This document shows positions 1-64,000 of a DNA stretch of 64,000 bases, one piece after another. The translations under genes and the position numbers were made by a program. The stretch's first letter is position 1. Every line of letters starts with the position of its first letter. The notes beneath the pieces are model-generated. The model saw only the letters and a list, made by a program, of their open reading frames with translations, was not told where the DNA came from and did not search any database. The DNA is taken from positions 433,195 to 497,194 of the IMG/VR virus record IMGVR_UViG_3300017971_000185; one strand, written 5' to 3'.

Positions 1-255
1 ATCAAGGGCGACACGCCGCAGGGACACGAAGATCTGGTTCCGCTCATCGAGGGCGTCTCCGGCATAGCTCTCATGACCGGCGAGTTTTACGCCAAGAAAC
101 TCAAGCAGCACGACTGCAAGAAGGGGGTCGCCGCGCTGGGGGCCATTGCGTACATTCGGGGGTTGATCAAGCCCATCACCGATCAGGTCGCCGAGCCCGG
201 TAGCATGATCTCGGTCCCGGCTGTCGAGATCACGTTTGACGAGTGTAGACGCTAG
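1..255 (+). CDS. Hypothetical protein, 5'-truncated by the window edge
   Basis: Frame is open from base 1 (IKGDTPQGHEDLVPL...) to TAG 253-255 and is followed by a hairpin. Confidence 0.6.
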   Translation: MKGDTPQGHEDLVPLIEGVSGIALMTGEFYAKKLKQHDCKKGVAALGAIAYIRGLIKPITDQVAEPGSMISVPAVEITFDECRR

Positions 256-271
256 TTCCGCCCACGGCAGC

Positions 272-308
272 CAGAAACCGGGCTCTGGGCTCCAGGGTCC
301 GGTTTCTG
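272..308 (+). terminator. Long stem-loop, probable terminator
   Basis: CAGAAACCGG 272-281 pairs with CCGGTTTCTG 299-308; inner GCTCTGG/CCAGGGT pairs with G-U; lies directly after a stop codon. Confidence 0.6.
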
Positions 309-384
309 CGTTTCTGGGCCTTTCAGGGGCTCCTGGGCCGGTACTCCGCCTATCCGTCCCATTTGAGTAGGACTCCTCTACCTC

Positions 385-711
385 ATGGAAAAGAAACCAT
401 CTGAGCGGCGGATCATCATGGCTAAGAAGGTGGCCCGTGATTGGCTGCTGAAACGTGCCAAACCAGAGTATCGATTCCGGGTTTACCACAACCAGGATTC
501 GGCGCCTTATGTGAGTTTGTTGCGGAGCTTTCGGGATGGTCGTTTCAAGCTCGCGGGTGTGGACCAGCTTCCCGATTTGGGGGTGAAGGAAGAGGTCGGC
601 GGTTTCACAGTATGGTCGTCAGACTGGAAGGCGATCATGTCGCTCAAGACCTTCTTTGAGAAGAAGGGGATGGATACGTCGTGGATTTGGACCCGAGATG
701 GTGATCGATGA
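385..711 (+). CDS. Hypothetical protein (KKVARDWL motif)
   Basis: 108-aa ORF; stop overlaps next start (ATGA). Confidence 0.6.
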   Translation: MEKKPSERRIIMAKKVARDWLLKRAKPEYRFRVYHNQDSAPYVSLLRSFRDGRFKLAGVDQLPDLGVKEEVGGFTVWSSDWKAIMSLKTFFEKKGMDTSWIWTRDGDR

Positions 712-1136
712 CCCTCTCACTGATCGAGTCAGCGTTCACGTACCGCTCGGAGAGCGGCGGACAGTCGTGGTACTACACCATCGTCCAGAACATGAATGGT
801 GTGCTTGGGATTCGAGACATCCTCTCGCCCTACGGTCCTCTCTGCGATTCCAACACACAGATTCCGCAATTCGTTCTCGATGATCAGCAGACGGCCATCG
901 GCCAGGTGGAGAATATCTTGGCTACCACAAGTGCGATCAATGGCATTCTGACGTTCACGAACGATACGAGTCAAACGGTGACGTTCGCGACACCCCTTTC
1001 CAACACGAGCTATCGCGTCCAGATTGCTCAACAAGACCCGGTGTACTTCTGGACGACAAACAAAACTCTCACCGGCTTCACCATCAACGCGAGCATCTCG
1101 TTTACGGGGTTCGTGGGCTTCGATCTGTTCGTGTAG
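708..1136 (+). CDS. Putative virion structural protein with C-terminal beta-sandwich (fibre-tip-like) module
   Basis: T/S/N-rich; C-terminal TSQTVTFATPLSNTSYRV...KTLTGFTI resembles the C-terminus of ORF 2207-3835. Confidence 0.45.
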   Translation: MTLSLIESAFTYRSESGGQSWYYTIVQNMNGVLGIRDILSPYGPLCDSNTQIPQFVLDDQQTAIGQVENILATTSAINGILTFTNDTSQTVTFATPLSNTSYRVQIAQQDPVYFWTTNKTLTGFTINASISFTGFVGFDLFV

Positions 1137-1144
1137 GAGGACTC

Positions 1145-2197
1145 ATGTCGCTACGCAAGAGAGTCTTGAAGCTGGCTTATCAACGGGAGGATCTGCGGTC
1201 CTATCTGTTGCCTTTGATCGAGAAGGATGCGGGCGCTCTGGGTAGTCTTTCCAAGCAGATTGAGAAGCTACAGGGTGTCGATAGCGTCAAGGTGATTTCG
1301 GACAAGCCGACTTTGAACGGGAAACGAGAGGTTATCCTTGGGATCTACATGGACGCTGAGATTGGAGCTACGAAAGGTCGTCAACACCTAACGAGGCTCG
1401 TCCGCAAGGAGCTAGACCGCGCGGTATCGAAGTATCCAGTTGTCATGATTCGAATGTTGTCCCCAAGCCCTGGTCTAGATCCCTTCGGTCGTCCGGGGGT
1501 GGGGTGGGACACGCATCGCGAGAGGTTCCAGAAATACTACTCGGAACATCCCTACAAACTCATTTTGGAGACAGAGCCGGGAGTGTTGCGGACGGCCAAG
1601 GACTTTTGGGTGGAGCTTCGCGAGTTGCCTCCGGTGCTTCAGCGGGCTCTCAAGTCCGTGGGATACCGGCGCAAGGACATTCGAGTCGAGCCGGACACGA
1701 CCTACAGTCCGAGCGAAGGGTCGGCCAGTGCTTCGGGACAGCGCGGCTACGTCATCGTCGTCAACATGCAGACGGGTCAGATGAAAACGGAGATGGGCTC
1801 GTGGGGCGGCCCCAACCCCTTCGAGCGCAAGCAGGTTGATCTGGATCGGCGCAACTACCCCATCCCGGCCAACGGAGCTGTGGTTGTTGGCGAATCGGGT
1901 GGTCGTGGCTCCTTTGCCCGCATCAAAGTCAACCCATCCAACCTGTCGGCCATTCTTCCGTCTGGGGATGAGGACAAACTTCCTCCCGATGAGCAGAAGG
2001 CTCTCAACATCATCGGCGGGATCAAGGGCGGTCACCGGGTCCGCTACTTCGAACGCAATAACCTTGGCCCCTACGACTTTCGGGCTAACCCCCTTCTCCA
2101 GTCGCTCGCCAAGAAGGGGATGATCAAAGCCAACCGGGCTGGGGCGATGAAGATCACCACGAAGGGGCGCAACGCCATGACGCGGGAGATCCTCTAG
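1145..2197 (+). CDS. Hypothetical protein with N-terminal LRxxxxxLA tag (putative internal head protein)
   Basis: GGAGG RBS; MSLRKRVLKLAYQREDLRSYLLPLI resembles the N-termini of three other ORFs. Confidence 0.65.
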   Translation: MSLRKRVLKLAYQREDLRSYLLPLIEKDAGALGSLSKQIEKLQGVDSVKVISDKPTLNGKREVILGIYMDAEIGATKGRQHLTRLVRKELDRAVSKYPVVMIRMLSPSPGLDPFGRPGVGWDTHRERFQKYYSEHPYKLILETEPGVLRTAKDFWVELRELPPVLQRALKSVGYRRKDIRVEPDTTYSPSEGSASASGQRGYVIVVNMQTGQMKTEMGSWGGPNPFERKQVDLDRRNYPIPANGAVVVGESGGRGSFARIKVNPSNLSAILPSGDEDKLPPDEQKALNIIGGIKGGHRVRYFERNNLGPYDFRANPLLQSLAKKGMIKANRAGAMKITTKGRNAMTREIL

Positions 2198-2206
2198 GAG
2201 CAACTC

Positions 2207-3835
2207 ATGGCACAGCCCCCGCTCAAACTCGATGCTCTGGAAATCGTCGGCGATAGTGGCGTTGGTGTTCGGCTAATCGAGTCGGACGCGACAACCGGAG
2301 AGCTTCTCTTTTCGGATGCTGTTGTAAGCGCTCGCAAGCTGGCCGAAATCATCGGTTTGCAGGGTGTCGATGGTGTGATCGTTTGCGGCTCTGGCGATGG
2401 CGTGAGCAAGGACGCGGACAACAACCCGATCACGACCCTTCAGGCAGCCTTTGCGGCGGTTCCCACGTCAGCGAGCGCCTCGAATCCCTGGCTCATTCTT
2501 CTAATGCCGGGGGTCTACATCGAGGATGTTTACGCTGATCGTGACGGCGTCCAGGTCCGGGGACTCGGAAACGTCATCGTTCGGAACGCCACTGCGAACG
2601 ATACGCTCACTATCTTGGAGGGACCTTTCTCGGTGCCTCGGCGTGTGACCTTTGAAGGCGTGCGCTTCGAGAACACCGACGTGTCGAGCGCTTGTGTCAC
2701 GGTGACTTCTGCGCTCTACGCGACAGGCACGATCACGGTATCCGATGTGACGCTTGCGGGAGACACGGTTTCCATTGCCGGGATCACGCTCACGGCGATT
2801 GCGTCCGGTGTTCCGGTAGCGGGAGAATTTCTGCTTGGAGCCACGTTCATCGACACGGCCACGAATCTCACGACGGCAATCAACGATCCAATCAACACGC
2901 CGCTTGACACGACGGTTAAGGCATTTTCCAGCGGTCCGGTGATCACGCTTCGAGCGCAGGTACCTGGGTTGGCTGGAAATGCGATTACGATGGCAACTTC
3001 TGTGCCGGCAACTTTTGTGCTTTCGGGAGCCACGCTGGCTGGTGGGGTAGATTCGGCTGCCGGTTCTACGGTTGCGAACGATCATATCGCGTTTCTCAAC
3101 TGCGACTTCGTTCCGGCCGGAGTGACGGGCCAGTACATGAACCTGGCGTCGATCAACAACATCTACGTGCAGGGCGGCGACTGCGCCGGATCGAGCACCG
3201 GAGCTACGTTGATCTGTCACGAGTGTGCTCGGTTTGAGGTTGTCGGACTCGGCAACGTTTCTCGAATCGACCTTCGTTACGATTCAGGCGGCACGTTGCC
3301 GTCCATCGCGACATCCACCTACACGTTGCGCGACATGACGGTTTCGACGGCGGTCACGGCAACGTTTGTTGGGGTGGTCGGGAGCCTAGATGTTCGCTCG
3401 TCTCGGCTAAGCGCAGCGTTTACGTTGTCTGGCGGGACGGCTTTGATTGCCAATTCGGACGTGAGCACTTCCACGACGGTGGGTGGGGGAGGCGCTCTCA
3501 CGGCGCAAAACTCGTCTCTGGGTGCTCTGGATGTGACGGGTTCCTCGGCGGCTACACTGACGAATTGCACACGCGGCACCCTGACTGGAGACGGGACTTC
3601 CACCGTAGCGGAGACTCTCTCGGTTGGGTCGCTCGCATTCGCCGCTGCACCAGCAGCGACATTCACGTTCCCGGTTCCCCAGCCAGATGCAGCCTACACC
3701 GTGCATCTCGATTCGGCCATCTTGCCTGGGGCGGTTGCGGACATTCCGGTTGTGACTTCTCGATCGGCAGCCAGTTTCACGGTGACGTTCGGCGCACCAC
3801 AGACGACCACGGTCGGTTTCACGGTAACGAGGTAA
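2207..3835 (+). CDS. Putative fibre/appendage structural protein, beta-helix-rich
   Basis: 542 aa, A/G/T/S/V-rich, few charged residues; PITTLQAAFAAV...ILLMPGVYIE start typical of beta-helix domains; TATNLTTAIN module. Confidence 0.5.
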   Translation: MAQPPLKLDALEIVGDSGVGVRLIESDATTGELLFSDAVVSARKLAEIIGLQGVDGVIVCGSGDGVSKDADNNPITTLQAAFAAVPTSASASNPWLILLMPGVYIEDVYADRDGVQVRGLGNVIVRNATANDTLTILEGPFSVPRRVTFEGVRFENTDVSSACVTVTSALYATGTITVSDVTLAGDTVSIAGITLTAIASGVPVAGEFLLGATFIDTATNLTTAINDPINTPLDTTVKAFSSGPVITLRAQVPGLAGNAITMATSVPATFVLSGATLAGGVDSAAGSTVANDHIAFLNCDFVPAGVTGQYMNLASINNIYVQGGDCAGSSTGATLICHECARFEVVGLGNVSRIDLRYDSGGTLPSIATSTYTLRDMTVSTAVTATFVGVVGSLDVRSSRLSAAFTLSGGTALIANSDVSTSTTVGGGGALTAQNSSLGALDVTGSSAATLTNCTRGTLTGDGTSTVAETLSVGSLAFAAAPAATFTFPVPQPDAAYTVHLDSAILPGAVADIPVVTSRSAASFTVTFGAPQTTTVGFTVTR

Positions 3836-3838
3836 TCA

Positions 3839-4402
3839 ATGAGTGGTGACCCCTTCGATCCCTATGCCAGCATTACGCTGGGCCCCGACACCGATGTGAT
3901 GGACTCCCACATCCAGGGCAAAAAGTTGGATGGGGGTCAGTTTGTTGCGGTTCGGAGCCTGACTGATCGTGAGCGTGAGAAGAATGCGTTGGCGGTTCCG
4001 GCGGTTGCGGGTACGCGCGTTGCTTTCGTGGCAAACATTGGTTCGGTTCTTCACTATGACTACATCCCTGATGAGGGCGTCGAGGGATCGGTTATCATGG
4101 TGCGGACGGCAGAGGGTGACTGCACGAGCCTGGGAGACAATGTGTTCGTGAGATGGGATGACGGGTACTTCATGCCCGTCTCTCGCTACCACCTTCGGCC
4201 AGGAACCTCCGAGGACGCAAACCCTCCCACCATGCGCTTCGCCAGCCTTGGTGACTTGCACGGAACCTTCATTAGCTCGGACGACAAGACAAGTGAGTTA
4301 GTCCACAAGAGCACGAAGGACCTGTGGAGCTTTGAGGAGAAGGACGGCGAGTATGTGATCAGCCGTTTGTTTGATGACACGGGAGAGCCCTTGAAAGGCT
4401 AG
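3839..4402 (+). CDS. Hypothetical protein
   Basis: 187-aa ORF closely spaced within the operon, GC3-rich codons. Confidence 0.65.
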   Translation: MSGDPFDPYASITLGPDTDVMDSHIQGKKLDGGQFVAVRSLTDREREKNALAVPAVAGTRVAFVANIGSVLHYDYIPDEGVEGSVIMVRTAEGDCTSLGDNVFVRWDDGYFMPVSRYHLRPGTSEDANPPTMRFASLGDLHGTFISSDDKTSELVHKSTKDLWSFEEKDGEYVISRLFDDTGEPLKG

Positions 4403-4405
4403 GCC

Positions 4406-4738
4406 ATGACGCTTCGCAAGAATCTCATCCGCCTTGCACACGAGAATCCCGGCATGCTTCGGGAAGCGTTGCTTGATGTATTGGCCGCCAAGCTGACGCT
4501 TCGCCAGGTCAAGGCTCTGATCAAGAAACACAATCTTCCGGGGGAGGTGAGCGGTCGCGGGACGGATTGGGAGATCGAGGTCGCGAACGAGAACCAGAAG
4601 CGGAAGGTGGAAAAGGTGATCAAGGGCCTGGGAGGCTTCAAGACCGGGTATGGCGGCTGGGGTGTTGCGCCAGGGCTACAAGGGCAAAGGCGAGTGGAGC
4701 GATCCCGCGTCGAAGTGGCACTACTAGGCTGTAAGTAG
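4406..4738 (+). CDS. Hypothetical protein with LRKNLIRLA tag; possible +1 frameshift at 4659-4662
   Basis: MTLRKNLIRLAHENPGMLREALL; the alternative frame gives VLRQGYKGKGEWSDPASKWHY*, stop 4725-4727. Confidence 0.6.
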   Translation: MTLRKNLIRLAHENPGMLREALLDVLAAKLTLRQVKALIKKHNLPGEVSGRGTDWEIEVANENQKRKVEKVIKGLGGFKTGYGGWGVAPGLQGQRRVERSRVEVALLGCK

Positions 4739-4774
4739 CGAATCCTCCTATAGAAAAACCCCCTACGGACCCCC

Positions 4775-5443
4775 ATGACTCAGCCCGACCCACAGCGTGT
4801 AGCAGCCATTTACCAGGCTAGGTGCTTGTATTCACGGGCAGAAAGCCTGTTGGCGTCAATGGACCGGATCGCGAGCCAGGAGACGGGAGGCCGCATCAAG
4901 ACGGCTGGAGAGGTCATCTTCAGGAAGGATCGCGGCGGAGACGAGAATCAGTGGGCCTATGCTGATGTTGGGCCATCCGAGCGTGTCATAGGGGATTTCA
5001 ACTATTCGCCCAAGAACCTCAAGCCTCTGGCGCGGGCGCTACGCTCGACGCTGGCTGGATTGGGGCATGTTCTCTCGGCCTACAACGTGTTTGCCAAAAC
5101 CAAGTCGGCGCGTGTGAGCCCGGACGGAAGTCTGGGTGGCAAGGGATTCATCCAGAAGATCTCGGACATGAGACGGCAGTTTATGAATTGTGTCGAGTCC
5201 TTGTCGGCTCTGTCGGACACGCTCTATGACGAAGTGAATGCTCCGCACTGGTCCGTGCTCTCGCGTCAAGAAGACTCCGAGCAGAAACGTGAAGTGCAGG
5301 AGATGATCGAGGACGTGGAGGAGATCCGCAGCGATCCCGAGGAGTGGGCCGAGGAGCAGATCGAAGAAGAGTTTGAGGAAGGCAACGAAGGGGTTGCCAA
5401 GACCGCGAGCCGACTAGCGAGCCGTTGGTTGGAAGGTGCCTAA
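4775..5443 (+). CDS. Hypothetical protein (RVAAIY, KTAG, KTAS motifs)
   Basis: 222-aa ORF; stop overlaps next ATG. Confidence 0.65.
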   Translation: MTQPDPQRVAAIYQARCLYSRAESLLASMDRIASQETGGRIKTAGEVIFRKDRGGDENQWAYADVGPSERVIGDFNYSPKNLKPLARALRSTLAGLGHVLSAYNVFAKTKSARVSPDGSLGGKGFIQKISDMRRQFMNCVESLSALSDTLYDEVNAPHWSVLSRQEDSEQKREVQEMIEDVEEIRSDPEEWAEEQIEEEFEEGNEGVAKTASRLASRWLEGA

Positions 5444-7398
5444 TGGGTTCCAAGATGCCAAGTGACGATCTCACGCCCACCATGGGATACAACTATCTCT
5501 TGGAGGGGTACGACTTCGATGAGCAGTATGGGGATGGTGTTGTCGATGGCGCCAGGCTTCCCGAAGCCTATGGTCTCGGCGGACTGCCCGATGGCATCGT
5601 TGATGCGGACGATAAACTCGCGATTCCCGAGGGAGTCGAGCGTACGGAGGAAGAAGGGTTCGATCTGACCAGCACGGATCTGGTAGCCGACAGCGGTCTG
5701 CCGCAGCCGGAGTATCAGGAGGATGAGGCCCATACGGATTCGGTACCTGATGTCACGGACTTCTCCTGGTTAGAGGATGCTGAGCAAGATCCCAATCGGC
5801 TTCCGAGCTTGGCGACCAATCGAGTGATCCCAGAGCTAGTTGAAGCATGGGGCAAGAGAACGGATGGTATTCGTCGGATCGAGGCAGTCGATCGTGACGC
5901 AGCCCCAACCGAAACGAAGGTTTCCGATGCTGACCTTCGGCGTGTTCTGGCTTCGGCAATGCGCAAGTCCGCTTCCGGCGTTTCGGTTGCTCAGATCAAG
6001 GAAGAGGTCGTTCAAGCTCTCGGCCATGAAGCAGCACGGCTGGCGAAGCCCATGAAGGCTCTGGAGAATGAGCATGGGCTCGTTGGGAATGTGTACTTGC
6101 GTCCAAGCGCTTTCCCTGGACTGCTCCGGGGGAAGTGGGCCAAGGAGATCAAGAAGAATTACAAGACCGCACGCTATCTCATAGCGTGCGGACAATGCAC
6201 GGCGTGCAAGGGCGGCAACAGCTCGGAGTGCGCCTGCAATGCTCTGCTGGGCCTGAAAGTGGTTACGGCGGTTGACTGGAATCAGGCATACGCCCACTAC
6301 GCGCCGCGTCTGGAGGCGACAGGGCGACTGGACCGTATGGCTACGGTCATGGACAAGCGCCTGGCGCTCCAACAAGCATTCCTGCGTCACGAGCGGAACG
6401 TGGTGCCGGTGACGCGGCAGCAATTCCCCAAGGATGTGGTGCCCGAGCCGGAGATTTCGCCAGAGGAGGCGCGTCGGGCATTTGCGGAAACTGGCCCAGC
6501 GAAGCGTGAAGTGGTCGATCCGGCCAAATTGGCCGCGAAGCACCAGAGCAAGAAGGTGCAGGCGAAGATTGGACAATGGGTCAACGCTCGTCTCCTCACA
6601 GAAGGTGAGGCGCGTACTCTCCTGGAGTCCGGTGGACATCCAGACGCCATGCTCAAGAAAGCAGCGCGTATCATTACAGCACGCAAGGAGAGTGGGGTCT
6701 ACAGAGGGGATGGTCGTCTGCCGCCAATGGCGACGGCGAAAGAAGCATTCGAGGCGATGCGGGGTCAGGGTGCGGAGCTACAGAAGCGTGTGGCTTCTCA
6801 GCAAGTCCCAGAGCCAGAGGGTGAGAATGTCCGTCAGGTCACACAGATGATGCGGTGGGCCAGGCGACAGATGACAGAAGGATTCGCAGGCAAGGGTCTG
6901 ACCGATCTGCTCAGAGGGAAATTCTCTCCGCGGTTGCTCTCGGCAGCCAGCAAGCAACTGACTCAGATCCGCAAGAAGCATGAAGGGCTTTCGGGGCGCG
7001 TGTATGTGGATGCCGCTGCCTATGCTTCATCGAGCGGGACAAAAGGCTGTGAGGAAGGCGCTCTGATTCACCGCGCGAACGCACTACCTACCGTTTTGGC
7101 TATGTCACGTTGTAGCTCGTGCGTGTCGCGGAGTCAGTTGGAAGATGGCACGATGCGGTGCCAGAAGTACAACAAGATGTTGGTGGATGCGCCGCCGGTC
7201 GAAAACCCACTCGTGTATCAGGCTGAGCAGATACGGCTGGCCGATGCTTCGGATGCCGAGATAACGGCTTCGATTTTCTCGCCATCCGAGTTTGATCTCT
7301 GCAACGATAACCTTGAAGGCTTCGACATCGATGAGGGGCCGCCTTTGTCCAAGTTGTCAGAGTACACCTTCGGAGGCATGGAGTGGAATGATGAGTAG
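5443..7398 (+). CDS. Large hypothetical protein with duplicated EHGLxGxVY + Cys-cluster module
   Basis: TAATG coupling at 5441-5445; EHGLVGNVY..CGQCTAC and KHEGLSGRVY..CSSC..CQKY. Confidence 0.65.
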   Translation: MGSKMPSDDLTPTMGYNYLLEGYDFDEQYGDGVVDGARLPEAYGLGGLPDGIVDADDKLAIPEGVERTEEEGFDLTSTDLVADSGLPQPEYQEDEAHTDSVPDVTDFSWLEDAEQDPNRLPSLATNRVIPELVEAWGKRTDGIRRIEAVDRDAAPTETKVSDADLRRVLASAMRKSASGVSVAQIKEEVVQALGHEAARLAKPMKALENEHGLVGNVYLRPSAFPGLLRGKWAKEIKKNYKTARYLIACGQCTACKGGNSSECACNALLGLKVVTAVDWNQAYAHYAPRLEATGRLDRMATVMDKRLALQQAFLRHERNVVPVTRQQFPKDVVPEPEISPEEARRAFAETGPAKREVVDPAKLAAKHQSKKVQAKIGQWVNARLLTEGEARTLLESGGHPDAMLKKAARIITARKESGVYRGDGRLPPMATAKEAFEAMRGQGAELQKRVASQQVPEPEGENVRQVTQMMRWARRQMTEGFAGKGLTDLLRGKFSPRLLSAASKQLTQIRKKHEGLSGRVYVDAAAYASSSGTKGCEEGALIHRANALPTVLAMSRCSSCVSRSQLEDGTMRCQKYNKMLVDAPPVENPLVYQAEQIRLADASDAEITASIFSPSEFDLCNDNLEGFDIDEGPPLSKLSEYTFGGMEWNDE

Positions 7399-7705
7399 TC
7401 TGCGAAGTCACCTCATCCGACTCGCTCATGAGAACCCTGGCGAAGTGCGCGACGCCATCCTCCCGCTGCTCAAGGAGGCCGCCAAGAAGTTGGGCAAGCC
7501 AGAGATCATCCACGGGATGAAGTACGGAGGAACGCGCTACAAGTACAACTACGGGATCTTCATCGATCACGTAGAGAAAGACGGAGATTTTCTCGTGGCT
7601 CAATCCGGCAAGAGGACCAAGAAACACGGAAAGGCCAAGAGTCTGAAGGAAGCTGAGAAACTCGCACTGAGAAAGTGTGAATTCACCACGAAGCCTTCGC
7701 ACTGA
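7391..7705 (+). CDS. Small basic protein with LRSHLIRLA tag
   Basis: GGAG RBS before ATG 7391; SLRSHLIRLAHENPGEVRDAILPLL. Confidence 0.6.
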   Translation: MSSLRSHLIRLAHENPGEVRDAILPLLKEAAKKLGKPEIIHGMKYGGTRYKYNYGIFIDHVEKDGDFLVAQSGKRTKKHGKAKSLKEAEKLALRKCEFTTKPSH

Positions 7706-7732
7706 GAAACGGCTACTACGGACGGTGATCTG

Positions 7733-9412
7733 ATGACTGCTCTAGCTCTTCAAAGCTGGATCGTTGCTCCCGAGGTAGAGCGGGTGGCGCGGGAGTTTTC
7801 CCCCGAGGAGTGGGAGACGTACAAGAAGGATCACCCTGGCGCAAAGCGGGAGCGTCATACGATCCGTGAGCGCAAGAGGGAGCGTGGGAAGGAAGAGGAG
7901 AAGGCTGAGAAGCCGAAGGGGAAAGCGAACGAGACCAAGGAGGCGCTCAAGGCCGCGAAGCCGAAGATCGAGAGCAAATTCAAGGAGGCGATCGGCGAGC
8001 AGTCGCAGAAGATCGCGGATGGTGTCGATAAGCTCCTGAGTATCTCTGAGGGCTCGACAAGCAAGTTTCTCAAGCATCTACCTACAGCGGGTATCGCTGT
8101 TGGCGCTGCGGTAGGCGCTGCTCTGGGGCCTGAGTGGCTTGATGCTCTGGGTTCTGGCGATCTCGCAACGATGTTGCCAGGGATCAAGGGCACACTGCTC
8201 GCAGGAGCGGCAGGAGCGGCGATGGGAGCTATTCCCGGTAGTGCAACGGTGTTGGCAGGTCTCGGGGCGTTGGGAGTGCTCGCCAAGAAACTTGCCAAGT
8301 GGGCTGGCGGTAAGGAAGGCAAGACAGCCGCCGATTTGGCCGACATGCCTGATGATCTCAAGCAAGCATTGCTCGACTACTTTACGAACGTGACGGATGA
8401 CGAGATGGCGCTAGTCGGGAAGGCGAAGTCCAAAGAGAACGCAGCCAGCCTTGCCGCTGCGGTTCTCAAACAAGAGGAAGAGAAAACAGAAGGTGGGGAG
8501 AAGCAGGCTGCTTTGATGAATAGGTGGTCCTCAATGGAGAACACTAAGCAAGCATGCGTCAACCTCAGAGCGCTGATGGCGTTGTTGCAGGCAATGTATC
8601 AGCACTACTACACAGCACACTGGACAACGCGTGGGGAGCCTTTCTACGGTAAGCATCTCATGTTCCAGCGCATTTATGAGGCAATCGATGAGGAAGTCGA
8701 TTCTCTTGCTGAGAAGTTGGTTGCCTTCTTCGGTGCGGAAGCTGTTGAGCCTGTGGCGCTGGCTTCTTTGATGCAGGGATGGTTGCAGCGTTGGTCTTCG
8801 ATTGAGGATTTACGTCGTAGGTCTCTTCAAGCTGAGAAGGATTTTCAAGAGAGTCTGCGTCTGATCTACGATCAGTTAGAGAAGGAAGGCTCTTTGACGT
8901 TGGGGCTTGATGATTTTTTGGCCGCCATTGCCAATACCCATGAGACTCACACGTATTTGGTGCAGCAGTCACTTGGTGGTGTGTCGCGGGTAGCTACGTT
9001 GGTTGAGGCATGGGGACGAGGATATGGACCAGGACGTGGATATGAGTGTGGATATGGGCCGGGGCCGGGCCGGGGGCCAGGACCGGGCTGGGGTGGATAT
9101 GGGCCGGGGCCGGGATACGGGCCAGGATGGGCAGGATTGCCTGGCGAGATGACGCCTCTCGAAAAGTCCTGGGGTGGCTATTCGTCCTTCCGGCCGATTC
9201 GCCGTGGCGAGGAGGATGAGGACGAGGAAGTCGATGCCGATGACCTGGATCTCGATGCTTCATGGGAAAGTCTCGCGGACGATGAGGGCTATTTCCATTC
9301 GGTTCCGCAGTGGAGCGAGCTACGTGAGCTAGCAGAATCCGGCGAACGAGAGAAGATGCCGAAGACGGACCAAGAGCCCTTTGAAGGGTGGACTCTATCC
9401 GCGACCGGATAG
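7733..9412 (+). CDS. Multidomain protein: PEEW-HP module, Gly/Ala hydrophobic helices, Dps/ferritin-like domain, GYGPG repeats
   Basis: AHWTTRGEPFYGKHLMFQRIYEAIDEEVDSLAE matches the Dps HW..H..F..Y..D..AE signature. Confidence 0.7.
   Translation: MTALALQSWIVAPEVERVAREFSPEEWETYKKDHPGAKRERHTIRERKRERGKEEEKAEKPKGKANETKEALKAAKPKIESKFKEAIGEQSQKIADGVDKLLSISEGSTSKFLKHLPTAGIAVGAAVGAALGPEWLDALGSGDLATMLPGIKGTLLAGAAGAAMGAIPGSATVLAGLGALGVLAKKLAKWAGGKEGKTAADLADMPDDLKQALLDYFTNVTDDEMALVGKAKSKENAASLAAAVLKQEEEKTEGGEKQAALMNRWSSMENTKQACVNLRALMALLQAMYQHYYTAHWTTRGEPFYGKHLMFQRIYEAIDEEVDSLAEKLVAFFGAEAVEPVALASLMQGWLQRWSSIEDLRRRSLQAEKDFQESLRLIYDQLEKEGSLTLGLDDFLAAIANTHETHTYLVQQSLGGVSRVATLVEAWGRGYGPGRGYECGYGPGPGRGPGPGWGGYGPGPGYGPGWAGLPGEMTPLEKSWGGYSSFRPIRRGEEDEDEEVDADDLDLDASWESLADDEGYFHSVPQWSELRELAESGEREKMPKTDQEPFEGWTLSATG
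9013..9135 (+). repeat. Low-complexity G(Y/P/R)GPG coding repeat
   Basis: GRGYGPGRGYECGYGPGPGRGPGPGWGGYGPGPGYGPGW; repeated GGGCCGGGGCC. Confidence 0.85.
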
Positions 9413-9421
9413 GAGGACTGC

Positions 9422-10015
9422 ATGGGTCAACTCAGGATCACACCGTTGCTCATAGCGCCGCAGTCGGCACAGCCGCCCTATCAGCTATTGGTAGCGAATT
9501 TCTCCAAGCCGCACACGCCCGAGTTTGGCACGACGGGAAGCAATCCCATTCGCACGAGGTCTGGGTTCGAGTGGCAGAACACGAGCTACCTGTCGTATGG
9601 ACACGACGCTGCTCGCAATACGGTCGTGGCAACAGGGACGGGTTCCCTTCTGACGAATCCTCCGTGGACGGGCCAGACGGGAGCTGTCACGATCAACGAC
9701 AACGACTTCACCACCGGGCGCGCGTTCGTTTTCATCGGTAGGTTTGTGCTGGAGGCAGGAGAGGACTTCGCCGTTGGGGCCAACGTGGGGGCCACGGCAA
9801 CGAACCTGGCGTTAGCGATTAGCAATCTGCCAGGCTACACCGGTACGCCCGCGGCAGCAGTTGTCAATGTCGTTGGGCCTCTTGGTAGCCAGGTGCTCAC
9901 GTGGCGAACACAAGTGTTTGGCGCCAAAGCCAACTTCTCGAATATCACGCCAGACAGTGGGTTCTTGGCTCCGGGCGATCCGCAACGTGGCGGCAACGTG
10001 ATTCTCCCCGCGTGA
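9422..10015 (+). CDS. Putative virion structural protein
   Basis: GGAGG RBS; GATATNLALAISN module resembles ORF 2207-3835. Confidence 0.5.
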   Translation: MGQLRITPLLIAPQSAQPPYQLLVANFSKPHTPEFGTTGSNPIRTRSGFEWQNTSYLSYGHDAARNTVVATGTGSLLTNPPWTGQTGAVTINDNDFTTGRAFVFIGRFVLEAGEDFAVGANVGATATNLALAISNLPGYTGTPAAAVVNVVGPLGSQVLTWRTQVFGAKANFSNITPDSGFLAPGDPQRGGNVILPA

Positions 10016-10022
10016 GGTCGTT

Positions 10023-10760
10023 ATGAGCCTTCGTAAGAGCGTCATCCGTCTTGCCTATGAGAAGCCAAATCTTCGGTCGTTTTTGCTTCCGCTCGTGACC
10101 CGCAAGAAGGTCGCGCGGGAAATTCCAAAGATTCTTGAGGGCAAGAACATCCGTGTCTATGCGGATCGTTTTATGATCAGGGTGGTCGAAATTCCTCAAA
10201 AGCCGCTCAGGCGTCGGAGTGTTCGCACCCTGTCGATTCCTATCAACGCACCGGGTAGTAGGCCCTTCGATGCGTTCATTGTGGACAACCTGCTTCACCA
10301 TCGCGATGGCGCCAAGATTGGCAAGAACGACACCTACGATCAGGCTCTCAAGAAACTCCAGAAGGCTCTCAGCAAAGCCGAGGAGTTGACGACCAAGGAG
10401 TGGGAGGAGCAGAAGATCGACGGCAAGCCTGATCCCTGGTTTCCTCGCATCAGCCAAGACGAAATCAACTACCTGTTGGTCGAGCCCTCGGACTACAAGC
10501 CGCTCAGCATCAAGGGCAAGGACTTCACTCTTCAAAGTACGTGGACCGACTTCAAGGCATACGACCCAGGTGCGGATTTCCAATCGCACGATCCAACATA
10601 CACGGTGATCGTATCGAAGTCTCCGACAGGAGCGCGGAAACTCTACAAGATGCTCAAGGTCAACCCTGACGCGCTCAAACGGGTGTCTTGGTATCAGCTT
10701 ACGGACTGGTTGCGCAAGAACAAGATCAACTTCGACAGCCATGGAAGCGTGTATCGCTAG
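10023..10760 (+). CDS. Hypothetical protein with LRKSVIRLA tag
   Basis: MSLRKSVIRLAYEKPNLRSFLLPLV...KKVAREIP. Confidence 0.65.
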   Translation: MSLRKSVIRLAYEKPNLRSFLLPLVTRKKVAREIPKILEGKNIRVYADRFMIRVVEIPQKPLRRRSVRTLSIPINAPGSRPFDAFIVDNLLHHRDGAKIGKNDTYDQALKKLQKALSKAEELTTKEWEEQKIDGKPDPWFPRISQDEINYLLVEPSDYKPLSIKGKDFTLQSTWTDFKAYDPGADFQSHDPTYTVIVSKSPTGARKLYKMLKVNPDALKRVSWYQLTDWLRKNKINFDSHGSVYR

Positions 10761-10766
10761 GTGTGA

Positions 10767-11453
10767 ATGCCGACGAAAGAACAGCTAGATCTCCTTGCTG
10801 ACAGTCCTCCAAATGCCACACGGGTCAAGGTCGTCACGGCCGAAGGGAAAGAGAAGTGGCGAATCCTTCCTGGTTTGGTTGGCCCCGAGGAGCAAGTCCT
10901 TCTCGATACCGACACGATTGCGCTGAGCAGCAAGAAGCGCAGGCCCATCTTCATGACGGGGAAGCCGGGGCGGAAGGTCCGTCCCAAGCGGGATCCCAAA
11001 GATGAGCTAGTCAAGGTCATCGTCAAGGACAAAGAAGAACACATGAAGAAGGATCCTCTTCTGGCTGCGGTTCGCGAGAACCCGGAGTCGGTGGAGGTTC
11101 TGCACGAAACGATCAAGGCCATAGCCAACGAGGTTTCCTCCCTGGAATTCGAGCGCATTGAGGCAGACCGCAAAGGCGAGGGCTCAGCCATGCTCTCGAA
11201 TCGTCGCATCGCGGCGTTGACCAAGATCGGTGACACATGGCTCAAGCGGATGGACCAGATCATGTCCAAGGGCATCGATCTGGAGAGCCCGGCTTTCAAG
11301 GGTGTCTACAACCTGATCATGGAGACGTTTCGCGAGGCCATGTCCTCTGCAAATATCCGTGAGGAGGCCATCAAGCTGACGTTCACCAAATTCAGTCACC
11401 GTGTCGAGGCTGATGATTGGTGGAACGAGGCTCGGATGAGGATGAAGCAGTGA
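10767..11453 (+). CDS. Helical protein, candidate terminase small subunit
   Basis: Directly upstream of and overlapping terL; assignment is positional only. Confidence 0.35.
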   Translation: MPTKEQLDLLADSPPNATRVKVVTAEGKEKWRILPGLVGPEEQVLLDTDTIALSSKKRRPIFMTGKPGRKVRPKRDPKDELVKVIVKDKEEHMKKDPLLAAVRENPESVEVLHETIKAIANEVSSLEFERIEADRKGEGSAMLSNRRIAALTKIGDTWLKRMDQIMSKGIDLESPAFKGVYNLIMETFREAMSSANIREEAIKLTFTKFSHRVEADDWWNEARMRMKQ

Positions 11454-13588
11454 CCCGGTCGAGCCTAGCGGAGATAGCCCGAACGGTCGGCTCCTTCTGG
11501 GACAACAACGCGGCTTCCGGGCAGACAGAGGTGGTGGATGTCATCACCTTCATCGAGGAGTGGGCAGGCCGCAGGCTTTTCCCAGCACAAAGAGTCATCC
11601 TCAAGGCCCACTACGGGCTGGCTCTCGATGACAGCCCGGCTGGCTTTTCAGAGGAGCTACTGGCGTCTTACTCGACCGTGGATCTCCTGGCTCTGGCGCT
11701 GGAGGAAGATCCCAAGGTCAGTGGTCAGGCAGATCGAGCGCAACTCATTCGGACCATCATGCGCAAGACCGTCGTCATCTATGATGACGATGCTCCTTGG
11801 CGCAAGACGCCAGCCTCAGCGAAGTGGCTGACTGAGCGCGAGTACCTGCACTATCTGTACGACAACCAGCGTGCGAACATTCGCGAGGTCATTCCCGGCG
11901 AAGAACGCCGGGAGATGATCCTGAGTGTCGGACGACGGTCAGGAAAGACTGAGTTGTCGGCCATCATTGCGGCTTACGAGACGTACAAGCTGCTGGCCAA
12001 GGGGGATCCGCAGCTTTTCTACGGGCTCCCAAACGGCGAGACGATTCAGCTTATCTCTGTTGCTACTGATCGTGATCAGGCGAGCATTCTCTACGGCAAG
12101 GTCAAGGCGATCTTCAACGACACGGACTACTTCGCGGCTCACCGGGCCAACTCGACCCAGACCTTTGCGAAGTTTCAGACGGCGAGGGACATCCAAGACT
12201 TCGGTCGGTTTGATGGCAATGCTCAGCAGGCGAGCATCAACGTCACTTTCCGTTCGTGCATCGCGAAGGGGCTGCGTGGTCCCGGTAACATCGTCGCCAT
12301 CCTAGACGAGATCGCTCACTTCACAGATGCAGGGCAGTCGTCGGCAGAGGAGGTCTACAAGGCGATCTCTCCGTCGCTCTCGACGTTTACTCCGAAGGAT
12401 CCCGACAACCGAACCAAGGCGCTCACGGAAACATCCGATGGGCGCATGATTCTGATCTCATCTCCGCTTGGTCGGCAGGGCAAGTTTTTCGAGTTGTTCC
12501 AGATGGCGATGAAGGGCGGCTCTGGGTCGGCCAACATGCTGGCGATTCAGGCACCGACGTGGGAGATCAACCCGACCATTCCGCCGGGAGAGTACGAGAA
12601 AGAGTACGCCAAAGATCCTATCCAATTCATCACGGAGTTTGGCGGCGAATTCTCCAGCCGGACGCTGGGTTGGATCGAGGTCCGCAAGGATCTGCTCGAA
12701 TGCGTGGACCCGACGCTTCGCCAGCGAACACGCGGGCTCCCTCGTGTTCCTCATTTCATGGGGATCGACTTCGCGTTGGCTCAAGACGGCACGGCCGTAG
12801 CCATCGGTCACATCGAAGGCCCCAAGGTCATCCTCGACTACATCGATGAGATCCGTGCCGGGACGCCAGGGCCCTACGAGAACCATGAGCGGCTCGACTA
12901 CGAGGAAGTGGCTGACTGGATTCGGGACTTGTCGAAGAAGTTTCTGATCGAGGAGGGGATGTTCGATCAGTGGGCCGGGATCATCTTTGAGCAAGCTCTT
13001 GCGAAGCGCGGACTTGCCCAGATCAAGACGCAACACCTGACGGGTCCTCTGTCGAGCCAGATCTTCAAAAACTTCAAGGATCTGATGTACGAGAGGCTTC
13101 CCGGCGGAGAGTCGCGGCTCGTTCTCTACGATGACATGCCCGATAAGGACAAGACGGGGATGAGCGAGGACGCGTACCGGGAGGCACTGGCGGCGCAGGA
13201 CGAGATGGGGGAGGGCGACGATCCGAAGGAGGAAGAAGGGCCTATCTCGTATCTCCAAGAGTTGCTGGAGCTACAGGCCACGATCAAGTCCAAGTACATC
13301 GTGGAGGTCAAGGCTCCCAATCTCGTTGGTAAGCATGACGACCGCTCGGATGCTCTGGTGCGCATGGTGTGGCTGGCTTCGCAGAGACTTGGAAACATCA
13401 AGTATATCTCAGGGCAGATAGCTCAGGGCGTTGGCCCCAATCGACACCGAATCTCAGAAGGTGCGGTTGTCAAGGCGCGAATGAGGGCGATGCAGAGTGG
13501 TAGCCATGAGCATCGGACTGTTCGCCAGCGCCAGGGTCACTATGTGCGTCCAGTGCTCGGGGTTCGCGGAGGAAGGCTAAAGGGGTGA
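11450..13588 (+). CDS. terL: Terminase large subunit
   Basis: Walker A VGRRSGKT, Walker B ILDEIAH, coupling motif LISSP, nuclease GIDFA..D and HDDRSDA; GTGA overlap favours start 11450 over 11417. Confidence 0.9.
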   Translation: MTRSSLAEIARTVGSFWDNNAASGQTEVVDVITFIEEWAGRRLFPAQRVILKAHYGLALDDSPAGFSEELLASYSTVDLLALALEEDPKVSGQADRAQLIRTIMRKTVVIYDDDAPWRKTPASAKWLTEREYLHYLYDNQRANIREVIPGEERREMILSVGRRSGKTELSAIIAAYETYKLLAKGDPQLFYGLPNGETIQLISVATDRDQASILYGKVKAIFNDTDYFAAHRANSTQTFAKFQTARDIQDFGRFDGNAQQASINVTFRSCIAKGLRGPGNIVAILDEIAHFTDAGQSSAEEVYKAISPSLSTFTPKDPDNRTKALTETSDGRMILISSPLGRQGKFFELFQMAMKGGSGSANMLAIQAPTWEINPTIPPGEYEKEYAKDPIQFITEFGGEFSSRTLGWIEVRKDLLECVDPTLRQRTRGLPRVPHFMGIDFALAQDGTAVAIGHIEGPKVILDYIDEIRAGTPGPYENHERLDYEEVADWIRDLSKKFLIEEGMFDQWAGIIFEQALAKRGLAQIKTQHLTGPLSSQIFKNFKDLMYERLPGGESRLVLYDDMPDKDKTGMSEDAYREALAAQDEMGEGDDPKEEEGPISYLQELLELQATIKSKYIVEVKAPNLVGKHDDRSDALVRMVWLASQRLGNIKYISGQIAQGVGPNRHRISEGAVVKARMRAMQSGSHEHRTVRQRQGHYVRPVLGVRGGRLKG

Positions 13589-13589
13589 C

Positions 13590-13868
13590 ATGGCAAAGAT
13601 CCTTCAGCCTTCAGATCTCCTCCGGGCTGACCATCGGTTGATCAAGGATCTCATCCGTACCATGGGGAAGGCGGAGAAGGTCCAGCACCTTCCCCAAGAG
13701 TACGAGTGGGTCTGTGGGTGCTTCTCTGGTCTGGGGGGTTCGTGGGAGGCAGCGGCGAAGGGGAGCGTTGCGCAGATTGATCTGCTCAAGAAGATCATCA
13801 AGAACGCGATCAAGACCAAACGAATCAGCCCTGCGCCAAAGTGGGGCGGGTACAGTGGGAAGGGATGA
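13590..13868 (+). CDS. Hypothetical protein
   Basis: 92-aa ORF between terL and portal. Confidence 0.55.
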   Translation: MAKILQPSDLLRADHRLIKDLIRTMGKAEKVQHLPQEYEWVCGCFSGLGGSWEAAAKGSVAQIDLLKKIIKNAIKTKRISPAPKWGGYSGKG

Positions 13869-14278
13869 CGCTACTCTCCGCGCGCGATCCCGCAGTCCGT
13901 GCCCTGCCCCCTCGGCAGCGCCAGGCATACCTGCGGTATCTAGATGAAGGGGACCAGGAACGGGCTGCCGCGGTGCTGGAGCGGTCTCCGACGTGGCGGG
14001 CCGCCAGGAGCCGCCAGGAGGCCCAGGAGGCCGAAAATACTGCCTTGTTGCAGCGGGGGACCGGTTCGCTGGAAGAGGCTGAGAGGGCTCTCAGGAGGGC
14101 TCTGAGGGCGTTTAGGAGCATTCGGATAGCCAAGCGCGGTCCAGAGCACCGGGAAATGAGGTTTTTGGTCGGGAACATAGGGGACGCGTTATCCGCAGTC
14201 AGGCGCGCAAAGCGTGGGTCGCTCGTTGACTACAGCGACCCGGATTTGGCTATCAGAGACAGAGACTTAGAAGGCTAA
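13865..14278 (+). CDS. Hypothetical R/A/E-rich protein
   Basis: ATGA overlap with the upstream stop; helical composition. Confidence 0.5.
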   Translation: MTLLSARDPAVRALPPRQRQAYLRYLDEGDQERAAAVLERSPTWRAARSRQEAQEAENTALLQRGTGSLEEAERALRRALRAFRSIRIAKRGPEHREMRFLVGNIGDALSAVRRAKRGSLVDYSDPDLAIRDRDLEG

Positions 14279-14280
14279 TT

Positions 14281-17200
14281 GTGGCGTCTCCAAGGAAACG
14301 CGTTCGCGCTCGGACATGCCTGCGGGTGACCCCCAAGCGACGGGTCATCGCGGGATCAGCGGATGTTCCGACCAACGGAGATGCTCAACTCGTGGGCCGA
14401 GTACCCACGCGGACAGACCGGCGAGAGGAGCTATCGGTAGGTAAGCCGCAGCCTCTCATTCGTGGCTCGATGAGGTCGAAGATCGCTACGTGTGGTGGGT
14501 CGGCTTTCAGCGGCTACGGAGGAGCCGGCGGCGTAGGAGGCATAGGTGTTTCTGGCGGCGGTTCGGGTGTTGGGTCGGCGGGATCATCCACGCTCGGAAG
14601 TGGTGGCAACTTCTATTCGCCCGAGCTATCCACCGATTTCCTTGAGCTACCGCAGAGCCTAGACGAGCAGCGAAACTACTTCCGGTTCTTCTACCGGGCT
14701 GATCCGTTTGTTGGTCAGGCCATCGATCTACACACGGAGCTACCGCTGTCCAAGATTCGTCTCGGTCGCCCCGAGGCCAAGAGCAAGGAGCTTGGCGATC
14801 AGTCATTGGACTTCATCAAACGTTGGTGCAAGAACATCGGGTTGTTGCATCGGCTGATCGAGATCGTTCACGAGTACAACCTCCTTGGTGAGGTCTTCAT
14901 CTTCTTTGAGGACCGCAACCCGGAGATGCCCGAGGATATCCGTGTCGAGCGGAAGTATGTCTTGCCGGATGAGGAGGGTGCGGAGCTGATCGAGCAAGCC
15001 GAGGAGCGCGACAACGCGGACGAGCGCGCTGCCGACTGGATGCAGGCAAACTACGAAGGATGGACGGCGATCCGCGTGCTTCCGCCGGAGCAGATTCATC
15101 TTGAGGGCTTTCCCTTTACGGATGAGAAACTCATCGAGCTAATCCCTGACTCCAAGACCAAGGCCATCATCGAGATGGCTGGCAACGGCGACGAACGAGC
15201 CAAAGAGATTGTGGAGTCGATGCCTGCGGATGTCGTGAGTGCGGTTACGGATGGCAAGAACATCCCGCTCAACACGAATCCGAAGGCAGGGTCGTTCTGC
15301 TACTACATGGCGAACAAGCGCAGCCAGTACGAGCCCCGCGGGCACTCTCGTCTGGAGCGCTGCATTCGCACGCTCGTCTATAAGGACAAGTGTCTGCTTC
15401 CGGGCTGCTTGGTTTGGGTGAGGAGAAAGGGTATCCCGCAGCAGGTCCGAGTAGAGACGATTCAAGACGGGGAATTCTTACTTACGCACAAGGGGAGATT
15501 TCGCAAGGCTATAACCGGGTCTCGGGAAATTGAAGAAGATATTGTTGCTCTGGCGGTGGAGGGAATCCGGCGTCCGCTTTGTGTGACGAGGGATCATCGA
15601 GTGTTGGTTGTGGAGGATGGTGTTGAGCGATGGATCGAAGCAGGTGAGTTGAGGCCGGGGCAGCAGCTTTGCGAGCCTTCGATTGATAACGGGGATAGGC
15701 GGAGGACGTTTGATCTTAGAAAGTGGTGGGGCAATCGTCATTTTGCGGTCCAACGAAGAAGTCTTTGCGGGGGGGAGACTTGTATTGTGGACCGTCACTT
15801 GAGTGTTTGTGAGGTAAGCGAAGAGGACAACACTCTATATGTAACATTTAGTTTTCCGCAGGATCATGTCAATCGTGTCGGGGCCGTACAAGGAATGAGG
15901 AAATTGCTAGAATGGCTCAGAGATTTGGAGAGACCTACTCAGGTTTCTTACAAGGCTCTTTCTGAGGTTACTGGCATTTCTCCTGTTCGCTTAAGGAACT
16001 ACGCGTTTACACTAAGAAAGCGTTTGGGTCTGCGGATGGATACAACTCCAGTAGGGGCAGGTCCGCGCAAGACTACGTGGCATCCCGCGCCCCCAGACGC
16101 CGAGGTTCCTGATGAGACTCAGTATCATACGTTGGCTTCGGGTCTTTGCGAAGTTCCTCTGACGGAAGACGTGTGTTATTTGCTTGGTGCTTTTTTGGGT
16201 GATGGGGCAATATGGCACAGCGATTGTAGATTTCTCAATACCTGCTATGTTGAGTGGTCGTTCGGCGGCGACGCCATTTCGTTAAAAGTACGAGATCGGA
16301 TCGCCCGCATTGCAGGAGATTTGATCAGCGATGAGAATCTGCATTTTACCCCTGTAATGGGGGAATACGACACGGAGAGTGCGATTCATTATGTTCGTGT
16401 TGAGGATGAATTGTTTGCACGATGGGTAGCCGAGGAGATGGGCGTTGACTGCTATACTAAGCGGTTGCCTTTTTGGGTGTTTGAGCTAGCAGATGAACAA
16501 ATCAAGGCGTTGCTGTGTGGCCTACTTGATACGGACGGATCGTTGAAGGTTGGATTGCCTTCTAACGATAAAACTGTCGAGATCTCTGTTGAGTTGGCAA
16601 ACGCTACATTAATTGATCAGTTACATCTCTTGTGCAATCGTGTGGGGCTTGTGTCGTATGTTGGGCAATGCACGAGGTCTGCAACTTCGATAACGCGCCG
16701 CTGGAAAACAAAATCCGGGATGCGGGAGAAGACATACACGTACCCGGAGGCAACATATTATTCGCTGAGAAGCACAGATTATTCTAGTGTTAGGGAGTGG
16801 AGTAGGGGTTCAGTTAAGGGAGAAGAAACAGAGTGGGTTGAGCGAAAGTATACTTGGCGTTCGCGGTTTGATCATAATAGGCTGACTCGAAGAATCACTG
16901 GAGTGGAGAGAATTCCATACACGGGTACGGTGTATTCGTTTGATGTAGAAGAAGATGAGTCGCATACAGGCGGTGGATTGCTTTTGCATAACTGTCGGCA
17001 AGCCCAGACATCGATCGCATCGCGTCATATGACTCCAATTCGCCTGGTCTACGCTGAGAATATGAACCAAGCGCAGACCGAGGCCCTCCGAGATCAGATC
17101 GATCTGGCGCTGCAAGATCCCGACTACAGCATCGTCACCAACTTCCAGGTGACGTGGGAAGAGATGACACCGCAGGGTCGTCTCTTGGAGCTTTCGGGAG

Positions 17201-17748
17201 AGTACGAGCTAATCAACCGGGAGCTTTACGCGGGGCTCGGGGTCACGGAGTCGTTGCTGTCTGGCGAGTCGAGCTACAGTGGCGACCGCATCAATCTGGA
17301 GGTCATCAACGTCCGCTACATGCTCATGCGTGAGATCGTTCAAGATCTCATCGAGGAGTATTGCTTCAAGCCCATGTGCGCGAGGATGGGCTTCATCGAG
17401 ACCGTCAATGGCAGGGATCAGGTCGTCTATCCGAAGCTGAGCTTTACTCGGCTTGCGCTTCGGGACAATCAGGACACCTACGACGCACTCTACAACCTCT
17501 ACTCGAAAGGCTCGATCCCGGTTTCGACCATTCTGGACCTTCTCAACATCGATCCAGAGTCGGCGGCGGAGGAGTTGGAGCGCGACTTCGCGACCTTCCA
17601 AGACGCGACGTTCAACGAGGTTCTCCGCGGTGCCTACTCCAGCGTGGGAACCAAGCTGGCTGACGATACCGACTTCACGGAGATGATCGCCAAGCGGCTT
17701 GGGCTCAAGTACGAGCCGAAGGAGGAAGGCGGCGGAGGACGGTTCTAG
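14281..17748 (+). CDS. Portal protein interrupted by an intein
   Basis: Position after terL; FFYRADPFVGQAIDLH, RGHSRL, LYAGLGV, FKPMCARMGF..YPKLSF are portal-like segments. Confidence 0.8.
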   Translation: MASPRKRVRARTCLRVTPKRRVIAGSADVPTNGDAQLVGRVPTRTDRREELSVGKPQPLIRGSMRSKIATCGGSAFSGYGGAGGVGGIGVSGGGSGVGSAGSSTLGSGGNFYSPELSTDFLELPQSLDEQRNYFRFFYRADPFVGQAIDLHTELPLSKIRLGRPEAKSKELGDQSLDFIKRWCKNIGLLHRLIEIVHEYNLLGEVFIFFEDRNPEMPEDIRVERKYVLPDEEGAELIEQAEERDNADERAADWMQANYEGWTAIRVLPPEQIHLEGFPFTDEKLIELIPDSKTKAIIEMAGNGDERAKEIVESMPADVVSAVTDGKNIPLNTNPKAGSFCYYMANKRSQYEPRGHSRLERCIRTLVYKDKCLLPGCLVWVRRKGIPQQVRVETIQDGEFLLTHKGRFRKAITGSREIEEDIVALAVEGIRRPLCVTRDHRVLVVEDGVERWIEAGELRPGQQLCEPSIDNGDRRRTFDLRKWWGNRHFAVQRRSLCGGETCIVDRHLSVCEVSEEDNTLYVTFSFPQDHVNRVGAVQGMRKLLEWLRDLERPTQVSYKALSEVTGISPVRLRNYAFTLRKRLGLRMDTTPVGAGPRKTTWHPAPPDAEVPDETQYHTLASGLCEVPLTEDVCYLLGAFLGDGAIWHSDCRFLNTCYVEWSFGGDAISLKVRDRIARIAGDLISDENLHFTPVMGEYDTESAIHYVRVEDELFARWVAEEMGVDCYTKRLPFWVFELADEQIKALLCGLLDTDGSLKVGLPSNDKTVEISVELANATLIDQLHLLCNRVGLVSYVGQCTRSATSITRRWKTKSGMREKTYTYPEATYYSLRSTDYSSVREWSRGSVKGEETEWVERKYTWRSRFDHNRLTRRITGVERIPYTGTVYSFDVEEDESHTGGGLLLHNCRQAQTSIASRHMTPIRLVYAENMNQAQTEALRDQIDLALQDPDYSIVTNFQVTWEEMTPQGRLLELSGEYELINRELYAGLGVTESLLSGESSYSGDRINLEVINVRYMLMREIVQDLIEEYCFKPMCARMGFIETVNGRDQVVYPKLSFTRLALRDNQDTYDALYNLYSKGSIPVSTILDLLNIDPESAAEELERDFATFQDATFNEVLRGAYSSVGTKLADDTDFTEMIAKRLGLKYEPKEEGGGGRF
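15391..16992 (+). mobile_element. LAGLIDADG intein (534 aa) in portal
   Basis: K|CLLPG N-terminus; TVYSFDVEEDESH..LLHN|C C-terminus; LLGAFLGDG and LLCGLLDTDG; AT-richer codons than the exteins. Confidence 0.92.
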
Positions 17749-17753
17749 GCTGA

Positions 17754-17786
17754 TAGATAGCCTATCTAAGCCCTCTATCGAGGGCT
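17754..17786 (+). promoter_or_regulatory. Palindrome plus RBS-occluding hairpin
   Basis: TAGATAG-C-CTATCTA followed by AGCCCTC-TATC-GAGGGCT, which abuts ATG 17787. Confidence 0.45.
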
Positions 17787-20700
17787 ATGTTCTCAGCCGC
17801 CAAAATCGCCAAACGTTACCTGCAACGGCAGGCGAATGGCAAGAAAACTGGCTACCGGGACAGCGTGGGATTGTTCATTCCGCTGCCCGCCGCTCTCGCC
17901 AGGCAGTTTCCGTCACTCGGCACTGAGGACCGTTCGCCACCGCACACCACTTTCCTGTTCGTAGGTGACGTTTCGGAGGACCGGGAAGCTGACTTTCTGA
18001 GGGTTTTGAGCGATGCGTTCCAGGGCGAGGGCTGGCCCAGGGTCAAGGCCACGCTGGGCGATCTCAACTACTTCCAGCACACCGACAAGGGGCGGATCGT
18101 TCCTCACGTGGCCGTGAAATTCGGTCAGCCGATGGCTGAGTTACGGGACCGGGTGAAGAATCGCTTGGAGGAAGCGGGTTTCGAGGTCAAGGACTCGTTT
18201 CCCGTCTACATGCCGCACGTCACGTTGGATTACACGCCTGGGTTTGACAAGCCGTACAAGGGGGACGTGCCGACCGGTACGTGGGAGTTTGATGAAATGG
18301 AAGTGTGGGGCTTGCCCAAGGTCCACAAAGTCAAGTTTGGGTCCGCACTCCAGAGCAAGCTGGGTGCTCAGAAAAGGAGTCCTCGGGACATCCCCACGAA
18401 GGCGCAGCTTGACTTTGATGGCACGTTCTCCCACTGGCAGAAGTCAGCGTTTGTCGCGGAGTCGGGTTGGGATGCAGCGGACAACCATCGATTTGTGCTC
18501 TGGCCGGACAACAGAGATGAGGAGACGTTTCTCAACGGGCCAGTGCGGTCGCTATTCGAGGACAGCGGGTACTTCACCGGGCGTGTCTGGAGCGACACAC
18601 AGAAGGAACAAGGTCGTCCGCTCGGAGTCGAGGTCCATGGGGAAATTGCCAAACGTGTTGCCAGGCAGTACTTGGCTCGCGTTCAGCCACTTGACCTACG
18701 GCAGATCGAGAAGTTTCGCAAGGACTTCTTGATGCTGATGAAGAACGCCAAGGTCGTGAAGGACTATAAACAGGCGTTGAAGTGGAAAGAGGCGGTCCAG
18801 ACTTGGAGTGATCGGTTTGAGCTTTTCGTTCTTGATCGTCTTCGCAAGGCAATCAAAGACCTGAGATTTCAGAGGCGAATTACCCAAGGTGATGCAGACT
18901 ATTGGGACAAGAAGATCGGGCACGAGGTCTGGGATTTGCATCTCGACTTTCGTGTTCCTCTAGAGCGCTACGAATTTGTGGTCAAGTATGATCCGAGGGC
19001 GTCTAGAGAGGGGCTGTTTGCGCAGCTACAGCGCGAGCTTCCAAAGTGGGAAGGGCGTGTGCGTCGCTCAGCGCGCAAAGCATGGCGTGTGCTCAAGGAC
19101 TTTGCGGAGTGGTACTCGCGAATCTCTGAAACACCGCTGGGCGTGGATATCCCTGAAGAGGAGCGGGTAAGCATTGAGGGTCTTCCGGTAACAATCAGAG
19201 GTTTTCCGACCGACTCCTCTGAGATGTACGCCGACTTTTTGGAACGATTTAAGGTAGGTCTGAAACGCTACAAACAGCGTGCCAGACAAGCGCTTCCGCT
19301 TCTGCTCCGCGGTCAGCTTCCGTTGGTTGTCGATTTCCGTGCGAGGCTCGATGAAGCGGGGGTCTACGAGCACGACCACATCTCCATCAATCCTACTTCG
19401 GCGGAGCGAAATCCAGGCGCGCTGGCTAAGACCATTGCGCATGAGATGGGGCACCACGTCTACAAGACGTACTTGAGCAAAACCGCTCAAGACTTCTGGT
19501 CTCGGGCGATTTCAGGAAACTACGGAACGCTTGATCTCAACGAAGTTGCTCGTAGGTACGGAGGCGACAAGTTTCTCTACGATAACGAACGGATCAAGAA
19601 AGAGAACCCGTTACTTTATCTTCAGATCCAAGGGCTGTGGCACATGCCGGAGACCAAGCGCGTATTCGATTACGTCTTGGGCATGGATGACTTGAAGAAG
19701 TACCTCGCAGAAGGCGGCACGGCCAAGTTTCGGGTCCACGGCAAGCCGATCACGGGATACGCCCACAAGAATAAGGAGGAAGCGTTTTGCGAGGCTCTGG
19801 GCATGCTCGTCGGTTACGGACCACGCACCGTACTGCCGGAGGTTCGGTTGTGGCTCAAGACGATTCTGCCCCAGATCAAGATCGCACGCCATTCCGTGAG
19901 CCAGTGCATGCACAAGGGCTGCAAGAAGGCTCCAGAGATCGAGTGTATCTGGGCTGAGGGCATCGGCCATGCGTGGTTTTGCAAGCCGCACTTCAAGGAG
20001 TGGTCCACCAAAGGGGACGGGAAGGGAGAGGTCTGTAGGCAATGGGAGATCGACGGAAAGGCGGGAGAGAAGAAGTGCGCTGGTGATGGAGAGTGTTTCT
20101 ATCCAGGCCAGCGCGTGAAGATCGGCCCTTATACAGACGGATCTTGGAAGGATGGCGTTGTCTTGAAGTTGGAGCGATACGACATCCTCAATCCAGATGT
20201 TCTGGTGCGAGATGACGAAGGCATTGAGGACTGGGAGGACCAGGACAGCTTGGTTCCCTTGGAAGGACCAGACGCTAGGGCAGATCCCTCTTTGAAGACA
20301 GCCAAGCCAAGCGATAGCTGGCTGGCGCTGAATCCCGACGTGCTCTACCGGGCCGAAGAGGAGGATGAGGAAGTGACGGCGGAGGATCTCGTAGCCGAAG
20401 CCGCGCGGTTGTTGGGAGTTGCCAAAGCCGGACCCGTTGTGGATAGCACGGAGTGGAACGAGGACGTGGCGTCGTTCCTGAAGATCGCTCCGCCCGTAAT
20501 GCGCGTGGCTTTCCAGTACAGGCTCAAGACGGCTGGATGGTGGGCGATTCAGCCGGGCAAGCCGGGCATCAACCCTCCGCCAGTCGACAAGGGTGGCTTG
20601 ATGAACGCCATCCCAGGCACGGACCCGAACGAAGGGGCGCTCTATGGCGGGGATCGTCCCGCGGACATCCTGGGTGACGCCATGCGGGATGTGGACCGAG

Positions 20701-22319
20701 AGTATCTGCTTGCCTGGGGCCGACCGGCGACCCGGACAGAGCTAGAAGAGGCATGGAATTTCGTGATGGGTCCGATTCTGGAGGACGGGAGCTTCAACTA
20801 CGGAAGCAAGTCGGAGCCGTTGAACCAGTGGCTCATCGAATTTGCCGAGTGGTTGGGGAAGAAACCCAACGAGATCATGTTCTGGAGCGACGATCTGTGG
20901 CATGCGTTGGCGCGGCTGTGGAAAGAAGGGAAAGGTCCCGCGCACCTGGAGGCATACCGCAAGGAGTTGCTGGGGGTCTGTGAGGACTCCAAGGGGTTCG
21001 GCGAGCACGCCACGCTTCGTTCAGAAGACCTGGCAGAGAGGCTCCAAGCTCGGGTCTCGGTCATCCATGATGAGACTTTCCGTGGTGAAGATACTTTGGA
21101 AGGAGACCAGGAGCCGGAGATCTTCATTGGTCGGGTGGCTTCCCAGCACTTGGCTCTGAGTGCGCACCGACGCTCGATCGCGTTGATGAAGTTTCTGTCC
21201 GAGACTGCGAGGAGCCTCGGCGTAGCGAAGCATGTCTACGTGGTGGGTGGCGCGGTACGAAACTTCGTCATCGAGCGGCCGATCAAGGATCTGGATCTCG
21301 TGATCGACTCCATGTCGGCCGGGCGCGACTCCGAGTGGTTTGCCAAGGAGTTAGCGCGTCGGATCCCAGCAGCCACAAACCTCAAGACGAATCAGTACGG
21401 GGTCGCCATCCTCACTGTGAGCGGAGATTGGGAGCTAGATGGCGACAACATGAAGGGTGAGGTCATAGAGATCGCCAACGCCCGTAGCGAGTCCTACGCC
21501 AAGGGTGAGGGGAAAGGCTACAAGCCTTCGGAGGTACAACCGGCGACCATCGAGCAGGATATACGAAGGCGCGACTTTACAATGAATACATTGATGTGGC
21601 GCCTGCTGGACTTGGCGAAGGGGCCAGACAAGGCCGAGATCATCGATCTTACGGGGTGTGGTCTGAAAGACCTGAAAGAGCGTTCGGTCAAATGCCCGGC
21701 CGACCCCAACAAGACGTTCTCAGATGACCCCACGCGCATGTTGAGGGTCATTAAGTTTACGGGGAAGTACGGCTTCAAGATCCCGCCAGACGTAGCGGCT
21801 TCCATCAAGCGCAACGCACGGAAGATGAAGCAGATGCCCTGGGAGGCCATCGGCAACATCTTGGTCGGAGACATTCTCAAGGAGCCTACCGCCCGCAAGT
21901 CACTACGTCAGATGAAGGAGCTTGGGCTGCTCGACGTGGTGAGCGAGATGATTCAGGAGAAGCGACCGTTCGCCACGTTCATGGCGAACCAACTCAAGCG
22001 CGACCGACGGGTGCAGCTTCTCCTCGATCTCATGGATCTCGGTCTCCCAGCGAACACACCGCTCCACTTCCTCACGCCCAAACAACGGCAGTGGCTTCGC
22101 GAGACCACGGTGAGGATGCCAGAGGATGAGGCGAGCAAGTTTGCAGACAGGCTGATCAAGCCTCCGGTGGACAACAAGAGAGTCATTGACGAGTTGATGC
22201 TGCCGCCGCCAGAGCGAAGCCGCATCAAACCGTTAGCTCGCGAGCTAATTCTGGCTGACCCGAAGCTGGCTGACGATCCCCGAAAGCTCACGGATCTGGT
22301 GGTCAAGAAGTGGAAGTGA
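17787..22319 (+). CDS. Polyvalent protein: 2H phosphoesterase + zincin metallopeptidase + Cys/His finger + class II tRNA nucleotidyltransferase
   Basis: PPHTTF and PHVTL (2H); AHEMGHH..YAHKNKEEAFCE (zincin); VGGAVRN..KDLDLV, RRDFTMN, DDPTRMLR (CCA/PAP family). Confidence 0.85.
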   Translation: MFSAAKIAKRYLQRQANGKKTGYRDSVGLFIPLPAALARQFPSLGTEDRSPPHTTFLFVGDVSEDREADFLRVLSDAFQGEGWPRVKATLGDLNYFQHTDKGRIVPHVAVKFGQPMAELRDRVKNRLEEAGFEVKDSFPVYMPHVTLDYTPGFDKPYKGDVPTGTWEFDEMEVWGLPKVHKVKFGSALQSKLGAQKRSPRDIPTKAQLDFDGTFSHWQKSAFVAESGWDAADNHRFVLWPDNRDEETFLNGPVRSLFEDSGYFTGRVWSDTQKEQGRPLGVEVHGEIAKRVARQYLARVQPLDLRQIEKFRKDFLMLMKNAKVVKDYKQALKWKEAVQTWSDRFELFVLDRLRKAIKDLRFQRRITQGDADYWDKKIGHEVWDLHLDFRVPLERYEFVVKYDPRASREGLFAQLQRELPKWEGRVRRSARKAWRVLKDFAEWYSRISETPLGVDIPEEERVSIEGLPVTIRGFPTDSSEMYADFLERFKVGLKRYKQRARQALPLLLRGQLPLVVDFRARLDEAGVYEHDHISINPTSAERNPGALAKTIAHEMGHHVYKTYLSKTAQDFWSRAISGNYGTLDLNEVARRYGGDKFLYDNERIKKENPLLYLQIQGLWHMPETKRVFDYVLGMDDLKKYLAEGGTAKFRVHGKPITGYAHKNKEEAFCEALGMLVGYGPRTVLPEVRLWLKTILPQIKIARHSVSQCMHKGCKKAPEIECIWAEGIGHAWFCKPHFKEWSTKGDGKGEVCRQWEIDGKAGEKKCAGDGECFYPGQRVKIGPYTDGSWKDGVVLKLERYDILNPDVLVRDDEGIEDWEDQDSLVPLEGPDARADPSLKTAKPSDSWLALNPDVLYRAEEEDEEVTAEDLVAEAARLLGVAKAGPVVDSTEWNEDVASFLKIAPPVMRVAFQYRLKTAGWWAIQPGKPGINPPPVDKGGLMNAIPGTDPNEGALYGGDRPADILGDAMRDVDREYLLAWGRPATRTELEEAWNFVMGPILEDGSFNYGSKSEPLNQWLIEFAEWLGKKPNEIMFWSDDLWHALARLWKEGKGPAHLEAYRKELLGVCEDSKGFGEHATLRSEDLAERLQARVSVIHDETFRGEDTLEGDQEPEIFIGRVASQHLALSAHRRSIALMKFLSETARSLGVAKHVYVVGGAVRNFVIERPIKDLDLVIDSMSAGRDSEWFAKELARRIPAATNLKTNQYGVAILTVSGDWELDGDNMKGEVIEIANARSESYAKGEGKGYKPSEVQPATIEQDIRRRDFTMNTLMWRLLDLAKGPDKAEIIDLTGCGLKDLKERSVKCPADPNKTFSDDPTRMLRVIKFTGKYGFKIPPDVAASIKRNARKMKQMPWEAIGNILVGDILKEPTARKSLRQMKELGLLDVVSEMIQEKRPFATFMANQLKRDRRVQLLLDLMDLGLPANTPLHFLTPKQRQWLRETTVRMPEDEASKFADRLIKPPVDNKRVIDELMLPPPERSRIKPLARELILADPKLADDPRKLTDLVVKKWK

Positions 22320-25300
22320 CGACTCCCATGCGTGTCGCCGGCATCTTGGCCTACCCGCCAAAGATGCGACAGGAGATCCTCGATTGGGTGAAGTCGCTAT
22401 ATGCCACATGGGCTGCAACGAGAGCCCGTGTGGAAATCAAGGGGCACAAGGAGGATATCAAGGAATTCAAGGCTGATCTCAAGGAGGCAACGACTCCAAG
22501 AGAGATTGAGCGGCTCAAGGATCGTATCGAGGTACGACAAGAAGGCATCGACAAAGCGAGCAAGATTCTGAAGGAAGCCATCCGCGATGGTGCGAAGGGC
22601 CGTGGTCGGAAAAAGTCCAAGCGTGACTTCGTGACGGACCTGGGGGGGATGCCGAAAAACTACCCGATCGAGCAGTTGCAGCAGGAGATACCCAAGATTC
22701 GCGTCGGGGTGGAGTTTACAGGCCAGCCCGCTCCGCGAGAACGCGCTGTCCACGGCACGTGGAACGGCAACACCAAGAAGTTGAGGATTCTGCTGCACGG
22801 TAGAGCGCCTGACCAGATCTTCAAGTACCGCGAAGCTGCTCGGACCATGGACACGATCATCAAGCATGAGCTTCGGCACATGGTCCAGCAGATGTTCTTC
22901 CAGTTTGAAGCGGAGTTGATGGAGAGGAAGATTCTGGAGCGCGGCAAGAGCTGGGAGAAGCTGAGCCCGAAAGAGCAAGAACACATCCGCAAGTCGCTGA
23001 GCCGAGGTGCGCCAAAGGAGTACGAAGTTGGCAGCTTTGCGCTCTATGAGGACGTTCCCAAGAATCTACAGTACTACCTACTGCCGCAGGAGTTTTTCAC
23101 GTGGCTCGGTCAGAGCGAGGAGACGTTCTTGGATGAGGTTCGCACCATGCGGGTGGTTGGTGGTGAGAAGGACCCCCGACCCAAGAAGAAGGAGTTTGAC
23201 CAGTTTGTAGGCAACCCGCGGCCGATCAAGTCGAAAGGCCGGGTTCTCAAGAAGGGCGACCCCATTGCCACGCATCCGTTCTTCGCGACTCTGTGGGAAT
23301 ACGACCGCAAGCGGTGGCAACGGGCAGTGCGTGAGTTGTGGAAGCGTGTGCAGAACAAGCTCGTCTTGCCGCCAACGAGATTGCCGTCTTCCAAGAGGGT
23401 AGCAGCGCGACACAAGACCGCCCGCATGGCAGAGCGGGTAGCGATTCGGCATCTGGTTGCCCGCGCTCCCATGAGCAAGCTGCTCGGGGACCTGATGGGC
23501 AAATGGGAGCTTCTCAACCGTAGCGTCGATGAGGATCTGCAAAAGGGCGGGGTATCGCGGGCCGATTTCCTGGCCAACAGGTTCAAAGGTCTGGACGAGT
23601 ACGACATTCGGTCGTTGCTCATGCGTCTCAAGTCTAGCGGCCGGGTCATTTGGCCGCACATGCTTCGGGCTGCCAAGCTCTGGGTCGAGTACCTGCTTCA
23701 AACCAAATCGATTCCGCGAGGCCAGGCGAAGAAGTTTGAGTTGTCGGCACGGCCCTTCTCTGCGGCCAAGCGGCCTCCACGAGACATCGTCGCGTGGCTT
23801 GAGAAGAACAAGGGCAAGTATCGCTACTTGGTAGACGCAGCCGGGTGGCCGGACAAGGTTGAGAATGGCATCGGGGGAGCAGAGGACTTGTTTACGGTCG
23901 GGCCGTTCAAGGTCCACAACACCGTGCGGGAGACGGGCGGTCAGCCGCGAACGTTGGCCTGGTACAACCCGAATGACGACAAGCTCTACCTACGACCGCA
24001 TATCAAGGTGGGAGAGGGCGAGCTTCACAATTTCCTGCATGAGTTGGGGCATCGCTATTGGGACAAGATCATGTCTCGCGATGTCAAGACGAAATGGGCG
24101 AATCACCACTCGATGATCAAGTACGGGCTTGGGCAGTACGAGCGGTCTAGACCCACAGATCTACCTGAGATTGGTGAGCCTCTTCCGATCCCCATGCAGG
24201 GCATGAGGCGCGGGGGTCCTCCGATAGTCACCGATATCGATGATCGCTTCATCCACGTCTTGCACAAGCCAACTGGACGTGACGCCAAGATCAAGAAGCG
24301 GGAGTACTGGAAGTTTTTGGAGCGCCGAGCCAAACGGGGGCAGTTTCCGACCCCTTACGCCAGTACGAATAGGGAGGAGCACTTCTGTGAGGCGCTTGCC
24401 ATGCACCTCCTCGGCAATCTGCCGGAGCCCCACAAGTCGATCTTCGACACGGTCGTGATCAAGGGTGAAGACCCTCCTGGGATGCCGGCAAAGGTCGCCC
24501 GGATGTACCTCGCCAAGCGGTTCACGCCGGAGGCGTGGAAAGAGTACAAGCGCAAGCACCCCAAAGCCGATCCGAAGCGACACGAGATTGTCCAGCCCGA
24601 GAAGGGGAAGGCTCCAAAGCCCAAGAAAACGGTCCGGCAGAAGCTCGACCACGTGTTCACGAGCATCAAGGGGCTCAGCAAGTCGGTCGCCAAATCGGTT
24701 CGCGAAGCTCCCGAGAAGGTCCAGAAATTCATCGTGGACAAGAGTTATCGCGATGACGTGACCAAAGCAGCCGCCAAGACGATCAAGGAAGCCCCTGGAA
24801 AGATCAAGACCGCGGTCATCCAGTCCGGCAAAGCCGAGTTGAAGGCAATCTTCAAGGAGACTCCGCGCATCCTCGCCACGCTGGCGAAAGAACGACGCGC
24901 TCCCACGAAGGCAGAGGCAAAGACTCTTTATGGAGTCGGTGTGTATGTGGCAGGGACGGTTCTAGCCATGACCACCGGAGGGCCGGCAGGCGGAGCGATT
25001 GGGCGAGTGGCCTTGGCCGGCGCTAAAGCGTTCGGGCATAGCCTGAGCCTGCACATCGGCATCAAGGCCATGAACCAGTTTGCTGATGAGGGATTCCTGG
25101 CCTACGAAGCAGCCGAAAGTGTTGCTCAGGCAGGAGGCATTTCGGCGGTGCTTCCAGTCAGCACGAGTGCTCTTCCTGGTCTGGGTCAGATTTGGGATGC
25201 CGTGAGTAAGGTGGTGATGGCTTCGGAAGAGAAGTCCAAGTCCGAATCCGCGATGGATAAGATGATTGAGCAGTTGATCAGGATCATCGGGGAGGAGTTG

Positions 25301-25357
25301 GATAAGGGGCTCACGGACGATGAGATTGTGAAGATTCTGAAGGAGGAACGGCCGTGA
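22310..25357 (+). CDS. Polyvalent protein with two HExxH zincin domains and a C-terminal hydrophobic module
   Basis: KHELRH..PQEF; LHELGH..YASTNREEHFCE; FTPEAWKEYKRKHP; Gly/Ala hydrophobic helices. Confidence 0.75.
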   Translation: MEVTTPMRVAGILAYPPKMRQEILDWVKSLYATWAATRARVEIKGHKEDIKEFKADLKEATTPREIERLKDRIEVRQEGIDKASKILKEAIRDGAKGRGRKKSKRDFVTDLGGMPKNYPIEQLQQEIPKIRVGVEFTGQPAPRERAVHGTWNGNTKKLRILLHGRAPDQIFKYREAARTMDTIIKHELRHMVQQMFFQFEAELMERKILERGKSWEKLSPKEQEHIRKSLSRGAPKEYEVGSFALYEDVPKNLQYYLLPQEFFTWLGQSEETFLDEVRTMRVVGGEKDPRPKKKEFDQFVGNPRPIKSKGRVLKKGDPIATHPFFATLWEYDRKRWQRAVRELWKRVQNKLVLPPTRLPSSKRVAARHKTARMAERVAIRHLVARAPMSKLLGDLMGKWELLNRSVDEDLQKGGVSRADFLANRFKGLDEYDIRSLLMRLKSSGRVIWPHMLRAAKLWVEYLLQTKSIPRGQAKKFELSARPFSAAKRPPRDIVAWLEKNKGKYRYLVDAAGWPDKVENGIGGAEDLFTVGPFKVHNTVRETGGQPRTLAWYNPNDDKLYLRPHIKVGEGELHNFLHELGHRYWDKIMSRDVKTKWANHHSMIKYGLGQYERSRPTDLPEIGEPLPIPMQGMRRGGPPIVTDIDDRFIHVLHKPTGRDAKIKKREYWKFLERRAKRGQFPTPYASTNREEHFCEALAMHLLGNLPEPHKSIFDTVVIKGEDPPGMPAKVARMYLAKRFTPEAWKEYKRKHPKADPKRHEIVQPEKGKAPKPKKTVRQKLDHVFTSIKGLSKSVAKSVREAPEKVQKFIVDKSYRDDVTKAAAKTIKEAPGKIKTAVIQSGKAELKAIFKETPRILATLAKERRAPTKAEAKTLYGVGVYVAGTVLAMTTGGPAGGAIGRVALAGAKAFGHSLSLHIGIKAMNQFADEGFLAYEAAESVAQAGGISAVLPVSTSALPGLGQIWDAVSKVVMASEEKSKSESAMDKMIEQLIRIIGEELDKGLTDDEIVKILKEERP

Positions 25358-28300
25358 GCGACTATTCCGTGCTTCAAGTTGCGGCCTTGTACCGAGCCTC
25401 TCAGGACACCAAGTACAAGGGCAAGAAGGTCGTCAAGAACCAAGACGGTGAAGATACGACCGTCTACGAGTACAGCGAACGGCAGGTTGCGTTGCGGGAC
25501 AAGGACAAGGCCGAGCGCATCCAGAAGCTCCGACAACGCCGGAGCGACCTGATCAAGAAGGTCAAGAGCGATCTCAAGAGCAAGGATGACAAGACCCGAC
25601 TGACCGCTCTGGCGGTCGCACTCATTGATCACACTTACGAGCGTCCGGGTAACGAGGACAGCGCCGACGATGGTCATTTCGGTGTTACTGGCTGGCTCAA
25701 GAAGCACGTCACGTTCTCTGGCAACAAGGCCACGCTGAGTTACGTCGGGAAGTCTGGCGTCAAGCAGAAGAAGATCGTGAACGACGCGGCTGCGGTCAAG
25801 CTGCTCAAGGAGATCACGAAGGGCAAGAAGCCAGACGAGCAGATCCTCACGACAGATGACGCGAGCATCACAGCCAAGGACATCAATGCCTATCTGCCCG
25901 AAGGCATCACGGCCAAGGATCTGCGAGGGCTCCATGCCAATGAGGAGATGCTTGGGCAGCTAAAGAAGGTCAGGAGCAAGGGATCGAAGCTGCCGAAGGC
26001 TCGCACGGAGCGTGACCGCATTCTCAAAGACGAATTTAATCGAGCGTTGAAGGAGACGGCCGAAATTGTCGGGCACGAGCCGAGCACGTTGCGAAGCCAG
26101 TATCTCGTTCCTCACTTGGAGGACGAGTACAGGAAGGACGGCACCGTTCTCACGAATCTGGACAAGACGGCAGCCGCCCCGAAATTCCGCAACTACGAAG
26201 AGGCTATGGCGTGGGTGAAGAAGAAAAGCCGGGAGTACGGCGGTAAGAACAAGTTTCTGTCGAGTGACGAGTACCGGGAAGCCTACCCGGTGATCAAACG
26301 GTTGTCCGACAAGGCGAAGAGTGAGGCGAGGAAGAGTCTGCGCGGAGATGCCGAGCGTGCCATGAAGGAAGTCGGGGTCCGGTTCGGAGATCGTGTGGAA
26401 TGGCATCAGGTGGGGCCGTTCATGACGGTGGACGTGTTCACCGGCACTGTGGTGGACAAGAAGGGCATCCCGTATGTGAAGCTGGATCGGCCAGTCCAGG
26501 GGAAGCGGACAGTGCGTTGGCACAAAGGGTTCCGGCGCGTTGCGGCCAAGACAGCGGCCGAAGTGGGCACGGATACCGGAACCATTTACGCGATTTCGCC
26601 CGAGATGCTTCATCGCGTGGTCTCACGCAGTGTTTGGCGTGACGCTGCGGATGAGGTTTGGAACGAGGGTGTTCCGGCTGACTTTAGTGCGTTGTGGGAG
26701 CGCATGAGCCGGGAGATTCGTGAACACGGCGGAGCCGTGTTGTCGCCGGGCGGTGATGGACGCTGGGATGTGACGATTCCCGAGGCGGCTCCTCACTTGC
26801 AGGAGCAGGGTTTGCTGCCTCCCTACGGGACGCCCGAGTTTGGGCGCGAGGCGACCAAGAGCAAGGCCGAGAAAGAAGAGGAGCAGATCAGGAAACTGCT
26901 CCGTCCCGATCCCAAGAAGAAGCCGCCCCGTCACGACCTTCGAAAACATCGCATCGAGGAAGAGGATGAGGATCTGAAGGGAGACCGGGCGGATGAGGAC
27001 AAGGATCGCAGCCTGAATTACAAACACGTGGCGGCTCTCTACCTGCAAGCCTGGCAGAAGGCCAAGAGCGAGGAAGCCGCCAAGAAGCTCTTTGACCAGT
27101 ACAAAGAGAAGAACCCGGACACGGAAAAGACCTGGCAGGAATTCCTAGAGGACCCCGAGCCCAAGGAAAAGAAGCCCGAGGAAGAGAAGTCGAAGAAGGA
27201 CAAGGCTGAGGTCGGGGAAGAAGGCGAGAAGCTCTGGAAAGACATAAAGGATGAGCCTCCGCCAGACAAGGGGAAGAAACCATCGCCCGACGCCGAAGCG
27301 GTCGCACGCAAGAAGATTGTCAAAGACACCGTGAAGGGCGTTGCGGATTCTCTGAAATCCAACATCGCAGGTGCTTCGCTCCCTCCAGCCGTGCGCAAGG
27401 AGATCACGACAGCGCTGGAGAACATGGACGCGGAGCAGATCAAAACGTTCAACAGCGCTCTCCAGAGCTACGGTTCACGAGCCAAGACGCTCGCGATAGA
27501 TGGGCCGAAGGCTGTCCAGAAGGCCGAGCGGGCGCTAGAGGATTTGGCCGACTATGACTTCGCGGGAGCGCTCAAAGCCGATGAGCTAGCTCAGAAAGTG
27601 GTCGAGCAGGCTCACGCGAACGCGGTGATCAAGAAGGACAAGCAGAAGCAACGCGGTAAGAAGCGCAAGGTCACCGACTCCATCGACAAGATGCAAGAAG
27701 TCGTGCGCGACCTGTCGGGCGACTCCAAGTACGTCATCCCGAAGAAGGTCAAGGACGTGCTCAAGAAGCAACTGGAGGGGATGGAAGAGGAGAAGTACGA
27801 GGATGTCATCGGTGCCGTCGAGCGCCATCTCCATCTCATGCAGCAGGAAGAGAACCTCGATGCAGCAACGGCTCTAGCTCCGGCAGAGGCGTCCTTGGAG
27901 GAATTCGAGGAGCGCATCGATGAAATGGACGATCCGCACGCGAAGGGAGACCAGATCGCGGAAGCCATCCAAGCCACGCGCGTCGTCCAGCGACATGAGC
28001 AACGTGAGAAGGCGAAGCATCAGGCGAACAAGGCAGCGGTGTCGTCCACTGCACGGATCTTCGGAACGAAGGAAGTCCCTTCGGATGTCATGGACAAGCT
28101 GGGCCCGGCCCTGGAAGGGCTCGATCTAGAGGAGAAAGAGAAGTACGTCGAGGCTGTCCAGGCCGAGTACCGAGACATCAAGAACCGCATCGAGACAGAT
28201 CCGGCAACCGGCGCACAACGGATTCCGCCCTTGCTTCTCAGGGAGTCCATGGAGGCGCTGGAGAAACCATCCTACGAGGGCAGCCCCGAGGACATCGGAC

Positions 28301-29925
28301 GCGCCACAGCACGCGCGATGGCGGCACAGACGTTGATCGCAGACCCGTTCACGATCGGCGGACAGAAGGTCGGCCAGGTTGCTCTGGACGACGCTGGAAC
28401 CCGTCAGCGAGGGCTCCAGGCTTTCGAGAAGTACCAGGAGTTGCCCCAGCAGATGAGGACGGCTGCTGCCTCCCAGATTCAAGAGCGGCTGGAGAACGTC
28501 GATCCCGAGAGCCCCGAAGCCAAGGAGCTAAACCGCATCCTCGATGGCATCGCCCTGGCTGCGCTCGTTGATGAACGCGAGGAAGACAAGCTGCCGCAGA
28601 TCCCGGGCCGCGAAGTGAATGAGGGATTCGCGGAGGTTGCGCGAGCGATGGCGAAGGCGGGCAAAATTGACTTGTTACTAGGTCCCGTCGAGGATTTCTA
28701 CAGCGCGGAGGGCCAGAAGTCGGTCCACTCTGCGATGCAGAGCCTCGATGACGCCAACCTGGCTCGGTCCGTCAAGGACACCATGCCGGGGATGGATGAG
28801 TACCTCGTAGGCACCGAGGAGACGCCAGCGCTCCCAGAAGAGAAGAAGCGGCATTTGCGCCAGGCCATCATCGACATGGCCGTAGACAACATGACCGTCG
28901 TGGACCGCCTCATCCGCTCCCGACTGGAAGAAGCCGGAGAGAAGAAGAAGGCCCGAGACGCCAAGTATGTGGCCGAGACGGCGCGAAAAGCTACTGGAAA
29001 GTCTTGGTGGCAGAAACTCATCGAGAAGTACCTAAAACCGGATGTTCCGATGGCGCAAACTCGGACTTCCTCCGGTAGTTTGAAACTTCCAGCGTGGACT
29101 CTCCGAGATGGAGAAAGGGTCCGACTGGCAGATTCAGATTCTCCCGAGGAAAGCCCTGTTTTGGACATGCGGTTGGAGTATTTGCGGGCTCTCAACGACT
29201 TTGTGACCAAAGAAATTGGGAAGCCTTCAAAGTCGCATGCAGACCGCGCAATTCAACGATTCTTGGAAACGAAGAACCCGAATTTCCTCCGATCCGAACC
29301 TGAAACTCCAGAAGGAGACTTTGAAAGTGCGGAACGGAAGAAAGAGGGACGAAATTCTCGTTTTTCGCTTGATAGTAGGCACGTATTAGCAGCGGGGCAG
29401 CCTTCTGTCCGCGCTGTCGAACCCTTTTTCGTCTCAAAGAGAGGAAAACAAATGTCAACGCTGACTCGTGAGGCTGCCCAAAAGGTCACGGATGACCTTG
29501 ATCGTATTGCCAATCTCTTCCAGCACAATCACGAATCCCTGGGGGTTCCGCAGAAGATTGCGCTCGACTTTGCCTATCGCTGTGATCTGCTCTCCGACGA
29601 GATTGGCCGTCTGACCGGCCAGGAGAAAGAGGCGTACCAGCAAGGCACAGGAGAGGGTACAGCGCCAGGTTCCGACGACAACACGAACAAGGGTCCGTCG
29701 CAGCCGTTCAACCCTGCCGAGATCGGCAAGCAGGACAACACGCCCCCGCAGACGGAGCCCGATGAGCCTTACATGAAGGGCAACTTTCTCCAGAAGGAGT
29801 ACAACGAGCTTCGCAACTGGCAGGAGCAAGGGTTGTTCTCCAATGCGAAGGCAGCCTCCGTAGTTGCCAGCCGGATGATCGCCAAGCTTCAGGGGCTTCA
29901 AGCTGCACTTGACGGCGCCGAGTAG
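25354..29925 (+). CDS. DNA topoisomerase IB catalytic domain fused to a long charged helical region
   Basis: Catalytic set ERPGN (R), YVGKSG (K), AKDLR (R), VGH (H), SQY (Y) within the first ~270 aa. Confidence 0.82.
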   Translation: MSDYSVLQVAALYRASQDTKYKGKKVVKNQDGEDTTVYEYSERQVALRDKDKAERIQKLRQRRSDLIKKVKSDLKSKDDKTRLTALAVALIDHTYERPGNEDSADDGHFGVTGWLKKHVTFSGNKATLSYVGKSGVKQKKIVNDAAAVKLLKEITKGKKPDEQILTTDDASITAKDINAYLPEGITAKDLRGLHANEEMLGQLKKVRSKGSKLPKARTERDRILKDEFNRALKETAEIVGHEPSTLRSQYLVPHLEDEYRKDGTVLTNLDKTAAAPKFRNYEEAMAWVKKKSREYGGKNKFLSSDEYREAYPVIKRLSDKAKSEARKSLRGDAERAMKEVGVRFGDRVEWHQVGPFMTVDVFTGTVVDKKGIPYVKLDRPVQGKRTVRWHKGFRRVAAKTAAEVGTDTGTIYAISPEMLHRVVSRSVWRDAADEVWNEGVPADFSALWERMSREIREHGGAVLSPGGDGRWDVTIPEAAPHLQEQGLLPPYGTPEFGREATKSKAEKEEEQIRKLLRPDPKKKPPRHDLRKHRIEEEDEDLKGDRADEDKDRSLNYKHVAALYLQAWQKAKSEEAAKKLFDQYKEKNPDTEKTWQEFLEDPEPKEKKPEEEKSKKDKAEVGEEGEKLWKDIKDEPPPDKGKKPSPDAEAVARKKIVKDTVKGVADSLKSNIAGASLPPAVRKEITTALENMDAEQIKTFNSALQSYGSRAKTLAIDGPKAVQKAERALEDLADYDFAGALKADELAQKVVEQAHANAVIKKDKQKQRGKKRKVTDSIDKMQEVVRDLSGDSKYVIPKKVKDVLKKQLEGMEEEKYEDVIGAVERHLHLMQQEENLDAATALAPAEASLEEFEERIDEMDDPHAKGDQIAEAIQATRVVQRHEQREKAKHQANKAAVSSTARIFGTKEVPSDVMDKLGPALEGLDLEEKEKYVEAVQAEYRDIKNRIETDPATGAQRIPPLLLRESMEALEKPSYEGSPEDIGRATARAMAAQTLIADPFTIGGQKVGQVALDDAGTRQRGLQAFEKYQELPQQMRTAAASQIQERLENVDPESPEAKELNRILDGIALAALVDEREEDKLPQIPGREVNEGFAEVARAMAKAGKIDLLLGPVEDFYSAEGQKSVHSAMQSLDDANLARSVKDTMPGMDEYLVGTEETPALPEEKKRHLRQAIIDMAVDNMTVVDRLIRSRLEEAGEKKKARDAKYVAETARKATGKSWWQKLIEKYLKPDVPMAQTRTSSGSLKLPAWTLRDGERVRLADSDSPEESPVLDMRLEYLRALNDFVTKEIGKPSKSHADRAIQRFLETKNPNFLRSEPETPEGDFESAERKKEGRNSRFSLDSRHVLAAGQPSVRAVEPFFVSKRGKQMSTLTREAAQKVTDDLDRIANLFQHNHESLGVPQKIALDFAYRCDLLSDEIGRLTGQEKEAYQQGTGEGTAPGSDDNTNKGPSQPFNPAEIGKQDNTPPQTEPDEPYMKGNFLQKEYNELRNWQEQGLFSNAKAASVVASRMIAKLQGLQAALDGAE
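29452..29925 (+). CDS. Probable in-frame internal gene (MSTLTREAAQ...)
   Basis: AGAGAGGAAAACAA-ATG RBS/start; preceded by an AT-richer linker. Confidence 0.55.
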   Translation: MSTLTREAAQKVTDDLDRIANLFQHNHESLGVPQKIALDFAYRCDLLSDEIGRLTGQEKEAYQQGTGEGTAPGSDDNTNKGPSQPFNPAEIGKQDNTPPQTEPDEPYMKGNFLQKEYNELRNWQEQGLFSNAKAASVVASRMIAKLQGLQAALDGAE

Positions 29926-29934
29926 GCGATCTGC

Positions 29935-30468
29935 ATGGAACGCAGGTCAGACGATGTGAATTGGCAGGAGACCACACGGGAATTCACCGTGGGGGATTCT
30001 GTCAGGCTATTCAACGGCGAGGATACCGATGTAGGCCGCGTCGTTGCCGTCTGGCCTGCGATCGGAATGCTCGATCTGCAATTTGCCACGGGGTGGACTC
30101 GTAAGCCGGTCGAGGATGTGGTCCGGCTGGACAAGTGGACTCCGTATGCGCCGCCGAAGACCGAGCACAGTCAAGTTCCAGGCGGTGCGGGTACGGTTCC
30201 TGTCAGCGCAGGCCCGGCAAACAAGCAATCTAGCGTGCGCCGGGTTGCGGAAGCATACGTCAAGAAGGCGCTCTATTGGGCCGCACGAGATCGCCAGTAC
30301 CGACCCACACAAGAGGAGATTGAGACTGGCGAATACATCTGCCCACGATGCAAAGGGTCGATGGGGATGGCTCGCTACAAACGACGCAACGGCATCACTG
30401 AAAGGCTTCTGGCCTGTCATAGGTGTCTCTTCTTGATCAAACCAATGGACGCCGGGTTGGAGGGCTAG
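29935..30468 (+). CDS. Hypothetical protein, SH3-like N-terminus and CxxC..CxxC zinc ribbon
   Basis: FTVGDSVR..GRVVAVWP; CPRCKG..ACHRC; RRVAEAY motif. Confidence 0.6.
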   Translation: MERRSDDVNWQETTREFTVGDSVRLFNGEDTDVGRVVAVWPAIGMLDLQFATGWTRKPVEDVVRLDKWTPYAPPKTEHSQVPGGAGTVPVSAGPANKQSSVRRVAEAYVKKALYWAARDRQYRPTQEEIETGEYICPRCKGSMGMARYKRRNGITERLLACHRCLFLIKPMDAGLEG

Positions 30469-33400
30469 GTGGCTTTCCTCAAGTACGCATACGCTCAGAC
30501 CGTCGAGCCCGCCATATCGGGACGCGGTTGGAGCAAGATCCGCACGGCAAGCGGCGGGTCTGATGCGAATTTGGTCGAGAAGGCCAGCGAGATCCTCGGG
30601 GAAAACTTCGACCCCCATCGGTATCTGCTGACACACGCCACGATCGTCGCGTCCGTGGACGTGGAAGAAGTCCCGAACGTCAAGCTCGGGTCAGTCCTCG
30701 ATCCCAACACGGGACGCCGGATCAACCGGAAGTGGACCGACTACCGGGTCATACCTGAGTGCGACAAATTCATCAACAACAACTGTTTCATTCCTGGGAC
30801 GCTCATCACAATGGCAGATGGCACGGTCAAGGCCATCGAGGACATCTGTGAGGGGGATGAGGTTCTGACGCATCTTGGTCGGCCGAAGCGAGTGACGGCC
30901 ACGATGCGGCGCGATGTCGTTGAGGAATTACGCGAGATCAAGCCGCGAGGAACAACGGAGCGGCTGTATGTCACGGCAGAGCATCCGTTCTATGTGTTTC
31001 GTGAGAACGCATGTGTGAATTGTGGAAGCCCGGCGCGGCAGCATGTCTCATGGAATGCACGCTGCATTTCGCATCTCATAGGGAAGTTTTACTGTTCCAG
31101 CGAGTGTTACTACGCGAAGCGGGTTCCGAAGCGCGAATTGTTGGAAGAGAAACGGGGAGAGTTTGTCGAGGCGAAGGATCTGACAGACCGCGATTTCACT
31201 GCTTCTCCCGTACTGAGAGGTGCAAAGGATGTTGGGCTGACGCTTGGGCAAGCCCGTCTGATTGGATTGTTCTTGGCGGAAGGCTACTACGAGCAGGATA
31301 GTAGAAACGATAATGAGCGAGTTGGGGCGATCTGGGCTTTTCACAAAGATGAAGCTCCTACGCTCGCGCGGCTCGTTCGGGATCTCATGAAGCGGGAGTT
31401 TGGGGTCGAGTGTGTCATACGGCCCCACAAGAACGACAACGGGATTCATGTCACGACAAGGACCCATCGTGACGCGGCGGCCTTCTTCACCAAGTGGGTT
31501 CGCGGAAGTGGATCTAAGACAAAGACTCTCCATCCTGATCTGCTGTTTGCTTCTGCCGACATACAAATGGAAATCGCGCGGGGGTGGCTGGAAGGAGACG
31601 GGTGTTTTCAGGACACACGCACTGAGAAAAAGCCTGGTGATATCCGGCTGACTGGCGATACCTCGAATCGTTCCCTTGCCAGTCAGATGCAGATCATCTT
31701 GCAGCGGCTCGGGATCTCTTCCCACCTGACACGCATAGAATCGCCAGGACGTAAACGGCTGATCGTTGATGGTGAAATCAAGATTGTCAACGATCCCGAG
31801 AAGCCGCGAAACGTATCGTGGGCGCTTGCTTGCGGGGGTGCTTGGGTTGAAGATCTCGTGCAGGATACGGTGTACGAAGAGCCGTATCTTGCAGCCGTCG
31901 AGGAGCGCGGAGGACTTCAAGCTGCGCCCAAGTTGCGCTTCTTGAATGGCTACCACCTGCAAATCATCGAGAACCTCGATACGATCGCTTACGCGGGCCC
32001 TGTCTACAACTTTGATGTTGAAGACGACCACTCGTATGTTGCTAACGGTGTCGCTGTTCACAACTGTGATGCTTGGGCTCGTCCGGTGTTGATGAAGTCG
32101 TACCGGACGTTCATCGGGGCACAAAACTTCTGCGAGCACTTGCAGAAGGAAGAAGAGTCGAAAGGCCGAATCATCGATGCCGTGGCTCGCGATATTGGAC
32201 CATCAGTCTACATTGACATTTTGCTCGCGACGGATCGTCGGCACACAGGTCTCGTGAGGGACATCGAGTCTGGCAAGATGAGCACTCTGAGTATGGGGTG
32301 CTTTCTGGCCGGGACGCAGGTGTCGTTGCAGGACGGCCAGCGGGTGGCGATCGAGGAGGTGGTCCCAGGGGATATGGTGCTGACCCACAAGGGTCGTTTT
32401 CGCGAGGTGCTCAACACGCAGATTCGGACGTATCGAGGAGAGTTGCGTCGGATCAAGGCGGTTGGGGTTTCTTCTACCATTCAGGCGACGGCGAACCATG
32501 GGTTTGAGGTTTTGCGGGCTCCGAAGACGTGCGCTTGTGGGTGTGGAGAGCCCCTTGGGGAGACAAGCTCTATAACGCGCCGCACGACACGTCGTTTCAA
32601 ACGAGGCCACGACAAACGGATCTACAACCCCAACAACACCTATTCGCTGGCGGAAGCCCGGCGGCGGAAGCAGCAGATTACTGATCTCAAAGCGCTTCGT
32701 TTCGAGAAAGTACGAGCGGATGAGCTTGAGGTTGGTGATTTCTTGTGCTTTCCCAAGGTTCGATTTCATCTACAGACTAAAGGCTGGACGGTTGGCAAGG
32801 CAAGGCTGGCTGGCTATTTCTTGGCCGAAGGTTCCTATCTCAAACACAAGGGTGAGCACGTTGAAGTGCAATTCAACTTCTCCATGGAGGAGAAGGACAC
32901 TTATGTTCGTGAGGTAGTCGAGCTTCTTAAGGAGGAGTTTCCCGAGGCTAACGAACCCTGGGTTCAGGACCGGCCTAGTCGGAACACCTGTGTGGTCCAC
33001 ATGACTGGCCGTGATGCCGTGGCTTGGTTCTATAAACACTGCGGTGAGTATAGCCACGGCAAGCGGGTGTCGTTTGAGGCGATGCACGTACCCGCGGAGT
33101 TACACCGGCATCTTGTTGGCGCCTGGATCAATGGTGATGGCACGTTGGGTAAGGACAACAAGACGCTTTCGGGGACGACGACTTCCTATGCCTTGGCGTG
33201 TCAGTTGCATCTGCTATTGACGCGATGCGGTGTTTTTGTGCGGATGGAATGCGCGCAAAATGGAAGAGCGATCGAGCTTGCGGAGGCTGTAGGCGCCGGT
33301 TGGATGCCCGATCCTGAAACGGGTAAGCGTCCGGCCATTACTCTCGCGGTTGGGCTGTCCTCTGCACAACAGCTTCGGGGGTATTCTGACAAGGTTGGCC

Positions 33401-34584
33401 GTCCGTCAGAGGCACAGCAGCAGCTTCGTGTTTTAGATGACCATGTGGTTTTCCCCGTCACCTCTGTTGAGTCGGGCTGGTACGAAGGGCCGGTCTACAA
33501 CATGGAAGTAGAGGAGGACCACACCTATGTGGTTGAGGGTGTGGCAGTTCACAACTGTTCGGTCACCGAGACGATCTGCACGAAGTGTGGAAATGTTGGC
33601 GCTGATGAAACAGAACTTTGCAATCATGTCCGATTTGAGAAGGGCAACTACTTCTACGATGACAAGGGCAACAAGCACAGAGTTGCTGAGCTTTGCGGCC
33701 ACCCCACGCTGGCCAACGGAGGCGTCAACTTCATCGAGGCTTCCTGGGTCGCAACCCCGGCCTTCGGTGGCGCTGTCGCTCGGAACATCCTGACGCCCAC
33801 GGGCATGAGCCCAGAGATGCTTCGCCAGGCTCAGAGGGTTCTGAGCGAGCCTCCGCCACAGTGGCTCGATGGGCTCGCGAAAGCAGCCAGCAAAGAACCA
33901 CCGTCAGACTTCAGCGAGGCTATCCAAGTTTCGCAAGCCGAGTCTCCCGCGAAGTCGCGGACTCGGGTTAGTGACTACTACGCTCCCGATGGTCCCGGAG
34001 CCATCATCGGAGAGCCCGGCAGTGCCCCAGAGGAGATTCTCGGATTCGACTTTGGTGACGATGAGGGCGGCGGCGAAGAGGAGAAGAAGCCGGAAGAGAA
34101 GCCGGAAGCGGGCCCGCTGGACCAGCTTACCGATGCTGTCTACCAGCAGGTTCTCGACCGCGTGACTCAGAAGGTTCAAGACGAGTTAGCAGGGCGGGGG
34201 GAACAGCCTTCCGTGCAAGAGCCTGCAAATTCGACTGGCGAAGACATCATCAAACAAGCCGCCCACAAGCGTGCGTATCGGCTGGGAATCGAGGCCATCG
34301 TGAAGTCGGCCTCAGGAGACGCCCATCTGATTGACGCCGTTGCGCGATTCAACTCGCGCATGGGCGTGAAGGTTCCCAGAGCGCTCTACATGGCCGCTCT
34401 GAGTTTAGGGCCGCTATCCAAACACGGCTCGATTGAGGAGTGGGCTGTGAATGCTCACAGCGCACTCAACCGTACACCGTCCTTGGGAGAGACCAAGACG
34501 CTTCTGCGCCTTGGAAAACTTCTCGATCAAATGGCGGCTTTCACCAACCACAACCACAAAGTCGAGGAATCTCGCAATGGGTAA
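30469..34584 (+). CDS. Prohead (maturation) protease with two inteins; ~525 aa after splicing
   Basis: Spliced LSMG-CSVTETICTKCG..LCNH..FIEASWVATPAF resembles Zn-finger-type prohead proteases; lies upstream of scaffold and MCP. Confidence 0.78.
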   Translation: MAFLKYAYAQTVEPAISGRGWSKIRTASGGSDANLVEKASEILGENFDPHRYLLTHATIVASVDVEEVPNVKLGSVLDPNTGRRINRKWTDYRVIPECDKFINNNCFIPGTLITMADGTVKAIEDICEGDEVLTHLGRPKRVTATMRRDVVEELREIKPRGTTERLYVTAEHPFYVFRENACVNCGSPARQHVSWNARCISHLIGKFYCSSECYYAKRVPKRELLEEKRGEFVEAKDLTDRDFTASPVLRGAKDVGLTLGQARLIGLFLAEGYYEQDSRNDNERVGAIWAFHKDEAPTLARLVRDLMKREFGVECVIRPHKNDNGIHVTTRTHRDAAAFFTKWVRGSGSKTKTLHPDLLFASADIQMEIARGWLEGDGCFQDTRTEKKPGDIRLTGDTSNRSLASQMQIILQRLGISSHLTRIESPGRKRLIVDGEIKIVNDPEKPRNVSWALACGGAWVEDLVQDTVYEEPYLAAVEERGGLQAAPKLRFLNGYHLQIIENLDTIAYAGPVYNFDVEDDHSYVANGVAVHNCDAWARPVLMKSYRTFIGAQNFCEHLQKEEESKGRIIDAVARDIGPSVYIDILLATDRRHTGLVRDIESGKMSTLSMGCFLAGTQVSLQDGQRVAIEEVVPGDMVLTHKGRFREVLNTQIRTYRGELRRIKAVGVSSTIQATANHGFEVLRAPKTCACGCGEPLGETSSITRRTTRRFKRGHDKRIYNPNNTYSLAEARRRKQQITDLKALRFEKVRADELEVGDFLCFPKVRFHLQTKGWTVGKARLAGYFLAEGSYLKHKGEHVEVQFNFSMEEKDTYVREVVELLKEEFPEANEPWVQDRPSRNTCVVHMTGRDAVAWFYKHCGEYSHGKRVSFEAMHVPAELHRHLVGAWINGDGTLGKDNKTLSGTTTSYALACQLHLLLTRCGVFVRMECAQNGRAIELAEAVGAGWMPDPETGKRPAITLAVGLSSAQQLRGYSDKVGRPSEAQQQLRVLDDHVVFPVTSVESGWYEGPVYNMEVEEDHTYVVEGVAVHNCSVTETICTKCGNVGADETELCNHVRFEKGNYFYDDKGNKHRVAELCGHPTLANGGVNFIEASWVATPAFGGAVARNILTPTGMSPEMLRQAQRVLSEPPPQWLDGLAKAASKEPPSDFSEAIQVSQAESPAKSRTRVSDYYAPDGPGAIIGEPGSAPEEILGFDFGDDEGGGEEEKKPEEKPEAGPLDQLTDAVYQQVLDRVTQKVQDELAGRGEQPSVQEPANSTGEDIIKQAAHKRAYRLGIEAIVKSASGDAHLIDAVARFNSRMGVKVPRALYMAALSLGPLSKHGSIEEWAVNAHSALNRTPSLGETKTLLRLGKLLDQMAAFTNHNHKVEESRNG
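30784..32064 (+). mobile_element. LAGLIDADG intein 1 (427 aa) in protease
   Basis: N|CFIPGT..; PVYNFDVEDDHSYVANGVAVHN|C; LIGLFLAEG and ARGWLEGDG. Confidence 0.92.
32299..33555 (+). mobile_element. LAGLIDADG intein 2 (419 aa) in protease
   Basis: G|CFLAGT..; PVYNMEVEEDHTYVVEGVAVHN|C; LAGYFLAEG and LVGAWINGDG. Confidence 0.92.
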
Positions 34585-35962
34585 TCGTCAACGACTGACC
34601 TGGGATAAGGGAGCCGCTGCATCGGACAAAGAAGCGTCCCCGCCACCGCAAATTCCGGCCAATGACCGGACCGAGAAGTCCGAGCATCCGGCGGCACAGC
34701 CCGATCCCGACTACGCGAAATACAAGGAAGGCGACCCGTCTGCCTGGGCCGAGGACGTACATCCTGGTCCCTACGACACGGCCGCTGCTCCTGCAACGCC
34801 CGGCTACAGAGAGCCAGCAGACCACCCGGCCGCCAAACCCGGCAAGCCCATGAGTGCGTCTGACCAGAGCGAGGAGGAGATTCGCAGGGCCACCGAGTTG
34901 AAGGCGGCGAAGTGCATTCGCGTCGCTGCCGTGATGCTCGGCGATGTCCCCGAGGGCGTCGATGAGGAAAAGCATGTCCTGGCCATCGAGAGCCAGGCTC
35001 TCGATCTCATGGACCTTCCCGACGATCACCTTCAGTCGACTCTGGAGCGTCTCGGAATGGCCGACGATGAGGAATCCGACAAGGAAGCCTCCATGGACAT
35101 CACAGCCCGTCTCGACAGGCTTGAGTCTGGCCTGGAGCGCATCGCAGAGAAGATGGGCATCGCCGGCAATCTGTTCGGCCAGATGGATGAGCCGATCATC
35201 GAAGAGCCCATGGAGGAAGACCTGCTGGAGACTCCACTGGAGGAAGAGGACGCGATGCTGGAAGAGATGCTGGCTCAAGATGAGCCGGTAGTCGAGGAAG
35301 ACGCCATGCTGGAGGAGATGCTCTCCCAGGATGACGACGATCTCGATGACGACGAGGAAGAGATGCTCGCGGCCATGCTCTGCGGACGTACCGCGGCCGA
35401 CGAGGAGGAGGAAAAGGAAGAGGACAAGGAGGGCGGCAAGAAGGCCAAGAAGGGTGAGGACGATGAGGATGAGGAGGCCGATGAGGACAAGGAGAGCGCC
35501 TGCAAGAAGGCCGAGGAGGAGGAGAAGAAGGAGGAGAAAGAGCCCGAGGAGAAAGAGGCTTCCCTCGACATCCAGCTTGAAGACCCAATGGGCCTGATGG
35601 ATACGTCAGCCCCAGACAGCGACACAGATCTGGAGCTTCTCTACCGCACTGCCGAGGACGATGAGGACAAGGGCGGCAAGCCCGAAAAGGGCAAGATCCC
35701 TTCGCAGTTTGAGAAGAAGGACAAGGACGAGGAAGAGGGCAAGAAGGAAGAGGACAAGGCCGAGGAGAAGGAGGAAGAGGCCCAGGATGAGGGTGAGAAG
35801 GAAGGCGGCAAGAAGAAAGGTACTGATCTCCGTCCGCAGCCGAAGGAGCCCAGCACAGGGGCTCAGGCTCTCGGCACCGTCCAGAAGTCGGCGTCGAGCG
35901 AGGTCAGCGATCTCAGCAGCCTGTGGGAGCACGCTCCCGACGTGTCCTCAGTGTTCAAGTAG
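34577..35962 (+). CDS. Acidic scaffold-like protein
   Basis: GAGGA RBS, ATG 34577; very E/D/K-rich; lies between protease and capsid genes. Confidence 0.65.
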   Translation: MGNRQRLTWDKGAAASDKEASPPPQIPANDRTEKSEHPAAQPDPDYAKYKEGDPSAWAEDVHPGPYDTAAAPATPGYREPADHPAAKPGKPMSASDQSEEEIRRATELKAAKCIRVAAVMLGDVPEGVDEEKHVLAIESQALDLMDLPDDHLQSTLERLGMADDEESDKEASMDITARLDRLESGLERIAEKMGIAGNLFGQMDEPIIEEPMEEDLLETPLEEEDAMLEEMLAQDEPVVEEDAMLEEMLSQDDDDLDDDEEEMLAAMLCGRTAADEEEEKEEDKEGGKKAKKGEDDEDEEADEDKESACKKAEEEEKKEEKEPEEKEASLDIQLEDPMGLMDTSAPDSDTDLELLYRTAEDDEDKGGKPEKGKIPSQFEKKDKDEEEGKKEEDKAEEKEEEAQDEGEKEGGKKKGTDLRPQPKEPSTGAQALGTVQKSASSEVSDLSSLWEHAPDVSSVFK

Positions 35963-35970
35963 GACTTTCG

Positions 35971-36027
35971 CCTACCTGCCCTTTTCATCGAGGGCAGGTA
36001 GGTAATCGGGTTCCACCATCGGTGGAA
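35971..36027 (+). promoter_or_regulatory. Two stem-loops upstream of the decoration/MCP genes
   Basis: CCTACCTGCCCT/AGGGCAGGTAGG 12-bp stem and TTCCACC/GGTGGAA; no U-tract. Confidence 0.5.
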
Positions 36028-36156
36028 TGACTATACGCACCCATATAAGTATCGGAGCTTGGTGAGGGTTGGTCTTTGACCACCATTCTGGGGGTCGCCC
36101 CGTCAAGCCGCAATCCACCAAACCTGTGAACAGGGAGCAAAAGGAGCCATAGAAAA

Positions 36157-36837
36157 ATGGCGTTGCTTGGACAGGCGAGTGGTGGTTTCACGGAGTCGTC
36201 CTCGGCTCTCCGAATTCTCCATGTGGGTGTGCGTAACACCGTGGGGGTTCTGACCGAGGATAGCTTCACGCAAACCAACCCTCCCGTAACTACGGTGGCT
36301 GCTCAGATTTCCACTCAGTGCGATACGTCAGTGCTGGGTGTTCTGTCTGGGTCGGTCGCTTTCACGCGCGTTGACGCGGGGGACAACTTCATCGGTGGTC
36401 CCGTTGAGCACGGTCTTGGCAATCAAGCATTCCAGATCAAGCCGGTCGGATGCTTCATCAACACCGCGGTCGGAAACGCATTCGAGAATCAGCCCGGTCC
36501 CGCAAGTGGGAAGGGCCCCTACGTCTCGGCTCAGGGAACCTACGGGAATGCCCTCTTCGAGAGCCAGGTCATCGAGGCAGCTACCGTTGGTGGTGGCGTC
36601 CTGGCGGCCGGTACGGACATCGTCTACTCGACTGGTATGCGCCTGTTTGCTTCACGCAACGGGTACTTGCAGCCAATGGAGTCGGCGCAAGCTGGCGCTG
36701 CAACCTCGTTCCTGAACGCGGCCCACTCGGTCGAGATCACGAACGGCATTGTGGTAGCAGATGTAACCCTCATCGGCATCCTCAAGATGCCCCCTGACGC
36801 AACCATGAATGAGTTGGTCTACGACCAGCGCATCTAG
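36157..36837 (+). CDS. Putative head decoration/cement protein
   Basis: Immediately upstream of MCP; small-residue-rich, beta-type composition. Confidence 0.55.
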   Translation: MALLGQASGGFTESSSALRILHVGVRNTVGVLTEDSFTQTNPPVTTVAAQISTQCDTSVLGVLSGSVAFTRVDAGDNFIGGPVEHGLGNQAFQIKPVGCFINTAVGNAFENQPGPASGKGPYVSAQGTYGNALFESQVIEAATVGGGVLAAGTDIVYSTGMRLFASRNGYLQPMESAQAGAATSFLNAAHSVEITNGIVVADVTLIGILKMPPDATMNELVYDQRI

Positions 36838-36851
36838 GGGAGGACAAAACG

Positions 36852-37724
36852 ATGACGGTTGACAACGCAGTCAAACAGCGCATCATCAGCGACTACATCA
36901 AGACCGCTGCTGGGCGTCACAAGCTGGCCGCGTCCATGACGCAGCCTCTCCGCACGCGGCGTGACTACACGTCTGTGGGTCGGCGCACGTTCCTCGTGGA
37001 GCAACTCCCCGATGGCGCACTGCCGATCTACGACAAGGATCCCGATGTCACGGCGTATGTCGTCGGCGAGGAAGGCGAGAACATTCTCGCTGTCACCAAG
37101 CCGCGGCGCGTGGTGTTCCCACTCTTCGAGATCGCGAGCTTGCCCGAGATCCCGCTGACCCAGATCAAGGAGCGGCGCTTCGACCTGATCGAGCGTGCGC
37201 AAGATCTGGCGAGGGCTCAGATCCAAGCCGCGGAGGACGAGAGGGTGTTCGCCATCCTCGACGCTATCGCCACTGTTGGATTCGACTCGCTTCCGGGCCA
37301 GTTGAACCCCGACGTGCCGGTGGTCGCTCCCATTTCTGGTGCCGTCCTGGCCGACGCATTCAGTCTCATCGAGCGTCACGACCTTCGGGTTGCTCGTGTG
37401 TACATGAATGCGCGCGACTATGCCGACATCAGGAAGTTTGGTCGGGACATCTTGGATATCGAGAGTCAGCGCGACTTGCTGAAGACCGGTCTCCAGGCAA
37501 CCCTGTGGGGCGCGCAGATCATCACCAGCCGGCTCGTTCCGGTTGGCACGGTCTATGTGTGCTGCGAGCCCGAGTTGTTCGGACGCATCCCGGTGCGTAC
37601 AGAACTCACGGTCCTCTCGGCCGACGACCCCCGCGCCCGCACCATCGGGTTCTCAGTTTTTGAGAATCTCGGAATCGGTGCCTACAACCCGCGTGGGCTC
37701 ACTCGACTGTCTGTCACCCGCTAG
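36852..37724 (+). CDS. Major capsid protein (HK97/encapsulin-like fold)
   Basis: GGAGG RBS; 290 aa; VEQLPDGALPIYDKD, FPLFEIAS.PEI, RAQIQAAED; strongly biased codons; followed by a terminator. Confidence 0.82.
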   Translation: MTVDNAVKQRIISDYIKTAAGRHKLAASMTQPLRTRRDYTSVGRRTFLVEQLPDGALPIYDKDPDVTAYVVGEEGENILAVTKPRRVVFPLFEIASLPEIPLTQIKERRFDLIERAQDLARAQIQAAEDERVFAILDAIATVGFDSLPGQLNPDVPVVAPISGAVLADAFSLIERHDLRVARVYMNARDYADIRKFGRDILDIESQRDLLKTGLQATLWGAQIITSRLVPVGTVYVCCEPELFGRIPVRTELTVLSADDPRARTIGFSVFENLGIGAYNPRGLTRLSVTR

Positions 37725-37746
37725 TAGCGGCTGAGAGGCAGAATGG

Positions 37747-37782
37747 AACCCCGGTGGCTTCGGCCTCCGGGGTTTTCTTTTT
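37747..37782 (+). terminator. Rho-independent terminator
   Basis: AACCCCGG-TGGC-TTCG-GCCT-CCGGGGTT followed by TTCTTTTT. Confidence 0.88.
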
Positions 37783-37826
37783 GCTTGTGGGGCGTATTTG
37801 GGGCGCGGTAGGATACCCAGGACCCT

Positions 37827-38810
37827 ATGCGTGCCATCCCGTGTCCTATTTCTCCACAGGAGCTTGAACAGCTTTATCGAGTAGAGAAACTCACTGACGA
37901 GCAGATTGTCGAACGCATCGGTGAGGAGGCGACGGTCAAGCGTGTTCGATCGTGGCGTAAGCGGTTTGGCATTCGCACGCTTCATCGATGGGAGCGTTAC
38001 GATGTGCCGCTGATTGAGGGGCGACTCAAGTCTTTGCTAGTTGGCTCAATGCTCGGTGATGGGAGGCTCGTTTACAGGACGCACGCAACCCACTACACGG
38101 AGAACCATGAGGAGGCTCAGAAGGCTTATCTTGAGTGGAAAGTCGCTCAATGGGGGTCGTCCTGGGTGCGTACGGAGCCCAAGCCCAGTGTCAAGAAGAA
38201 GGATGGGAAAACCTACCGTTCATGGCGATTCAACACGGTCGCCCATGCGATTCTGAATGATTGGCAAGCGCTTTTCTACGAACGGCGTGATCGCGGCTGG
38301 AAGCGTCTTGTCTCTGAGATCGTGGATCATGTAGACGAATTCGCGCTGGCCATCTGGTACCTCGATGATGGTTCTGCGGGATGGTGGCCTGACATCATAT
38401 TCGGTGCGGATGGGGAAAGCCGCAAGGTTGCGTGGGCCATCTTTGAAAAGTTCGGTCTCAAACCTCGGTGGCGGTTGGCGAAAGAGATGGCGGGTCGGGA
38501 GACAGGTACCTTTCACATGGAACGCGAAGACACTGCCGAGAAATTTCTCAACATTATCACACCACATGTCCCGGTCTGCATGGCGTGGAAACTCAGGGGT
38601 TTCGGTTACAACAGCGGTCGAAACAACATCATCAAGGGCAAGCTCGATTCCGAGGTCTTACGGGAGTTTGCGGCCGAGGGAATTCCAATTCGGCGCATAG
38701 CAAAGATTCTTGGGGTTGGTAGCTCCACGGTGGATCGCTATCTTCGGAAAAATGGGATCGAGCATCCCCGGACCAAGGGGAATCCAAACCATCGGAGAAC
38801 CCATGTCTAG
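37827..38810 (+). CDS. LAGLIDADG homing endonuclease with terminal HTH
   Basis: LVGSMLGDG and LAIWYLDDG; C-terminal IRRIAKILGVGSSTVDRYLRKNGI. Confidence 0.85.
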   Translation: MRAIPCPISPQELEQLYRVEKLTDEQIVERIGEEATVKRVRSWRKRFGIRTLHRWERYDVPLIEGRLKSLLVGSMLGDGRLVYRTHATHYTENHEEAQKAYLEWKVAQWGSSWVRTEPKPSVKKKDGKTYRSWRFNTVAHAILNDWQALFYERRDRGWKRLVSEIVDHVDEFALAIWYLDDGSAGWWPDIIFGADGESRKVAWAIFEKFGLKPRWRLAKEMAGRETGTFHMEREDTAEKFLNIITPHVPVCMAWKLRGFGYNSGRNNIIKGKLDSEVLREFAAEGIPIRRIAKILGVGSSTVDRYLRKNGIEHPRTKGNPNHRRTHV

Positions 38811-39597
38811 CTCGACTGACGCACTTCGAAAATATCGTGAGGGATTGCGTGGAACGGCTAAGTATCGTGAGATGCGGGAGTATGATTGGGATCGGGTCCG
38901 GGCCGATCCTGCCAAGCATGCCAAGCGAAGTAAGACCAAACGAATCAAGCATGCTCGACGGATGGAGGAAGACTCTGACTACAAGACCAAGGTGTTGGCG
39001 GGAAGTAAGAGAGCCAACGCTCGTTTGAGAGAGCTTCCTGAGCATGAACGCTCTGCCAAACTCCACAAGTGGCGTTTGAAGAGCAGCTATGGTCTTACGC
39101 CTGAAGACTACGAGGAGCTTTTGGCTTCTCAGGGGAATGCCTGCGCGATCTGCCAGACCAAAGAGCCTGGCGGTAAGCGTAAGGTCTTTTCTGTAGACCA
39201 TTGCCATGAGTCGGGAAAAATCCGGGGGCTTTTGTGTGCTGGCTGTAATCTGGGGTTGGGTAAATTCAAGGATGATCCTGAGCTGCTTTGTTCAGCCATC
39301 GCCTATCTGAAAGCAGCAGAAGGAAAGCCGTCTCCTGAGGATATGCTTCATACAGTCACCTGTTCTGATTGTGGGAAGCGGTGGAAGACCAGGAGAGTCA
39401 GAGGATTGGTTTGTCCAGAGTGCGAGGAAAAGCGGGCTCAGGAACGAGAGCGGCGTTGGAGGTTGCGTAGAACCAAACAGTGTCCCACATGCGGTGGTGG
39501 GTTTGTGGATGAAACGCAGGCCAACAACCGTAAGTACTGTTCTTCTCTGTGCTTGGCCAAGGCACAGGCTGTGCGTCGGAAGGAGCGGGATGCGTAG
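38803..39597 (+). CDS. Endonuclease VII-family His-Me nuclease with zinc ribbons
   Basis: YGLTPEDYEELLASQGNACAIC..VDHCHESGKIRGLLCAGCN. Confidence 0.88.
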   Translation: MSSSTDALRKYREGLRGTAKYREMREYDWDRVRADPAKHAKRSKTKRIKHARRMEEDSDYKTKVLAGSKRANARLRELPEHERSAKLHKWRLKSSYGLTPEDYEELLASQGNACAICQTKEPGGKRKVFSVDHCHESGKIRGLLCAGCNLGLGKFKDDPELLCSAIAYLKAAEGKPSPEDMLHTVTCSDCGKRWKTRRVRGLVCPECEEKRAQERERRWRLRRTKQCPTCGGGFVDETQANNRKYCSSLCLAKAQAVRRKERDA

Positions 39598-40765
39598 CAA
39601 GAGGCCACCGCGAGAAGTCTTGGAGAGCTTGGTCGCGGAGCTTTTGACGCAACAGCAGATTGCTGGTCGTTATGGTGTGGCTCAGGTAACGGTGAGTCGC
39701 TGGCTGCGGCATTATGGGATTGAGGCGTTGGGTAAGACGGGGAAGATTGATCGGGAGCTGCCGCCTCTGACCGCGATTCAGCAGGCGCTCGTCGTGGGAT
39801 CTTTGTTGGGGGACGGGACGATGAGTGCTCCCAGCTTTCGCACGGCACGGATTGCGGAGGGGCATGCGCTCAAGCAGCGGGAGTACACGGATTGGAAGGC
39901 CGGCATCATGGGATCTTACGTGTCCAATCAGTATGAGGCTACCAAACGGAAGGACGGCAAGACGTACAAGGCGTGGTGGTATTCGTCTCGGACGACGACT
40001 CGGCTGCGTCCTTTTTACGATATGTTTTACGGCAGCGGGCACAAGGTGTTTCCGAAGCAGTTACCTGAGTTGATGACGCCTTTTGTGCTTGCCGTGTGGT
40101 ACATGGATGACGGGAGCCGGTGGGGGAGGTACTACCCACGCATCTCCTACGGCCTGGATGCTCAGGGTCTAGACCGAGCTTTGGAGGCTTTGGCGATGTT
40201 GGGTTTGTCTCCAAAGGTATACACGAGCAAGAAGGGGCGCACGCTTCATTTTCCGGGGCAAGATGATCTTTTCTTTAGCTTGGTCCGAGAGCATGTGCAT
40301 TCGTGTATGGTTTACAAGCTGCCTCTTGAGCGTGTCCGAAAACGTTATGTGTTTGTTGCGGAGAGGCAGGATCGGAGGCCCGAGTTTATTTCTGCCCTGA
40401 CGCCGGAGCGTTTGCGGAAGATGTACGAAGGCGACCTGATGACGGATGGGGAGATTGCTGTTTGTGTTGCCAAGCGCTTTGGTGTTTCTCCGTTTCGTGC
40501 GGAGACTGTGCGGAGAGTCCGAAAGAAGTGGGGTATTCCGGCCATGACGAGTCAGGAACGGAAAGAGAGGAGGCGTGGGACTGCTCCGCGATTGACTGGC
40601 TTGACACGGAAGGTTTTGGAACGTTTGTACGTCGAGGATTTGCTAAGCGACACGGAAATTGGGAGAATCTACGGCGTGAGCAAGACGCCGATTCGGGCAC
40701 GACGCAGGGCATACGGGATTTTGGCCATTTCCAAGGCAGAACGAGCCAGGTTGAGGTTGGGTTGA
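39590..40765 (+). CDS. LAGLIDADG homing endonuclease with HTH modules
   Basis: VVGSLLGDG and LAVWYMDDG; TQQQIAGRYGVAQVTV; AGGAG RBS before ATG 39590. Confidence 0.85.
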   Translation: MRSKRPPREVLESLVAELLTQQQIAGRYGVAQVTVSRWLRHYGIEALGKTGKIDRELPPLTAIQQALVVGSLLGDGTMSAPSFRTARIAEGHALKQREYTDWKAGIMGSYVSNQYEATKRKDGKTYKAWWYSSRTTTRLRPFYDMFYGSGHKVFPKQLPELMTPFVLAVWYMDDGSRWGRYYPRISYGLDAQGLDRALEALAMLGLSPKVYTSKKGRTLHFPGQDDLFFSLVREHVHSCMVYKLPLERVRKRYVFVAERQDRRPEFISALTPERLRKMYEGDLMTDGEIAVCVAKRFGVSPFRAETVRRVRKKWGIPAMTSQERKERRRGTAPRLTGLTRKVLERLYVEDLLSDTEIGRIYGVSKTPIRARRRAYGILAISKAERARLRLG

Positions 40766-40807
40766 ACGGCATGCTTCAAAAAATCGTGAGGGATTGCGTA
40801 TGAGGAA

Positions 40808-42055
40808 GTGATGAGCGACGGATCGTTCAAGCGGTTTCTCGGGATTTCCGTTCTGGAGGCAGCGCGTCAGCGTATCTCTTGGACATTTGATGTGTTTGAG
40901 AAGATCTGCGTTTCGTTTTCGGGCGGGAAGGATTCGGGGGTCATGTTGCATCTTGTCATGGACGAAGCCATCAAGCGGGGTCGGAAGGTTCATGTCATGT
41001 TCATCGACTGGGAGGCGCAATACGATCTCACGATCAGCTACGTGCGGGATTGTTTCAAGCTGTATGAGGAGCACATCATTCCCTATTGGGTGTGTCTCCC
41101 GTTGACGACCACGAATGCGGTCAGCGTATACGAGCCCGAGTGGGTTTGTTGGGACCCGGCCAAGAAGGATTTGTGGGTACGTCCGCTGCCTGAGGGTGTG
41201 ATATCAGATCCTCGCGGGTTTCCCTTCTACGAAGACAAGATGACATTCGAGGACTTTGTCCCAGAATTCGGCGAGTGGTTTGGCCAGGATGCCGGCTCCG
41301 CCGCGTGTCTGATTGGTCTTCGGTCTGGGGAGTCGTTGAATCGGTTTCGGACGTTGATTAGCGATCGGAAGGTGACCAAGGATGGGAGGCAGTGGACGAC
41401 CAAGGTAGGGCAGCCGGGGACGTTCAATGTCTACCCGATCTATGATTGGCAAACGAAAGACGTTTGGACATATTACGGGGCGTTTGAGAAGCCGTACAAT
41501 CGGTTGTATGATCGGTTTTACCAGGCTGGGTTGTCGCTGCACCAGATGCGGATTTGCGAGCCCTATGGAGATGAGCAGCGCCGGGGCTTATGGTTGTTTC
41601 ACGTGATCGAGCCACAGACGTGGAGCCGCATCATGGCCCGTGTTGCGGGGGCGAATTCCGGCGCCTTGTATGCTGGCGAGCGTGGAAACATCTTGGGAAA
41701 TCAGAAGGTCACGCTACCTGATGGTCATACGTGGAAATCGTTTACGATGATGTTGCTCGATACGATGCCGCAGGCGACGGCTGAGCATTACAGGAACAAG
41801 TTTGCGGTCTATCTCAAGTGGTACAAGGACCACGAGGGTTTGGACGACGTACCTGATTCCGTGCCTGGTGATACAGGGTCGCGGGATGTGGGGTCTTGGC
41901 GTCGGATGGCGCGTTGCATCTTGAAAAACGACTTCTGGGCAAGTAGTTTGAGTTTCGGTCCTCAGAGAAATTCGGCGTACAAGAAGTATCAAGATCTCAT
42001 GAAACGCAGGCGCAGAGAGTGGGGTATTTTTGCAGAGACGGTGACAGATGAGTAA
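40808..42055 (+). CDS. ibrA: PAPS-reductase-family (DUF3440, IbrA/YbdN-like) protein
   Basis: VSFSGGKDS PP-loop, IGLRSGESLNR, YPIYDW, QMRICEPYGDEQR. Confidence 0.82.
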   Translation: MMSDGSFKRFLGISVLEAARQRISWTFDVFEKICVSFSGGKDSGVMLHLVMDEAIKRGRKVHVMFIDWEAQYDLTISYVRDCFKLYEEHIIPYWVCLPLTTTNAVSVYEPEWVCWDPAKKDLWVRPLPEGVISDPRGFPFYEDKMTFEDFVPEFGEWFGQDAGSAACLIGLRSGESLNRFRTLISDRKVTKDGRQWTTKVGQPGTFNVYPIYDWQTKDVWTYYGAFEKPYNRLYDRFYQAGLSLHQMRICEPYGDEQRRGLWLFHVIEPQTWSRIMARVAGANSGALYAGERGNILGNQKVTLPDGHTWKSFTMMLLDTMPQATAEHYRNKFAVYLKWYKDHEGLDDVPDSVPGDTGSRDVGSWRRMARCILKNDFWASSLSFGPQRNSAYKKYQDLMKRRRREWGIFAETVTDE

Positions 42056-42470
42056 CGTCCAATTGACTCTGATCGAGGGTGACCGGGATCGCGAGTTTTA
42101 CGCGGATATGGGTCCTTTCTTTGCGAGCGCCGAGGTAAGTAAAGAGCTTGGTTCGCCCCTTTATGATGAAGCGGGATCTTTTTGGGTGATTGCCCGGAAG
42201 GCCAAGAAGGTCGTGGGGTGGTCCGTGTTTCGGATTCGGAAGGACGGAGTTGCTGTGTTTGATTGGACCTACGTGGTGCCGGAATGGCGACAGGAGGGCT
42301 TGTGGGAGCGGCTTTACGATTTCAAGATGGACTGGTTGCGTGAGCGCGGGGTGGCGCGCGTGAATACCGCAACCAGTGATGAGGACATGCAGAGGGCGTT
42401 CAAGAAGCGCGGGTGGCGCGTCCGGCGCGAGAAGGGAGCTTGGTTGTTTTACGAGAGGGAGGTGTTCTGA
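42048..42470 (+). CDS. GNAT-family acetyltransferase
   Basis: TYVVPEWRQEGL (V.P..R..G. acetyl-CoA motif), FKKRGW. Confidence 0.7.
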   Translation: MSNVQLTLIEGDRDREFYADMGPFFASAEVSKELGSPLYDEAGSFWVIARKAKKVVGWSVFRIRKDGVAVFDWTYVVPEWRQEGLWERLYDFKMDWLRERGVARVNTATSDEDMQRAFKKRGWRVRREKGAWLFYEREVF

Positions 42471-43120
42471 TGTCTGAGACGCTTCTGGCGCGCGCGGAGG
42501 AGCTTTTTGCTGAGCTAGACGTCATGGGCCTTGAGGAGCGTGTGGAGGCTCTCAATGGTCTACGGAAGCTCCTACATGCTCATAGTCCGTTTCGAGAGGA
42601 GCCTGTGGACTGTCTCCAGTGGGTACCGGAGAAGGGGGTCAGGGCCAACTCTTACAATCCCAACGTCGTGTCTCCCGTGGAGATGGAGCTTTTGGCCCAC
42701 TCGATCAAGTCGGATGGGTACACGCAGCCAATTGTCGGCTTTTATACGGGGGGCGAGTATGAGGTTGTGGATGGGTTTCATCGGAATCGGGTGGGGAAGG
42801 AGGATGGTGAGATTCGGGAGCGCATTCACGGGTACTTGCCGCTGGTAGTGATCAACGAGGAGCGCAGGGGGATCAGGGATCGGATGGCGGCGACAATTCG
42901 TCACAATCGTGCTCGGGGGCGGCACCAAGTCAGCGGGATGGCTGAGATTGTGGTTGAGTTGTCACGACGCAAGTGGAAGGATGAGCGTATTGCGAAGGAG
43001 CTTGGTATGGACCCTGATGAGGTCTTGCGGCTCAAGCAGATTACCGGACTTGCTGAGGCTTTTCGGGATCGAGAGTTTTCCAAGGCGTGGGAGCCTGAGC
43101 TTGACGGAGGCGACACATAA
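42470..43120 (+). CDS. ibrB: ParB/Srx-like (IbrB/YbdM-like) protein
   Basis: ANSYNPN, SIKSDGYTQPI, VVDGFHR, TIRHNRARG; TGATG coupling. Confidence 0.82.
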   Translation: MSETLLARAEELFAELDVMGLEERVEALNGLRKLLHAHSPFREEPVDCLQWVPEKGVRANSYNPNVVSPVEMELLAHSIKSDGYTQPIVGFYTGGEYEVVDGFHRNRVGKEDGEIRERIHGYLPLVVINEERRGIRDRMAATIRHNRARGRHQVSGMAEIVVELSRRKWKDERIAKELGMDPDEVLRLKQITGLAEAFRDREFSKAWEPELDGGDT

Positions 43121-43354
43121 TGGGGTAAGATCTCGTTGTGGGGCAGAGCCTACCCAGACTCCTCACCCGTCAACAGATCGCGGCACTTCGCGATGGGGAT
43201 CTCATCAAGTGGTACAGGAAGTTGAAGTTTGTTCGGCAGGAGGGTTTGGACGGGAGTTTCTCGACGCCCAAGAGGGCGCGGTGGTGTTACCATGAGGCGC
43301 GGAGGGAGATTGGGCGGCGGGGTCTGCGAGAGTACGAGACGACGGAGAACGTGA

Positions 43355-43864
43355 ATGGCTGAGGTTGACGATCTCAGAGCGGAGAATGAGAAGCTCAAGG
43401 GCGAGCTTGCTGATGCCGTGGAGCGAGCGAAGTTGTTTCTGGCCCAATTGCACACGCGTTGCCCCGTGTGCCAACCGAACGGGACCCCGCAACTGCTTGA
43501 GATTGAGGAACAGTGCAGTCGCCTAGCGGCAGCGCTGAAAATGATGGCAACGGCGGCTGTGGCCGTACTCGCGGAACATGTCCGTCCTAAGATGACGCGC
43601 CAAGAGGCGCGTCGGGTTTTTGAGGACGCTCTCGCCGACAATCCTGTGCCGAAGGTGTGTGCCGTTTTCTCTGCTCCACACGACGTGGGGCTTTCCACGC
43701 GCGTCTTGCAGAAGTGGCTCGATTCAGGGGAGACTCCTGCTGATGCGCCTCCCGTGATTGAGGTTGTCCGTGAAGTCTTACGCCTGAGAATGATACTTCG
43801 GGACGCGCAGGAAGGTCTCTCCACTGAGATGCGGTCGTGGGGAGAAGCTCCTTACAGCGACTAA
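43355..43864 (+). CDS. Hypothetical protein (coiled coil + CxxC)
   Basis: 169-aa ORF with RBS. Confidence 0.5.
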   Translation: MAEVDDLRAENEKLKGELADAVERAKLFLAQLHTRCPVCQPNGTPQLLEIEEQCSRLAAALKMMATAAVAVLAEHVRPKMTRQEARRVFEDALADNPVPKVCAVFSAPHDVGLSTRVLQKWLDSGETPADAPPVIEVVREVLRLRMILRDAQEGLSTEMRSWGEAPYSD

Positions 43865-43872
43865 GGAGATGG

Positions 43873-44115
43873 ATGATGCGATCCCTCGAAATCGCGGACA
43901 AGCTCAGCAGTCAGGACAAGGCGCTCTTGGTTTTCATGTGGAGTTTCGACGGCGAGTTTCGACCCGCAAGTGAGGCGCAATTCAGTAGCGTTGAGCGTTT
44001 CATGAAGTGCAAGTGTGTATGGGGCAGCGGCGAGCCTGTAGGTTCGCACTGTGAGATCAGCGATCTCGGGAAAGAGGTTGCCAGGGCCGTGCAGGAGAAA
44101 CACGATGTGCGATGA
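43873..44115 (+). CDS. Hypothetical protein
   Basis: AAGGAG RBS; coupled to the next ORF. Confidence 0.45.
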   Translation: MMRSLEIADKLSSQDKALLVFMWSFDGEFRPASEAQFSSVERFMKCKCVWGSGEPVGSHCEISDLGKEVARAVQEKHDVR

Positions 44116-44297
44116 GTGGCTGCCGGTTGATCTAGCCCATTTCGAGGGCGTGCAGGAGAGTCGAGACGTTTGGAAGAAGCGGGCAACGTGGTTTGAAAGG
44201 GCGTTGCGGAAGCTCAAAGCGTCAATGCCAGGCGATACGCCGCAACGCGGATTCCTGATCGCGATCATCGACACCGCGCTCGCTGTAGAAACGGGCC

Positions 44298-44840
44298 ATG
44301 AGCAACGAGATAATGAGGTATAGGGAGATGGACACAGACGAGAAAGTGACAATTGAGGAATCGCCGCGCCCGGAAACGGAAGAGGAAGAGAAAGCCTATT
44401 TTCTCAGAGCTTTTCGAGACGCGCTTGAGGAGATCTCGTATATTCTCCGGCTTCCTGGCTCCCCGGACTTGGTCGTTGATACAGTCGCGGGCGTGCGGAA
44501 GCTGGTTGCTGAAAACTCGGCTTATAGAGGTAAGAAGGAGGAGCATGCTCACGCTTCGACTCCAACGTGCCGTTTGTACGAACGAGTTGAGACGGGGATT
44601 GCTGCGGTCGATTCTGCTTTGGCTGGAGACATGATCGAGTGCAATCGCAAGACATCAACCTGGGAAGACGAGGCTCGGCGCGCGGTTAATGTCTTGGCTC
44701 GCGAGATCGTTGAGACGACGCGGTGGGTGGACATCATTGATCTCGTGAACGCGATTCGGCACATCCGGCGGGAGACGGAGCAGCACCAAGCGGAGGCAGA
44801 GCATCTATCCGCAGACGGGACTGAGAAGACCGATGGTTAA
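44298..44840 (+). CDS. Hypothetical protein
   Basis: 180-aa ORF overlapping its neighbours. Confidence 0.5.
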   Translation: MSNEIMRYREMDTDEKVTIEESPRPETEEEEKAYFLRAFRDALEEISYILRLPGSPDLVVDTVAGVRKLVAENSAYRGKKEEHAHASTPTCRLYERVETGIAAVDSALAGDMIECNRKTSTWEDEARRAVNVLAREIVETTRWVDIIDLVNAIRHIRRETEQHQAEAEHLSADGTEKTDG

Positions 44841-45234
44841 GCGCTACAGCATCAACCCGGTGGACGTTTGTTTGGTCGAGGATTCTGATGGGGACTATGT
44901 GCTCGCAACCGACTACGCTGCCGTGGAGGAGCGGGCAGAGCAGCTACGGCAGTGGGTTCACGATTGTCAAGCTGGCATGTACATCAACTGCGTCTACTGC
45001 GGACATCGCTATGGCCCGGATGATGAAGTGCCTGCGACGATGGCGGAGGTTCTCAAGGAGCACATCGAGCAGTGTCCTGAGCATCCGATGTCGGCGTTGA
45101 AAGCCGAACGAGACCAATTGGCTGAGGAGAATGCGTTGTTGCGTCGTGCGTTGTTGTCTGAGGAGGAGTTGACCAAGGAGGAGCAGGAGATGGTGAGGAA
45201 GCTGGAGGCCGTTATCGCGTCTCGGAAGGAGTGA
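44833..45234 (+). CDS. Hypothetical zinc-binding protein
   Basis: CVYCGHRY..EHIEQCPEHP. Confidence 0.55.
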   Translation: MVKRYSINPVDVCLVEDSDGDYVLATDYAAVEERAEQLRQWVHDCQAGMYINCVYCGHRYGPDDEVPATMAEVLKEHIEQCPEHPMSALKAERDQLAEENALLRRALLSEEELTKEEQEMVRKLEAVIASRKE

Positions 45235-45413
45235 ATGTCATGAAATCGACACCTAAGTGGTTGATTGTCTTGGCTATCGCATTGGTGGGACTGGTGGGGC
45301 TCATTGGCGACTGGGGGCTCGCGATTCATTTTGGGTTGCACATGATGTTGGCGGTTGTGGTCGTGATTGGGTTAGGTCTTGTGTGCCTGGACATCAGGAA
45401 GGGAGATAGGTGA
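45231..45413 (+). CDS. Small membrane protein
   Basis: Two hydrophobic segments in 60 aa. Confidence 0.5.
   Translation: MNVMKSTPKWLIVLAIALVGLVGLIGDWGLAIHFGLHMMLAVVVVIGLGLVCLDIRKGDR
45367..45392 (+). repeat. 26-nt direct repeat, copy 1 (copy 2 at 46521-46546)
   Basis: TTGGGTTAGGTCTTGTGTGCCTGGAC is identical at both sites. Confidence 0.85.
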
Positions 45414-45832
45414 TGCAGAAGCCATGTGCTGACGCGGGAGTCGGTTCGGAGAAACAGGCCGGCACGAGCTGGCGCGGCCGTCATTTCCTGACGGGGATGC
45501 CGCTGGAGGGCACGCTCTACCCGGACTTCCCGTCGCTCCTCGCGGCGTTGAGGTCGCTCTCCGTGGAGGTGTTTTCGCACGACTACCCGTCGCAGGATCC
45601 CGACGAGAGGTCCTTCGGGTTCGAGGAGGTGAGAGAGGGCTGGGAATCCGTGCTCCATCTTGTGCCCGTCGCCGCTCTCCGCGGAGAGGAGACGACGGGG
45701 CGCTTCAGGCCCGAGGCCGTTGAGGCCGACCCCACGGTTGACGGGCTGGAGTTTCTGATGGGGACGCCGGAGGGTCGGAGTCGCGTCGCGAAGATTCTCA
45801 ATCGGGACAAGAGGGGTAGACTGACGGTATGA
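45410..45832 (+). CDS. Hypothetical protein ending in an MCP-N-arm-like motif
   Basis: LEFLMGTPEGRSRVA versus MCP YIKTAAGRHKLA. Confidence 0.45.
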   Translation: MMQKPCADAGVGSEKQAGTSWRGRHFLTGMPLEGTLYPDFPSLLAALRSLSVEVFSHDYPSQDPDERSFGFEEVREGWESVLHLVPVAALRGEETTGRFRPEAVEADPTVDGLEFLMGTPEGRSRVAKILNRDKRGRLTV

Positions 45833-46113
45833 GGCGACCGCAGGTGCTTTTAGTTGGAGGTCTCTACGACGGAGATCCTTTGGATTACCTTCTCGCGAGC
45901 GACGCTTCGACACGTCTCGTGGACGCGCACGCGATTTTTGGGCGGAGTATGAAGGCATTGAGGGATGCGGGCTACGAACAGACCACGTTGGACCGCTACA
46001 CGCGGGAGGCGTTGGGTGTTGCTGCGTATGATGCCTCCGATTATCCGCGGCTTTTACGTGAAAACTACGAACGCCTTGTTCGGGTCACGGCCAAGTGGGT
46101 CGAAATCCGATGA
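45829..46113 (+). CDS. Hypothetical protein
   Basis: ATGA overlap, 94 aa. Confidence 0.45.
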   Translation: MRRPQVLLVGGLYDGDPLDYLLASDASTRLVDAHAIFGRSMKALRDAGYEQTTLDRYTREALGVAAYDASDYPRLLRENYERLVRVTAKWVEIR

Positions 46114-46520
46114 GCGTTGAGGCGGACGACCGGGGCAGCAGAAGCGGTAAGGTTTTGTATGGCACTCAAACGCAAACGCAAGCCCTCTGAGATCCTGGCT
46201 TCGACTAGCCGTCGATTCGGGGATCATACTGTTCGGTGTGTGCTTCGGCAGACACTCGATCAACGGGGCCGACCGACAGACGTTTTCCGTATCGAGGCCG
46301 ACGCCATGAGACCTGCAAAACGTGGGGACCGATGGCAGCCGATTCCGCTGTCGTGGAGACGCTTGTGGTTGGGAGATCGAGTAGAATGCCCATGACTCGC
46401 TACTTGGAGCCTTTTTTGCTCCCTCCTGAAGAGCGGGGTAAAGCTCCCGCGCGTGTCCAGGCCGAGATTTCTTCGATCAAAGGCACCGAGGCGAAATTGA
46501 CGGGGACGAGCGCGGCTTGG

Positions 46521-46546
46521 TTGGGTTAGGTCTTGTGTGCCTGGAC
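46521..46546 (+). repeat. 26-nt direct repeat, copy 2
   Basis: Identical to 45367-45392. Confidence 0.85.
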
Positions 46547-46727
46547 GAGAGGGGTAGGATAATGGCTCACGAGCAGCAGGACGAGCAGAAGCAGGTCGTG
46601 AAGCGGCTTCGAGAGATTGCTGAGACTGCCGAGGACGATCCCGTGAAGGCCGCGGAGGACGCCGTTGCTGTGCTCAGGGATTTCGCGTCCCGTCTCCGTG
46701 AGGTGCCTGACGGGGTAGGATGAGGGC

Positions 46728-47234
46728 GTGCTCCGGGTCGAGTCCTTTCCCCTTGGCGAGCCCGCCGCGTTCGGTTCCTTCTGGACCCGTCGTCCGGCTC
46801 GACGTGGGACGGTGAGGGTTTTCATTGACGACCGCAAGCTCGTCGAGGCCCCCACGGTGACCGCCTGTCGAAGCGGGATCTCGTTTCACTTCACGGTGAC
46901 GCGCAAGAGCTACAGCGACTCCTTGTGGGTCAAGTGGCATCCTGACAGGGAGTGGCGTACCACGTGGATGAGAGGGGAGACGGTGCGCGTCGTCTACGAG
47001 GAGCCCGAGGAGCCCGAGTGCCCCTATCTCCAGGATGGGCTGCCTTGTGATGGTGGGCCCGTCCATCCCACGGGAAAGACCAGGGGTGCCGGTTCTCTGA
47101 TCGAGCACGAGTGGGCCTGTTCGTGCAAATACCAGACGTGGTGGAGTTACCGGGACCCCGATCCCGTGCGTGGGACGCCTGAGGAGCGATCTGAGCGTTC
47201 GAAGTTGCCTTGGTGTAGACTACGTTACTGGTGA
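46728..47234 (+). CDS. Hypothetical Cys-containing protein
   Basis: 168-aa ORF, GTG start after GAGG. Confidence 0.45.
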   Translation: MLRVESFPLGEPAAFGSFWTRRPARRGTVRVFIDDRKLVEAPTVTACRSGISFHFTVTRKSYSDSLWVKWHPDREWRTTWMRGETVRVVYEEPEEPECPYLQDGLPCDGGPVHPTGKTRGAGSLIEHEWACSCKYQTWWSYRDPDPVRGTPEERSERSKLPWCRLRYW

Positions 47235-47251
47235 GGTTGATGAGGAATGGG
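47200..47251 (+). repeat. 52-nt direct repeat, left copy (right copy 59160-59211)
   Basis: CGAAG(T/C)TGCCTTGGTGTAGACTACGTTAC(T/G)GG(T/C)GAGGTTGATGAGGAATGGG; 3 mismatches. Confidence 0.9.
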
Positions 47252-47459
47252 TGACGATGTGAGCCAGAAGCCAGCGACCGATGACTTGCACTTCCGCGGT
47301 CAACAGAAGTGCCTCAAGTGTGGCCGTTTCATGCGAAAGACACCCGACTACCAGATCTGGACGTGCCGATGCGGGGGTTGGGCCGTTGGTCTGGCGGACT
47401 TGGAACACATGCAGATTGCGACCGAGGTTCTCTTGGCTCGCGGGTGTGCGTGAGGAATC

Positions 47460-47825
47460 ATGAACAAGACGGACAAGATCCCGACCAACCGACGATCTCC
47501 GGCTGCTACGCTGGCGTATTTGGCTCACGAAGCGTGGGATGGGCATTCCGCTCTGATCGTTCACGGCGGCATCCGAGGTTCGGGGCCCTCAGAGCATCGA
47601 GCGTCGATTCTCCGGTTCTTTTGGAAACAGCGTCGGCCGGGAGCTTTCATCGAGCAACAGTCTCCTGAGGTGCGCCAGCGTTTGCGTGAGCTTAGGTCTG
47701 ACGACATAGCGAACGTTGGTGCGTTTCCAGATTGGTACGCGGCGGACGAATCCCCCGTAGGACGGGTCTGGAAACTGCCGGGTTCCAGAGATCGAAGCGG
47801 AGGGACGTACAATGACGCGTACTGA
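47460..47825 (+). CDS. Hypothetical protein, paralog of 59219-59566
   Basis: About 84% aa identity by manual alignment (RRSPAATLA.LAHEAW..VGAFPDWY). Confidence 0.8.
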   Translation: MNKTDKIPTNRRSPAATLAYLAHEAWDGHSALIVHGGIRGSGPSEHRASILRFFWKQRRPGAFIEQQSPEVRQRLRELRSDDIANVGAFPDWYAADESPVGRVWKLPGSRDRSGGTYNDAY

Positions 47826-48767
47826 GCCAGACGAACCTGGGCTTTATTGGGCGCTCATCGATGGCCGCTGGGAGTGCGTGTTGCTCAAGGGGCCTGACTT
47901 CATCGTCAGGATGGGAATGTCGGGTGGCTATTCGTCATCTATGCTTGTCATCCAGTGGGGAGAGCCGATCCCCGCACCAGGGGCCACGCATGGGTGAAAC
48001 CATGAACACGATCGAGGACATCACTTCGCGCCCGAGCCGAGGAGCTTCGTTCCGAGGCCGAGGAGCTAGAGCGACAGGCCCACGATATTCAGTACAGCGC
48101 GCCAACGCGCCAATGGCCCGGTGGTCGCCCACGTCGCCTTGCCGTCCAGCTTACAATGACGGACGTTTTCTGGATCGAGCTTGAGCGCCTGTGCGATGCC
48201 GGTTGCGTCGAAGCGGCACGCGCTTGGTTGCAGGGCGAAGTCTTGCCGAGACGGGACGGAGTTGATCTGTTGGGATTCGGGGACGCAGGGACCCAGTGCT
48301 TCCGCATGTTGGATCGTCTCGCAGGGGAGCCATGAACCTGGGTTGCGATACGTGTGGGCACATCGCCTGCGTTTGCGAGATCATGGCCGCGCATGAGGAT
48401 GGGTGTCGTTTCCGTCTCGCTGCGACGTGTGCCGTTCCTATCGAGTGCGACCATGGCTACGACGTGTGTCCGCGGTGCGATCCTTGCACCTGCACAGATC
48501 GGAAACCACAGTGACTCAGCCCGGTCCTTACCGAAAGCCAGATTTCCGTTGTGAGGAATGCACCATCCATGGCGAGCGGTGCATCCTGCCTCTTGGGCAT
48601 CGTGGGATGCACATGTTGTCTGGGGGCGACTGTTGGGTCACGGCGGGCACCGCGGCAGAGAGCTACGAGGACTGCATCTGGGCGGGAAGCAAGCCAGAGG
48701 ATGCCTGACCTGACCGGTGTTTGGGGTATACGGGAATAGCCCAGATGCTCGAAAGGTTGGGTTTCTC

Positions 48768-49301
48768 ATGCGCAAGTACCTTCTGATTCTCGGTTGCCTC
48801 GCCTTCATCGCCTAGATCGGCGTCAGGGCGTATGCTGCAATCCAGTACGACCGGCAGGTTGGTGGTCACCTGAAGCTCGCTGCTGATGCGTCCAACATCC
48901 AGCTTGCACAGGATCGGCTGGCTCTCGGTCTTGAGGGCATGGACGACCGACTAGGCGGAGGCAAGTGGTGCCATGACCCCGACAAGCAGGAATTCTACAC
49001 GTCGGTGGTCTACACGACTCCAGATGAGAACGTGTCATTTTGGTGCCAGAATCTACTCCAAGCGCTCACCGATCTGCGTGAGCTACCGCCTGATTCCGAC
49101 GCGCTCACGGTGAGCAACACGTTGATGAAGGTGCGTGAGACGCTGCTCGATGAGGGCCAGAGCGTGAGGGTCACGAGTCCAGACGGCATTTCGGTCTACC
49201 CCCACAACACGCCTTTCTTCTTGTGGGGGTGGGGATCGTTTCTGCTGATTGGCCTCTGTGTGGGGTCGTGGGTGTGGGAGAACCGGGAGGACATCTTCTA
49301 G
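48768..49301 (+). pseudogene. Membrane protein gene with an in-frame TAG at 48813-48815
   Basis: MRKYLLILGCLAFIA*IGVRAY... continues in frame into ORF 48939-49301; hydrophobic N- and C-termini. Confidence 0.6.
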
Positions 49302-49471
49302 GGAAACCGGTCGGAGTTGCCGACGCTGAGGAGTGACGGCAAGGTCACTCTTCGCGTTCTCAAGAGAACCCAGGTTGTCCTGGTTTCTCTCGCGCTTGGC
49401 GCTTGACGAAGAGATCTCCTTTTCGCTTCGCTGAATTTTTCGTGGAAGGTTGTTCTCGGCCTGATTAGGGG

Positions 49472-49500
49472 TTGACTCGGCGCAGGTCTCCAAGTATGGT
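49472..49500 (+). promoter_or_regulatory. Sigma70-type promoter of the cas operon
   Basis: TTGACT-N17-TATGGT; GGAG RBS at 49550-49553. Confidence 0.7.
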
Positions 49501-49563
49501 GGCGGGTGGCGGCGCACGGGGCGCGGCTGTCTCAATCTACCACCAACATGGAGATCAGATCAG

Positions 49564-50532
49564 ATGAAAACACCAAGTCTCAAGAGACTCGATTGGATGG
49601 CTTTCTTCGAATCGGAGTTGGGCATCTGCAATGGAGACCCGGACAATCCGGGTTATCCGAGGATGACGGAGGACGGCTATCTGGTGATCAGCGGTCCTTT
49701 CCTGAATCGTCTGGGACGCAATCAGTACGAGCGCATGGTGGAGACGGGCGAGCTGCCCGCAAAGGGGAATGCGATCCACATTCAGCGTGGAGCCCGGCTT
49801 GCTAACGTTGCTGAGGAAGCCATTGCTGCGGCTGATCCCAAGGAAGCCGGGAAGATCTTGGAGGATGCCCGTAGTAAGCGCGACAAAGAGGCTGAGGAGG
49901 GGAAGAAAAAGACAAGAGCCCGGTCGAGTGTCAAGTATCCAGAGGAGAAGGTTCACGATGCGCTGACTCGCACGTTCATCGATGACGCGATGTACGGATC
50001 GGTCTTGACGAGCACAGTTTACACAGCCCCTTCCATTCACGGCGCCGTCACTACGCGTATGGGCATGTCTCTTCATCCTGTGGAGCTACACAACATGACC
50101 AACACGCGCATGGCGTCTGATAGTGATGCGGTGGACCGTTCTCGCGACTTCGCGCGCTCTAAACCGGTTCGCTACGCGCTCATTCGCACTGTGGGAACCT
50201 TTGATGCTTTTCGGGCTGAGAAGAACCATGTCGATGCTGAGCGTCTCAAGGATTTCTTTGCCGTCTATCTGACGATGTGCGACAACGCGACATCGAATGC
50301 GCGCGGAACCTTCGGCCTTCGGGAGTTGATTGTGGTCAAGCACAAGAGCCCCACAGGCAGCATGAGTCTGATCGATTTCAAGGATCGGCTCAAGGTGCGT
50401 ATGCGGAATGGGGAGTGCCCGCGCTCGTTTGCCGACATCGAGCTTGGCTATGATGACAAGAACCTCCCTCCGGGGGCTGAGATCATCCGACTGGCTGAGC
50501 TACGGGGGAACTTGGATTGGCTGGTTAGCTGA
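49564..50532 (+). CDS. cas7: Type I-C Cas7 (Csd2), divergent
   Basis: CNGDPDNPGYPRMTEDG, FIDDAMYGSV, GAVTTRMGMSLHPV..TNTR. Confidence 0.85.
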   Translation: MKTPSLKRLDWMAFFESELGICNGDPDNPGYPRMTEDGYLVISGPFLNRLGRNQYERMVETGELPAKGNAIHIQRGARLANVAEEAIAAADPKEAGKILEDARSKRDKEAEEGKKKTRARSSVKYPEEKVHDALTRTFIDDAMYGSVLTSTVYTAPSIHGAVTTRMGMSLHPVELHNMTNTRMASDSDAVDRSRDFARSKPVRYALIRTVGTFDAFRAEKNHVDAERLKDFFAVYLTMCDNATSNARGTFGLRELIVVKHKSPTGSMSLIDFKDRLKVRMRNGECPRSFADIELGYDDKNLPPGAEIIRLAELRGNLDWLVS

Positions 50533-51197
50533 TGCCAAGTGTTTACTTTCAGGGCGACTTCGCCCACTTTTCCAACCCGCTGCTGAAGGCCGAGGGGACT
50601 ACCTTTCCCGGCCCTCCGCCTTCGGCTCTCCGCGGAGCCATTGAAAACATCCTGTTCAAGATGGGCGTCTACGTGGATGTCCGCCGCATCACGTACCACC
50701 GGCCGATTCGGACGATGAACTTCAAGACGAACGGCCTCAAACATGCGGTAGGCATGTCGCAGATCACGCTCCCGGATGCCCATCAGATGAACAACACGTT
50801 GCTCTACGACGTGGCCTATACAGTGGACTTCGATCTGCGCTTGTGTTGGCGTGACCGAGAGACCCAAGAGATCGTTAAGTTCGATGAGAGGGTGCTGGAG
50901 AGCCAGGATCTTCGGAAGTACATGGCGATGTACGAGAAGTATATCCGCCTGGGTAAGTGTCAGCACCCGCCTTGGCTGGGGTCGAAATTCTGCGAAGCTC
51001 TGTTCAGGGCACCCCGGCCCGAGGACACGCCGATTCAGGAGTCGCGGGACTTGGGGATGATGACGCACGGCATCGAGTACCGTAAGGCGGGGAACATCAC
51101 CCATGTCTTTCATCCGGTGATGAGAGACGGGGTTGTAGAGGTGGACTCGTTCTTCGATGTTCTCAAGGCCCGCTACGGGTTGAGGGCGGGTCAATGA
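50532..51197 (+). CDS. cas5: Type I-C Cas5 (Cas5c/Cas5d)
   Basis: GDFAHFSNP..PPPSALRGAIENI, LLYDVAY, PPWLG, DLGMM, PVMRDGVVEV. Confidence 0.88.
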   Translation: MPSVYFQGDFAHFSNPLLKAEGTTFPGPPPSALRGAIENILFKMGVYVDVRRITYHRPIRTMNFKTNGLKHAVGMSQITLPDAHQMNNTLLYDVAYTVDFDLRLCWRDRETQEIVKFDERVLESQDLRKYMAMYEKYIRLGKCQHPPWLGSKFCEALFRAPRPEDTPIQESRDLGMMTHGIEYRKAGNITHVFHPVMRDGVVEVDSFFDVLKARYGLRAGQ

Positions 51198-52870
51198 TTC
51201 GTCTCGACACACTCGTTGCCTTGGGGCAACGGGAAAAACTCGGCTATCTGCTCGATGACCAGCGGCCCTATGGGGAAGTTGTGTTGGATGCGGAGGGCCA
51301 CATCATCACTGTTCGCAAATCCTCTGGGGCGGTTCCCGTCCCAGACTTGCCCAATCGCACCAACTCCGAGTTGCGCATTGGGATGTATGTCGAGAACGAG
51401 ATGTATCTCTTTGGGACGACTCCGAAGGAGTACAAGGACCCCACGAAGCCTAGGAAAGCGCTGGAGCACGCTGCTGAAGCCTATGCCAAGATCGCCAAGG
51501 AAGTGCGGATCAAAGCCACACAGGCGGTCGCGCGGTTCTACGACTTGTCTCTAAGGGGCAAGCACAAGGTGCCGAAGGGGTGGCGATTTCAGCGGTATGT
51601 GTTTGTCTATAAGGACCAATACCTGCCCAGCGTTCCGCAGCTTCGCCCTGTGATTGAGAAATTTGTAGATGCCATTCCTAGCGTGGACAGCATCGAAAGG
51701 CAGTGCTTGATTACGGGAGAGTGGGTGCGGTGTCAGACGACGCCCCACGCAAACACCAAAGGACTTAGCTCCAACTCCAGTGGAGCGTCCTTTGTGAGTT
51801 TCAATGGGACAAGTCAGTACCAGGGGCGTCCCGAGGATCGGTTCTTGACGGCTCCCATCGCCCCTGGTGTATCTCGACTCATGACTTCAGCGCTTTCGTG
51901 GTTGAGCCGGAATCGTAGAATCCAACTCACGCCCGATCTCAATGTCTTGGTCTGGACTGAGGAAGGCCACCCGCTAGAGGCTCTCGGGCCGAAGTTGTTT
52001 GCGCCAGAGAAGGAGTCCCGAGAACAGCGAACGAAACGCGAAGAGGAAGCCGTTGGTGACCTCTTCGCTCATCCTGAGTGGGATGAGAGCACGGAGGCCG
52101 CCTACCTCCTGACAACGACTGGGAATATGGGTCGCTTCGCGGTCCGTGAGTGGGAGGAAACGACTGTCGGCAGGCTCTCTGCCAATCTGAGGCGGTTCGT
52201 TCAGGACTTCACAGTCGAGATCACAGTTGGGGAAGAGGAAGTCCAAGCTCGTCACACGTCTCTCTCGCGGCTGTACGCAGCGTGGTCCGATAGGCAGGTG
52301 GTACACCGTGACATCCTTGCCCTAGCCAACATGGCGCTCAAAGGAATGCCGGTACCAGAGTGTGCGTGGCCCTCCGGTGCGCCAGAAACCATTATCCAGA
52401 AAGCCATCTTTCAAGCGTATAGGAAACGGAACATGGAGAATCCAGGAAATTTCACAGCGGACATCAGCGTAGACGGGCAGTCGAATGCTTACCGGATGGG
52501 ACGGGCTTGTGCCGTCATGGAGGACGCTCGGTACAGCGCGAACAGAGCCAACAGTCGGGGGGTGATCGCGCACAATGTGGTTGACAACCCGTCTGTTGGG
52601 TTTCACCGGGCGATGCAGTCCATCATCCACCATTTGCCCAAGCGCCCAGGCAATCAGTACGCTGAGAGTCTCAGCGTGTTCACCAGCGGGATCGAAATTC
52701 CTGATCGGTTTGCTGTTCGGGAGCAGAACGAGTTTTGGCTGGGGTATCTCTACGAGCAGGGCCGTCAAAGCTACTTGTATAGGCTGGGGCGCGATGCCAA
52801 GAGCGCCAAGAAGAGCGAGCAGGGCGCGGATGGCCAGGACGTAGACGCCAGGGCATTGCTTGATGATTGA
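51194..52870 (+). CDS. cas8c: Type I-C Cas8c (Csd1)
   Basis: CLITG..PH..KG..ASFVSFN, TSALSWL, VLVW, AYRMGR..FWLGY. Confidence 0.82.
   Translation: MIRLDTLVALGQREKLGYLLDDQRPYGEVVLDAEGHIITVRKSSGAVPVPDLPNRTNSELRIGMYVENEMYLFGTTPKEYKDPTKPRKALEHAAEAYAKIAKEVRIKATQAVARFYDLSLRGKHKVPKGWRFQRYVFVYKDQYLPSVPQLRPVIEKFVDAIPSVDSIERQCLITGEWVRCQTTPHANTKGLSSNSSGASFVSFNGTSQYQGRPEDRFLTAPIAPGVSRLMTSALSWLSRNRRIQLTPDLNVLVWTEEGHPLEALGPKLFAPEKESREQRTKREEEAVGDLFAHPEWDESTEAAYLLTTTGNMGRFAVREWEETTVGRLSANLRRFVQDFTVEITVGEEEVQARHTSLSRLYAAWSDRQVVHRDILALANMALKGMPVPECAWPSGAPETIIQKAIFQAYRKRNMENPGNFTADISVDGQSNAYRMGRACAVMEDARYSANRANSRGVIAHNVVDNPSVGFHRAMQSIIHHLPKRPGNQYAESLSVFTSGIEIPDRFAVREQNEFWLGYLYEQGRQSYLYRLGRDAKSAKKSEQGADGQDVDARALLDD
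52433..52870 (+). CDS. cas11: Putative Cas11c by internal translation of cas8c
   Basis: AGGA..CGGA RBS and in-frame ATG just before the SNAYRMGR segment, where type I-C Cas11 normally begins. Confidence 0.55.
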   Translation: MENPGNFTADISVDGQSNAYRMGRACAVMEDARYSANRANSRGVIAHNVVDNPSVGFHRAMQSIIHHLPKRPGNQYAESLSVFTSGIEIPDRFAVREQNEFWLGYLYEQGRQSYLYRLGRDAKSAKKSEQGADGQDVDARALLDD

Positions 52871-55070
52871 CGTGTGTCAATTCGTCACCGGCCTCTCCTC
52901 GGACAGAGGAGAGGCCGAATCTTCTGGCCCCGACTCTCTGTGGGAGCATCAGCAGTTTGGGTTCCTTGATGTAGTAGACCACATCCTGAATCGGAAGGAG
53001 AAGCAAGTTGGGCTGTCTGGCCAGCCAGGGTGTGGTAAGACGCGCCTTACGACGTATATTGCGGCTTACTTGGCCAAGTCTCCGGTGTCTCCTATCACTA
53101 GAGTAGTCGTTGTGGTCCCGACCCAGATCATTCGGGACCAGTACAGAGGACAGAAGTCTGTAGTCCGGTTTGGGGCTGTTGAGGACGTAGCTGGGGAGGG
53201 CCCGAACAACAAAGCTGTCATCTCGGTCCCTGACATTGACTTAGGGAAGCTGATAGACCCTATGGTGGCTGGTCCAAAATATCTCGTGGACCACGTCACA
53301 GGTGCCGGCAAGCCGAGAGTCATCCTTGCCACGACTATGGACACCTTTCGCAGAGCCCTAGATTGCATTGGCGACATGAGCCATGTGTTAGTCGTTCTCG
53401 ATGAGGCGCATCGGTTCCCTGTAGGAGAATTCAAAGCATGGGCAAAGGCCAGAGTCGCTTGTGAGGAGAAGAGTGCCACTATCCTTGCCACGACGGCTAC
53501 GATGTACCGAGCGGACGGGCTTCCGATTTGTCCTGGTGCGTACATACACCAAATTCCCCGGATCAAACTGATTGAGGCTGGCCTCTGCCCAAGTCGCTTT
53601 CCTGTAAAGGTTGTTCTCCTTCCCTCCGTCGCTAAGACAGCGACGGAGGTAGTGGATGTCCGTGTGAAAGGGGAAGGAACGGAAGGAACCCTTGTAGAGC
53701 TTCTGACCGATGACGATCTCCGTTTTGGGGTGCGGCATTGGGTTGGTCTGGGATGCCCGTTTGGCCTCATGCGATGCCAAACCCAGGCGTTGACCAAGCG
53801 CTTGAAAGAAATTGTCGAGGAGGAGTGTCCCCACCTGAAGGCTGAGGAGGTGGGGCGCCCCGTTGTGGATCTTTCGGGCAAAGAGGTAGACAAGATGTGG
53901 CCCGTTGTGGATCTTTCGGGTTCCAAGGTGAACAAGGCGTTGGAGGCCCAGATTGCGCATGATGGCCGTGTGCGGCATGCCAATGAGATACGGACACAGC
54001 TAGTTGTGGGCATTCGACGTGTTGAGTGTGGTTTCGACTGGCCTCCGGTATCTCATGTCTTCAACTTCGGGCTCATTTCGTCTGAGACCCTCCTGGCCCA
54101 GCTTCGAGGACGGGGTTGGCGTTCGAAGACGAGATACGAGGGCTACCCTGAGCGGTTTCGGGATGAGGCGTGGCTCATCATGTTTGTGCCGACTGTGTCA
54201 GAGGAAGCTCGAACGGAGTTTCTGAGGAGCCCTGATCATCTCAAGCTGTTGATGATCATCGCGGCGACCACGGTCAATGAAGAGGCAGGTACTCTGCTGT
54301 CGTTCATCCATGATGAGATCCAGAAGGGGTTGTCGCGGTATGTGCGTGGGTACCGGGACCAGTTGCAGGTCATCCGTATCCTGGGGGCCCTCAACCCTGA
54401 GCCCAGAGAGATGGACGAAATACGGGCTGATCTTGGAAAGATCGAGACTCGGCTCGGAGGCGATGTGTCCGTTTCGGACTACATCAGAGAGATTGTCTTA
54501 GAGTCGCGGGACGAGAAGAAGCGTGGGGTCGTGAAGAGAAAGTGGTCGAGACGACGGAAGCTCGGAGCCCTGATTCTTTTGTTGGGGCAGAAGGGTCAGT
54601 CCAAGAAAGAGACCGCGCGGCTGATTCGGGAGCTTCTGGACAAGAAGAAATCGGTTACGCTCGTGGAGAGTCCTGAGCAGGTTTCAGATGAGGTTCGCTC
54701 CGTGCTTGCAGATGCTCTCAATCAGTTGGTTGAGAAGCATGGCGACATTGTTACCTTCACGGACACATACGAGGAGATGGCGGCCACCATGAACACCGAT
54801 GTGGACACTATCCGTCGCATGCAGCGAGAGGTGGACCGTCTGACACAATTCAAGCCTCGCAGCTATCAGGTTGCTGTTGAGGCTGTTAGCCAAGAGTTGG
54901 TTCACTGCGGAAGGCGGTGGAAGGTTCTCCAGGACCTTTCCGGGCCTCTTGGCTTGGACCCAGGGACCTACACAATGCGTCATCTCGATCGCGATCTACG
55001 ACATCAGGTGTTGAAAGGCCAGCCAGAGGACATCAACAGTTTGAGAGACTTGAGGCATGCGTTTCGGTAA
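52860..55070 (+). CDS. SF2 (DEAH) helicase without HD nuclease domain
   Basis: LWEHQ, GQPGCGKT, LDEAH, TAT, VECGFDWP, QLRGRGWR; motif I starts ~50 aa from the N-terminus. Confidence 0.8.
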   Translation: MMIDVCQFVTGLSSDRGEAESSGPDSLWEHQQFGFLDVVDHILNRKEKQVGLSGQPGCGKTRLTTYIAAYLAKSPVSPITRVVVVVPTQIIRDQYRGQKSVVRFGAVEDVAGEGPNNKAVISVPDIDLGKLIDPMVAGPKYLVDHVTGAGKPRVILATTMDTFRRALDCIGDMSHVLVVLDEAHRFPVGEFKAWAKARVACEEKSATILATTATMYRADGLPICPGAYIHQIPRIKLIEAGLCPSRFPVKVVLLPSVAKTATEVVDVRVKGEGTEGTLVELLTDDDLRFGVRHWVGLGCPFGLMRCQTQALTKRLKEIVEEECPHLKAEEVGRPVVDLSGKEVDKMWPVVDLSGSKVNKALEAQIAHDGRVRHANEIRTQLVVGIRRVECGFDWPPVSHVFNFGLISSETLLAQLRGRGWRSKTRYEGYPERFRDEAWLIMFVPTVSEEARTEFLRSPDHLKLLMIIAATTVNEEAGTLLSFIHDEIQKGLSRYVRGYRDQLQVIRILGALNPEPREMDEIRADLGKIETRLGGDVSVSDYIREIVLESRDEKKRGVVKRKWSRRRKLGALILLLGQKGQSKKETARLIRELLDKKKSVTLVESPEQVSDEVRSVLADALNQLVEKHGDIVTFTDTYEEMAATMNTDVDTIRRMQREVDRLTQFKPRSYQVAVEAVSQELVHCGRRWKVLQDLSGPLGLDPGTYTMRHLDRDLRHQVLKGQPEDINSLRDLRHAFR

Positions 55071-55689
55071 GGCCAAGGAAGTTTCGCGGGAGAACAATCT
55101 CCTTCACGTGATGAACAGCTATTTGCTGTTCTCGGGCGGCAAGATGCGAGTCGATTGGCTGGAGGTGCCGGGCGAAGGCTCTCCGATGGTGAGAATCCTT
55201 CGATCCTATCTCGTACCGGGCGTGTCCAAGCTCGTTTGTTTGGATCGTAACGCCGAGTACGTCCGGGAGGGCGAGGAGCAATACGGGAGTGAGATCTGCG
55301 AGTGGGTTTTGGCCGATGACTTGTTTGCCGAGCTAGCTAATTCACCGGACAAGTACGCTAACGTAGGGGTTCTGAATGTCGATCTCTACAACAGCCTTCG
55401 TCTGCTCGAATTCCCCGAACAGATGCGGATCGTCATGGAGTTTGCCACACGCCAGTTCTGGGCGATCGGGGCCTTCATGGTGTTTCTGAACTACTCGATG
55501 CGAGGCAGTGTTCGCGAGGAGTTTGCTCAAGACGTGATCAAGACTCTGGAGCCTTATCTAGATTTGTCACAGGTTGATCTCACTGATGAGGGCTACCTGT
55601 ACAAAGGAGGAACGCCTGACCAACCAGGCAACCGGAGATTGAATCTTCGGATACACCTAGGACCAACAAGGACACCGAACAATGAGTAA
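55057..55689 (+). CDS. Putative class I SAM-dependent methyltransferase-like protein
   Basis: Rossmann-like order WLEVPGEGS (motif I), LVCLDRN (acidic end of beta2), VLNVDLY, VFLNYS. Confidence 0.45.
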   Translation: MRFGKAKEVSRENNLLHVMNSYLLFSGGKMRVDWLEVPGEGSPMVRILRSYLVPGVSKLVCLDRNAEYVREGEEQYGSEICEWVLADDLFAELANSPDKYANVGVLNVDLYNSLRLLEFPEQMRIVMEFATRQFWAIGAFMVFLNYSMRGSVREEFAQDVIKTLEPYLDLSQVDLTDEGYLYKGGTPDQPGNRRLNLRIHLGPTRTPNNE

Positions 55690-56020
55690 GAAGAACGATG
55701 ATCTGGAGGCGGTTCGTGTGATCGCTGATGCGCTTGAACCGTTTGATGATGTCGTCAGGGAGCGTATTCTGAAATGGGCATGTGAGCGGGTCGGGATGCA
55801 CCCCAAGGAGATCAAGATCATACATGAGACACAAACTGCCTATTCGGAAGACGGTGGGGGTGGGAAGAGCCCCGCCGAGAAGGCAGCCAGGACCAGGAAG
55901 GCCAATGCTGAGAAGCGCTCTGAGGCCGCCAGGAAAGCGAACAAGACCAGGGGGAAGAAGGGGCGATCCGAGGCCGCAAAGAAGGCAGCGGCTACGCGTC
56001 GTGCTTGTCAGGCTGCCTAG
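55682..56020 (+). CDS. Small protein with basic histone-H1-like AxKAxxTR repeats
   Basis: AEKAARTRK, EAARKANKTRG, EAAKKAAATRR. Confidence 0.65.
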   Translation: MSKKNDDLEAVRVIADALEPFDDVVRERILKWACERVGMHPKEIKIIHETQTAYSEDGGGGKSPAEKAARTRKANAEKRSEAARKANKTRGKKGRSEAAKKAAATRRACQAA

Positions 56021-56026
56021 AGGCAG

Positions 56027-56076
56027 AAAAGCACGCTACGGGTCGCGTGAGCGCCTCCTAGTTTTGCGTGCCTTTT
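56027..56076 (+). terminator. Hairpin closing the cas operon
   Basis: AAAAGCACGC..GCGTGCCTTTT inverted repeat after the last stop. Confidence 0.45.
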
Positions 56077-56229
56077 CCTGAGGTTTCCTTCTGCGGGGCG
56101 ATTGCGAGTACAACGAGCTTTCTGACATTCGCAGAGTAGAACACGTCAGCGCTGTTCAGGCGCGCGATTTCACCCCTCGTGCATAACCTGCGATTACGAG
56201 CAATGATTTCAGCAGGTTCTAAGCCAAGG

Positions 56230-56558
56230 GTTTCCGCCCTGTTACGGGGCGGTTGCGATTACAAGGAAGAGCCGCTGGACCTGAGCGCAGCCACCAAGCT
56301 GTTTCCGCCCTGTTACGGGGCGGTTGCGATTACAAGAGCCGTGAACGAGCAGGAATGCGCCCAAATCCTGGCCGAGTTTCCGCCCTGTTACGGGGCGGTT
56401 GCGATTACAAGGCCATGAGCTTGGCGCTCATTGATTCGAGGGCCGCTGCGTTTCCGCCCTGTTACGGGGCGGTTGCGATTACAAGATCGAGATTCTGCGG
56501 TGGACACGCGCCAGCATGTTGAGTTTCCGCCCTGTTACGGGGCGGTTGCGATTACAAG
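56230..56558 (+). CRISPR. Block A: 5 identical 36-nt repeats
   Basis: GTTTCCGCCCTGTTACGGGGCGGTTGCGATTACAAG at 56230, 56301, 56376, 56450, 56523; spacers 35, 39, 38, 37 nt. Confidence 0.97.
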
Positions 56559-56592
56559 GATTGCACGGCCTACGAGGGGTTTCCGCTCTCTC

Positions 56593-56836
56593 TTCCGTCT
56601 CCGGCCTCGAATCGAGGAGGCGGTTTCGATTGCAACGCACGCGGATGCGAAACTCCGTCTTCTCCAAGTCTGTCTCCGCGGGAGGCGGTTTCGATTGCAA
56701 CATGTCGTGCGTCGAGACATCCAGAGTGGGTTCCGTCTCCGCGGGGAGGCGTTTCGATTGCAACACCAACGGCGGTCAGGGAGTTGGAGCATGGGATTGC
56801 GTTCCGTCTCCGCGGGGAGACGGTTTCGATTGCAGT
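56593..56836 (+). CRISPR. Block B1: 4 variant repeats
   Basis: Consensus GTTCCGTCTCCGCGGGGAG(G/A)CGGTTTCGATTGCAAC at about 56593, 56668, 56730, 56801. Confidence 0.85.
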
Positions 56837-56863
56837 ATGTTGGTGGTGGAATCCTCGCCGAGT

Positions 56864-56893
56864 AGAGCCCCCTCAAACGAGGGGGCTCTTTTT
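56864..56893 (+). terminator. Intrinsic terminator inside the array
   Basis: AGAGCCCCCTC-AAAC-GAGGGGGCTCT (11-bp stem) followed by TTTT. Confidence 0.85.
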
Positions 56894-56939
56894 CCCAGTC
56901 TTCGATTACAACTACGCCATTCGGCCCCAAGGCGATCTC

Positions 56940-57345
56940 GTTTCCGCCCTCCTGCGGAGCGGTTGCGATTACAACGCTCTCACCGGCCTCAGTGTTCTCT
57001 ACTCCTTCTGGTTTCCGCTCCTCTGCGGAGCGGTTGCGATTACAACTACCGGACCGACAGCTACACCAATCTGATCAGAAAATCGAGCACCGTCGCATCG
57101 GACAGTGGTTTCCGCTCCTCTGCGGAGCGGTTGCGATTACAACTAATCGGTTTCCACCGCCGAGGGAGAACCCCGCACGTTTCCGCCCTCCTGCGGGGCG
57201 GTTGCGGTTACAACGTGACGGTCACAGGTCGAATTTCGTCTGCCCGGTCCGCCCTCCTGCGGGGCGGTTGCGATTACAACGCTACCGAGAGATCGCGGAA
57301 CGGTTGGGTGTTTCCGCCCTCCTGCGGGGCGGTTGCGATTACAAC
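56940..57345 (+). CRISPR. Block C: 6 repeats
   Basis: GTTTCCGC(C/T)C..TGCGG(G/A)GCGGTTGCGATTACAAC at 56940, 57011, 57108, 57179, 57247, 57310. Confidence 0.93.
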
Positions 57346-57376
57346 CTGCACGCTCAGCCGCCCACGAGGGTACGAG

Positions 57377-57841
57377 GTTCGTCTCCGAGGGAGACGGTTT
57401 CGATTGCAACCAGATGTGGGATGCAGTGTCCGTGTCCGCCTCTCACGGAGGCGGTTTCGATTGCAATTTCGTTGGCTCTCACTGATCGGTTTTTCGTGTT
57501 CCGTCTCCGAGGAGGCGGTTTCGATTGCAACCCCACTGACCTCAGCGCCATACGACGGTTCCGTTCCGTCTCCGAGGAGACGGTTTCGATTGCAACCTCC
57601 ACCCACGTCGTGTAGGTGCCGCCCCGTAGAGGGGCGGTTTCGATTATAACACGCGGGACTCGGGAAGAAGTTGAACCCGGATCGTTGGGTCCGCCCTTTT
57701 GGGCGGTTTCGATTACAACAATCAAGGTGGTACGTCATTTCGGGAGAGGGAGCGATTGCGATTACAACCGCATGATGTCCTGGATGGGCTTGATCGTTGA
57801 GGTTTCCGCTCTCTGCGCTACGGAGGGCGGTTGCGATCAAC
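57377..57841 (+). CRISPR. Block B2 plus hybrid/degenerate repeats
   Basis: B-type at 57377, 57434, 57498, 57563; hybrids at 57616, 57689; degenerate at about 57746 and 57802. Confidence 0.85.
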
Positions 57842-58016
57842 GATTTCGAACGGGTACGAGCCGGAGATTCAGCGAACGAAGAAATTGTTGGGTCCCCTCA
57901 TTCATCCCAAAATCGTGTGGGAAGTCAGACAGGGGGAAAGCCCCGTGTGGGAAACGGACGGCAACCCTCTCAAGGAAGCGTGGAAAACAATCCACGGATC
58001 GGGGTAGAATGAGCCC

Positions 58017-58526
58017 ATGCGTCGTCGTGAGATACTGACTGGTTTGGCTCTGGCCCCTTGTGTGGGCCTCCTGCCCTCCATCGCGAGAGGGTCCGAGGGG
58101 TTGAGCATTCCTGAGAAGCAAAGGCGCATTGCCAAACTCCTTAAGAGTCCTGAGGGGCGCCGTAGGCTGACTGCGAGCATGACTCACCCTCGACGTTGTG
58201 GGGGATTGGGCTATTCCACGGTGCCGCAGGGGCGACCGTTCCGTCCCGGTTACGAGTTTGTCCGAGGGGACCTGGCCCTGTTCACCGCGGGAGGGCCCGT
58301 CGAGTCGGTGACGTACACCTTGGTGGGTCCGTTGTCGTCCAAATGGAAATACGGTTACGCGATCGGCCCGGTGGATCGCGTTCCGGTCAACCCGGCACCG
58401 GGGGAGTACTACCCTGCGCTTCATGTTCCTTTGAGCGCGTTGCCGGGCGAGTACCAGATCCGATGGAAGGTGCGTTTGGAGAATGGCGAGGTTCGGGATC
58501 CCGTTCAGCCGTTTTGGGTAGGATAG
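58017..58526 (+). CDS. Protein with Tat-like N-terminus and MCP N-arm homology
   Basis: MRRREILTGLALAP; KQRRIAKLLKSPEGRRRLTASMTHP is 13/25 identical to MCP residues 8-32. Confidence 0.65.
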   Translation: MRRREILTGLALAPCVGLLPSIARGSEGLSIPEKQRRIAKLLKSPEGRRRLTASMTHPRRCGGLGYSTVPQGRPFRPGYEFVRGDLALFTAGGPVESVTYTLVGPLSSKWKYGYAIGPVDRVPVNPAPGEYYPALHVPLSALPGEYQIRWKVRLENGEVRDPVQPFWVG

Positions 58527-58883
58527 ATGCCTTTCGATCTGACCAAAGAGGAAGCGCAGGCGCTTCTCGACGTGATCGTTCACTTCCAGGTGTTGAGCCA
58601 CACTCCCGAACCCGAGTGTGGTCGCCTTCGTTCCGTGGAGCAGAAGCTCGAAAGGTTCGTGGGAGGCGAGCCGTCCGAGCCAGAGACGCCTCTCTCCGAC
58701 CAAGTGCTACTGCGTGTCCAGTTTGGGATGCTTGGTGTGATCGAAGCAGGTGAGTTGGCCGGACGGACGCGAGATCAGGTTCTCGATGAGTTTCCGATGG
58801 ACAGGTCCGTGTTGGAGCCGTTGTTGGCTGGGGACTTTGATGCGGTGCGGAAGGCTGCGCGGGCGCGGAAGGAAGTGGGCTAG
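58527..58883 (+). CDS. Hypothetical protein
   Basis: 118-aa ORF abutting the upstream stop. Confidence 0.55.
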   Translation: MPFDLTKEEAQALLDVIVHFQVLSHTPEPECGRLRSVEQKLERFVGGEPSEPETPLSDQVLLRVQFGMLGVIEAGELAGRTRDQVLDEFPMDRSVLEPLLAGDFDAVRKAARARKEVG

Positions 58884-58904
58884 AGGAACGGAAGGCGTGA
58901 CAGC

Positions 58905-59222
58905 ATGGAATGCACGTGCGAAATAGAGTGTTGTGACGGAGAGCCTATCCTCGACTACGAGGCTGTCCGGCTCACGGTGCAGGAGAGCCCTCTATGCGAT
59001 GAGTGCGGTGAGACGATTCCGAAGGGAGCGTTTGCGGAGCGCGTGACGGGGTTGTGCGAGGGCGAGTTTGTCTGCTGGTACACCTGCGAGGTATGCTTGC
59101 GGATCAGAGACGATCTCATGGGCCGGTGTTTCTGCCATGGCACGATGCGAGATGACCTGCGAAGCTGCCTTGGTGTAGACTACGTTACGGGCGAGGTTGA
59201 TGAGGAATGGGAGGCGGCATGA
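58905..59222 (+). CDS. Cys-rich zinc-finger protein
   Basis: CDECGETIPKG..TCEVC. Confidence 0.65.
   Translation: MECTCEIECCDGEPILDYEAVRLTVQESPLCDECGETIPKGAFAERVTGLCEGEFVCWYTCEVCLRIRDDLMGRCFCHGTMRDDLRSCLGVDYVTGEVDEEWEAA
59160..59211 (+). repeat. 52-nt direct repeat, right copy
   Basis: Matches 47200-47251 with 3 mismatches. Confidence 0.9.
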
Positions 59223-59566
59223 ACAAGATGGATGAGATCCCAACCAGCCGACGATCCCCAGCCGCCACCCTGGCACACCTAGCCCATGAAGCATGGGAGG
59301 GGCACTCGGCCCTGATCGTTCACGGCGGCATCCGAGGGACGGCGCCTCCGTCAGAGCATCGGGCGCGGATACTCCGCTCGTTTTGGAAGCAGCGTCGGCC
59401 GGGAGCGTTCATCGAGCAGCAGCCACCAGGGGTACGCCAGCGTTTGCGGAACCTCCGATCCGAAGACATCGCCAATGTCGGCGCATTCCCGGATTGGTAC
59501 GCTGAGGAAGAACCCCCAGTAGGCCGCGTCTGGAAACTGCCGGGTTTCCGAGACGACATCCTCTAG
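59219..59566 (+). CDS. Hypothetical protein, paralog of 47460-47825
   Basis: ATGA overlap; about 84% aa identity to the left copy. Confidence 0.8.
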   Translation: MNKMDEIPTSRRSPAATLAHLAHEAWEGHSALIVHGGIRGTAPPSEHRARILRSFWKQRRPGAFIEQQPPGVRQRLRNLRSEDIANVGAFPDWYAEEEPPVGRVWKLPGFRDDIL

Positions 59567-59898
59567 GGATCGTTCCGGTCACGTCTGCGGCGAGCGATGG
59601 CGGCTTCGACTGCTTCGAAGCAGGCACCATCTGCGTTCAGGAAGTCTCCACCGTCATCGTTCCACACTTCGACGGTGTAGCCTTCCTTGCTTGTGGCACA
59701 TACACGTTCTTCGCCTCCACTGAGGCGAAAGTTGTCTTCTTTTGACCACCATTCCCAGCCTTCCGGTAGCTTGGTGGCTTCGGCGGTGAGCGTTGCGCGT
59801 GCGTCTTTCTGTGCGTGATGCCATTCGTCGCTACCTGGGGTCGCATCTACGAGGTTTTGCAGCGCGGTTGTCAGGTTGGCGCAGCGTTTACAGGGCAT
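59563..59898 (-). CDS. Hypothetical protein
   Basis: MPCKRCANL...; TATATT 6 nt upstream of the ATG. Confidence 0.5.
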   Translation of the reverse strand: MPCKRCANLTTALQNLVDATPGSDEWHHAQKDARATLTAEATKLPEGWEWWSKEDNFRLSGGEERVCATSKEGYTVEVWNDDGGDFLNADGACFEAVEAAIARRRRDRNDP

Positions 59899-59979
59899 GG
59901 GGCTAATATACGCCCTTTGCTTGGATTTGGGGTATAGTCCTGTGAGGGCGACGATCCATCGCCTGACCTCCAAAGGCTC

Positions 59980-60092
59980 ACCCGCGCGGAGTCTGGGACG
60001 GAGGTAAAGGGGCTGCCGGACCTCGGGTCACGTCCTACGAATCTCTGACCGGCGAAGAAGTCGGAGCGCGGGTCCGCTTCGGAGCTAGCGGA
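59980..60092 (+). ncRNA. Candidate structured 5' leader RNA
   Basis: ACCCGCGC/GCGCGGGT closing helix, internal CCGGC/GTCGG stem, competing TCCGCT/AGCGGA hairpin near the RBS. Confidence 0.25.
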
Positions 60093-60103
60093 GATACGAG
60101 GAA

Positions 60104-61216
60104 GTGACCAAGGAAAGCAAATTCAAGCAACGCGTGCGTGATCGTATGGAGAGGACGGGCGAATCCTACGCTACTGCTCGACGCAACGAGAATGAGGCTG
60201 CGGGTTTGATCGAGGAGATGAAGGCAGTGGATGCTGAGCTTAGTGAGCTAGAGAAAGCTCAGCTAGAGCGCGAGAAGGTCAATCGTCAGTGGGTGAAGGA
60301 CAACCCAGGGCTCAAGGTTGTGACGCTGACGTTGACGCATAACGAGCACGGGACGCCGACGATTCACGTGTCGGGTCCTGAGCTTACGTCCATCCAGATC
60401 ACCCAGCCGCCTGACGTATACGTGGAAGCCATCCGACAGGCGTACCAGGACAACGAGTGGGCGAAGAACCCGAAGGACGATCTTGGTGATCTTCCCGAGT
60501 GTCGTTTGGAGGACTCCAAGCGCAAAGAGGACTTTGTCTACGAAAGCGGACCCGCGCCCGAGGGCACGATTCATGAGGACTTTGATGCGTTGGTGGCGGC
60601 GCTGTACAAGGTGAAGGGCCGTGTCATGTCTGTGGATCATCCGAACCATGGGCTTGTCGGGTTTGTGGAAACCGAGACGGACAAGTACCACTGGATACGG
60701 ATCAAGCCGACTCTTGCCTGGACTGAAACGGTCGCTTGGGAACATCTAGAGCTTTGGGGCCTGATGCAGACGCCGCGAGGGCGTTGCAAGGCCGCGGGTC
60801 TTTTCAGCCAGGAAGAGATGCTGGCGAAGGTGTCGTCGGCTCTAGAGGGCTGGTGGAAGAGTGCCTCTCCGTTTCCGACCAATCCTGATCCTGCGGAGAT
60901 CGTTGCTCCGCTTTCTGGAGAAGCGTTGGCTGATGTGTTTGCTCACGTCGAGAAATTCGATGTTTCGGTTGAGGCGATTGTGATGTCGGCGCGCAGTTTC
61001 CATGAGGTTTGTAAGCACGCAAGCGACAGCATCCGCTTGGAAACTCGTGCCCGGCTGATGAAGAAAGGGCTAATGGGTCGCCTGTGGGATGCTCTCGTGA
61101 TCACGACCCGAGAGATCGATGAGGATGAGATATGTTTCTTGGGTCGGGATCCCGAGGGGAAGTGGGTGTGTCACTCGCTTCGTGTGATTCGGCCATCTGC
61201 GCAGGGTTCAGAGTGA
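60104..61216 (+). CDS. Protein with C-terminal partial MCP paralog
   Basis: N-terminal KFKQRVRDRMERTGESYATARR; 60902-61111 is 28/70 identical, ungapped, to MCP 37323-37532. Confidence 0.8.
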   Translation: MTKESKFKQRVRDRMERTGESYATARRNENEAAGLIEEMKAVDAELSELEKAQLEREKVNRQWVKDNPGLKVVTLTLTHNEHGTPTIHVSGPELTSIQITQPPDVYVEAIRQAYQDNEWAKNPKDDLGDLPECRLEDSKRKEDFVYESGPAPEGTIHEDFDALVAALYKVKGRVMSVDHPNHGLVGFVETETDKYHWIRIKPTLAWTETVAWEHLELWGLMQTPRGRCKAAGLFSQEEMLAKVSSALEGWWKSASPFPTNPDPAEIVAPLSGEALADVFAHVEKFDVSVEAIVMSARSFHEVCKHASDSIRLETRARLMKKGLMGRLWDALVITTREIDEDEICFLGRDPEGKWVCHSLRVIRPSAQGSE

Positions 61217-63466
61217 CCTTCCGTGTTTTCGGAAGGCGATCCCGAGATTCCTTGCCCTGAGCTTGTCGTCTGCCCAGCACAGCCTGCATTCGCTACACGT
61301 CAACCCGGACAAGGTCTGCGCCGGGCAAGGGGCCAGCGACCAACCCGTCCCAGGTACCTGGAATACCTGACCGTCGGGAGATAGAGCAGGCACAATGACG
61401 GCAGGCGCGTACCCCATTGACACGACCCTCTTGATGTCTTCCACCGTGTCACAGGAGCCAAGGACGCTCGCCCGCCGAAACGCGGCGCGTGGGATCCACG
61501 CTGCCGAGTGAGTGTACGTCCACAGAGCCGTTCCCCTGTTCGCCAACCACCAGTCCGCGAGCCCAGCAACCATTTTTGCCTGACCGACCGTCGTCACGTC
61601 TCCACCACCATCGTGTAGACATAAGGCGAGCCCTTGGGGATCGGGAAATTTCTCCTTCGCAAGTTTGGCCTCAGCCGCGATAATTTCGTCGGCCGTCCAG
61701 TTTCCGTCTTTCGCTATTCGCTCAAGCCGCTTTGAGTTGCAAGGGTGTGCGTAGCATCCGTTGTCGCGCAGGGGGCAACTTGGCGGGCATGTTTGTTTGA
61801 TGGGAATCGAGGTTGAGATGATTTGAGAGATCGGCTTGGAGCCTCGGATCGGTGCATGTATTGCGACGGGTGGTTGGCGCGTTTTTGAAGAGATCCCGTG
61901 TTTGCGGAGATGGCAGATCACAGTTGATGGGGACACTTCCAGAGCTTGAGCGATGGTTTGATTGGTTGCTCCCTCTGCTACCATCTGTCGAAGAACATCC
62001 GCATCGAGGGGCTTGGGTTTCGGCCGCTCGATCCCATGTTTGCGGAGATGGTACGCCACAGTTGATGGGGACACTTCCAGAGCCCGAGCGATGGTCCGAT
62101 TGGTTGCTCCCTCTGCCACCATTTGTCGAAGAACATCCGCATCGAGCTTTCGAGCGGTGGTTTGGTTGGGTTTCTCTGCCACAACCTTCCGCTCGATCCC
62201 GTGTTTGCGGAGATGGTACGCCACAGTTGATGGGGACACTTTCAGAGCCCGCGCGATGGCCTGATCGGTTGCTCCCTCTGCTACCATCTGTTGAAGAACG
62301 TCCGCATCGAGAGTTTTCTGTTTCGGCCGCTCGATCCCGTGTTTGCGGAGATGGTACGCCACAGTTGATGGGGACACTTTCAGAGCCCGCGCGATGGCCT
62401 GATCGGTTGCTCCCTCCATCGTCATTTGTCGAAGAACATCCGCATCGAGGGGCTTGGGTTTTGGCCGCTTGATCCCGTGCTTGTGGAGATGGTACGCCAC
62501 AGTCGAGATAGACACTTTCAGAGCCCGAGCGATGGTCCGATTGGTTGCTCCCTCCATCACCATTTGTCGAAGAACATTCGCTTCTATGGTGGTTTTGCAG
62601 CGCTGCGATGGTGGAGGGGCGGCCTTCCAAAGCTCCTGTTGCCATTCGGAGAAACTGTCGAAATCGCGTCCGTTAGTGTAAGCCCATCGTTTGAGGAGAC
62701 GGCTGCGTTTGGGTTCGGGCGTCTTGCACCAAGCGATGTAATTCAGCAGCCATCGAAAGTTGGTCAGGGTTTTCGGAATCTCTGCGGGAAACCTTCGTGG
62801 GAAGATTTGTCGGAGGATTCTCTGAAGAGTCTCTTGTTTCCAGGCTCTAGTCTCGATCTGGAAAGGCGCGTACCACCCTGCCTTTTTTCCAGCAGACATC
62901 CAGGCTTGGATTTGAGCCTTGGTCTGGTCGGCCGATGCGTATTCTCTGCGGTACGATTTAGAGAAAAAATGCTTTCCGTCCGGCAGGCTTTCCAGCAAGC
63001 GTTTCTGTTTCGGTTCGATTTTTCCGAGAACGTATCGCCTGCGCCATGTTTCTAGCCACCATTTCCACTTTTTCTGGGAGCGTAGTTCCCAAAGAGATTG
63101 AGACTTTGTTAGGTGCTTGAGTCGGGTGATCCTGTCAAGCCATCGGGCGTGTGGGTATTTGCCGTCATTGTGGACTCGGTTGTTCCAGGTCCACCCGTCT
63201 AAGCTCTCAAGCAGCCGTATGCGATCTTGTGTTAGCTCTCCGTTGCGGTACATTCGGCGCTGATAAGCTATCCATTTCCCTATTGGTCGTCCGTCTCTTC
63301 GATCCGTGTAGCGGATTTGGTCGGCGCCACCACGTTCTTCCGATTCGGCAAGCACTTCGTAGTACGTCCCCATCCACTGGGCTGTCGAAAACGGTTGTGA
63401 TCGCTTCCGCCATCTTCGAAGGTCCCTCATCCAGTCTTTTTCGACGCACTGATCTCGGCTTGGCAT
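61208..63466 (-). CDS. Fusion: helicase-associated (HA)-like repeats + 5 HTH repeats + Cys-rich gp88-like domain
   Basis: IGKWIAYQRRMY..RIRLLESLDGWTW; 5x LDADVLRQM..HLRKHGI; TCPPSCPL..GCYA, LHDGGGD, WTYTH, CPAQT..CSECRLC. Confidence 0.75.
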   Translation of the reverse strand: MPSRDQCVEKDWMRDLRRWRKRSQPFSTAQWMGTYYEVLAESEERGGADQIRYTDRRDGRPIGKWIAYQRRMYRNGELTQDRIRLLESLDGWTWNNRVHNDGKYPHARWLDRITRLKHLTKSQSLWELRSQKKWKWWLETWRRRYVLGKIEPKQKRLLESLPDGKHFFSKSYRREYASADQTKAQIQAWMSAGKKAGWYAPFQIETRAWKQETLQRILRQIFPRRFPAEIPKTLTNFRWLLNYIAWCKTPEPKRSRLLKRWAYTNGRDFDSFSEWQQELWKAAPPPSQRCKTTIEANVLRQMVMEGATNRTIARALKVSISTVAYHLHKHGIKRPKPKPLDADVLRQMTMEGATDQAIARALKVSPSTVAYHLRKHGIERPKQKTLDADVLQQMVAEGATDQAIARALKVSPSTVAYHLRKHGIERKVVAEKPNQTTARKLDADVLRQMVAEGATNRTIARALEVSPSTVAYHLRKHGIERPKPKPLDADVLRQMVAEGATNQTIAQALEVSPSTVICHLRKHGISSKTRQPPVAIHAPIRGSKPISQIISTSIPIKQTCPPSCPLRDNGCYAHPCNSKRLERIAKDGNWTADEIIAAEAKLAKEKFPDPQGLALCLHDGGGDVTTVGQAKMVAGLADWWLANRGTALWTYTHSAAWIPRAAFRRASVLGSCDTVEDIKRVVSMGYAPAVIVPALSPDGQVFQVPGTGWSLAPCPAQTLSGLTCSECRLCWADDKLRARNLGIAFRKHGRSL
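61884..62587 (-). repeat. Five tandem HTH-coding repeats (period 138 nt, one 165 nt)
   Basis: Near-identical units, e.g. CATCCGCATCGAG recurring at about 61997, 62135, 62299, 62437. Confidence 0.92.
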
Positions 63467-63651
63467 CTCGGTTGGTCTACGCCAATTTTAGACAAATGTT
63501 TACTTCGCGGGGTTAGAAGCTATCAAAAACGGCCCGTAGGGCATTGTTTTCGCACTTTTGCGTCAGCGCGGCAATTGATCGCGCTGCTTGCGCGGTTTAT
63601 TTTGGGGGTTTGATGGCGTAGATGTCACAGACGAGGATCGAGAGAGGTTGC

Positions 63652-63999
63652 AAAATGGCTGAGAAACGAGTGATGGACAACGATTTCGTACCTGGGCGCA
63701 TGCTCGCCTTCGTGGAGCCGGAACTTGATCGCGGATCCATTCTCGATCCGGGCCCAGTGTTCCGCGAAGAGATCGAGAACAGCGGTTCGGACATTAGCGA
63801 CCACGACATTCCGAAGGCCCTTCGTGGGGGCCTGCTGATCTTTGAGGGATGGATGGAGTTCACGAGCGGGCCCGACCCGGACTGCTACTTTGCCGGCGAA
63901 TGGCGACCGCTGACGCACTGGGAGATGTGCCGGCTGCGTGCGGGCCTCGATCTTCAACTCCACGAGCCAGATCTAGAACCCGCCGAGGTTTCACCATGA
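63652..63999 (+). CDS. Hypothetical protein
   Basis: GAGAGG RBS before MAEKRV; divergent from ORF 61208-63466. Confidence 0.55.
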   Translation, partial: KMAEKRVMDNDFVPGRMLAFVEPELDRGSILDPGPVFREEIENSGSDISDHDIPKALRGGLLIFEGWMEFTSGPDPDCYFAGEWRPLTHWEMCRLRAGLDLQLHEPDLEPAEVSP

Positions 64000-64000
64000 G

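What the first reader, a model, noticed from the sequence alone, without database searches (positions are those of the whole stretch)
52860..55070. Helicase in the Cas3 slot looks unrelated to Cas3
Seen: Q-like motif LWEHQ at residue ~27 leaves no room for an HD domain. Motifs GQPGCGKT/DEAH/TAT/QLRGRGWR are intact, followed by ~300 aa of helical C-terminus with no nuclease motif I can recognise. Inference: a Res/UvsW-like SF2 helicase recruited analogously to DinG in type IV-A.
Basis: partly seen in the sequence, partly recalled or inferred. Interest (0 to 1): 0.75.

Follow-up and report, generated by a model that had tools for sequence, protein, structure and literature searches.

The report
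Phage Cascade with non-Cas3 helicase pair
A 497-kb phage carries a type I-C CRISPR complex in which the usual Cas3 shredder is replaced by an unrelated motor protein and a small methyltransferase-shaped partner; the missing Cas3 was noted in 2020, the partner apparently was not, and how the system works is untested.

Summary
ORF 52860-55070 encodes a 736-aa SF2 helicase with intact Q, Walker A, DEAH, TAT and motif VI. Only 26 residues precede the Q motif, so no HD domain fits. It lies in an overlapping operon, cas7-cas5c-cas8c-helicase, followed by a CRISPR region, in a huge phage that has no Cas3, Cas1 or Cas2.

It is not Cas3. A profile comparison with genuine I-C Cas3 aligns only RecA1 (191 columns, E 5e-9). 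A family of phage helicases outside CRISPR loci aligns end to end (656 columns, E 1e-94), C-terminal domain included.

- It was present in 9 of 10 related CRISPR loci whose downstream DNA could be read, and beside 2 of 3 non-CRISPR relatives.
- Its model has a class I SAM-methyltransferase fold.
- It is predicted to bind the helicase (ipSAE 0.85, controls 0.00).

So a Cas3-less Cascade captured an older phage helicase-plus-partner module. The CRISPR-linked helicases group together in a quick tree (16-row group, support 81).

The headline is already published for huge phages (Al-Shayeb 2020). No nuclease was found. The most likely mechanism is nuclease-free, ATP-driven action at Cascade-bound targets, as with type IV-A DinG. 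This is inferred, not shown.

The parts
49472..49500 (+). promoter-like site (TTGACT-17-TATGGT) 64 nt upstream of cas7
   Evidence: Consensus scan. It is not more than chance in number; only its position is suggestive.
49564..50532 (+). cas7 (Csd2-like), 322 aa
   Evidence: Pfam Cas_Cas7 7.4e-37. NCBIfam Csd2 scores 102 bits, below the 182-bit cut-off. PADLOC Cas7b/Cas7c (best hit the I-B/I-C model Cas7b).
50532..51197 (+). cas5c (Cas5d-like), 221 aa
   Evidence: Pfam Cas_Cas5d 6.5e-11. PADLOC Cas5c 3e-30.
51194..52870 (+). cas8c (Csd1), 558 aa
   Evidence: Pfam Cas_Csd1 1.4e-42. PADLOC Cas8c 9e-39.
52860..55070 (+). SF2 ResIII-type helicase, 736 aa (likely start ATG 52863). Approximate layout: RecA1 aa 23-250, RecA2 aa 283-445, helical C-terminal domain aa 447-735. 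It overlaps the cas8c stop and the start of the partner gene.
   Evidence: for the ORF, domains and motifs. Family and operon context. hhalign results.
55057..55689 (+). 210-aa partner with a class I SAM-methyltransferase (Rossmann) fold. Conserved residues: G39 (motif I), D63 (D or E in all nine, end of strand 2), N107 and D109 (end of strand 4), N145.
   Evidence: Conservation. Model pLDDT 82.6. Fold matches. Predicted complex with the helicase, ipSAE 0.85 against 0.00 for controls.
55682..56020 (+). 112-aa ORF with a basic 'AAKKAxxTRxAN' repeat tail; it recurs beside the operon in other loci
   Evidence: No family hit.
56230..57719 (+). CRISPR region: 21 repeat units comprising 16 distinct repeat sequences. 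Each has a 6-8 bp GC hairpin followed by a conserved tail TT[G/T]CGATT[A/G]CAAC. A terminator-like hairpin at 56869-56885 splits the region.

Best explanation
This is a Cas3-less, adaptation-less type I-C variant CRISPR system of a huge phage. Shown by computation: Cas7, Cas5c and Cas8c are encoded in one overlapping operon with an SF2 ResIII-type helicase and a 210-aa methyltransferase-fold protein. The helicase is unrelated to Cas3 beyond the shared SF2 core. The helicase belongs, over its full length, to a family of phage helicases found outside CRISPR loci. Some of those are followed by the same partner gene, so a Cascade captured a ready-made two-gene module. Its ATPase motifs are invariant across relatives only 20-35% identical. 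The model predicts that the helicase and the partner form a heterodimer through the helicase N-terminal helix and a beta-hairpin insert in RecA1 (aa 102-123). Inferred: Cas5c cuts the hairpin repeats to make crRNAs, and Cascade forms an R-loop on a competing phage, plasmid or host target. The helicase-partner pair is then loaded there and uses ATP to translocate. It would interfere without a nuclease of its own, by blocking or stripping polymerases or remodelling the target, as proposed for CasDinG in type IV-A. Whether the partner is an active methyltransferase, a SAM sensor or only an adaptor is open.
For: Operon and motifs. No Cas3 core, Cas3 HD, Cas1 or Cas2 in the 497-kb genome, estimated 94% complete. 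The same cas7-cas5-cas8c-helicase order (as far as each contig reaches) appears in 10 further diverged loci; the partner follows in 9 of them. In the tenth (L029) it is absent. hhalign of helicase family A2 against I-C Cas3: 191 columns, E 4.9e-9. Against non-CRISPR phage helicases: 656 columns, E 1.3e-94. The partner also follows the helicase in non-CRISPR phage loci L021 and L022 (hhalign probability 99.8, E 1.3e-30). Partner fold: Foldseek PDB YtqB/MnmM 1.5e-6, AFDB 'class I SAM-dependent MTase' 2e-10 with TM 0.73, Atlas RlmJ-like TM 0.68. Complex: ipSAE 0.84-0.85 in three runs against 0.00 in three controls. Invariant residues across the family: D180, E181 and H183 (DEAH), A212 and T213 (motif III), Q413, G416, R417 and R420 (motif VI) (P0001 numbering, one lower than the ORF numbering). 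All 16 repeat variants keep a hairpin. Structural neighbours are mostly dsDNA translocases and repair helicases: RadD, CSB, Mfd, Rad54, HsdR, LlaBIII. The literature treats this variant as probably non-nucleolytic.
Against: No experiment exists for any member. Recruitment to Cascade was not modelled. No protospacer was found, so the targets are unknown. The C-terminal domain could not be folded and searched alone, so a novel nuclease fold is not strictly excluded. The helicase model is of middling confidence (pLDDT 68.9). The partner matches no methyltransferase sequence family even at E<=5. One CRISPR-linked subclade (L029) lacks the partner gene next to the helicase. The complex prediction used my own shallow alignments, which weakens its calibration.
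Confidence: 0.55

Rival explanations
1. RNA-guided modification. The partner is an active SAM-dependent methyltransferase. Cascade supplies target recognition, in place of a specificity domain, and the motor spreads or positions methylation of target DNA or RNA. This would be a restriction-modification-like Res/Mod pair retargeted by crRNA.
For: The partner has a confident class I methyltransferase fold. It keeps a motif I glycine, a D/E at the end of strand 2 and an invariant Asp at the end of strand 4. It is too small (210 aa) to carry its own target-recognition domain. The top Foldseek hit for the helicase is the Type ISP enzyme LlaBIII, which combines a motor with a methylase.
Against: There is no sequence-level match to any methyltransferase family. 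Motif I is reduced to a single invariant Gly, and the strand-4 motif is N-x-D rather than a known catalytic motif. N107 is lost in the non-CRISPR relative L021. SAM binding was not tested. The benefit to a phage is unclear.
Confidence: 0.15
2. Nuclease in trans. The helicase-partner pair, or Cascade itself, recruits a host or phage nuclease (for example the host's Cas3 or another enzyme), so that targets are still degraded.
For: Al-Shayeb 2020 notes that many phage systems lack interference genes. The conserved helical C-terminal domain has no assigned role and could be a docking surface. The related cellular Cascades found here all have a neighbouring Cas3.
Against: No nuclease gene is conserved in or next to the operon across 11 loci. 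The Cas proteins are only 24-26% identical to the nearest cellular ones found, which makes use of a host Cas3 unlikely. The same C-terminal domain exists in non-CRISPR relatives.
Confidence: 0.15
3. The helicase is a highly diverged Cas3' (helicase-only Cas3) that lost its HD domain.
For: It sits next to the Cascade genes. Some relatives give weak PADLOC or TIGR cas3_core hits over RecA1 (E 5e-6 to 4e-5). hhalign probability is 96 for RecA1.
Against: Those hits cover RecA1 only and are no better than hits to PbeA or DinG. There is no Cas3 C-terminal domain, although Pfam finds it in all three control Cas3 proteins. The full-length relatives are non-CRISPR phage helicases (E 1e-94). No Cas3 appears among the top 50 structural matches.
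Confidence: 0.03
4. Chance neighbours: a phage replication helicase and its partner merely sit beside a degenerate Cascade remnant and take no part in CRISPR function.
For: The pair comes from phage replication or nucleotide-metabolism neighbourhoods. The arrays show no spacer turnover between assemblies.
Against: The order and the overlapping start and stop codons are conserved in 11 loci whose proteins are only 20-35% identical. The CRISPR-linked helicases fall in one group of the tree. The genome has no second copy of the pair. All cas genes and repeat hairpins are intact.
Confidence: 0.02

Closest known systems
[quoted passage not shown] 2020, PMC7162821; named so in bioRxiv 10.1101/2023.06.23.546257)
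   Same: A phage-borne Cas7, Cas5d-like and Cas8c set with no Cas1, Cas2 or Cas6 and 'a helicase protein instead of Cas3'. The gene content here is the same.
   Different: This genome has only one CRISPR region, so it shows no sign of the second (Cas12j) system described for the two published phages. It comes from other samples. I found no published mention of the methyltransferase-fold partner, its predicted binding to the helicase, or the pair's origin outside CRISPR loci. The paper's supplements could not be read.
Type IV-A CRISPR-Cas with CasDinG
   Same: A Cascade-like complex on a mobile element, with no adaptation module and a helicase without a nuclease as the accessory effector. It is the best working model for a nuclease-free mechanism.
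Canonical type I-C Cas3 (HD nuclease plus SF2 helicase plus C-terminal domain)
   Same: It occupies the same functional slot beside Cas5, Cas8c and Cas7, and both have an SF2 DExH core.
   Different: There is no HD domain and no Cas3 C-terminal domain, and only RecA1 aligns. The gene order is cas7-cas5-cas8c-helicase, not cas3-cas5-cas8c-cas7 as in L013 or cas5-cas8c-cas7-cas3 as in L015 and L018.
Motor and methylase pairs of ATP-dependent restriction enzymes (Type III Res/Mod, Type I HsdR/HsdM, Type ISP LlaBIII)
   Same: A ResIII-family motor (Pfam PF04851) is paired with a methyltransferase-fold protein. LlaBIII and HsdR are the top Foldseek hits for the helicase.

Membership tests
Cas3 / Cas3' (type I signature protein) | HD nuclease domain, fused or encoded separately as Cas3'' | tested here: not met
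   Only 26 residues precede the Q motif. No HD or Cas3_HD hit in the protein. PF18019 has no match in the whole 497-kb genome. Control Cas3 proteins from L013, L015 and L018 do hit Cas3_HD.
Cas3 / Cas3' (type I signature protein) | Cas3 helicase core profile (TIGR01587, cut-off 102 bits) and Cas3 C-terminal domain (PF22590) | tested here: not met
   No hit for the window protein in NCBIfam or PADLOC and none in the genome. Relatives reach at most 24 bits, over RecA1 only. PF22590 is found in all three control Cas3 proteins and in no family member.
Cas3 / Cas3' (type I signature protein) | Full-length profile similarity to Cas3 | tested here: not met
   hhalign A2 against A6 aligns 191 of 723 columns (RecA1), E 4.9e-9. 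The non-CRISPR phage helicases align over 656 columns, E 1.3e-94. The Cas3 alignment has only 3 sequences.
CasDinG (type IV-A) | XPD/Rad3-type helicase matching the Csf4/DinG profiles | tested here: not met
   No PADLOC DinG hit for the window protein. Relatives give P-loop-only hits at E>=3e-5. The PDB profile hit to DinG covers profile positions 14-61 only.
ResIII-type SF2 helicases (Pfam PF04851) | Profile hit above the gathering cut-off, with intact motifs Q, I, II, III and VI | tested here: met
   41.4 bits against a 22.5-bit cut-off. Motifs located. D180, E181, H183, A212, T213, Q413, G416, R417 and R420 are invariant in the family (P0001 numbering).
Type III restriction Res subunit | C-terminal PD-(D/E)xK endonuclease domain | tested here: not met
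   The C-terminus is modelled as helical. D691 is its only invariant acidic residue. No nuclease family or fold was hit. The domain was not folded on its own.
Unnamed phage helicase plus ~210-aa partner module (alignment A7; loci L021, L022) | End-to-end helicase similarity, including the C-terminal domain, with the partner gene immediately downstream | tested here: met
   hhalign probability 100, E 1.3e-94, 656 columns. Partner homology: probability 99.8, E 1.3e-30. Gene contexts.
Type I-C CRISPR-Cas | Cas7 (Csd2), Cas5c and Cas8c (Csd1) next to a CRISPR array | tested here: met
   The Pfam hits are all above their cut-offs. NCBIfam scores are below the curated cut-offs, so the proteins are divergent. 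The array is shown.
Type I-C CRISPR-Cas | Cas3, and the adaptation genes Cas1, Cas2 and Cas4 | tested here: not met
   No Cas3, Cas1 or Cas2 in the genome. There is only a sub-threshold Cas4-like hit, 9 kb upstream of the window.
Class I SAM-dependent methyltransferases (the partner, 55057-55689) | Seven-stranded Rossmann-like fold | tested here: met
   Model pLDDT 82.6, pTM 0.83. More than 500 methyltransferase matches in the PDB at E<=1e-3. AFDB TM 0.73. Atlas TM 0.59-0.74. This rests on a predicted structure only.
Class I SAM-dependent methyltransferases (the partner, 55057-55689) | SAM-binding motifs and sequence-family membership | tested here: inconclusive
   G39 is invariant, D63 is D or E in all nine sequences, and D109 is invariant. 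No Pfam family hits at E<=5, and the PDB profile search gives nothing significant.
Class I SAM-dependent methyltransferases (the partner, 55057-55689) | Methyl transfer to a defined substrate | not testable with these tools
   This needs biochemistry.

The most novel reading that the evidence does not exclude
The helicase and its methyltransferase-fold partner form a crRNA-directed motor-modifier. Cascade would replace the specificity subunit of a restriction-modification-like Res/Mod pair, so that the phage writes methyl marks on chosen DNA, or otherwise acts on it enzymatically through SAM, rather than cutting it.
Probability: 0.15. Interest if true: 0.85.

Novelty: new member of a known kind. 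Interest (0 to 1): 0.5.

Why it matters
The headline is not new. A helicase standing in for Cas3 in a phage type I-C variant was reported in 2020, but nobody has shown how it works. This analysis adds three points that make the system testable:
- The effector is probably a two-protein unit: a motor plus a methyltransferase-fold partner.
- That unit existed in phages before it was joined to Cascade.
- The arrangement has been kept across a deep clade (at least 11 representatives of 50%-identity clusters) with its ATPase motifs intact.

If interference is nuclease-free, this would be a second, independent case, beside type IV-A DinG, of a Cascade coupled to a bare motor. That matters for how mobile elements fight each other. 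It could also give compact programmable tools for repression or modification without DNA breaks.

Tried and rejected
1. The word-indexed homologue search found only the protein itself. The exhaustive HMMER search was needed to find relatives.
2. tblastn and megablast against GenBank phages gave no match.
3. phmmer against PDB sequences gave nothing. The profile search gave only generic SF2 hits.
4. C-terminal domain: the ESM Atlas feature search of aa 445-735 gave only sub-noise leads, such as EcoEI_R_C, EcoR124_C and DUF8090. In the whole-model searches, no listed match points to the C-terminal domain.
5. Spacer targets: none in the phage's own genome. Spacers 1-3 were not found in IMG/VR, and spacer 4 was not found in the metagenome contigs, except in the phage's own arrays. 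The other 17 spacers were not searched in the public collections.
6. The supplements of Al-Shayeb 2020 could not be read. I therefore cannot say which genomes they described or whether their locus figure shows the partner gene.
7. The 700-aa ORF beside the L012 array was tested as a possible Cas12j. It has no PADLOC or PDB match, so the question is left open.
8. No RNA run was listed for this phage, so expression is unknown.
9. The IQ-TREE mixture run did not finish. The tree cited is a FastTree with several long branches.
10. Rejected explanations: Cas3', chance adjacency and decay (see the rival explanations).
Full report
WHERE THE WINDOW LIES. The window is the last 64 kb of a 497,194-bp virus record, estimated 94% complete. 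It encodes a large terminase (11417-13588) and a portal protein (14281-17748), so it is a huge phage. The same phage, at 100% identity, occurs in two IMG/VR contigs and in a 498,753-bp metagenome contig. Its DNA is present in 11 listed sediment and seawater runs from 2018 and 2021. No RNA run was listed.

THE OBSERVATION. ORF 52860-55070 (+) is real. An upstream stop closes the frame, so only 26 residues precede the Q motif and an HD domain cannot fit. Pfam gives ResIII (1.8e-10) and DEAD (1e-7) above their cut-offs, and Helicase_C just below. NCBIfam and PADLOC, which hold many Cas3 and DinG models, give no such hit.

The gene overlaps the stop of cas8c. Upstream lie cas7 (49564-50532), cas5c (50532-51197) and cas8c (51194-52870), each clearly recognised. 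A CRISPR region follows at 56230-57719. The genome has no cas3 core, Cas3 HD, Cas1 or Cas2 and only this one CRISPR region.

RELATIVES AND CONTEXT. The word-indexed search found only the protein itself. The exhaustive search found 221 proteins at E<=1e-3, of which about ten align over the full length at 20-35% identity. I read the context of ten such relatives (counting P0024). In all of them the helicase follows the Cascade genes, in the order cas7-cas5-cas8c-helicase wherever the contig reaches far enough, usually with overlapping stop and start codons. CRISPR arrays lie downstream in four of the six related loci I scanned for repeats. The residues D180, E181, H183, A212, T213, Q413, G416, R417 and R420 are invariant (P0001 numbering, one lower than the ORF numbering used for the motifs), and GKT is kept in all eight full-length sequences. 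The motor is therefore under selection.

NOT CAS3.
- I fetched three genuine I-C-type Cas3 proteins from cellular loci that encode the nearest Cas7 relatives: Nocardiopsis (L013) and two cyanobacteria (L015, L018). Pfam finds Cas3_HD and the Cas3 C-terminal domain in each.
- The profile comparison of the phage helicase family with these proteins aligns RecA1 only: 191 columns, E 4.9e-9.
- The comparison with its twelve nearest sequence neighbours aligns 656 columns, E 1.3e-94, C-terminal domain included.
- Weak cas3_core hits in some relatives also cover RecA1 only, and are matched by equally weak PbeA and DinG hits.

THE C-TERMINUS. The model (pLDDT 68.9) shows aa 447-735 as helices with one small hairpin. 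The region's only invariant or near-invariant residues are P443, R487, G532, D691 and P721. That is too few acidic or histidine residues for a metal-dependent nuclease. No nuclease family or fold was hit. The same domain is present in the non-CRISPR relatives, so it did not evolve for CRISPR work. One limit remains: the domain was not folded and searched on its own.

THE MISSED PARTNER. The next ORF, 55057-55689 (210 aa), overlaps the helicase stop by 14 nt.
- Homologues follow the helicase in 9 of the 10 CRISPR-linked loci read. L029 lacks one.
- No sequence library recognises it.
- Its model is confident (pLDDT 82.6, pTM 0.83) and has a class I SAM-methyltransferase fold.
- Fold matches: PDB YtqB/MnmM, fibrillarin and KsgA at 1e-6 to 1e-5; an AFDB 'class I SAM-dependent methyltransferase' at 2e-10, TM 0.73; viral methyltransferases; Atlas RlmJ-like and RsmD-like clusters, and unnamed phage clusters at TM 0.68-0.74.
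- Conserved positions fit the SAM-binding layout only in part: G39 after strand 1, D or E at position 63 ending strand 2, and N107 and D109 ending strand 4.
- A complex prediction with the helicase gave ipSAE 0.84-0.85 in three runs against 0.00 in three controls. In the tool's calibration, that mark was reached by 58 of 80 solved complexes and 2 of 110 mismatched pairs. The counts hold only roughly here, because my own alignments were used.
- The interface involves helicase aa 25-43, 72-75, 102-123, 227 and 498-505.

ORIGIN. The nearest non-CRISPR helicases are phage genes. L021 is a 114-kb contig with DnaB, DNA methylases, thymidine kinase and ligase. L023 and L024 have baseplate genes nearby. 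In L021 and L022 the helicase is again followed by a ~210-aa ORF homologous to the partner (hhalign probability 99.8, E 1.3e-30). In a FastTree of 70 helicases, all 11 representatives with a verified CRISPR context lie in one 16-row group (support 81, three subclades at 95-100). This group is separate from the three with a verified non-CRISPR context. The tree is quick and has long branches. It is consistent with a single capture but does not prove one. The phage has no second copy of the pair.

MECHANISM. Gene content, conservation, folds and the predicted heterodimer come from computation. The rest is inferred:
1. Cas5c processes the hairpin repeats. All 16 repeat variants keep a 6-8 bp hairpin just before a fixed 13-nt tail.
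2. Cascade binds a target.
3. The motor-partner pair is loaded and translocates using ATP.
4. The pair interferes without a nuclease of its own.

[quoted passage not shown] The rivals are an active RNA-guided methyltransferase, a nuclease recruited in trans, a diverged Cas3', and chance adjacency. The targets are unknown. There is no self-match in the genome, and the four spacers searched against public collections found nothing. The arrays are identical in every assembly of this phage, as expected without Cas1 and Cas2.

COMPARISON AND NOVELTY. Al-Shayeb et al. [quoted passage not shown] The 2025 CRISPR classification update does not mention the variant, and neither does the 2023 rare-systems survey.

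This phage appears to be a further member of the same kind. It has a single CRISPR region, so it shows no sign of the second, Cas12j system of the published pair. I could not read the paper's supplements to compare genomes. I found no published mention of the methyltransferase-fold partner, its predicted binding to the helicase, or the pair's history outside CRISPR loci. These are the useful additions.

SCORES. Novelty: new member of a known kind. Interest: 0.5. The system is real, conserved and mechanistically open, but its defining oddity has been in print since 2020.

Noticed in passing
window 56230-57719; also L005:6400-9800 and L029:5680-7140: The CRISPR region has 21 repeat units but 16 different repeat sequences. 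The hairpin stems differ by compensatory changes, while a 13-nt 3' tail (TT[G/T]CGATT[A/G]CAAC) stays fixed. Every variant still folds (-10.6 to -19.7 kcal/mol, against -7.4 on average for random 36-mers). Related loci L005 and L029 show the same style with their own fixed tails. L012 instead has a regular array of about 60 repeats.
   Followed up: partly
window 55682-56020 (+); L003:4534-4791, L008:10441-10623, L005:8718-8972: A small ORF with a lysine- and arginine-rich tail built of 'AAKKAxxTRxAN' repeats recurs just after the operon in several related loci. It matches no family, and it may be a sixth conserved component.
   Followed up: partly
window 61208-63466 (-), tandem DNA repeats 61886-62602: A 752-aa protein has an N-terminal HA (helicase-associated) domain, at least five HTH units and a C-terminal DUF7227. 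The HTH units are encoded by 138-nt tandem repeats and resemble Cbp1, the 'CRISPR DNA repeat-binding protein', though below that model's threshold (3.4e-22). The gene lies 3.5 kb beyond the array.
   Followed up: partly
window 53859-53936: There is a 42-nt direct repeat inside the helicase gene. It duplicates a 12-aa motif (PVVDLSGKEVDK / PVVDLSGSKVNK, 14 codons apart) in a loop modelled with pLDDT below 50, within the RecA2 domain.
   Followed up: no
L001, L002, L027 against window 56230-57719: Where each contig reaches, the spacers are identical in the other assemblies of this phage (all 21 in L002, the first 6-8 in L001 and L027). There is therefore no sign of spacer turnover, which fits the absence of Cas1 and Cas2.
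   Followed up: yes
L029:1-7200: In one CRISPR-linked subclade (P0024), cas8c is split into two ORFs, the helicase is shorter (673 aa) and no partner ORF follows. The array starts directly after the helicase. A TROVE/Ro60-like gene lies downstream.
   Followed up: partly
L012:12850-20720: This related locus has an array of about 60 repeats. It is followed by a 700-aa ORF with no PADLOC or PDB match, and then by an AcrVA2-like ORF. The 700-aa ORF could be a second effector, but that was not established.
   Followed up: partly
window 39371-42055 and 17787-22319: There is a LAGLIDADG/HNH homing-endonuclease-like ORF (39371-40765) and a PAPS-reductase-like ORF (40808-42055, phrog_2302 1e-90). A 1510-aa ORF carries a tRNA nucleotidyltransferase domain (17787-22319).
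   Followed up: no
G000:C1:423843-424181 (about 9 kb upstream of the window): This is a sub-threshold Cas4-like (PD-(D/E)xK) match: 19.4 bits against a 22.7-bit cut-off, inside a 316-aa open frame. It is the only hint of an adaptation-type gene in the genome.
   Followed up: no
P0001 against window 52863-55067: The database representative P0001, used as first row of alignment A2 and for the structure model, differs from the window's own protein at 3 of 735 residues (99.6% identity).
   Followed up: yes

Follow-up and report, generated by a model that had tools for sequence, protein, structure and literature searches.

Sequence-diverse, structure-conserving CRISPR repeats beside an adaptation-less type I-C-like cas operon in a huge phage

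Introduction

A cas system of the type analysed here has already been described in huge phages (Al-Shayeb et al. 2020, PMC7162821, Extended Data Fig. 9). Likened at the level of that published description, the present locus shares with it a huge phage genome, a Cas5d-like protein, Cas8c and Cas7 without Cas6, the absence of Cas1 and Cas2, an unrelated helicase replacing Cas3, and phage spacers directed against structural genes of other phages. It differs with respect to the second array of the published system, for which no counterpart was found in this genome. The sections of the description used here report that active-site residues of Cas5 partly differ in the huge-phage variant; they mention neither mosaic covarying repeats nor a methyltransferase-fold gene.

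Canonical type I-C (Dvulg) resembles the phage locus in its ~33-37-nt repeat, in which a GC-rich hairpin is followed by a single-stranded tail ending GAUU..AAC, and in its Cas5, Cas8c and Cas7 effector. However, the canonical order is cas3-cas5-cas8c-cas7-cas4-cas1-cas2, with a Cas3 HD-helicase and Cas4-Cas1-Cas2 adaptation genes, whereas the phage has the order cas7-cas5-cas8c and lacks the HD-helicase and adaptation genes. The handle reads GGAUUGAAAC in canonical type I-C and CGAUU(A/G)CAAC in the phage, and a control locus (L097) has 15 uniform repeats, in contrast to the heterogeneous repeats of the phage.

In-trans spacer acquisition has been shown for type IV-A3 plasmid systems (Benz et al., 10.1101/2023.06.23.546257). 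Like the phage locus, they are element-borne, have no adaptation module, use a helicase in place of a nuclease and are involved in inter-element conflict. They belong to another effector family, and a compatible type I-E system of the host, similar in repeats and leader, is known for them, whereas no compatible host array was found for the phage.

Other comparable elements are viral mini-arrays, solitary repeat units and the atypical repeats found in CRISPR-associated transposons (review PMC11656645). As a rule they imitate the repeats of a host and come without effector genes of their own. Their non-consensus repeats can still be used by a Cas complex, as those of the phage would be, and a solitary repeat elsewhere in the phage genome resembles the viral solitary units. 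The phage locus differs from mini-arrays in having an adjacent full effector set, ~24 units and no host counterpart among the genomes searched. We rejected a host-mimicking mini-array or RNA anti-CRISPR, since effector genes adjoin the array and no matching array was found in GTDB representatives or metagenome contigs.

Results

The window analysed here is the whole stretch of 64,000 nucleotides at positions 433,195 to 497,194 of IMG/VR virus record IMGVR_UViG_3300017971_000185, and all coordinates below refer to it. The record measures 497,194 bp (>200 kb), represents a 94%-complete genome and has a terminase gene within the window. The array lies directly 3' of cas7-cas5-cas8c, a non-Cas3 helicase gene and a methyltransferase-fold gene, all in the same orientation (+). 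The genes preceding the array are as follows.

49564-50532, + strand: cas7 (Csd2-like, divergent); Pfam Cas_Cas7 7.4e-37, PADLOC Cas7b/Cas7c (I-B/I-C)
50532-51197, + strand: cas5 (Cas5d/Cas5c-like, presumed pre-crRNA endonuclease); Pfam Cas_Cas5d 6.5e-11, PADLOC Cas5c 3e-30
51194-52870, + strand: cas8c (Csd1-like large subunit); Pfam Cas_Csd1 1.4e-42, PADLOC Cas8c
52860-55070, + strand: SF2 helicase in the Cas3 position, no HD domain; Pfam ResIII/DEAD/Helicase_C only
55057-55689, + strand: 210-aa protein with a predicted class I SAM-methyltransferase-like fold; matched by structures from several methyltransferase families (ESM Atlas, TM 0.64-0.73)
55682-56020, + strand: 112-aa ORF with a Lys/Arg/Ala-rich C-terminus, the last ORF before the array; from the ORF list and its translation read by eye, no family found

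The initial annotation had described a phage array without Cas1/2, and this was confirmed. The array belongs to a phage-borne type I-C-like system: Pfam and PADLOC matched the adjoining cas7, cas5 and cas8c, and no Cas1, Cas2 or Cas3-HD was found in the 94%-complete 497-kb genome. A single sub-threshold match to the Cas4 family lies ~65 kb away. Cas5, Cas8c and Cas7 scored above the Pfam gathering cut-offs and the NCBIfam I-C models matched below theirs, which indicates that the effector proteins are divergent. Only three relatives of Cas7 at <1e-30 were found among 1.84 billion representatives, and the Cas8c product is nearly an orphan in a set of 5.8 billion proteins. The Cas5 product is homologous to solved Cas5d/Cas5c chains (3kg4, 8g9t, 7kha), and no cas6 gene was seen in the operon. 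The SF2 helicase matched no PADLOC Cas3 model and no PDB sequence, and the 210-aa protein had no Pfam match.

The gene order of the phage operon recurs in its best relative, L093, which has a homologue of the SF2 helicase at the same position. The 210-aa protein, nearly an orphan and conserved in the operon, is 40% identical to the protein at its own position in L093. The L093 sequence ends where its array seems to start. Three other relatives (P0004, P0007 and P0009) are on contigs too short to help the comparison. No promoter was predicted in or before the phage array.

Repeat finding delimited an array of ~24 CRISPR repeat units, all on the + strand, at 56083-57841 (1.76 kb). The units are 31-44 nt long. 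No spacer occurs twice, and spacer length is 35-39 nt in block A and ranges from 18 to 61 nt in the rest of the array; this is the organisation of repeats and spacers that defines a CRISPR array. The 21 intact units comprise 15 distinct repeat sequences. With at most one mismatch allowed, the tail motif TTKCGATTRCAAS has 24 matches in the window (0.56 expected), a count reached in none of 100 shuffles, and 23 of these matches fall inside the array. A tail-like match at 38600-38612 was rejected as a repeat and attributed to chance, since it has no hairpin and lies inside a gene. Searching the whole 497-kb genome with a repeat profile returned the array locus and one solitary copy and nothing else, and hence no second array. 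Tandem Repeats Finder gave no report on the array, an uninformative result since the spacers are unique, and no CRISPR-DR family in Rfam matched the repeats.

Repeat variation of this kind could come from an assembly artefact, a concern raised in the initial annotation, or from a protein-coding tandem repeat, and long ORFs do span the region (e.g. 56516-57649, 377 aa). However, the identical array, without variant letters, is present in three other assemblies and in contigs from four runs of different studies (sediment, seawater), and the repeat variation is therefore not an assembly artefact. In addition, the repeat period, 54-97 nt, does not keep to multiples of three, no family match was obtained for the ORFs spanning the array, and cas genes adjoin it. 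We regard the artefact and coding explanations as already refuted, with a negligible chance of being correct.

The units of the array and the other elements of the locus are arranged as follows.

56083-56114 and 56165-56200, + strand: degenerate units R0 and R0b, which no longer fold (dG -2.7 and -5.4, no better than shuffles)
56230-56558, + strand: block A, five identical 36-nt repeats ending ...ACAAG; spacers 35-39 nt
56579-56592, + strand: remnant of the 5' half of a repeat between blocks A and B, preceded by a spacer shortened to 20 nt (read from the sequence)
56593-56836, + strand: block B, four units; stem CCGTCTCC, tail TTTCGATTGCAAC
56865-56893, + strand: intrinsic-terminator-like hairpin inside the locus, 8-bp GC stem followed by T5
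56900-56912, + strand: tail-only repeat remnant (CTTCGATTACAAC)
56940-57345, + strand: block C, six units with TTGCGATTACAAC tail; C2 identical to C3; spacers 29-35 nt and one of 61 nt
57377-57719, + strand: block D, units D1-D6, of which D1-D4 (57377-57596) are B-like; spacers 18-40 nt
57745-57841, + strand: degenerate units at the end of the array, E1 with a tail but no hairpin and E2 with a 10-bp stem and a tail 2 nt short

The block order A-B-C-B given earlier holds roughly, as five A, four B, six C and four B-like D units. It does not accommodate D5 and D6, which are intermediate types with CCGCCC(C) stems and TTTCGATTAYAAC tails, or the degenerate, non-folding units R0, R0b and E1 at the ends. 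Within block B, unit B1 has a 10-nt insertion in the loop, B3 is without one G and has lost a basal pair, and the tail of B4 ends CAGT. C1 is a hybrid repeat with a C.A mismatch. The first 13 nt of the remnant at the A/B junction are shared with unit E2, and the terminator-like hairpin together with the tail-only remnant (56900-56912) divides the locus in two. A simple model of progressively older distal strata was rejected, since the most distal units, E1 and E2, again have a G..A-type tail.

Folding of every intact unit gave one common hairpin of 6-8 bp followed by an unpaired 13-nt tail. All the stems listed in the initial annotation were found: CCGCCC/GGGCGG in block A, C4-6 and D6; CCGCTC(C)/(G)GAGCGG in C2 and C3; CCGTCTCC/GGAG(G/A)CGG in B1-4, D1, D3 and D4; CCGCCTC/GAGGCGG in D2; and CCGCCCC/GGGGCGG in D5. 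The loops, previously put at 4-7 nt, are 3-5 nt in the minimum free energy structures, and 13 nt in B1. Of the stem cells, 96.9% hold standard pairs, a share that drops to 42-67% on sliding the partner column. Double changes are present at four of the seven stem pairs, and the observed covariation score was reached in none of 500 shuffles. Together with the common fold of all intact units, this supports the earlier proposal that compensatory changes preserve one hairpin and one tail.

Sequence is almost constant at the three basal stem pairs and in the tail, and variable in the upper stem and loop. Cas5d is reported to read the base of the stem-loop and the 3' overhang, giving an 11-nt 5' tag (PMC5965381); the near-invariant elements of the array are the determinants reported for Cas5d. 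The stems contain 17 U.G cells and 4 unpaired cells, and the total folding energy is -249.9 kcal/mol for the + strand against -212.5 kcal/mol for the other. The U.G excess and the lower folding energy point to transcription of the + strand.

The tail had been annotated as a 3' handle. By homology to type I-C, it instead corresponds to the 5' handle of the next crRNA, and the hairpin to the 3' handle. The conserved 13-nt tail is homologous to the 11-nt type I-C 5' handle, with 7-9 of 11 positions identical to UGGAUUGAAAC, and the repeat architecture, a hairpin followed by the handle, is that of canonical type I-C, in which the handle ends AUUGAAAC. The tails form two discrete classes (G..A-handle and T..G-handle), each tied to particular stems, with the D5 and D6 tails intermediate.

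Among other viral I-C loci, mean repeat identity was 0.93-1.00 in arrays adjoining cas4-cas1-cas2 and 0.62-0.99 in loci without cas1 (one-sided Mann-Whitney p about 0.01, small n). Some of the cas1-less loci (L217, L220 and L226) have uniform repeats. In L203, where the array directly follows cas3-cas5-cas8c-cas7, there are eight different repeats with an invariant TTGAAAC tail. The stems of L203 also covary (81% paired vs 42-64%), and its repeats are all different and form no blocks.

The initial annotation had suggested that the phage assembled its array from several donor arrays, and had recommended a search for each repeat type in candidate hosts. We found no direct support for such an origin. 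A search with the tail pattern found no arrays with these repeat tails in other IMG/VR contigs, and one with a two-tail pattern found none in GTDB species-representative genomes or in JGI metagenome contigs. Arrays were recovered only from the same phage, the other tail-pattern matches being single chance matches in genes (e.g. L056). In runs X6 and X9, a 40-nt contig consisting of the C2/C3 repeat alone has ~2x the depth of the phage, as expected from the two phage copies alone. Signs of rearrangement are present in the array itself, in the hybrid C1, the A/B half-repeat, the 61-nt and 18-25-nt spacers and the B signature found twice; some rearrangement is still required, since this multi-site signature recurs in two separated blocks.

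Three block A spacers (56266-56300, 56337-56375 and 56412-56449) match one 23-kb viral contig of a smaller phage, with 37/38 and 33/35 identical positions and a 17-nt exact match, and are thus of foreign derivation. The matched genes are those for the prohead protease, portal and major-head proteins, on both strands. The target phage occurs in the same run as a 5.2-kb contig at depth 24.7, with the huge phage at a depth of about 40. These matches show that the cas-proximal block A is aimed at head genes of a co-occurring smaller phage, a predicted case of inter-phage competition. At one target, spacer positions 3-4 are both mismatched, and interference on the 23-kb phage may therefore be escaped. 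No consistent PAM emerges from the sequences TTT and ATG that flank the two good protospacers; a shared 3' flank, CNCGGC, was discounted, as it occurs in two cases only and is missing at the third, partial match.

For blocks other than A no target was found. Exact 24-mers of spacers A4-A5, B3-B4, C1-C2 and D5-D6 retrieved only the phage itself from IMG/VR, and a 16-nt match between spacer C5-C6 and the target phage was within chance. The spacers had no self-match in the genome and no match in INPHARED phages or PLSDB plasmids.

Discussion

We consider it probable, though well short of certain, that the locus is a helicase-associated, adaptation-less type I-C variant of a ~0.5-Mb phage, with a frozen array that is drifting and recombining under selection for Cas5 processing. 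Transcription of the array would proceed on the + strand, probably together with the cas operon or immediately after it. In each repeat, the hairpin base (CCG...CGG) and the single-stranded tail would be recognised by the Cas5d-like protein, which would cut at the 3' foot of the stem. The resulting crRNA would consist of a spacer flanked by an I-C-like 11-nt 5' handle (N-CGAUU-R-CAAC) and a 3' hairpin. This crRNA would load into a Cas7/Cas8c Cascade, which would act on DNA with the helicase. Without Cas1-Cas2 copying the first repeat at each acquisition, the repeats would not be homogenised and each would drift independently, the survivors being changes that keep hairpin and handle; drift so limited would explain the compensatory and G.U-intermediate substitutions. 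The heterogeneous repeats of other cas1-less viral I-C loci fit this reading, although the comparison is small and some such loci are uniform.

The order of the blocks, like the hybrid repeats and truncated spacers, would reflect recombination among repeats and array segments from two or more lineages (G..A-handle and T..G-handle). The youngest addition would be block A, whose repeats are uniform and whose targets are current; it would derive from genuine adaptation machinery in trans or before capture; by analogy, the in-trans acquisition of type IV-A3 systems is a possible route. Against this explanation, transcription could end at the terminator-like hairpin (56865-56893) and so not reach blocks C-E. 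Many distal spacers, at 18-25 nt, are too short for a type I complex, which suggests decay, and the covariation between lineages may date from selection in ancestral arrays and not in this phage.

It is possible, if somewhat unlikely, that the array is a decaying relic of which only block A, perhaps with block B, is transcribed and used, everything beyond the internal terminator being a fossil with hairpins not yet eroded. The position of that terminator-like hairpin, the restriction of targets to block A, distal spacers of 18-30 nt, repeat indels and degenerate end units all fit such a history. However, the distal units D2, D5, D6 and E2 have perfect or extended stems that differ from one another by compensated changes, the indels sit in loops or shorten stems symmetrically, and the tail is conserved across all blocks; missing database targets are weak evidence. 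We judge it unlikely that each block was recombined in from a different donor CRISPR locus with uniform repeats, the compensatory differences having been selected in the donors. Capture of this kind would account for the multi-site signatures that distinguish the blocks, the B signature at two separate places, the half repeats and cut spacers at junctions and, in a genome without Cas1/2, the five identical repeats of block A and its normal spacers, which match a contemporary phage. But nearly every unit in B, C and D differs, which the capture of uniform arrays leaves unexplained, and the repeats of L203 are all different without blocks. No array with these tails was found in other IMG/VR contigs, GTDB representatives or JGI metagenome contigs, and the depth of the C2/C3 repeat contig in X6 and X9 is explained by two phage copies alone.

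Spacer loss through recombination between repeats is an established process, and dissimilar repeats could have been selected against such deletion, spacers being irreplaceable without Cas1/2. The concentration of heterogeneous repeats in adaptation-less viral I-C loci and the 15 distinct sequences among 21 intact units are in keeping with this adaptive diversification, which we nevertheless hold to be decidedly unlikely: the youngest block has five identical adjacent repeats, C2 equals C3, and deletions and rearrangements took place all the same, as seen from the hybrid C1, the double-length 61-nt spacer and the cut spacers. Uniform repeats occur in some cas1-less loci, and neutral drift under structural constraint, without repeat copying by Cas1-Cas2, predicts the same pattern. 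That repeat heterogeneity is a selected design of Cas1-Cas2-less systems on phages and other mobile elements, in which repeats stay dissimilar outside the stem base and handle read by Cas5, stabilising irreplaceable spacers against recombination, here possibly with two handle classes for two Cascades, and that the methyltransferase-fold gene and helicase give a non-nucleolytic, perhaps modifying interference, is speculative and improbable. A purely inferential and very improbable alternative is that UCGAUUGCAAC units load a host type I-C Cascade and GCGAUUACAAC units the divergent Cascade of the phage. The two discrete tail classes are linked to particular stems, the UCGAUUGCAAC handle is identical to canonical I-C at 9 of 11 positions, and the B/D class is nearer the canonical I-C handles of L097 and L203; the published account of huge phages includes a proposal that some phage arrays use host Cas proteins (Al-Shayeb et al., PMC7162821). 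However, no host array or system was found in GTDB representatives or JGI metagenomes, the intermediate D5/D6 tails blur the classes, and the phage has one Cascade gene set only.

Read as a frozen array under selection for Cas5 processing, the locus would be a natural mutational scan of the type I-C repeat with 15 working-looking variants. Across these, sequence is held constant only at the three basal stem pairs and in the tail; in the upper stem it is enough that pairing is maintained, and the loop can vary freely. The variants give a testable map of what the phage Cas5 and Cascade read, and a template for non-repetitive synthetic arrays. The locus also gives a picture of array evolution after the loss of adaptation genes, as constrained drift and recombination with one uniform young block, and adds a clear phage-versus-phage case (portal, capsid and protease genes) for the little-studied helicase-associated I-C variant.

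A divergent type I-C locus without adaptation genes

The virus record spans 497,194 bp, with an estimated completeness of 94% (CheckV), and the window forms its final 64 kb. A run of plus-strand genes (49564-56020) encodes Cas7, Cas5, Cas8c, a helicase, a 210-aa protein and a 112-aa ORF, and the first repeats of the array begin 63 bases past the last gene end (56020).

Features of the window and of the 497-kb phage genome (G000:C1)
11417-13588, large terminase gene
14281-34584, plus strand, five consecutive giant ORFs (1155, 1510, 1015, 1523 and 1371 aa)
39371-42055, plus strand, LAGLIDADG/HNH-type homing-endonuclease-like gene beside PAPS-reductase-like gene (PHROG 2302, 1e-90)
Plus strand, cas7 (Pfam Cas_Cas7, 7e-37)
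Plus strand, cas5 (Pfam Cas_Cas5d, 7e-11)
Plus strand, cas8c (Pfam Cas_Csd1, 1e-42)
55057-55689, plus strand, 210-aa protein (P0152), directly after the helicase gene
55682-56020, plus strand, 112-aa ORF between the methyltransferase-fold gene and the array
61208-63466, minus strand, 752-aa protein with many helix-turn-helix/HNH-like DNA-binding modules, matching 55 PHROG families
61892-62581, tandem DNA repeats in the 752-aa protein gene (~138 bp, 81-89% identity)
G000:C1:423843-424181 (L229), sub-threshold Cas4-family (PD-(D/E)xK) match, 316-aa frame, ~65 kb upstream of the array
G000:C1:280487-280522 (L001:1500-1535), outside the window, minus strand, solitary repeat, dG -13.9, G..A-type tail

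The cas assignments were concordant with PADLOC type I-C models, and since matches to NCBIfam I-C models fell under their cut-offs, these Cas proteins are divergent. Cas5, a presumed pre-crRNA endonuclease, is homologous to solved Cas5d/Cas5c endonucleases. The SF2 helicase (736 aa) matched neither a Cas3 model nor a solved structure, and family searches returned no match for the 210-aa protein or the 112-aa ORF. Six-frame searches of the whole 497-kb genome found no Cas1, Cas2 or Cas3-HD, in agreement with the initial annotation of a phage without Cas1/Cas2. The only Cas4-family match, L229, probably encodes a phage recombination nuclease and not an adaptation protein. Al-Shayeb et al. 2020 (PMC7162821) described, in huge phages, a type I-C variant without Cas1/Cas2 in which a helicase replaces Cas3 and a Cas5d-like protein is the presumed processing enzyme; the locus fits this description, so the system type is already known.

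The ESM Atlas structural model gives the 210-aa protein a predicted fold of the class I SAM-methyltransferase type, with TM 0.64-0.73 against methyltransferase families, and a G-x-G-type motif (LEVPGEGS) followed by an acidic strand end (LVCLD) could be recognized by eye. A product 40% identical to it occupies the same operon position in the closest relative locus (L093:5926-6567), the only relative sharing gene order with this operon. Possibly the protein is a new accessory component of this helicase-associated form of type I-C. Records place the exact protein on 14 contigs, of which the longest measures 527,654 bp; therefore an assembly of this phage longer than the 497-kb record exists. The 112-aa ORF has a repetitive, Lys/Arg/Ala-rich C-terminus with a histone-like or DNA-binding look, and L093 has no counterpart at the same place.

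A mosaic array confirmed in independent assemblies

The mosaic initially noted is real. By repeat finding, and by aligning the locus with three consensus types, we located ~24 repeat units in a single orientation at 56083-57841. The 13-nt tail motif following the repeat hairpin was counted 24 times across the window (0.56 expected), and 23 of these copies lie within the array.

Layout of the array, in order
Array start, R0 and R0b, two degenerate units
Block A, one 36-nt repeat in five identical copies, each ending ACAAG, spacers 35-39 nt
Half-repeat remnant between blocks A and B
Block B, four units with CCGTCTCC stem and TTTCGATTGCAAC tail
56865-56893, terminator-like hairpin with T5 run, between blocks B and C
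Tail-only repeat remnant, after this hairpin and before block C
Block C, six units with TTGCGATTACAAC tail
Block D, four B-like units and two intermediates
Array end, two degenerate terminal units

The terminator-like sequence at 56865-56893 may silence blocks C-E; promoter prediction found none for the array locus. The short distal spacers suggest partial decay of the array.

The possibility that the repeat variation is an assembly artefact was ruled out. A 372-kb IMG/VR contig differs at one position over the 21.7 kb that surround the locus, and its array is 100% identical. The identical array is present on a 498.8-kb JGI contig, and an 86.8-kb IMG/VR contig stops at 56687, within block B, and shows no difference up to that point. 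Logan contigs from four runs (sediment and seawater studies) mapped to the locus with zero differing letters. Because of this identity, these assemblies hold no informative between-strain variation.

A repeat-profile search of the 497-kb genome found no second array and one solitary copy, which folds well and has no second repeat near it. It could give a lone crRNA-like or regulatory RNA. It sits in a gap between two plus-strand genes, its tail overlapping a 172-aa ORF at the stop codon. A second hairpin (CCGCTC/GAGCGG) lies ~20 nt upstream on the same strand, with a TTGACA-containing stretch further upstream, and the flanks of this locus were also seen as loose ends in read data.

Repeat variants covary to preserve one hairpin

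We aligned the 24 units (19 distinct). Standard pairs filled 96.9% of stem cells, versus 42-67% when the 3' partner was slid by 1-3 columns; four of the seven stem pairs had changed on both sides, and none of 500 shuffles reached the observed covariation score. This substantiates the proposal that the variants covary to keep one hairpin. The basal three pairs (C-G, C-G, G-C) are nearly invariant, and the upper four alternate among C-G, U-A and U.G. On folding, every intact unit type gave one and the same hairpin, with the tail left unpaired behind it; for R0, R0b and E1 (an end unit) no such fold was obtained. The many U.G cells and the lower total folding energy of the plus strand (-249.9 kcal/mol, versus -212.5 for the minus strand) indicate a predicted plus-strand transcription, in the direction of the cas genes.

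The tail, TT followed by (G/U)CGAUU(A/G)CAAC, is identical to the canonical type I-C handle (UGGAUUGAAAC) at 7-9 of 11 positions. This alignment suggests that the tail is the 5' handle of the following crRNA, and not a 3' handle as initially annotated. Cas5d is reported to recognise the stem-loop base and 3' overhang, leaving an 11-nt tag (PMC5965381), and these are exactly the parts of the repeat that do not vary here.

Spacers match a co-occurring phage, and donor arrays were not found

A 5.2-kb contig from one sequencing run (X6), with a depth of 24.7 where the phage has ~40, contained 56411-56449 with a single mismatch between unrelated flanks, and short contigs carried 56270-56300. Using a flank string of the 5.2-kb contig, we found a 23.3-kb viral contig in IMG/VR. 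The spacer between units A3 and A4 matched its head-maturation-protease gene (37/38, antisense), spacer A1-A2 its portal gene (33/35, sense), and the last 17 nt of spacer A2-A3 its major-head-protein gene. Protospacers on both strands fit DNA targeting; their 5' flanks, TTT and ATG, yielded no PAM. Al-Shayeb et al. 2020 (PMC7162821) also described phage-encoded spacers directed at structural genes in other phages. No spacer matched the phage's own genome, INPHARED phages or PLSDB plasmids, and searching IMG/VR for an exact 24-mer of a single spacer per block (A-D) gave no further matches.

The suggestion that the array was assembled from several donor arrays found no direct support. Tail-pattern arrays among 2.9 million IMG/VR contigs occurred only on contigs of the same phage. 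A two-tail pattern run on species-representative genomes (GTDB) and JGI metagenome contigs likewise recovered no arrays but those of this phage. With these searches for exact tails we thus found no evidence of donor or host arrays. A 40-nt contig of C2/C3 repeat only, at ~2x phage depth in two runs, is the expectation from the two phage copies of C2/C3 alone.

Repeat divergence in other loci lacking cas1

Just three Cas7 relatives scored under 1e-30. In L093 the genes follow the same order (cas7-cas5-cas8c-helicase-213 aa), and at its contig end there seems to be the beginning of a repeat whose stem is different again. Unlike this mosaic, the canonical I-C locus L097, with cas4-cas1-cas2, has 15 uniform repeats. 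L203, another, independent I-C locus without cas1, lies on a phage-like contig that has phage-like small ORFs; its cas3-cas5-cas8c-cas7 genes lead directly into an array (11070-11600) with normal spacers of 30-38 nt. No two of its eight repeats are alike; the TTGAAAC tail stays constant, and stem positions covary (81% of cells paired, versus 42-64% slid; double changes in 5/8 pairs).

Among 23 IMG/VR loci retrieved with a Cas7 profile, mean pairwise repeat identity was 0.93-1.00 in cas1-adjacent arrays and 0.62-0.99 in cas1-less loci (one-sided Mann-Whitney p ~0.01, from few loci that are not phylogenetically independent); some cas1-less loci have uniform repeats. Other viral I-C arrays were also unusual. 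One (L220:9456-9924), between cas8c and cas7, is uniform with short spacers (~20-30 nt). Three-unit mini-arrays after cas7 (L222:10840-11011, L224:3318-3441) consist of units whose stems differ entirely and whose AATTGAAAT tail is shared. In our limited literature search, the consulted passages of PMC7162821 mentioned neither a covarying repeat mosaic or its reappearance in further viral I-C arrays that lack adaptation genes, nor a conserved methyltransferase-fold gene, nor a solitary repeat elsewhere in the genome.

Origin of the mosaic

Without Cas1-Cas2, each repeat would evolve independently, and selection for processing and loading would spare only compensated or wobble changes. Array uniformity comes from Cas1-Cas2, which duplicates the first repeat at each acquisition. 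Independent evolution under such selection would explain why almost every repeat in B, C and D is unique, and would also explain L203. By itself, drift would be insufficient, because the multi-site B signature recurs in two separated blocks, the G..A tail returns in the terminal units, C1 is a hybrid repeat, a half repeat lies at the A/B junction, and spacers of 61 nt and 18-25 nt occur; these call for recombination between repeats or array segments. That dissimilar repeats were positively selected to prevent spacer loss, as initially proposed, is a less likely reading; block A still holds identical neighbouring repeats, and deletions clearly took place in the array.

Block A is uniform, nearest the cas genes and aimed at a phage from the same samples, and looks like the product of real adaptation machinery. 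This adaptation could have been provided in trans by the host, or could have preceded capture of the segment. Acquisition in trans has been shown for type IV-A3 (10.1101/2023.06.23.546257), which by analogy may serve as a model for host-supplied addition of block A to the phage array.

What the first reader, a model, noticed from the sequence alone, without database searches (positions are those of the whole stretch)
56801..56893. CreR-like autoregulatory unit: short spacer matching the cas promoter/leader at two sites, ended by a terminator
Seen: spacer 56837-56863 ATGTTGGTGGTGGAATCCTCGCCGAGT. Positions 1-11, 13, 14 and 16 match the minus strand of 49549-49534 (ATGTTGGTGGTAGATT), next to the cas7 RBS. 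The first mismatch is at position 12, which type I Cascades leave unpaired, and the 5' flank is TCC (canonical I-C PAM is TTC). Positions 11-27 match 49492-49475 (15/17, one bulge), overlapping the -35 box. The preceding repeat ends atypically (ATTGCAGT) and an 11-bp terminator replaces the next repeat. Known: CreA/CreR-type RNAs guide Cascade to repress promoters by partial pairing. Inference: a phage Cascade autorepresses through a bipartite guide embedded mid-array, possibly looping out the -10 region.
Basis: partly seen in the sequence, partly recalled or inferred. Interest (0 to 1): 0.88.

Follow-up and report, generated by a model that had tools for sequence, protein, structure and literature searches.

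The report
Phage Cascade guide matching its own promoter
A giant phage that carries its own nuclease-free CRISPR Cascade also carries one odd guide RNA gene, closed by a terminator, whose first 11 bases match the leader of the phage's own cas operon, so the system probably turns itself down as bacterial CreR RNAs do, though this is inferred from one genome only.

Summary
Repeat 56801-56836 uniquely ends CAGT. The 27-nt spacer 56837-56863 matches the minus strand of 49549-49534 at positions 1-11, 13, 14 and 16, with flank TCC. An 11-bp hairpin with a T-run follows.

The window is a huge phage (372-497 kb contigs). It carries the type I-C variant cas7-cas5-cas8c plus a helicase with no HD nuclease, and no cas1/2/4.

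Site 1 lies +28 to +43 from the only sigma-70-like promoter upstream of cas7, on the non-template strand, abutting the Shine-Dalgarno. An anchored match this good in that 262-nt gap has P about 1e-4 to 1e-5 per spacer. No full-length target exists in IMG/VR or GTDB genomes. The hairpin plus T-run is the only one of its kind in 64 kb.

Best reading (0.52): a CreR-like autorepressor guide with a repeat-spacer-terminator layout, sitting at the junction of two sub-arrays.

The "bipartite looping" idea is not supported. The distal similarity is probably real (P about 0.005). However, another spacer in the same array is a chimera whose halves match sites 10.6 kb apart in a target phage, so fusion of spacers explains it better.

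The PAM is unresolved, and no relatives with arrays exist to test covariation. It is a new variant of a known kind.

The parts
49472..49500 (+). Predicted sigma-70-type promoter of the cas operon: TTGACT, 17 nt, TATGGT. Predicted start near 49507.
   Evidence: Only promoter-like site in 48800-49700, against 0.1 expected in shuffles. Identical in a second metagenome contig, L004.
49475..49492 (-). Site 2: similarity to spacer positions 11-27 (15 matches, 2 mismatches, 1 bulge). It overlaps the -35 hexamer, is on the same strand as site 1 and colinear with it, and lies 41 nt away.
   Evidence: Local alignment score 11, P = 0.0046 against mock 17-mers. Read as a trace of spacer fusion rather than a binding site.
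49534..49549 (-). Site 1: proposed protospacer. Spacer positions 1-11, 13, 14 and 16 match. The crRNA would pair with the + strand, which is the non-template strand, at about +28 to +43.
49550..49553 (+). GGAG Shine-Dalgarno of cas7. Its first three bases are the complement of the TCC flank in the PAM position.
   Evidence: Read directly from the sequence. Same gene start called in L004.
49564..52870 (+). cas7 (49564-50532), cas5c (50532-51197) and cas8c (51194-52870) of a divergent type I-C variant.
   Evidence: Pfam Cas_Cas7 7e-37, Cas_Cas5d 7e-11, Cas_Csd1 1e-42. NCBIfam I-C models hit below their cut-offs. Same gene order in L096.
52860..55070 (+). 736-aa helicase in the Cas3 position, with no HD nuclease domain detected.
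   Evidence: ResIII, DEAD and Helicase_C hits only. 29% identical homologue in L096. Matches the 'helicase instead of Cas3' I-C variant of PMC7162821.
55057..56020 (+). Two unknown ORFs before the array: 210 aa (55057-55689, conserved in the relative L096) and 112 aa (55682-56020).
   Evidence: No family hits. 42% identity to the L096 homologue. A low-confidence model resembles a class I methyltransferase fold.
56077..56800 (+). First sub-array: a degenerate leader unit, five A-type repeats ending CAAG (56230-56558) and B-type repeats ending TTGCAAC (56594-56764), with their spacers.
   Evidence: A-type spacers hit a ~35-kb phage.
56801..56836 (+). Repeat preceding the regulatory spacer. It has a perfect 8-bp hairpin, and its 11-nt handle ends AGT instead of AAC (9 of 11 handle bases conserved).
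56837..56863 (+). 27-nt spacer-like guide.
   Evidence: No full-length target elsewhere.
56864..56893 (+). Intrinsic-terminator-like hairpin: 11-bp GC-rich stem, AAAC loop, then a T-run.
   Evidence: -24.7 kcal/mol, z -4.9. It is the only perfect stem of at least 8 bp followed by a T-run in the whole window on either strand. The stem ends 12 nt before the next handle, against 2 nt in 20 of the other 23 units.
56902..57841 (+). Second sub-array: an orphan 11-nt handle (56902-56912), then C-type, B-type and miscellaneous repeats down to a degenerate terminal repeat (57802-57841).
   Evidence: No promoter predicted between the terminator and these units.

Best explanation
The unit 56801-56893 is a CreR-like regulatory crRNA gene of a phage-borne, nuclease-free type I-C variant Cascade.

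Inferred steps:
1. It is transcribed on the + strand with the first sub-array, possibly as a run-on of the cas operon.
2. Cas5c cuts at the base of the hairpin in repeat 56801-56836, leaving an 11-13 nt 5' handle.
3. The 3' end is made by intrinsic termination near 56893 instead of by a second repeat.
4. The RNA is loaded into Cas7/Cas5/Cas8c and binds the cas7 leader DNA next to the TCC flank.
5. It pairs its first two 5-nt segments, and part of the third, with the non-template strand at 49549-49534, about 28-43 nt downstream of the predicted start site and directly before the Shine-Dalgarno.
6. The bound complex blocks RNA polymerase and lowers expression of cas7-cas5-cas8c-helicase.
7. Pairing stops after about 16 nt, so the R-loop stays incomplete and the helicase is not engaged.
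8. Because the guide competes with the other crRNAs for Cas proteins, the loop would tune Cascade supply to crRNA load.

Shown: the sequence relations, their statistics, the promoter and terminator predictions, and the absence of any other target.

Inferred: transcription, processing, loading, binding and repression.

The distal similarity to the -35 region is taken as a remnant of how the spacer arose, by fusion of two promoter-derived spacers or an internal deletion at a TGGA/TAGA microhomology. It is not taken as a second binding site.
For: - The anchored 11-nt match (14 of 16) lies in the 262-nt gap upstream of cas7: P = 1.45e-4 and 1e-5 per mock spacer. It is the longest anchored match of all 24 spacers and the best local match between the gap and the array.
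- Of five seed-rule hits in the window, it is the only one with an I-C-type flank and the only one that is intergenic.
- The first mismatch falls at position 12, a non-pairing position in type I complexes.
- The target sits just downstream of the only predicted promoter and on the non-template strand. In a transcribed region, apart from the stretch of template strand near the polymerase footprint, only that orientation lets Cascade block transcription (PMC4288209).
- The unit is singular in three independent ways: a unique handle ending, a unique strong hairpin plus T-run in 64 kb, and hairpin-to-handle spacing of 12 nt instead of 2.
- No full-length protospacer exists in IMG/VR or in 596 Gb of GTDB genomes. 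Neighbouring spacers, by contrast, have near-perfect targets in a competitor phage.
- The repeat-spacer-terminator layout is reported for a putative V-A CreR and shown to work for its viral counterpart, CracrVA1. Matches of 10-15 nt next to cas promoters repress in I-B, I-E, I-F and V-A.
- TCC is functional in two I-C systems.
Against: - There is only one lineage. All three IMG/VR contigs and L004 are identical here. The only relatives of the variant (L095, L096-L101, L193) stop before or at the first repeat, so spacer-target covariation could not be tested.
- The flank is not the canonical TTC. The variant's own protospacers carry TTT, ATG and TTG, with T at -2 each time.
- 5'-anchored partial matches also occur in decayed or fused spacers of the same array (56559, 56337). 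Partial complementarity may therefore be a by-product of decay.
- An intact 11-nt seed is only mildly unlikely under neutral decay (about 0.17 at the observed 85% identity).
- No promoter was predicted for the array.
- The U-tract is short (4 unpaired T).
- If the terminator is efficient, 14 downstream units are left without a visible promoter.
Confidence: 0.52

Rival explanations
1. Relic. One or two spacers were once taken from the phage's own cas7 promoter region, the second possibly by priming. They were then disabled by a fusion or deletion and by point changes. The present unit has no regulatory role, and the terminator merely separates two arrays.
For: - The array lacks cas1/2/4 and is visibly decaying: fused repeat fragments at 56579-56593, spacers of 19-61 nt, a chimeric spacer 56337 and a seed-only match of spacer 56559.
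- Both halves of the spacer resemble the promoter region at similar identity (88% and 83%), so there is no clear excess conservation of the seed.
- The flank is not canonical.
Against: - A chance self-derived spacer would come from this 262-nt gap of a 370-500 kb genome with probability below 1e-3.
- The coincidence with the only strong terminator in 64 kb and with the only altered handle is unexplained.
- An intact seed next to a usable I-C flank would still bind. In a nuclease-free system, binding at +28 to +43 on the non-template strand is itself repression.
Confidence: 0.2
2. Antisense RNA. The terminator-ended RNA pairs with the cas7 mRNA 5' untranslated region (14 contiguous pairs counting one G-U) directly upstream of the Shine-Dalgarno. 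It lowers translation or stability, with or without Cas proteins.
For: - The guide is complementary to the mRNA-sense strand.
- Predicted duplex with the leader is -31.8 kcal/mol, P = 0.008 against mock 27-mers.
- A stable 3' hairpin with a U-tail is typical of bacterial small RNAs.
Against: - Two other spacers reach the same duplex energy with this GC-rich leader (-31.5 and -31.3), so the energy is not specific.
- The exact start of the match at spacer position 1, and the mismatch at position 12, are explained by Cascade geometry and not by free RNA pairing.
- The upstream repeat and handle would be superfluous.
Confidence: 0.1
3. Bipartite guide. One Cascade pairs positions 1-16 with site 1 and positions 17-27 with site 2, extruding about 47 nt that include the -10 element.
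For: Site 2 similarity is unlikely by chance (P = 0.0046). It is on the same strand and colinear with site 1, and it overlaps the -35 hexamer.
Against: - Type I R-loops grow directionally from the PAM, and no case of a looped-out target is known.
- About 75 bp would have to be unwound.
- The bulge does not fall at a flipped position.
- Spacer 56337 in the same array is bipartite too, with halves matching sites 10.6 kb apart in a target phage. That cannot be a single binding event, so fusion is the simpler cause.
Confidence: 0.05
4. Pure coincidence. An ordinary spacer against an unsampled target happens to share 11 bases with the leader.
For: Unanchored, an 11-mer between the gap and the 1.9-kb array has BLAST E = 0.13. 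Most spacers of this array have no known target.
Against: - The anchoring, orientation, extension to 14 of 16, second similarity, flank and singular architecture are each independent of the 11-mer. The first four together multiply to well below 1e-4.
- No full target was found in two large collections.
Confidence: 0.05

Closest known systems
CreR (Cas-regulating RNA) and the regulatory mini-arrays of type I systems (Liu et al., bioRxiv 10.1101/2023.03.10.532045; Shmakov et al., PMC10120712)
   Same: - A crRNA-like RNA whose PAM-proximal 10-15 nt match a site in or beside the promoter of the effector cas genes.
- The match is partial, so the target is bound but not attacked.
- The repeat is degenerate while the handle is mostly conserved.
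- The predicted outcome is autorepression that senses crRNA load.
- I-C candidates were already predicted there (their Fig. S7).
   Different: - This one is encoded by a phage for the phage's own Cascade.
- It is not a stand-alone mini-CRISPR in a cas intergenic region but the last unit of a sub-array.
- The second repeat is replaced by a terminator.
- The flank is TCC rather than the canonical PAM.
- The target is in the transcribed leader at the ribosome-binding site rather than at the -35/-10.
- The effector has no nuclease to be kept in check.
Type V-A CreR (putative) and viral Cracr RNAs with a repeat-spacer-terminator layout (bioRxiv 10.1101/2024.10.29.618823)
   Same: A single repeat-like element, a spacer with about 10 consecutive matching nucleotides, and a rho-independent terminator that makes the 3' end. 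Regulatory guides can also be stacked in array-like units in phages.
   Different: - Those are Cas12a guides, where only the 5' repeat is needed.
- Viral Cracrs hijack the host's Cas proteins to silence host cas genes. Here the guide matches the phage's own cas leader.
- A terminator-ended guide has not, in the papers read here, been described for a type I system.
tracr-L autoregulation of type II-A Cas9 (bioRxiv 10.1101/2020.05.21.102756)
   Same: A natural guide with partial complementarity to its own cas promoter represses the operon.
   Different: A different effector class, a different RNA architecture, and a bacterial host.
Type I-C variant of huge phages (Al-Shayeb et al. 2020, PMC7162821)
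   Same: The operon here fits their description: Cas5d-like processing enzyme, no Cas6, no Cas1/Cas2, and a helicase instead of Cas3, in a phage genome above 200 kb.
   Different: That paper did not describe a self-matching guide, the mosaic array or its targets. Whether this phage is one of their two was not established. No GenBank phage record matches.

Membership tests
CreR-type regulatory crRNA | crRNA-like architecture: a repeat-like element that keeps the hairpin and the handle-coding bases, followed by a spacer-like sequence | tested here: met
   Perfect 8-bp hairpin ending 2 nt before the handle. 9 of 11 handle bases are conserved and only the last two are changed.
CreR-type regulatory crRNA | Partial complementarity, starting at the PAM-proximal end of the spacer, to a site in or next to the promoter of the effector cas genes | tested here: met
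   Positions 1-11, 13, 14 and 16 match, 28-43 nt downstream of the predicted start and 15 nt before the cas7 ATG. P = 1.45e-4 to 1e-5 per spacer.
CreR-type regulatory crRNA | Target flanked by the PAM of the cognate system | tested here: inconclusive
   The flank is TCC, not the canonical I-C TTC. TCC works at lower efficiency in B. halodurans and L. pneumophila I-C. This variant's own protospacers show TTT, ATG and TTG, but some of them may be escape variants.
CreR-type regulatory crRNA | Stand-alone degenerate mini-CRISPR (two repeat-like elements around the spacer) in a cas intergenic region | tested here: not met
   The unit is the last one of a sub-array. The hairpin of the second repeat is replaced by a terminator and only an 11-nt handle remains, 12 nt downstream. 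The repeat-spacer-terminator layout is described for type V-A only.
CreR-type regulatory crRNA | Cas-dependent, seed-dependent repression of the cas promoter | not testable with these tools
   This needs reporter assays, binding assays or RNA sequencing.
CreR-type regulatory crRNA | Conservation of the guide-target pair among related loci | not testable with these tools
   There are only identical copies. Relatives at 37-43% Cas7 identity lie on contigs that end before or at the first repeat. No relatives were found in GTDB genomes.
Type I-C CRISPR-Cas | Cas7/Csd2, Cas5c and Cas8c/Csd1 effector genes | tested here: met
   Pfam hits lie above the gathering scores. NCBIfam I-C models hit below their cut-offs, so the proteins are divergent. 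The nearest standard I-C Cas7 is about 30% identical.
Type I-C CRISPR-Cas | Cas3 with an HD nuclease, and the adaptation genes cas1, cas2 and cas4 | tested here: not met
   The protein in the Cas3 position has helicase domains only. Neither of the two ORFs between it and the array hit a cas1, cas2 or cas4 model. This is the 'I-C variant' of PMC7162821.
Rho-independent terminator | GC-rich stem-loop directly followed by a U-tract on the transcribed strand | tested here: met
   11-bp stem with 8 GC pairs, 4-nt loop, z -4.9, and unique in the window. The U-tract is short (TTTT, then CCC). On the minus strand no T-run follows, so it is a terminator for the + strand only.

The most novel reading that the evidence does not exclude
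The nuclease-free I-C variant of this huge phage is a pure transcription-silencing machine that works largely through seed-only guides. One guide autoregulates its own operon. That guide is truly bipartite: it contacts both the leader (site 1) and the -35 region (site 2) while extruding the -10 element. This would be a mode of target recognition not known for any Cascade.
Probability: 0.05. Interest if true: 0.85.

Novelty: new variant of a known kind. Interest (0 to 1): 0.55.

Why it matters
If it works as proposed, it would extend RNA-guided cas autoregulation (CreR, tracr-L) in two ways. First, to a CRISPR system owned by a virus. Second, to a type I guide whose 3' end is made by a terminator rather than by a second repeat.

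It would also bear on what the nuclease-free type I-C variant of huge phages does. That system would be a Cascade that silences by binding, aimed both at a competitor phage from the same habitat and at its own promoter.

It also yields a compact guide layout (repeat, about 27 nt, terminator) that could be tried for type I CRISPR interference. The finding rests on one genome and is an extension of an established concept, not a new principle.

Tried and rejected
Searches for related loci, to test spacer-target covariation:
- Cas7 alone, and alignments of Cas7, the helicase and the 210-aa protein, against IMG/VR gave only identical copies of this phage or standard I-C at 22-29%.
- The single metagenome scan returned only standard I-C.
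- GTDB genomes gave nothing.
- The exhaustive protein search found just three related clusters. Their contigs (L095, L096-L101, L193, L194) end before or at the first repeat.
- Two profile searches added no members.
- A repeat-handle pattern scan of IMG/VR found arrays only in this phage.

Other searches that found nothing useful:
- GenBank phage records: no DNA match and no close Cas7.
- An array BLAST against phage records gave only a chance-level hit in the repeat.
- Rfam: nothing relevant.

PAM inference from protospacers gave TTT, ATG, TTG and CAT/ATG. These are too few, and some are probably escape variants.

Ideas considered and rejected:
- The hairpin is merely another repeat variant. 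The spacing to the handle is 12 nt instead of 2, and the stem is 11 bp instead of 6-8.
- The array is transcribed from the minus strand. The handle orientation is conserved in the relative L193 and matches I-C repeats, and the T-run is on the + strand only.
- The unit is a viral anti-CRISPR guide against a host I-C system. Its match is to the phage's own leader.
- The repeat-like hit at 38598 is significant. It lies inside an ORF, has no hairpin and has one mismatch.

Full report
**What is at the coordinates**

Reading the window confirms every letter of the finding.
- Repeat 56801-56836 has a perfect 8-bp hairpin and a handle ending AGT. The other 23 units of the array end CAAC, CAAG, CAAT or TAAC.
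- The 27-nt spacer 56837-56863 follows. After it comes an 11-bp GC-rich hairpin with an AAAC loop (56864-56889) and a T-run.
- The spacer equals the minus strand of 49549-49534 at positions 1-11, 13, 14 and 16. The three bases 5' of that site read TCC. They are the complement of the first three bases of the GGAG Shine-Dalgarno, which lies 10 nt before the cas7 start codon at 49564.
- Positions 11-27 align with the minus strand of 49492-49475 (15 matches, 2 mismatches, one bulge), overlapping the -35 hexamer.

**Context**

The window belongs to a huge phage.
- The same DNA sits on IMG/VR contigs of 372 and 497 kb.
- The window encodes a large terminase and a portal protein.
- Downstream of the target site lie cas7, cas5c, cas8c, a 736-aa helicase without a detectable HD nuclease, and two unknown ORFs.
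- No cas1, cas2 or cas4 was found.

This is the "type I-C variant ... helicase instead of Cas3" that Al-Shayeb et al. noted in huge phages (PMC7162821). The variant is rare. An exhaustive search of 1.8 billion representative proteins found three related Cas7 clusters. One of them, P0006, sits in an ordinary type I-C locus with cas3-cas5-cas8c-cas7-cas4-cas1-cas2.

**The array**

The array (56077-57841) is a mosaic of 24 units with an invariant 11-nt handle core.
- There are at least three repeat classes.
- Spacers range from about 19 to 61 nt, and fused repeat fragments occur.
- In 21 units a 6-8 bp hairpin ends exactly 2 nt before the handle.
- At least six different stem sequences keep pairing through changes on both sides, so processing signals appear to be maintained.
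- The relative L193 shows a repeat with the same orientation and handle type, which supports + strand transcription.

The unit in question sits where B-type repeats give way to C-type repeats, so it is at the junction of two sub-arrays. Its hairpin is different in kind: 11 bp, 12 nt before the next handle, followed by T's. It is the only perfect stem of at least 8 bp with a T-run in all 64 kb on either strand. It folds at -24.7 kcal/mol, z -4.9.

**Is the match chance?**

- Mock 27-mers drawn from the window reach an 11-nt match anchored at position 1 in the 262-nt gap upstream of cas7 with P = 1.45e-4. With at least 14 of 16 as well, P = 1e-5. That is about 3e-3 to 2e-4 for 24 spacers.
- This spacer has the longest anchored match in the whole window.
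- With the type I seed rule (positions 1-5 and 7-11), five spacers hit somewhere in the window. Only this hit is intergenic and has an I-C-like flank.
- The spacer has no full-length target in IMG/VR or in GTDB genomes.

The relation between this spacer and the cas7 leader is therefore real.

**Geometry**

The only sigma-70-like promoter in 48800-49700 is TTGACT, 17 nt, TATGGT at 49472-49500. That places site 1 at about +28 to +43.

The guide would pair with the + strand, which is the non-template strand. In E. coli, Cascade blocks transcription in a transcribed region essentially only in that orientation (PMC4288209).

The first mismatch is at position 12, which type I complexes do not pair.

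Matches of 10-15 nt beside cas promoters suffice for repression by CreR or CreA and related guides in I-B, I-E, I-F and V-A.

**What the other spacers taught**

One A-type spacer (56412) has a 37/38 protospacer in a ~35-kb phage from the same sample series. Fetching that phage showed more:
- Spacer 56266 matches 33/35, with two seed mismatches.
- Spacer 56559 matches only at positions 1-12.
- Spacer 57281 matches only at positions 5-20.
- Spacer 56337 is chimeric. Positions 2-12 match a site 25 nt from the 56266 protospacer. Positions 23-39 match the capsid gene 10.6 kb away.

Two consequences follow.
1. The flanks are TTT, ATG, TTG and CAT/ATG, so the PAM of this variant is unresolved. TCC, although functional in two studied I-C systems, cannot be called compatible.
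2. Fused spacers and 5'-only matches are normal products of decay in this adaptation-less array. The two-site similarity of the regulatory spacer (site 2: P = 0.0046, same strand, colinear) is therefore best explained by fusion of two promoter-derived spacers, or by an internal deletion at the shared TGGA/TAGA. A guide that loops out the -10 region is not needed to explain it.

**Most likely mechanism**

This is a CreR-like autorepressor. Cas5c cuts the upstream repeat, termination makes the 3' end, the RNA loads into Cas7/Cas5/Cas8c, and it binds the leader with a seed-only R-loop that blocks RNA polymerase just after promoter escape. I put this at 0.52.

The main rival (0.2) is that the unit is a disabled relic of self-derived spacers. 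Against it stand the improbability that self-derived spacers would come from this particular 262-nt gap, and the coincidence with the singular terminator and handle.

An antisense action on the mRNA (0.1) is possible. However, the predicted duplex energy is matched by two other spacers, and it does not explain the anchoring.

Bipartite looping and pure chance get 0.05 each.

**Comparison and novelty**

The function-defining features of CreR are met for architecture and for seed match at the cas promoter. They are inconclusive for the PAM, not met for the stand-alone two-repeat layout, and untestable for repression and conservation.

The repeat-spacer-terminator layout is described for type V-A CreR and Cracr only. 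I found no report of a phage-owned Cascade with a self-matching guide.

I therefore rate it a new variant of a known kind. It is of moderate interest, and limited by single-lineage evidence.

**What led nowhere**

All attempts to obtain related loci with arrays failed. So did the searches of GenBank phages and of Rfam.

Noticed in passing
window 56077-57841: The CRISPR array is a mosaic of at least three repeat classes with one conserved 11-nt handle. Hairpin stems differ by compensatory changes, spacers run about 19-61 nt, and fused repeat fragments occur (e.g. 56579-56593). The system has no adaptation genes.
   Followed up: partly
window 56266-56578; L196:2080-2139, 10672-10902, 12736-12752: The A-type spacers target a ~35-kb tailed phage from the same sample series, hitting its portal, gp24-like and capsid genes. 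The matches are 37/38, 33/35 with seed mismatches, and one seed-only match. The huge phage's Cascade is therefore aimed at a competitor phage.
   Followed up: yes
window 56337-56375: Chimeric spacer. Its 5' 11 nt and its 3' 17 nt match two sites 10.6 kb apart in the target phage, which implies spacer fusion by internal deletion.
   Followed up: partly
window 57411-57433 and 25187-25204: A spacer matches the phage's own DNA inside ORF 22310-25357 at 16 of its first 18 positions, with mismatches at 6 and 15. The flank is GGT. My estimate is roughly P 0.06 for the whole array. The meaning is unknown.
   Followed up: no
L156:640-790 (minus strand), also L185; outside the window: A solitary repeat with a spacer-like sequence, preceded by a TTGACA/17/TAGGGT promoter, lies elsewhere in the same phage genome. 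It may be a second stand-alone crRNA-like gene. No target was found in the DNA held.
   Followed up: partly
window 55057-55689: A 210-aa protein is conserved in the variant operon (42% identity in L096) and has no family hit. A low-confidence model (pLDDT 53) resembles class I SAM-dependent methyltransferases.
   Followed up: partly
window 61208-63466 (minus strand): A 752-aa protein carries at least five helix-turn-helix repeats, a DUF7227 domain and a sub-threshold hit to the CRISPR repeat-binding protein Cbp1. It lies 3.4 kb from the array.
   Followed up: no
window 49485-49502 and 49540-49556: An imperfect inverted repeat links the -10 region to site 1 plus the Shine-Dalgarno (fold z -2.0). 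It could be a protein operator, or a structure in read-through transcripts.
   Followed up: no
window 39371-40765 and 40808-42055: A LAGLIDADG/HNH-like homing endonuclease gene lies next to a PAPS-reductase-like auxiliary gene.
   Followed up: no
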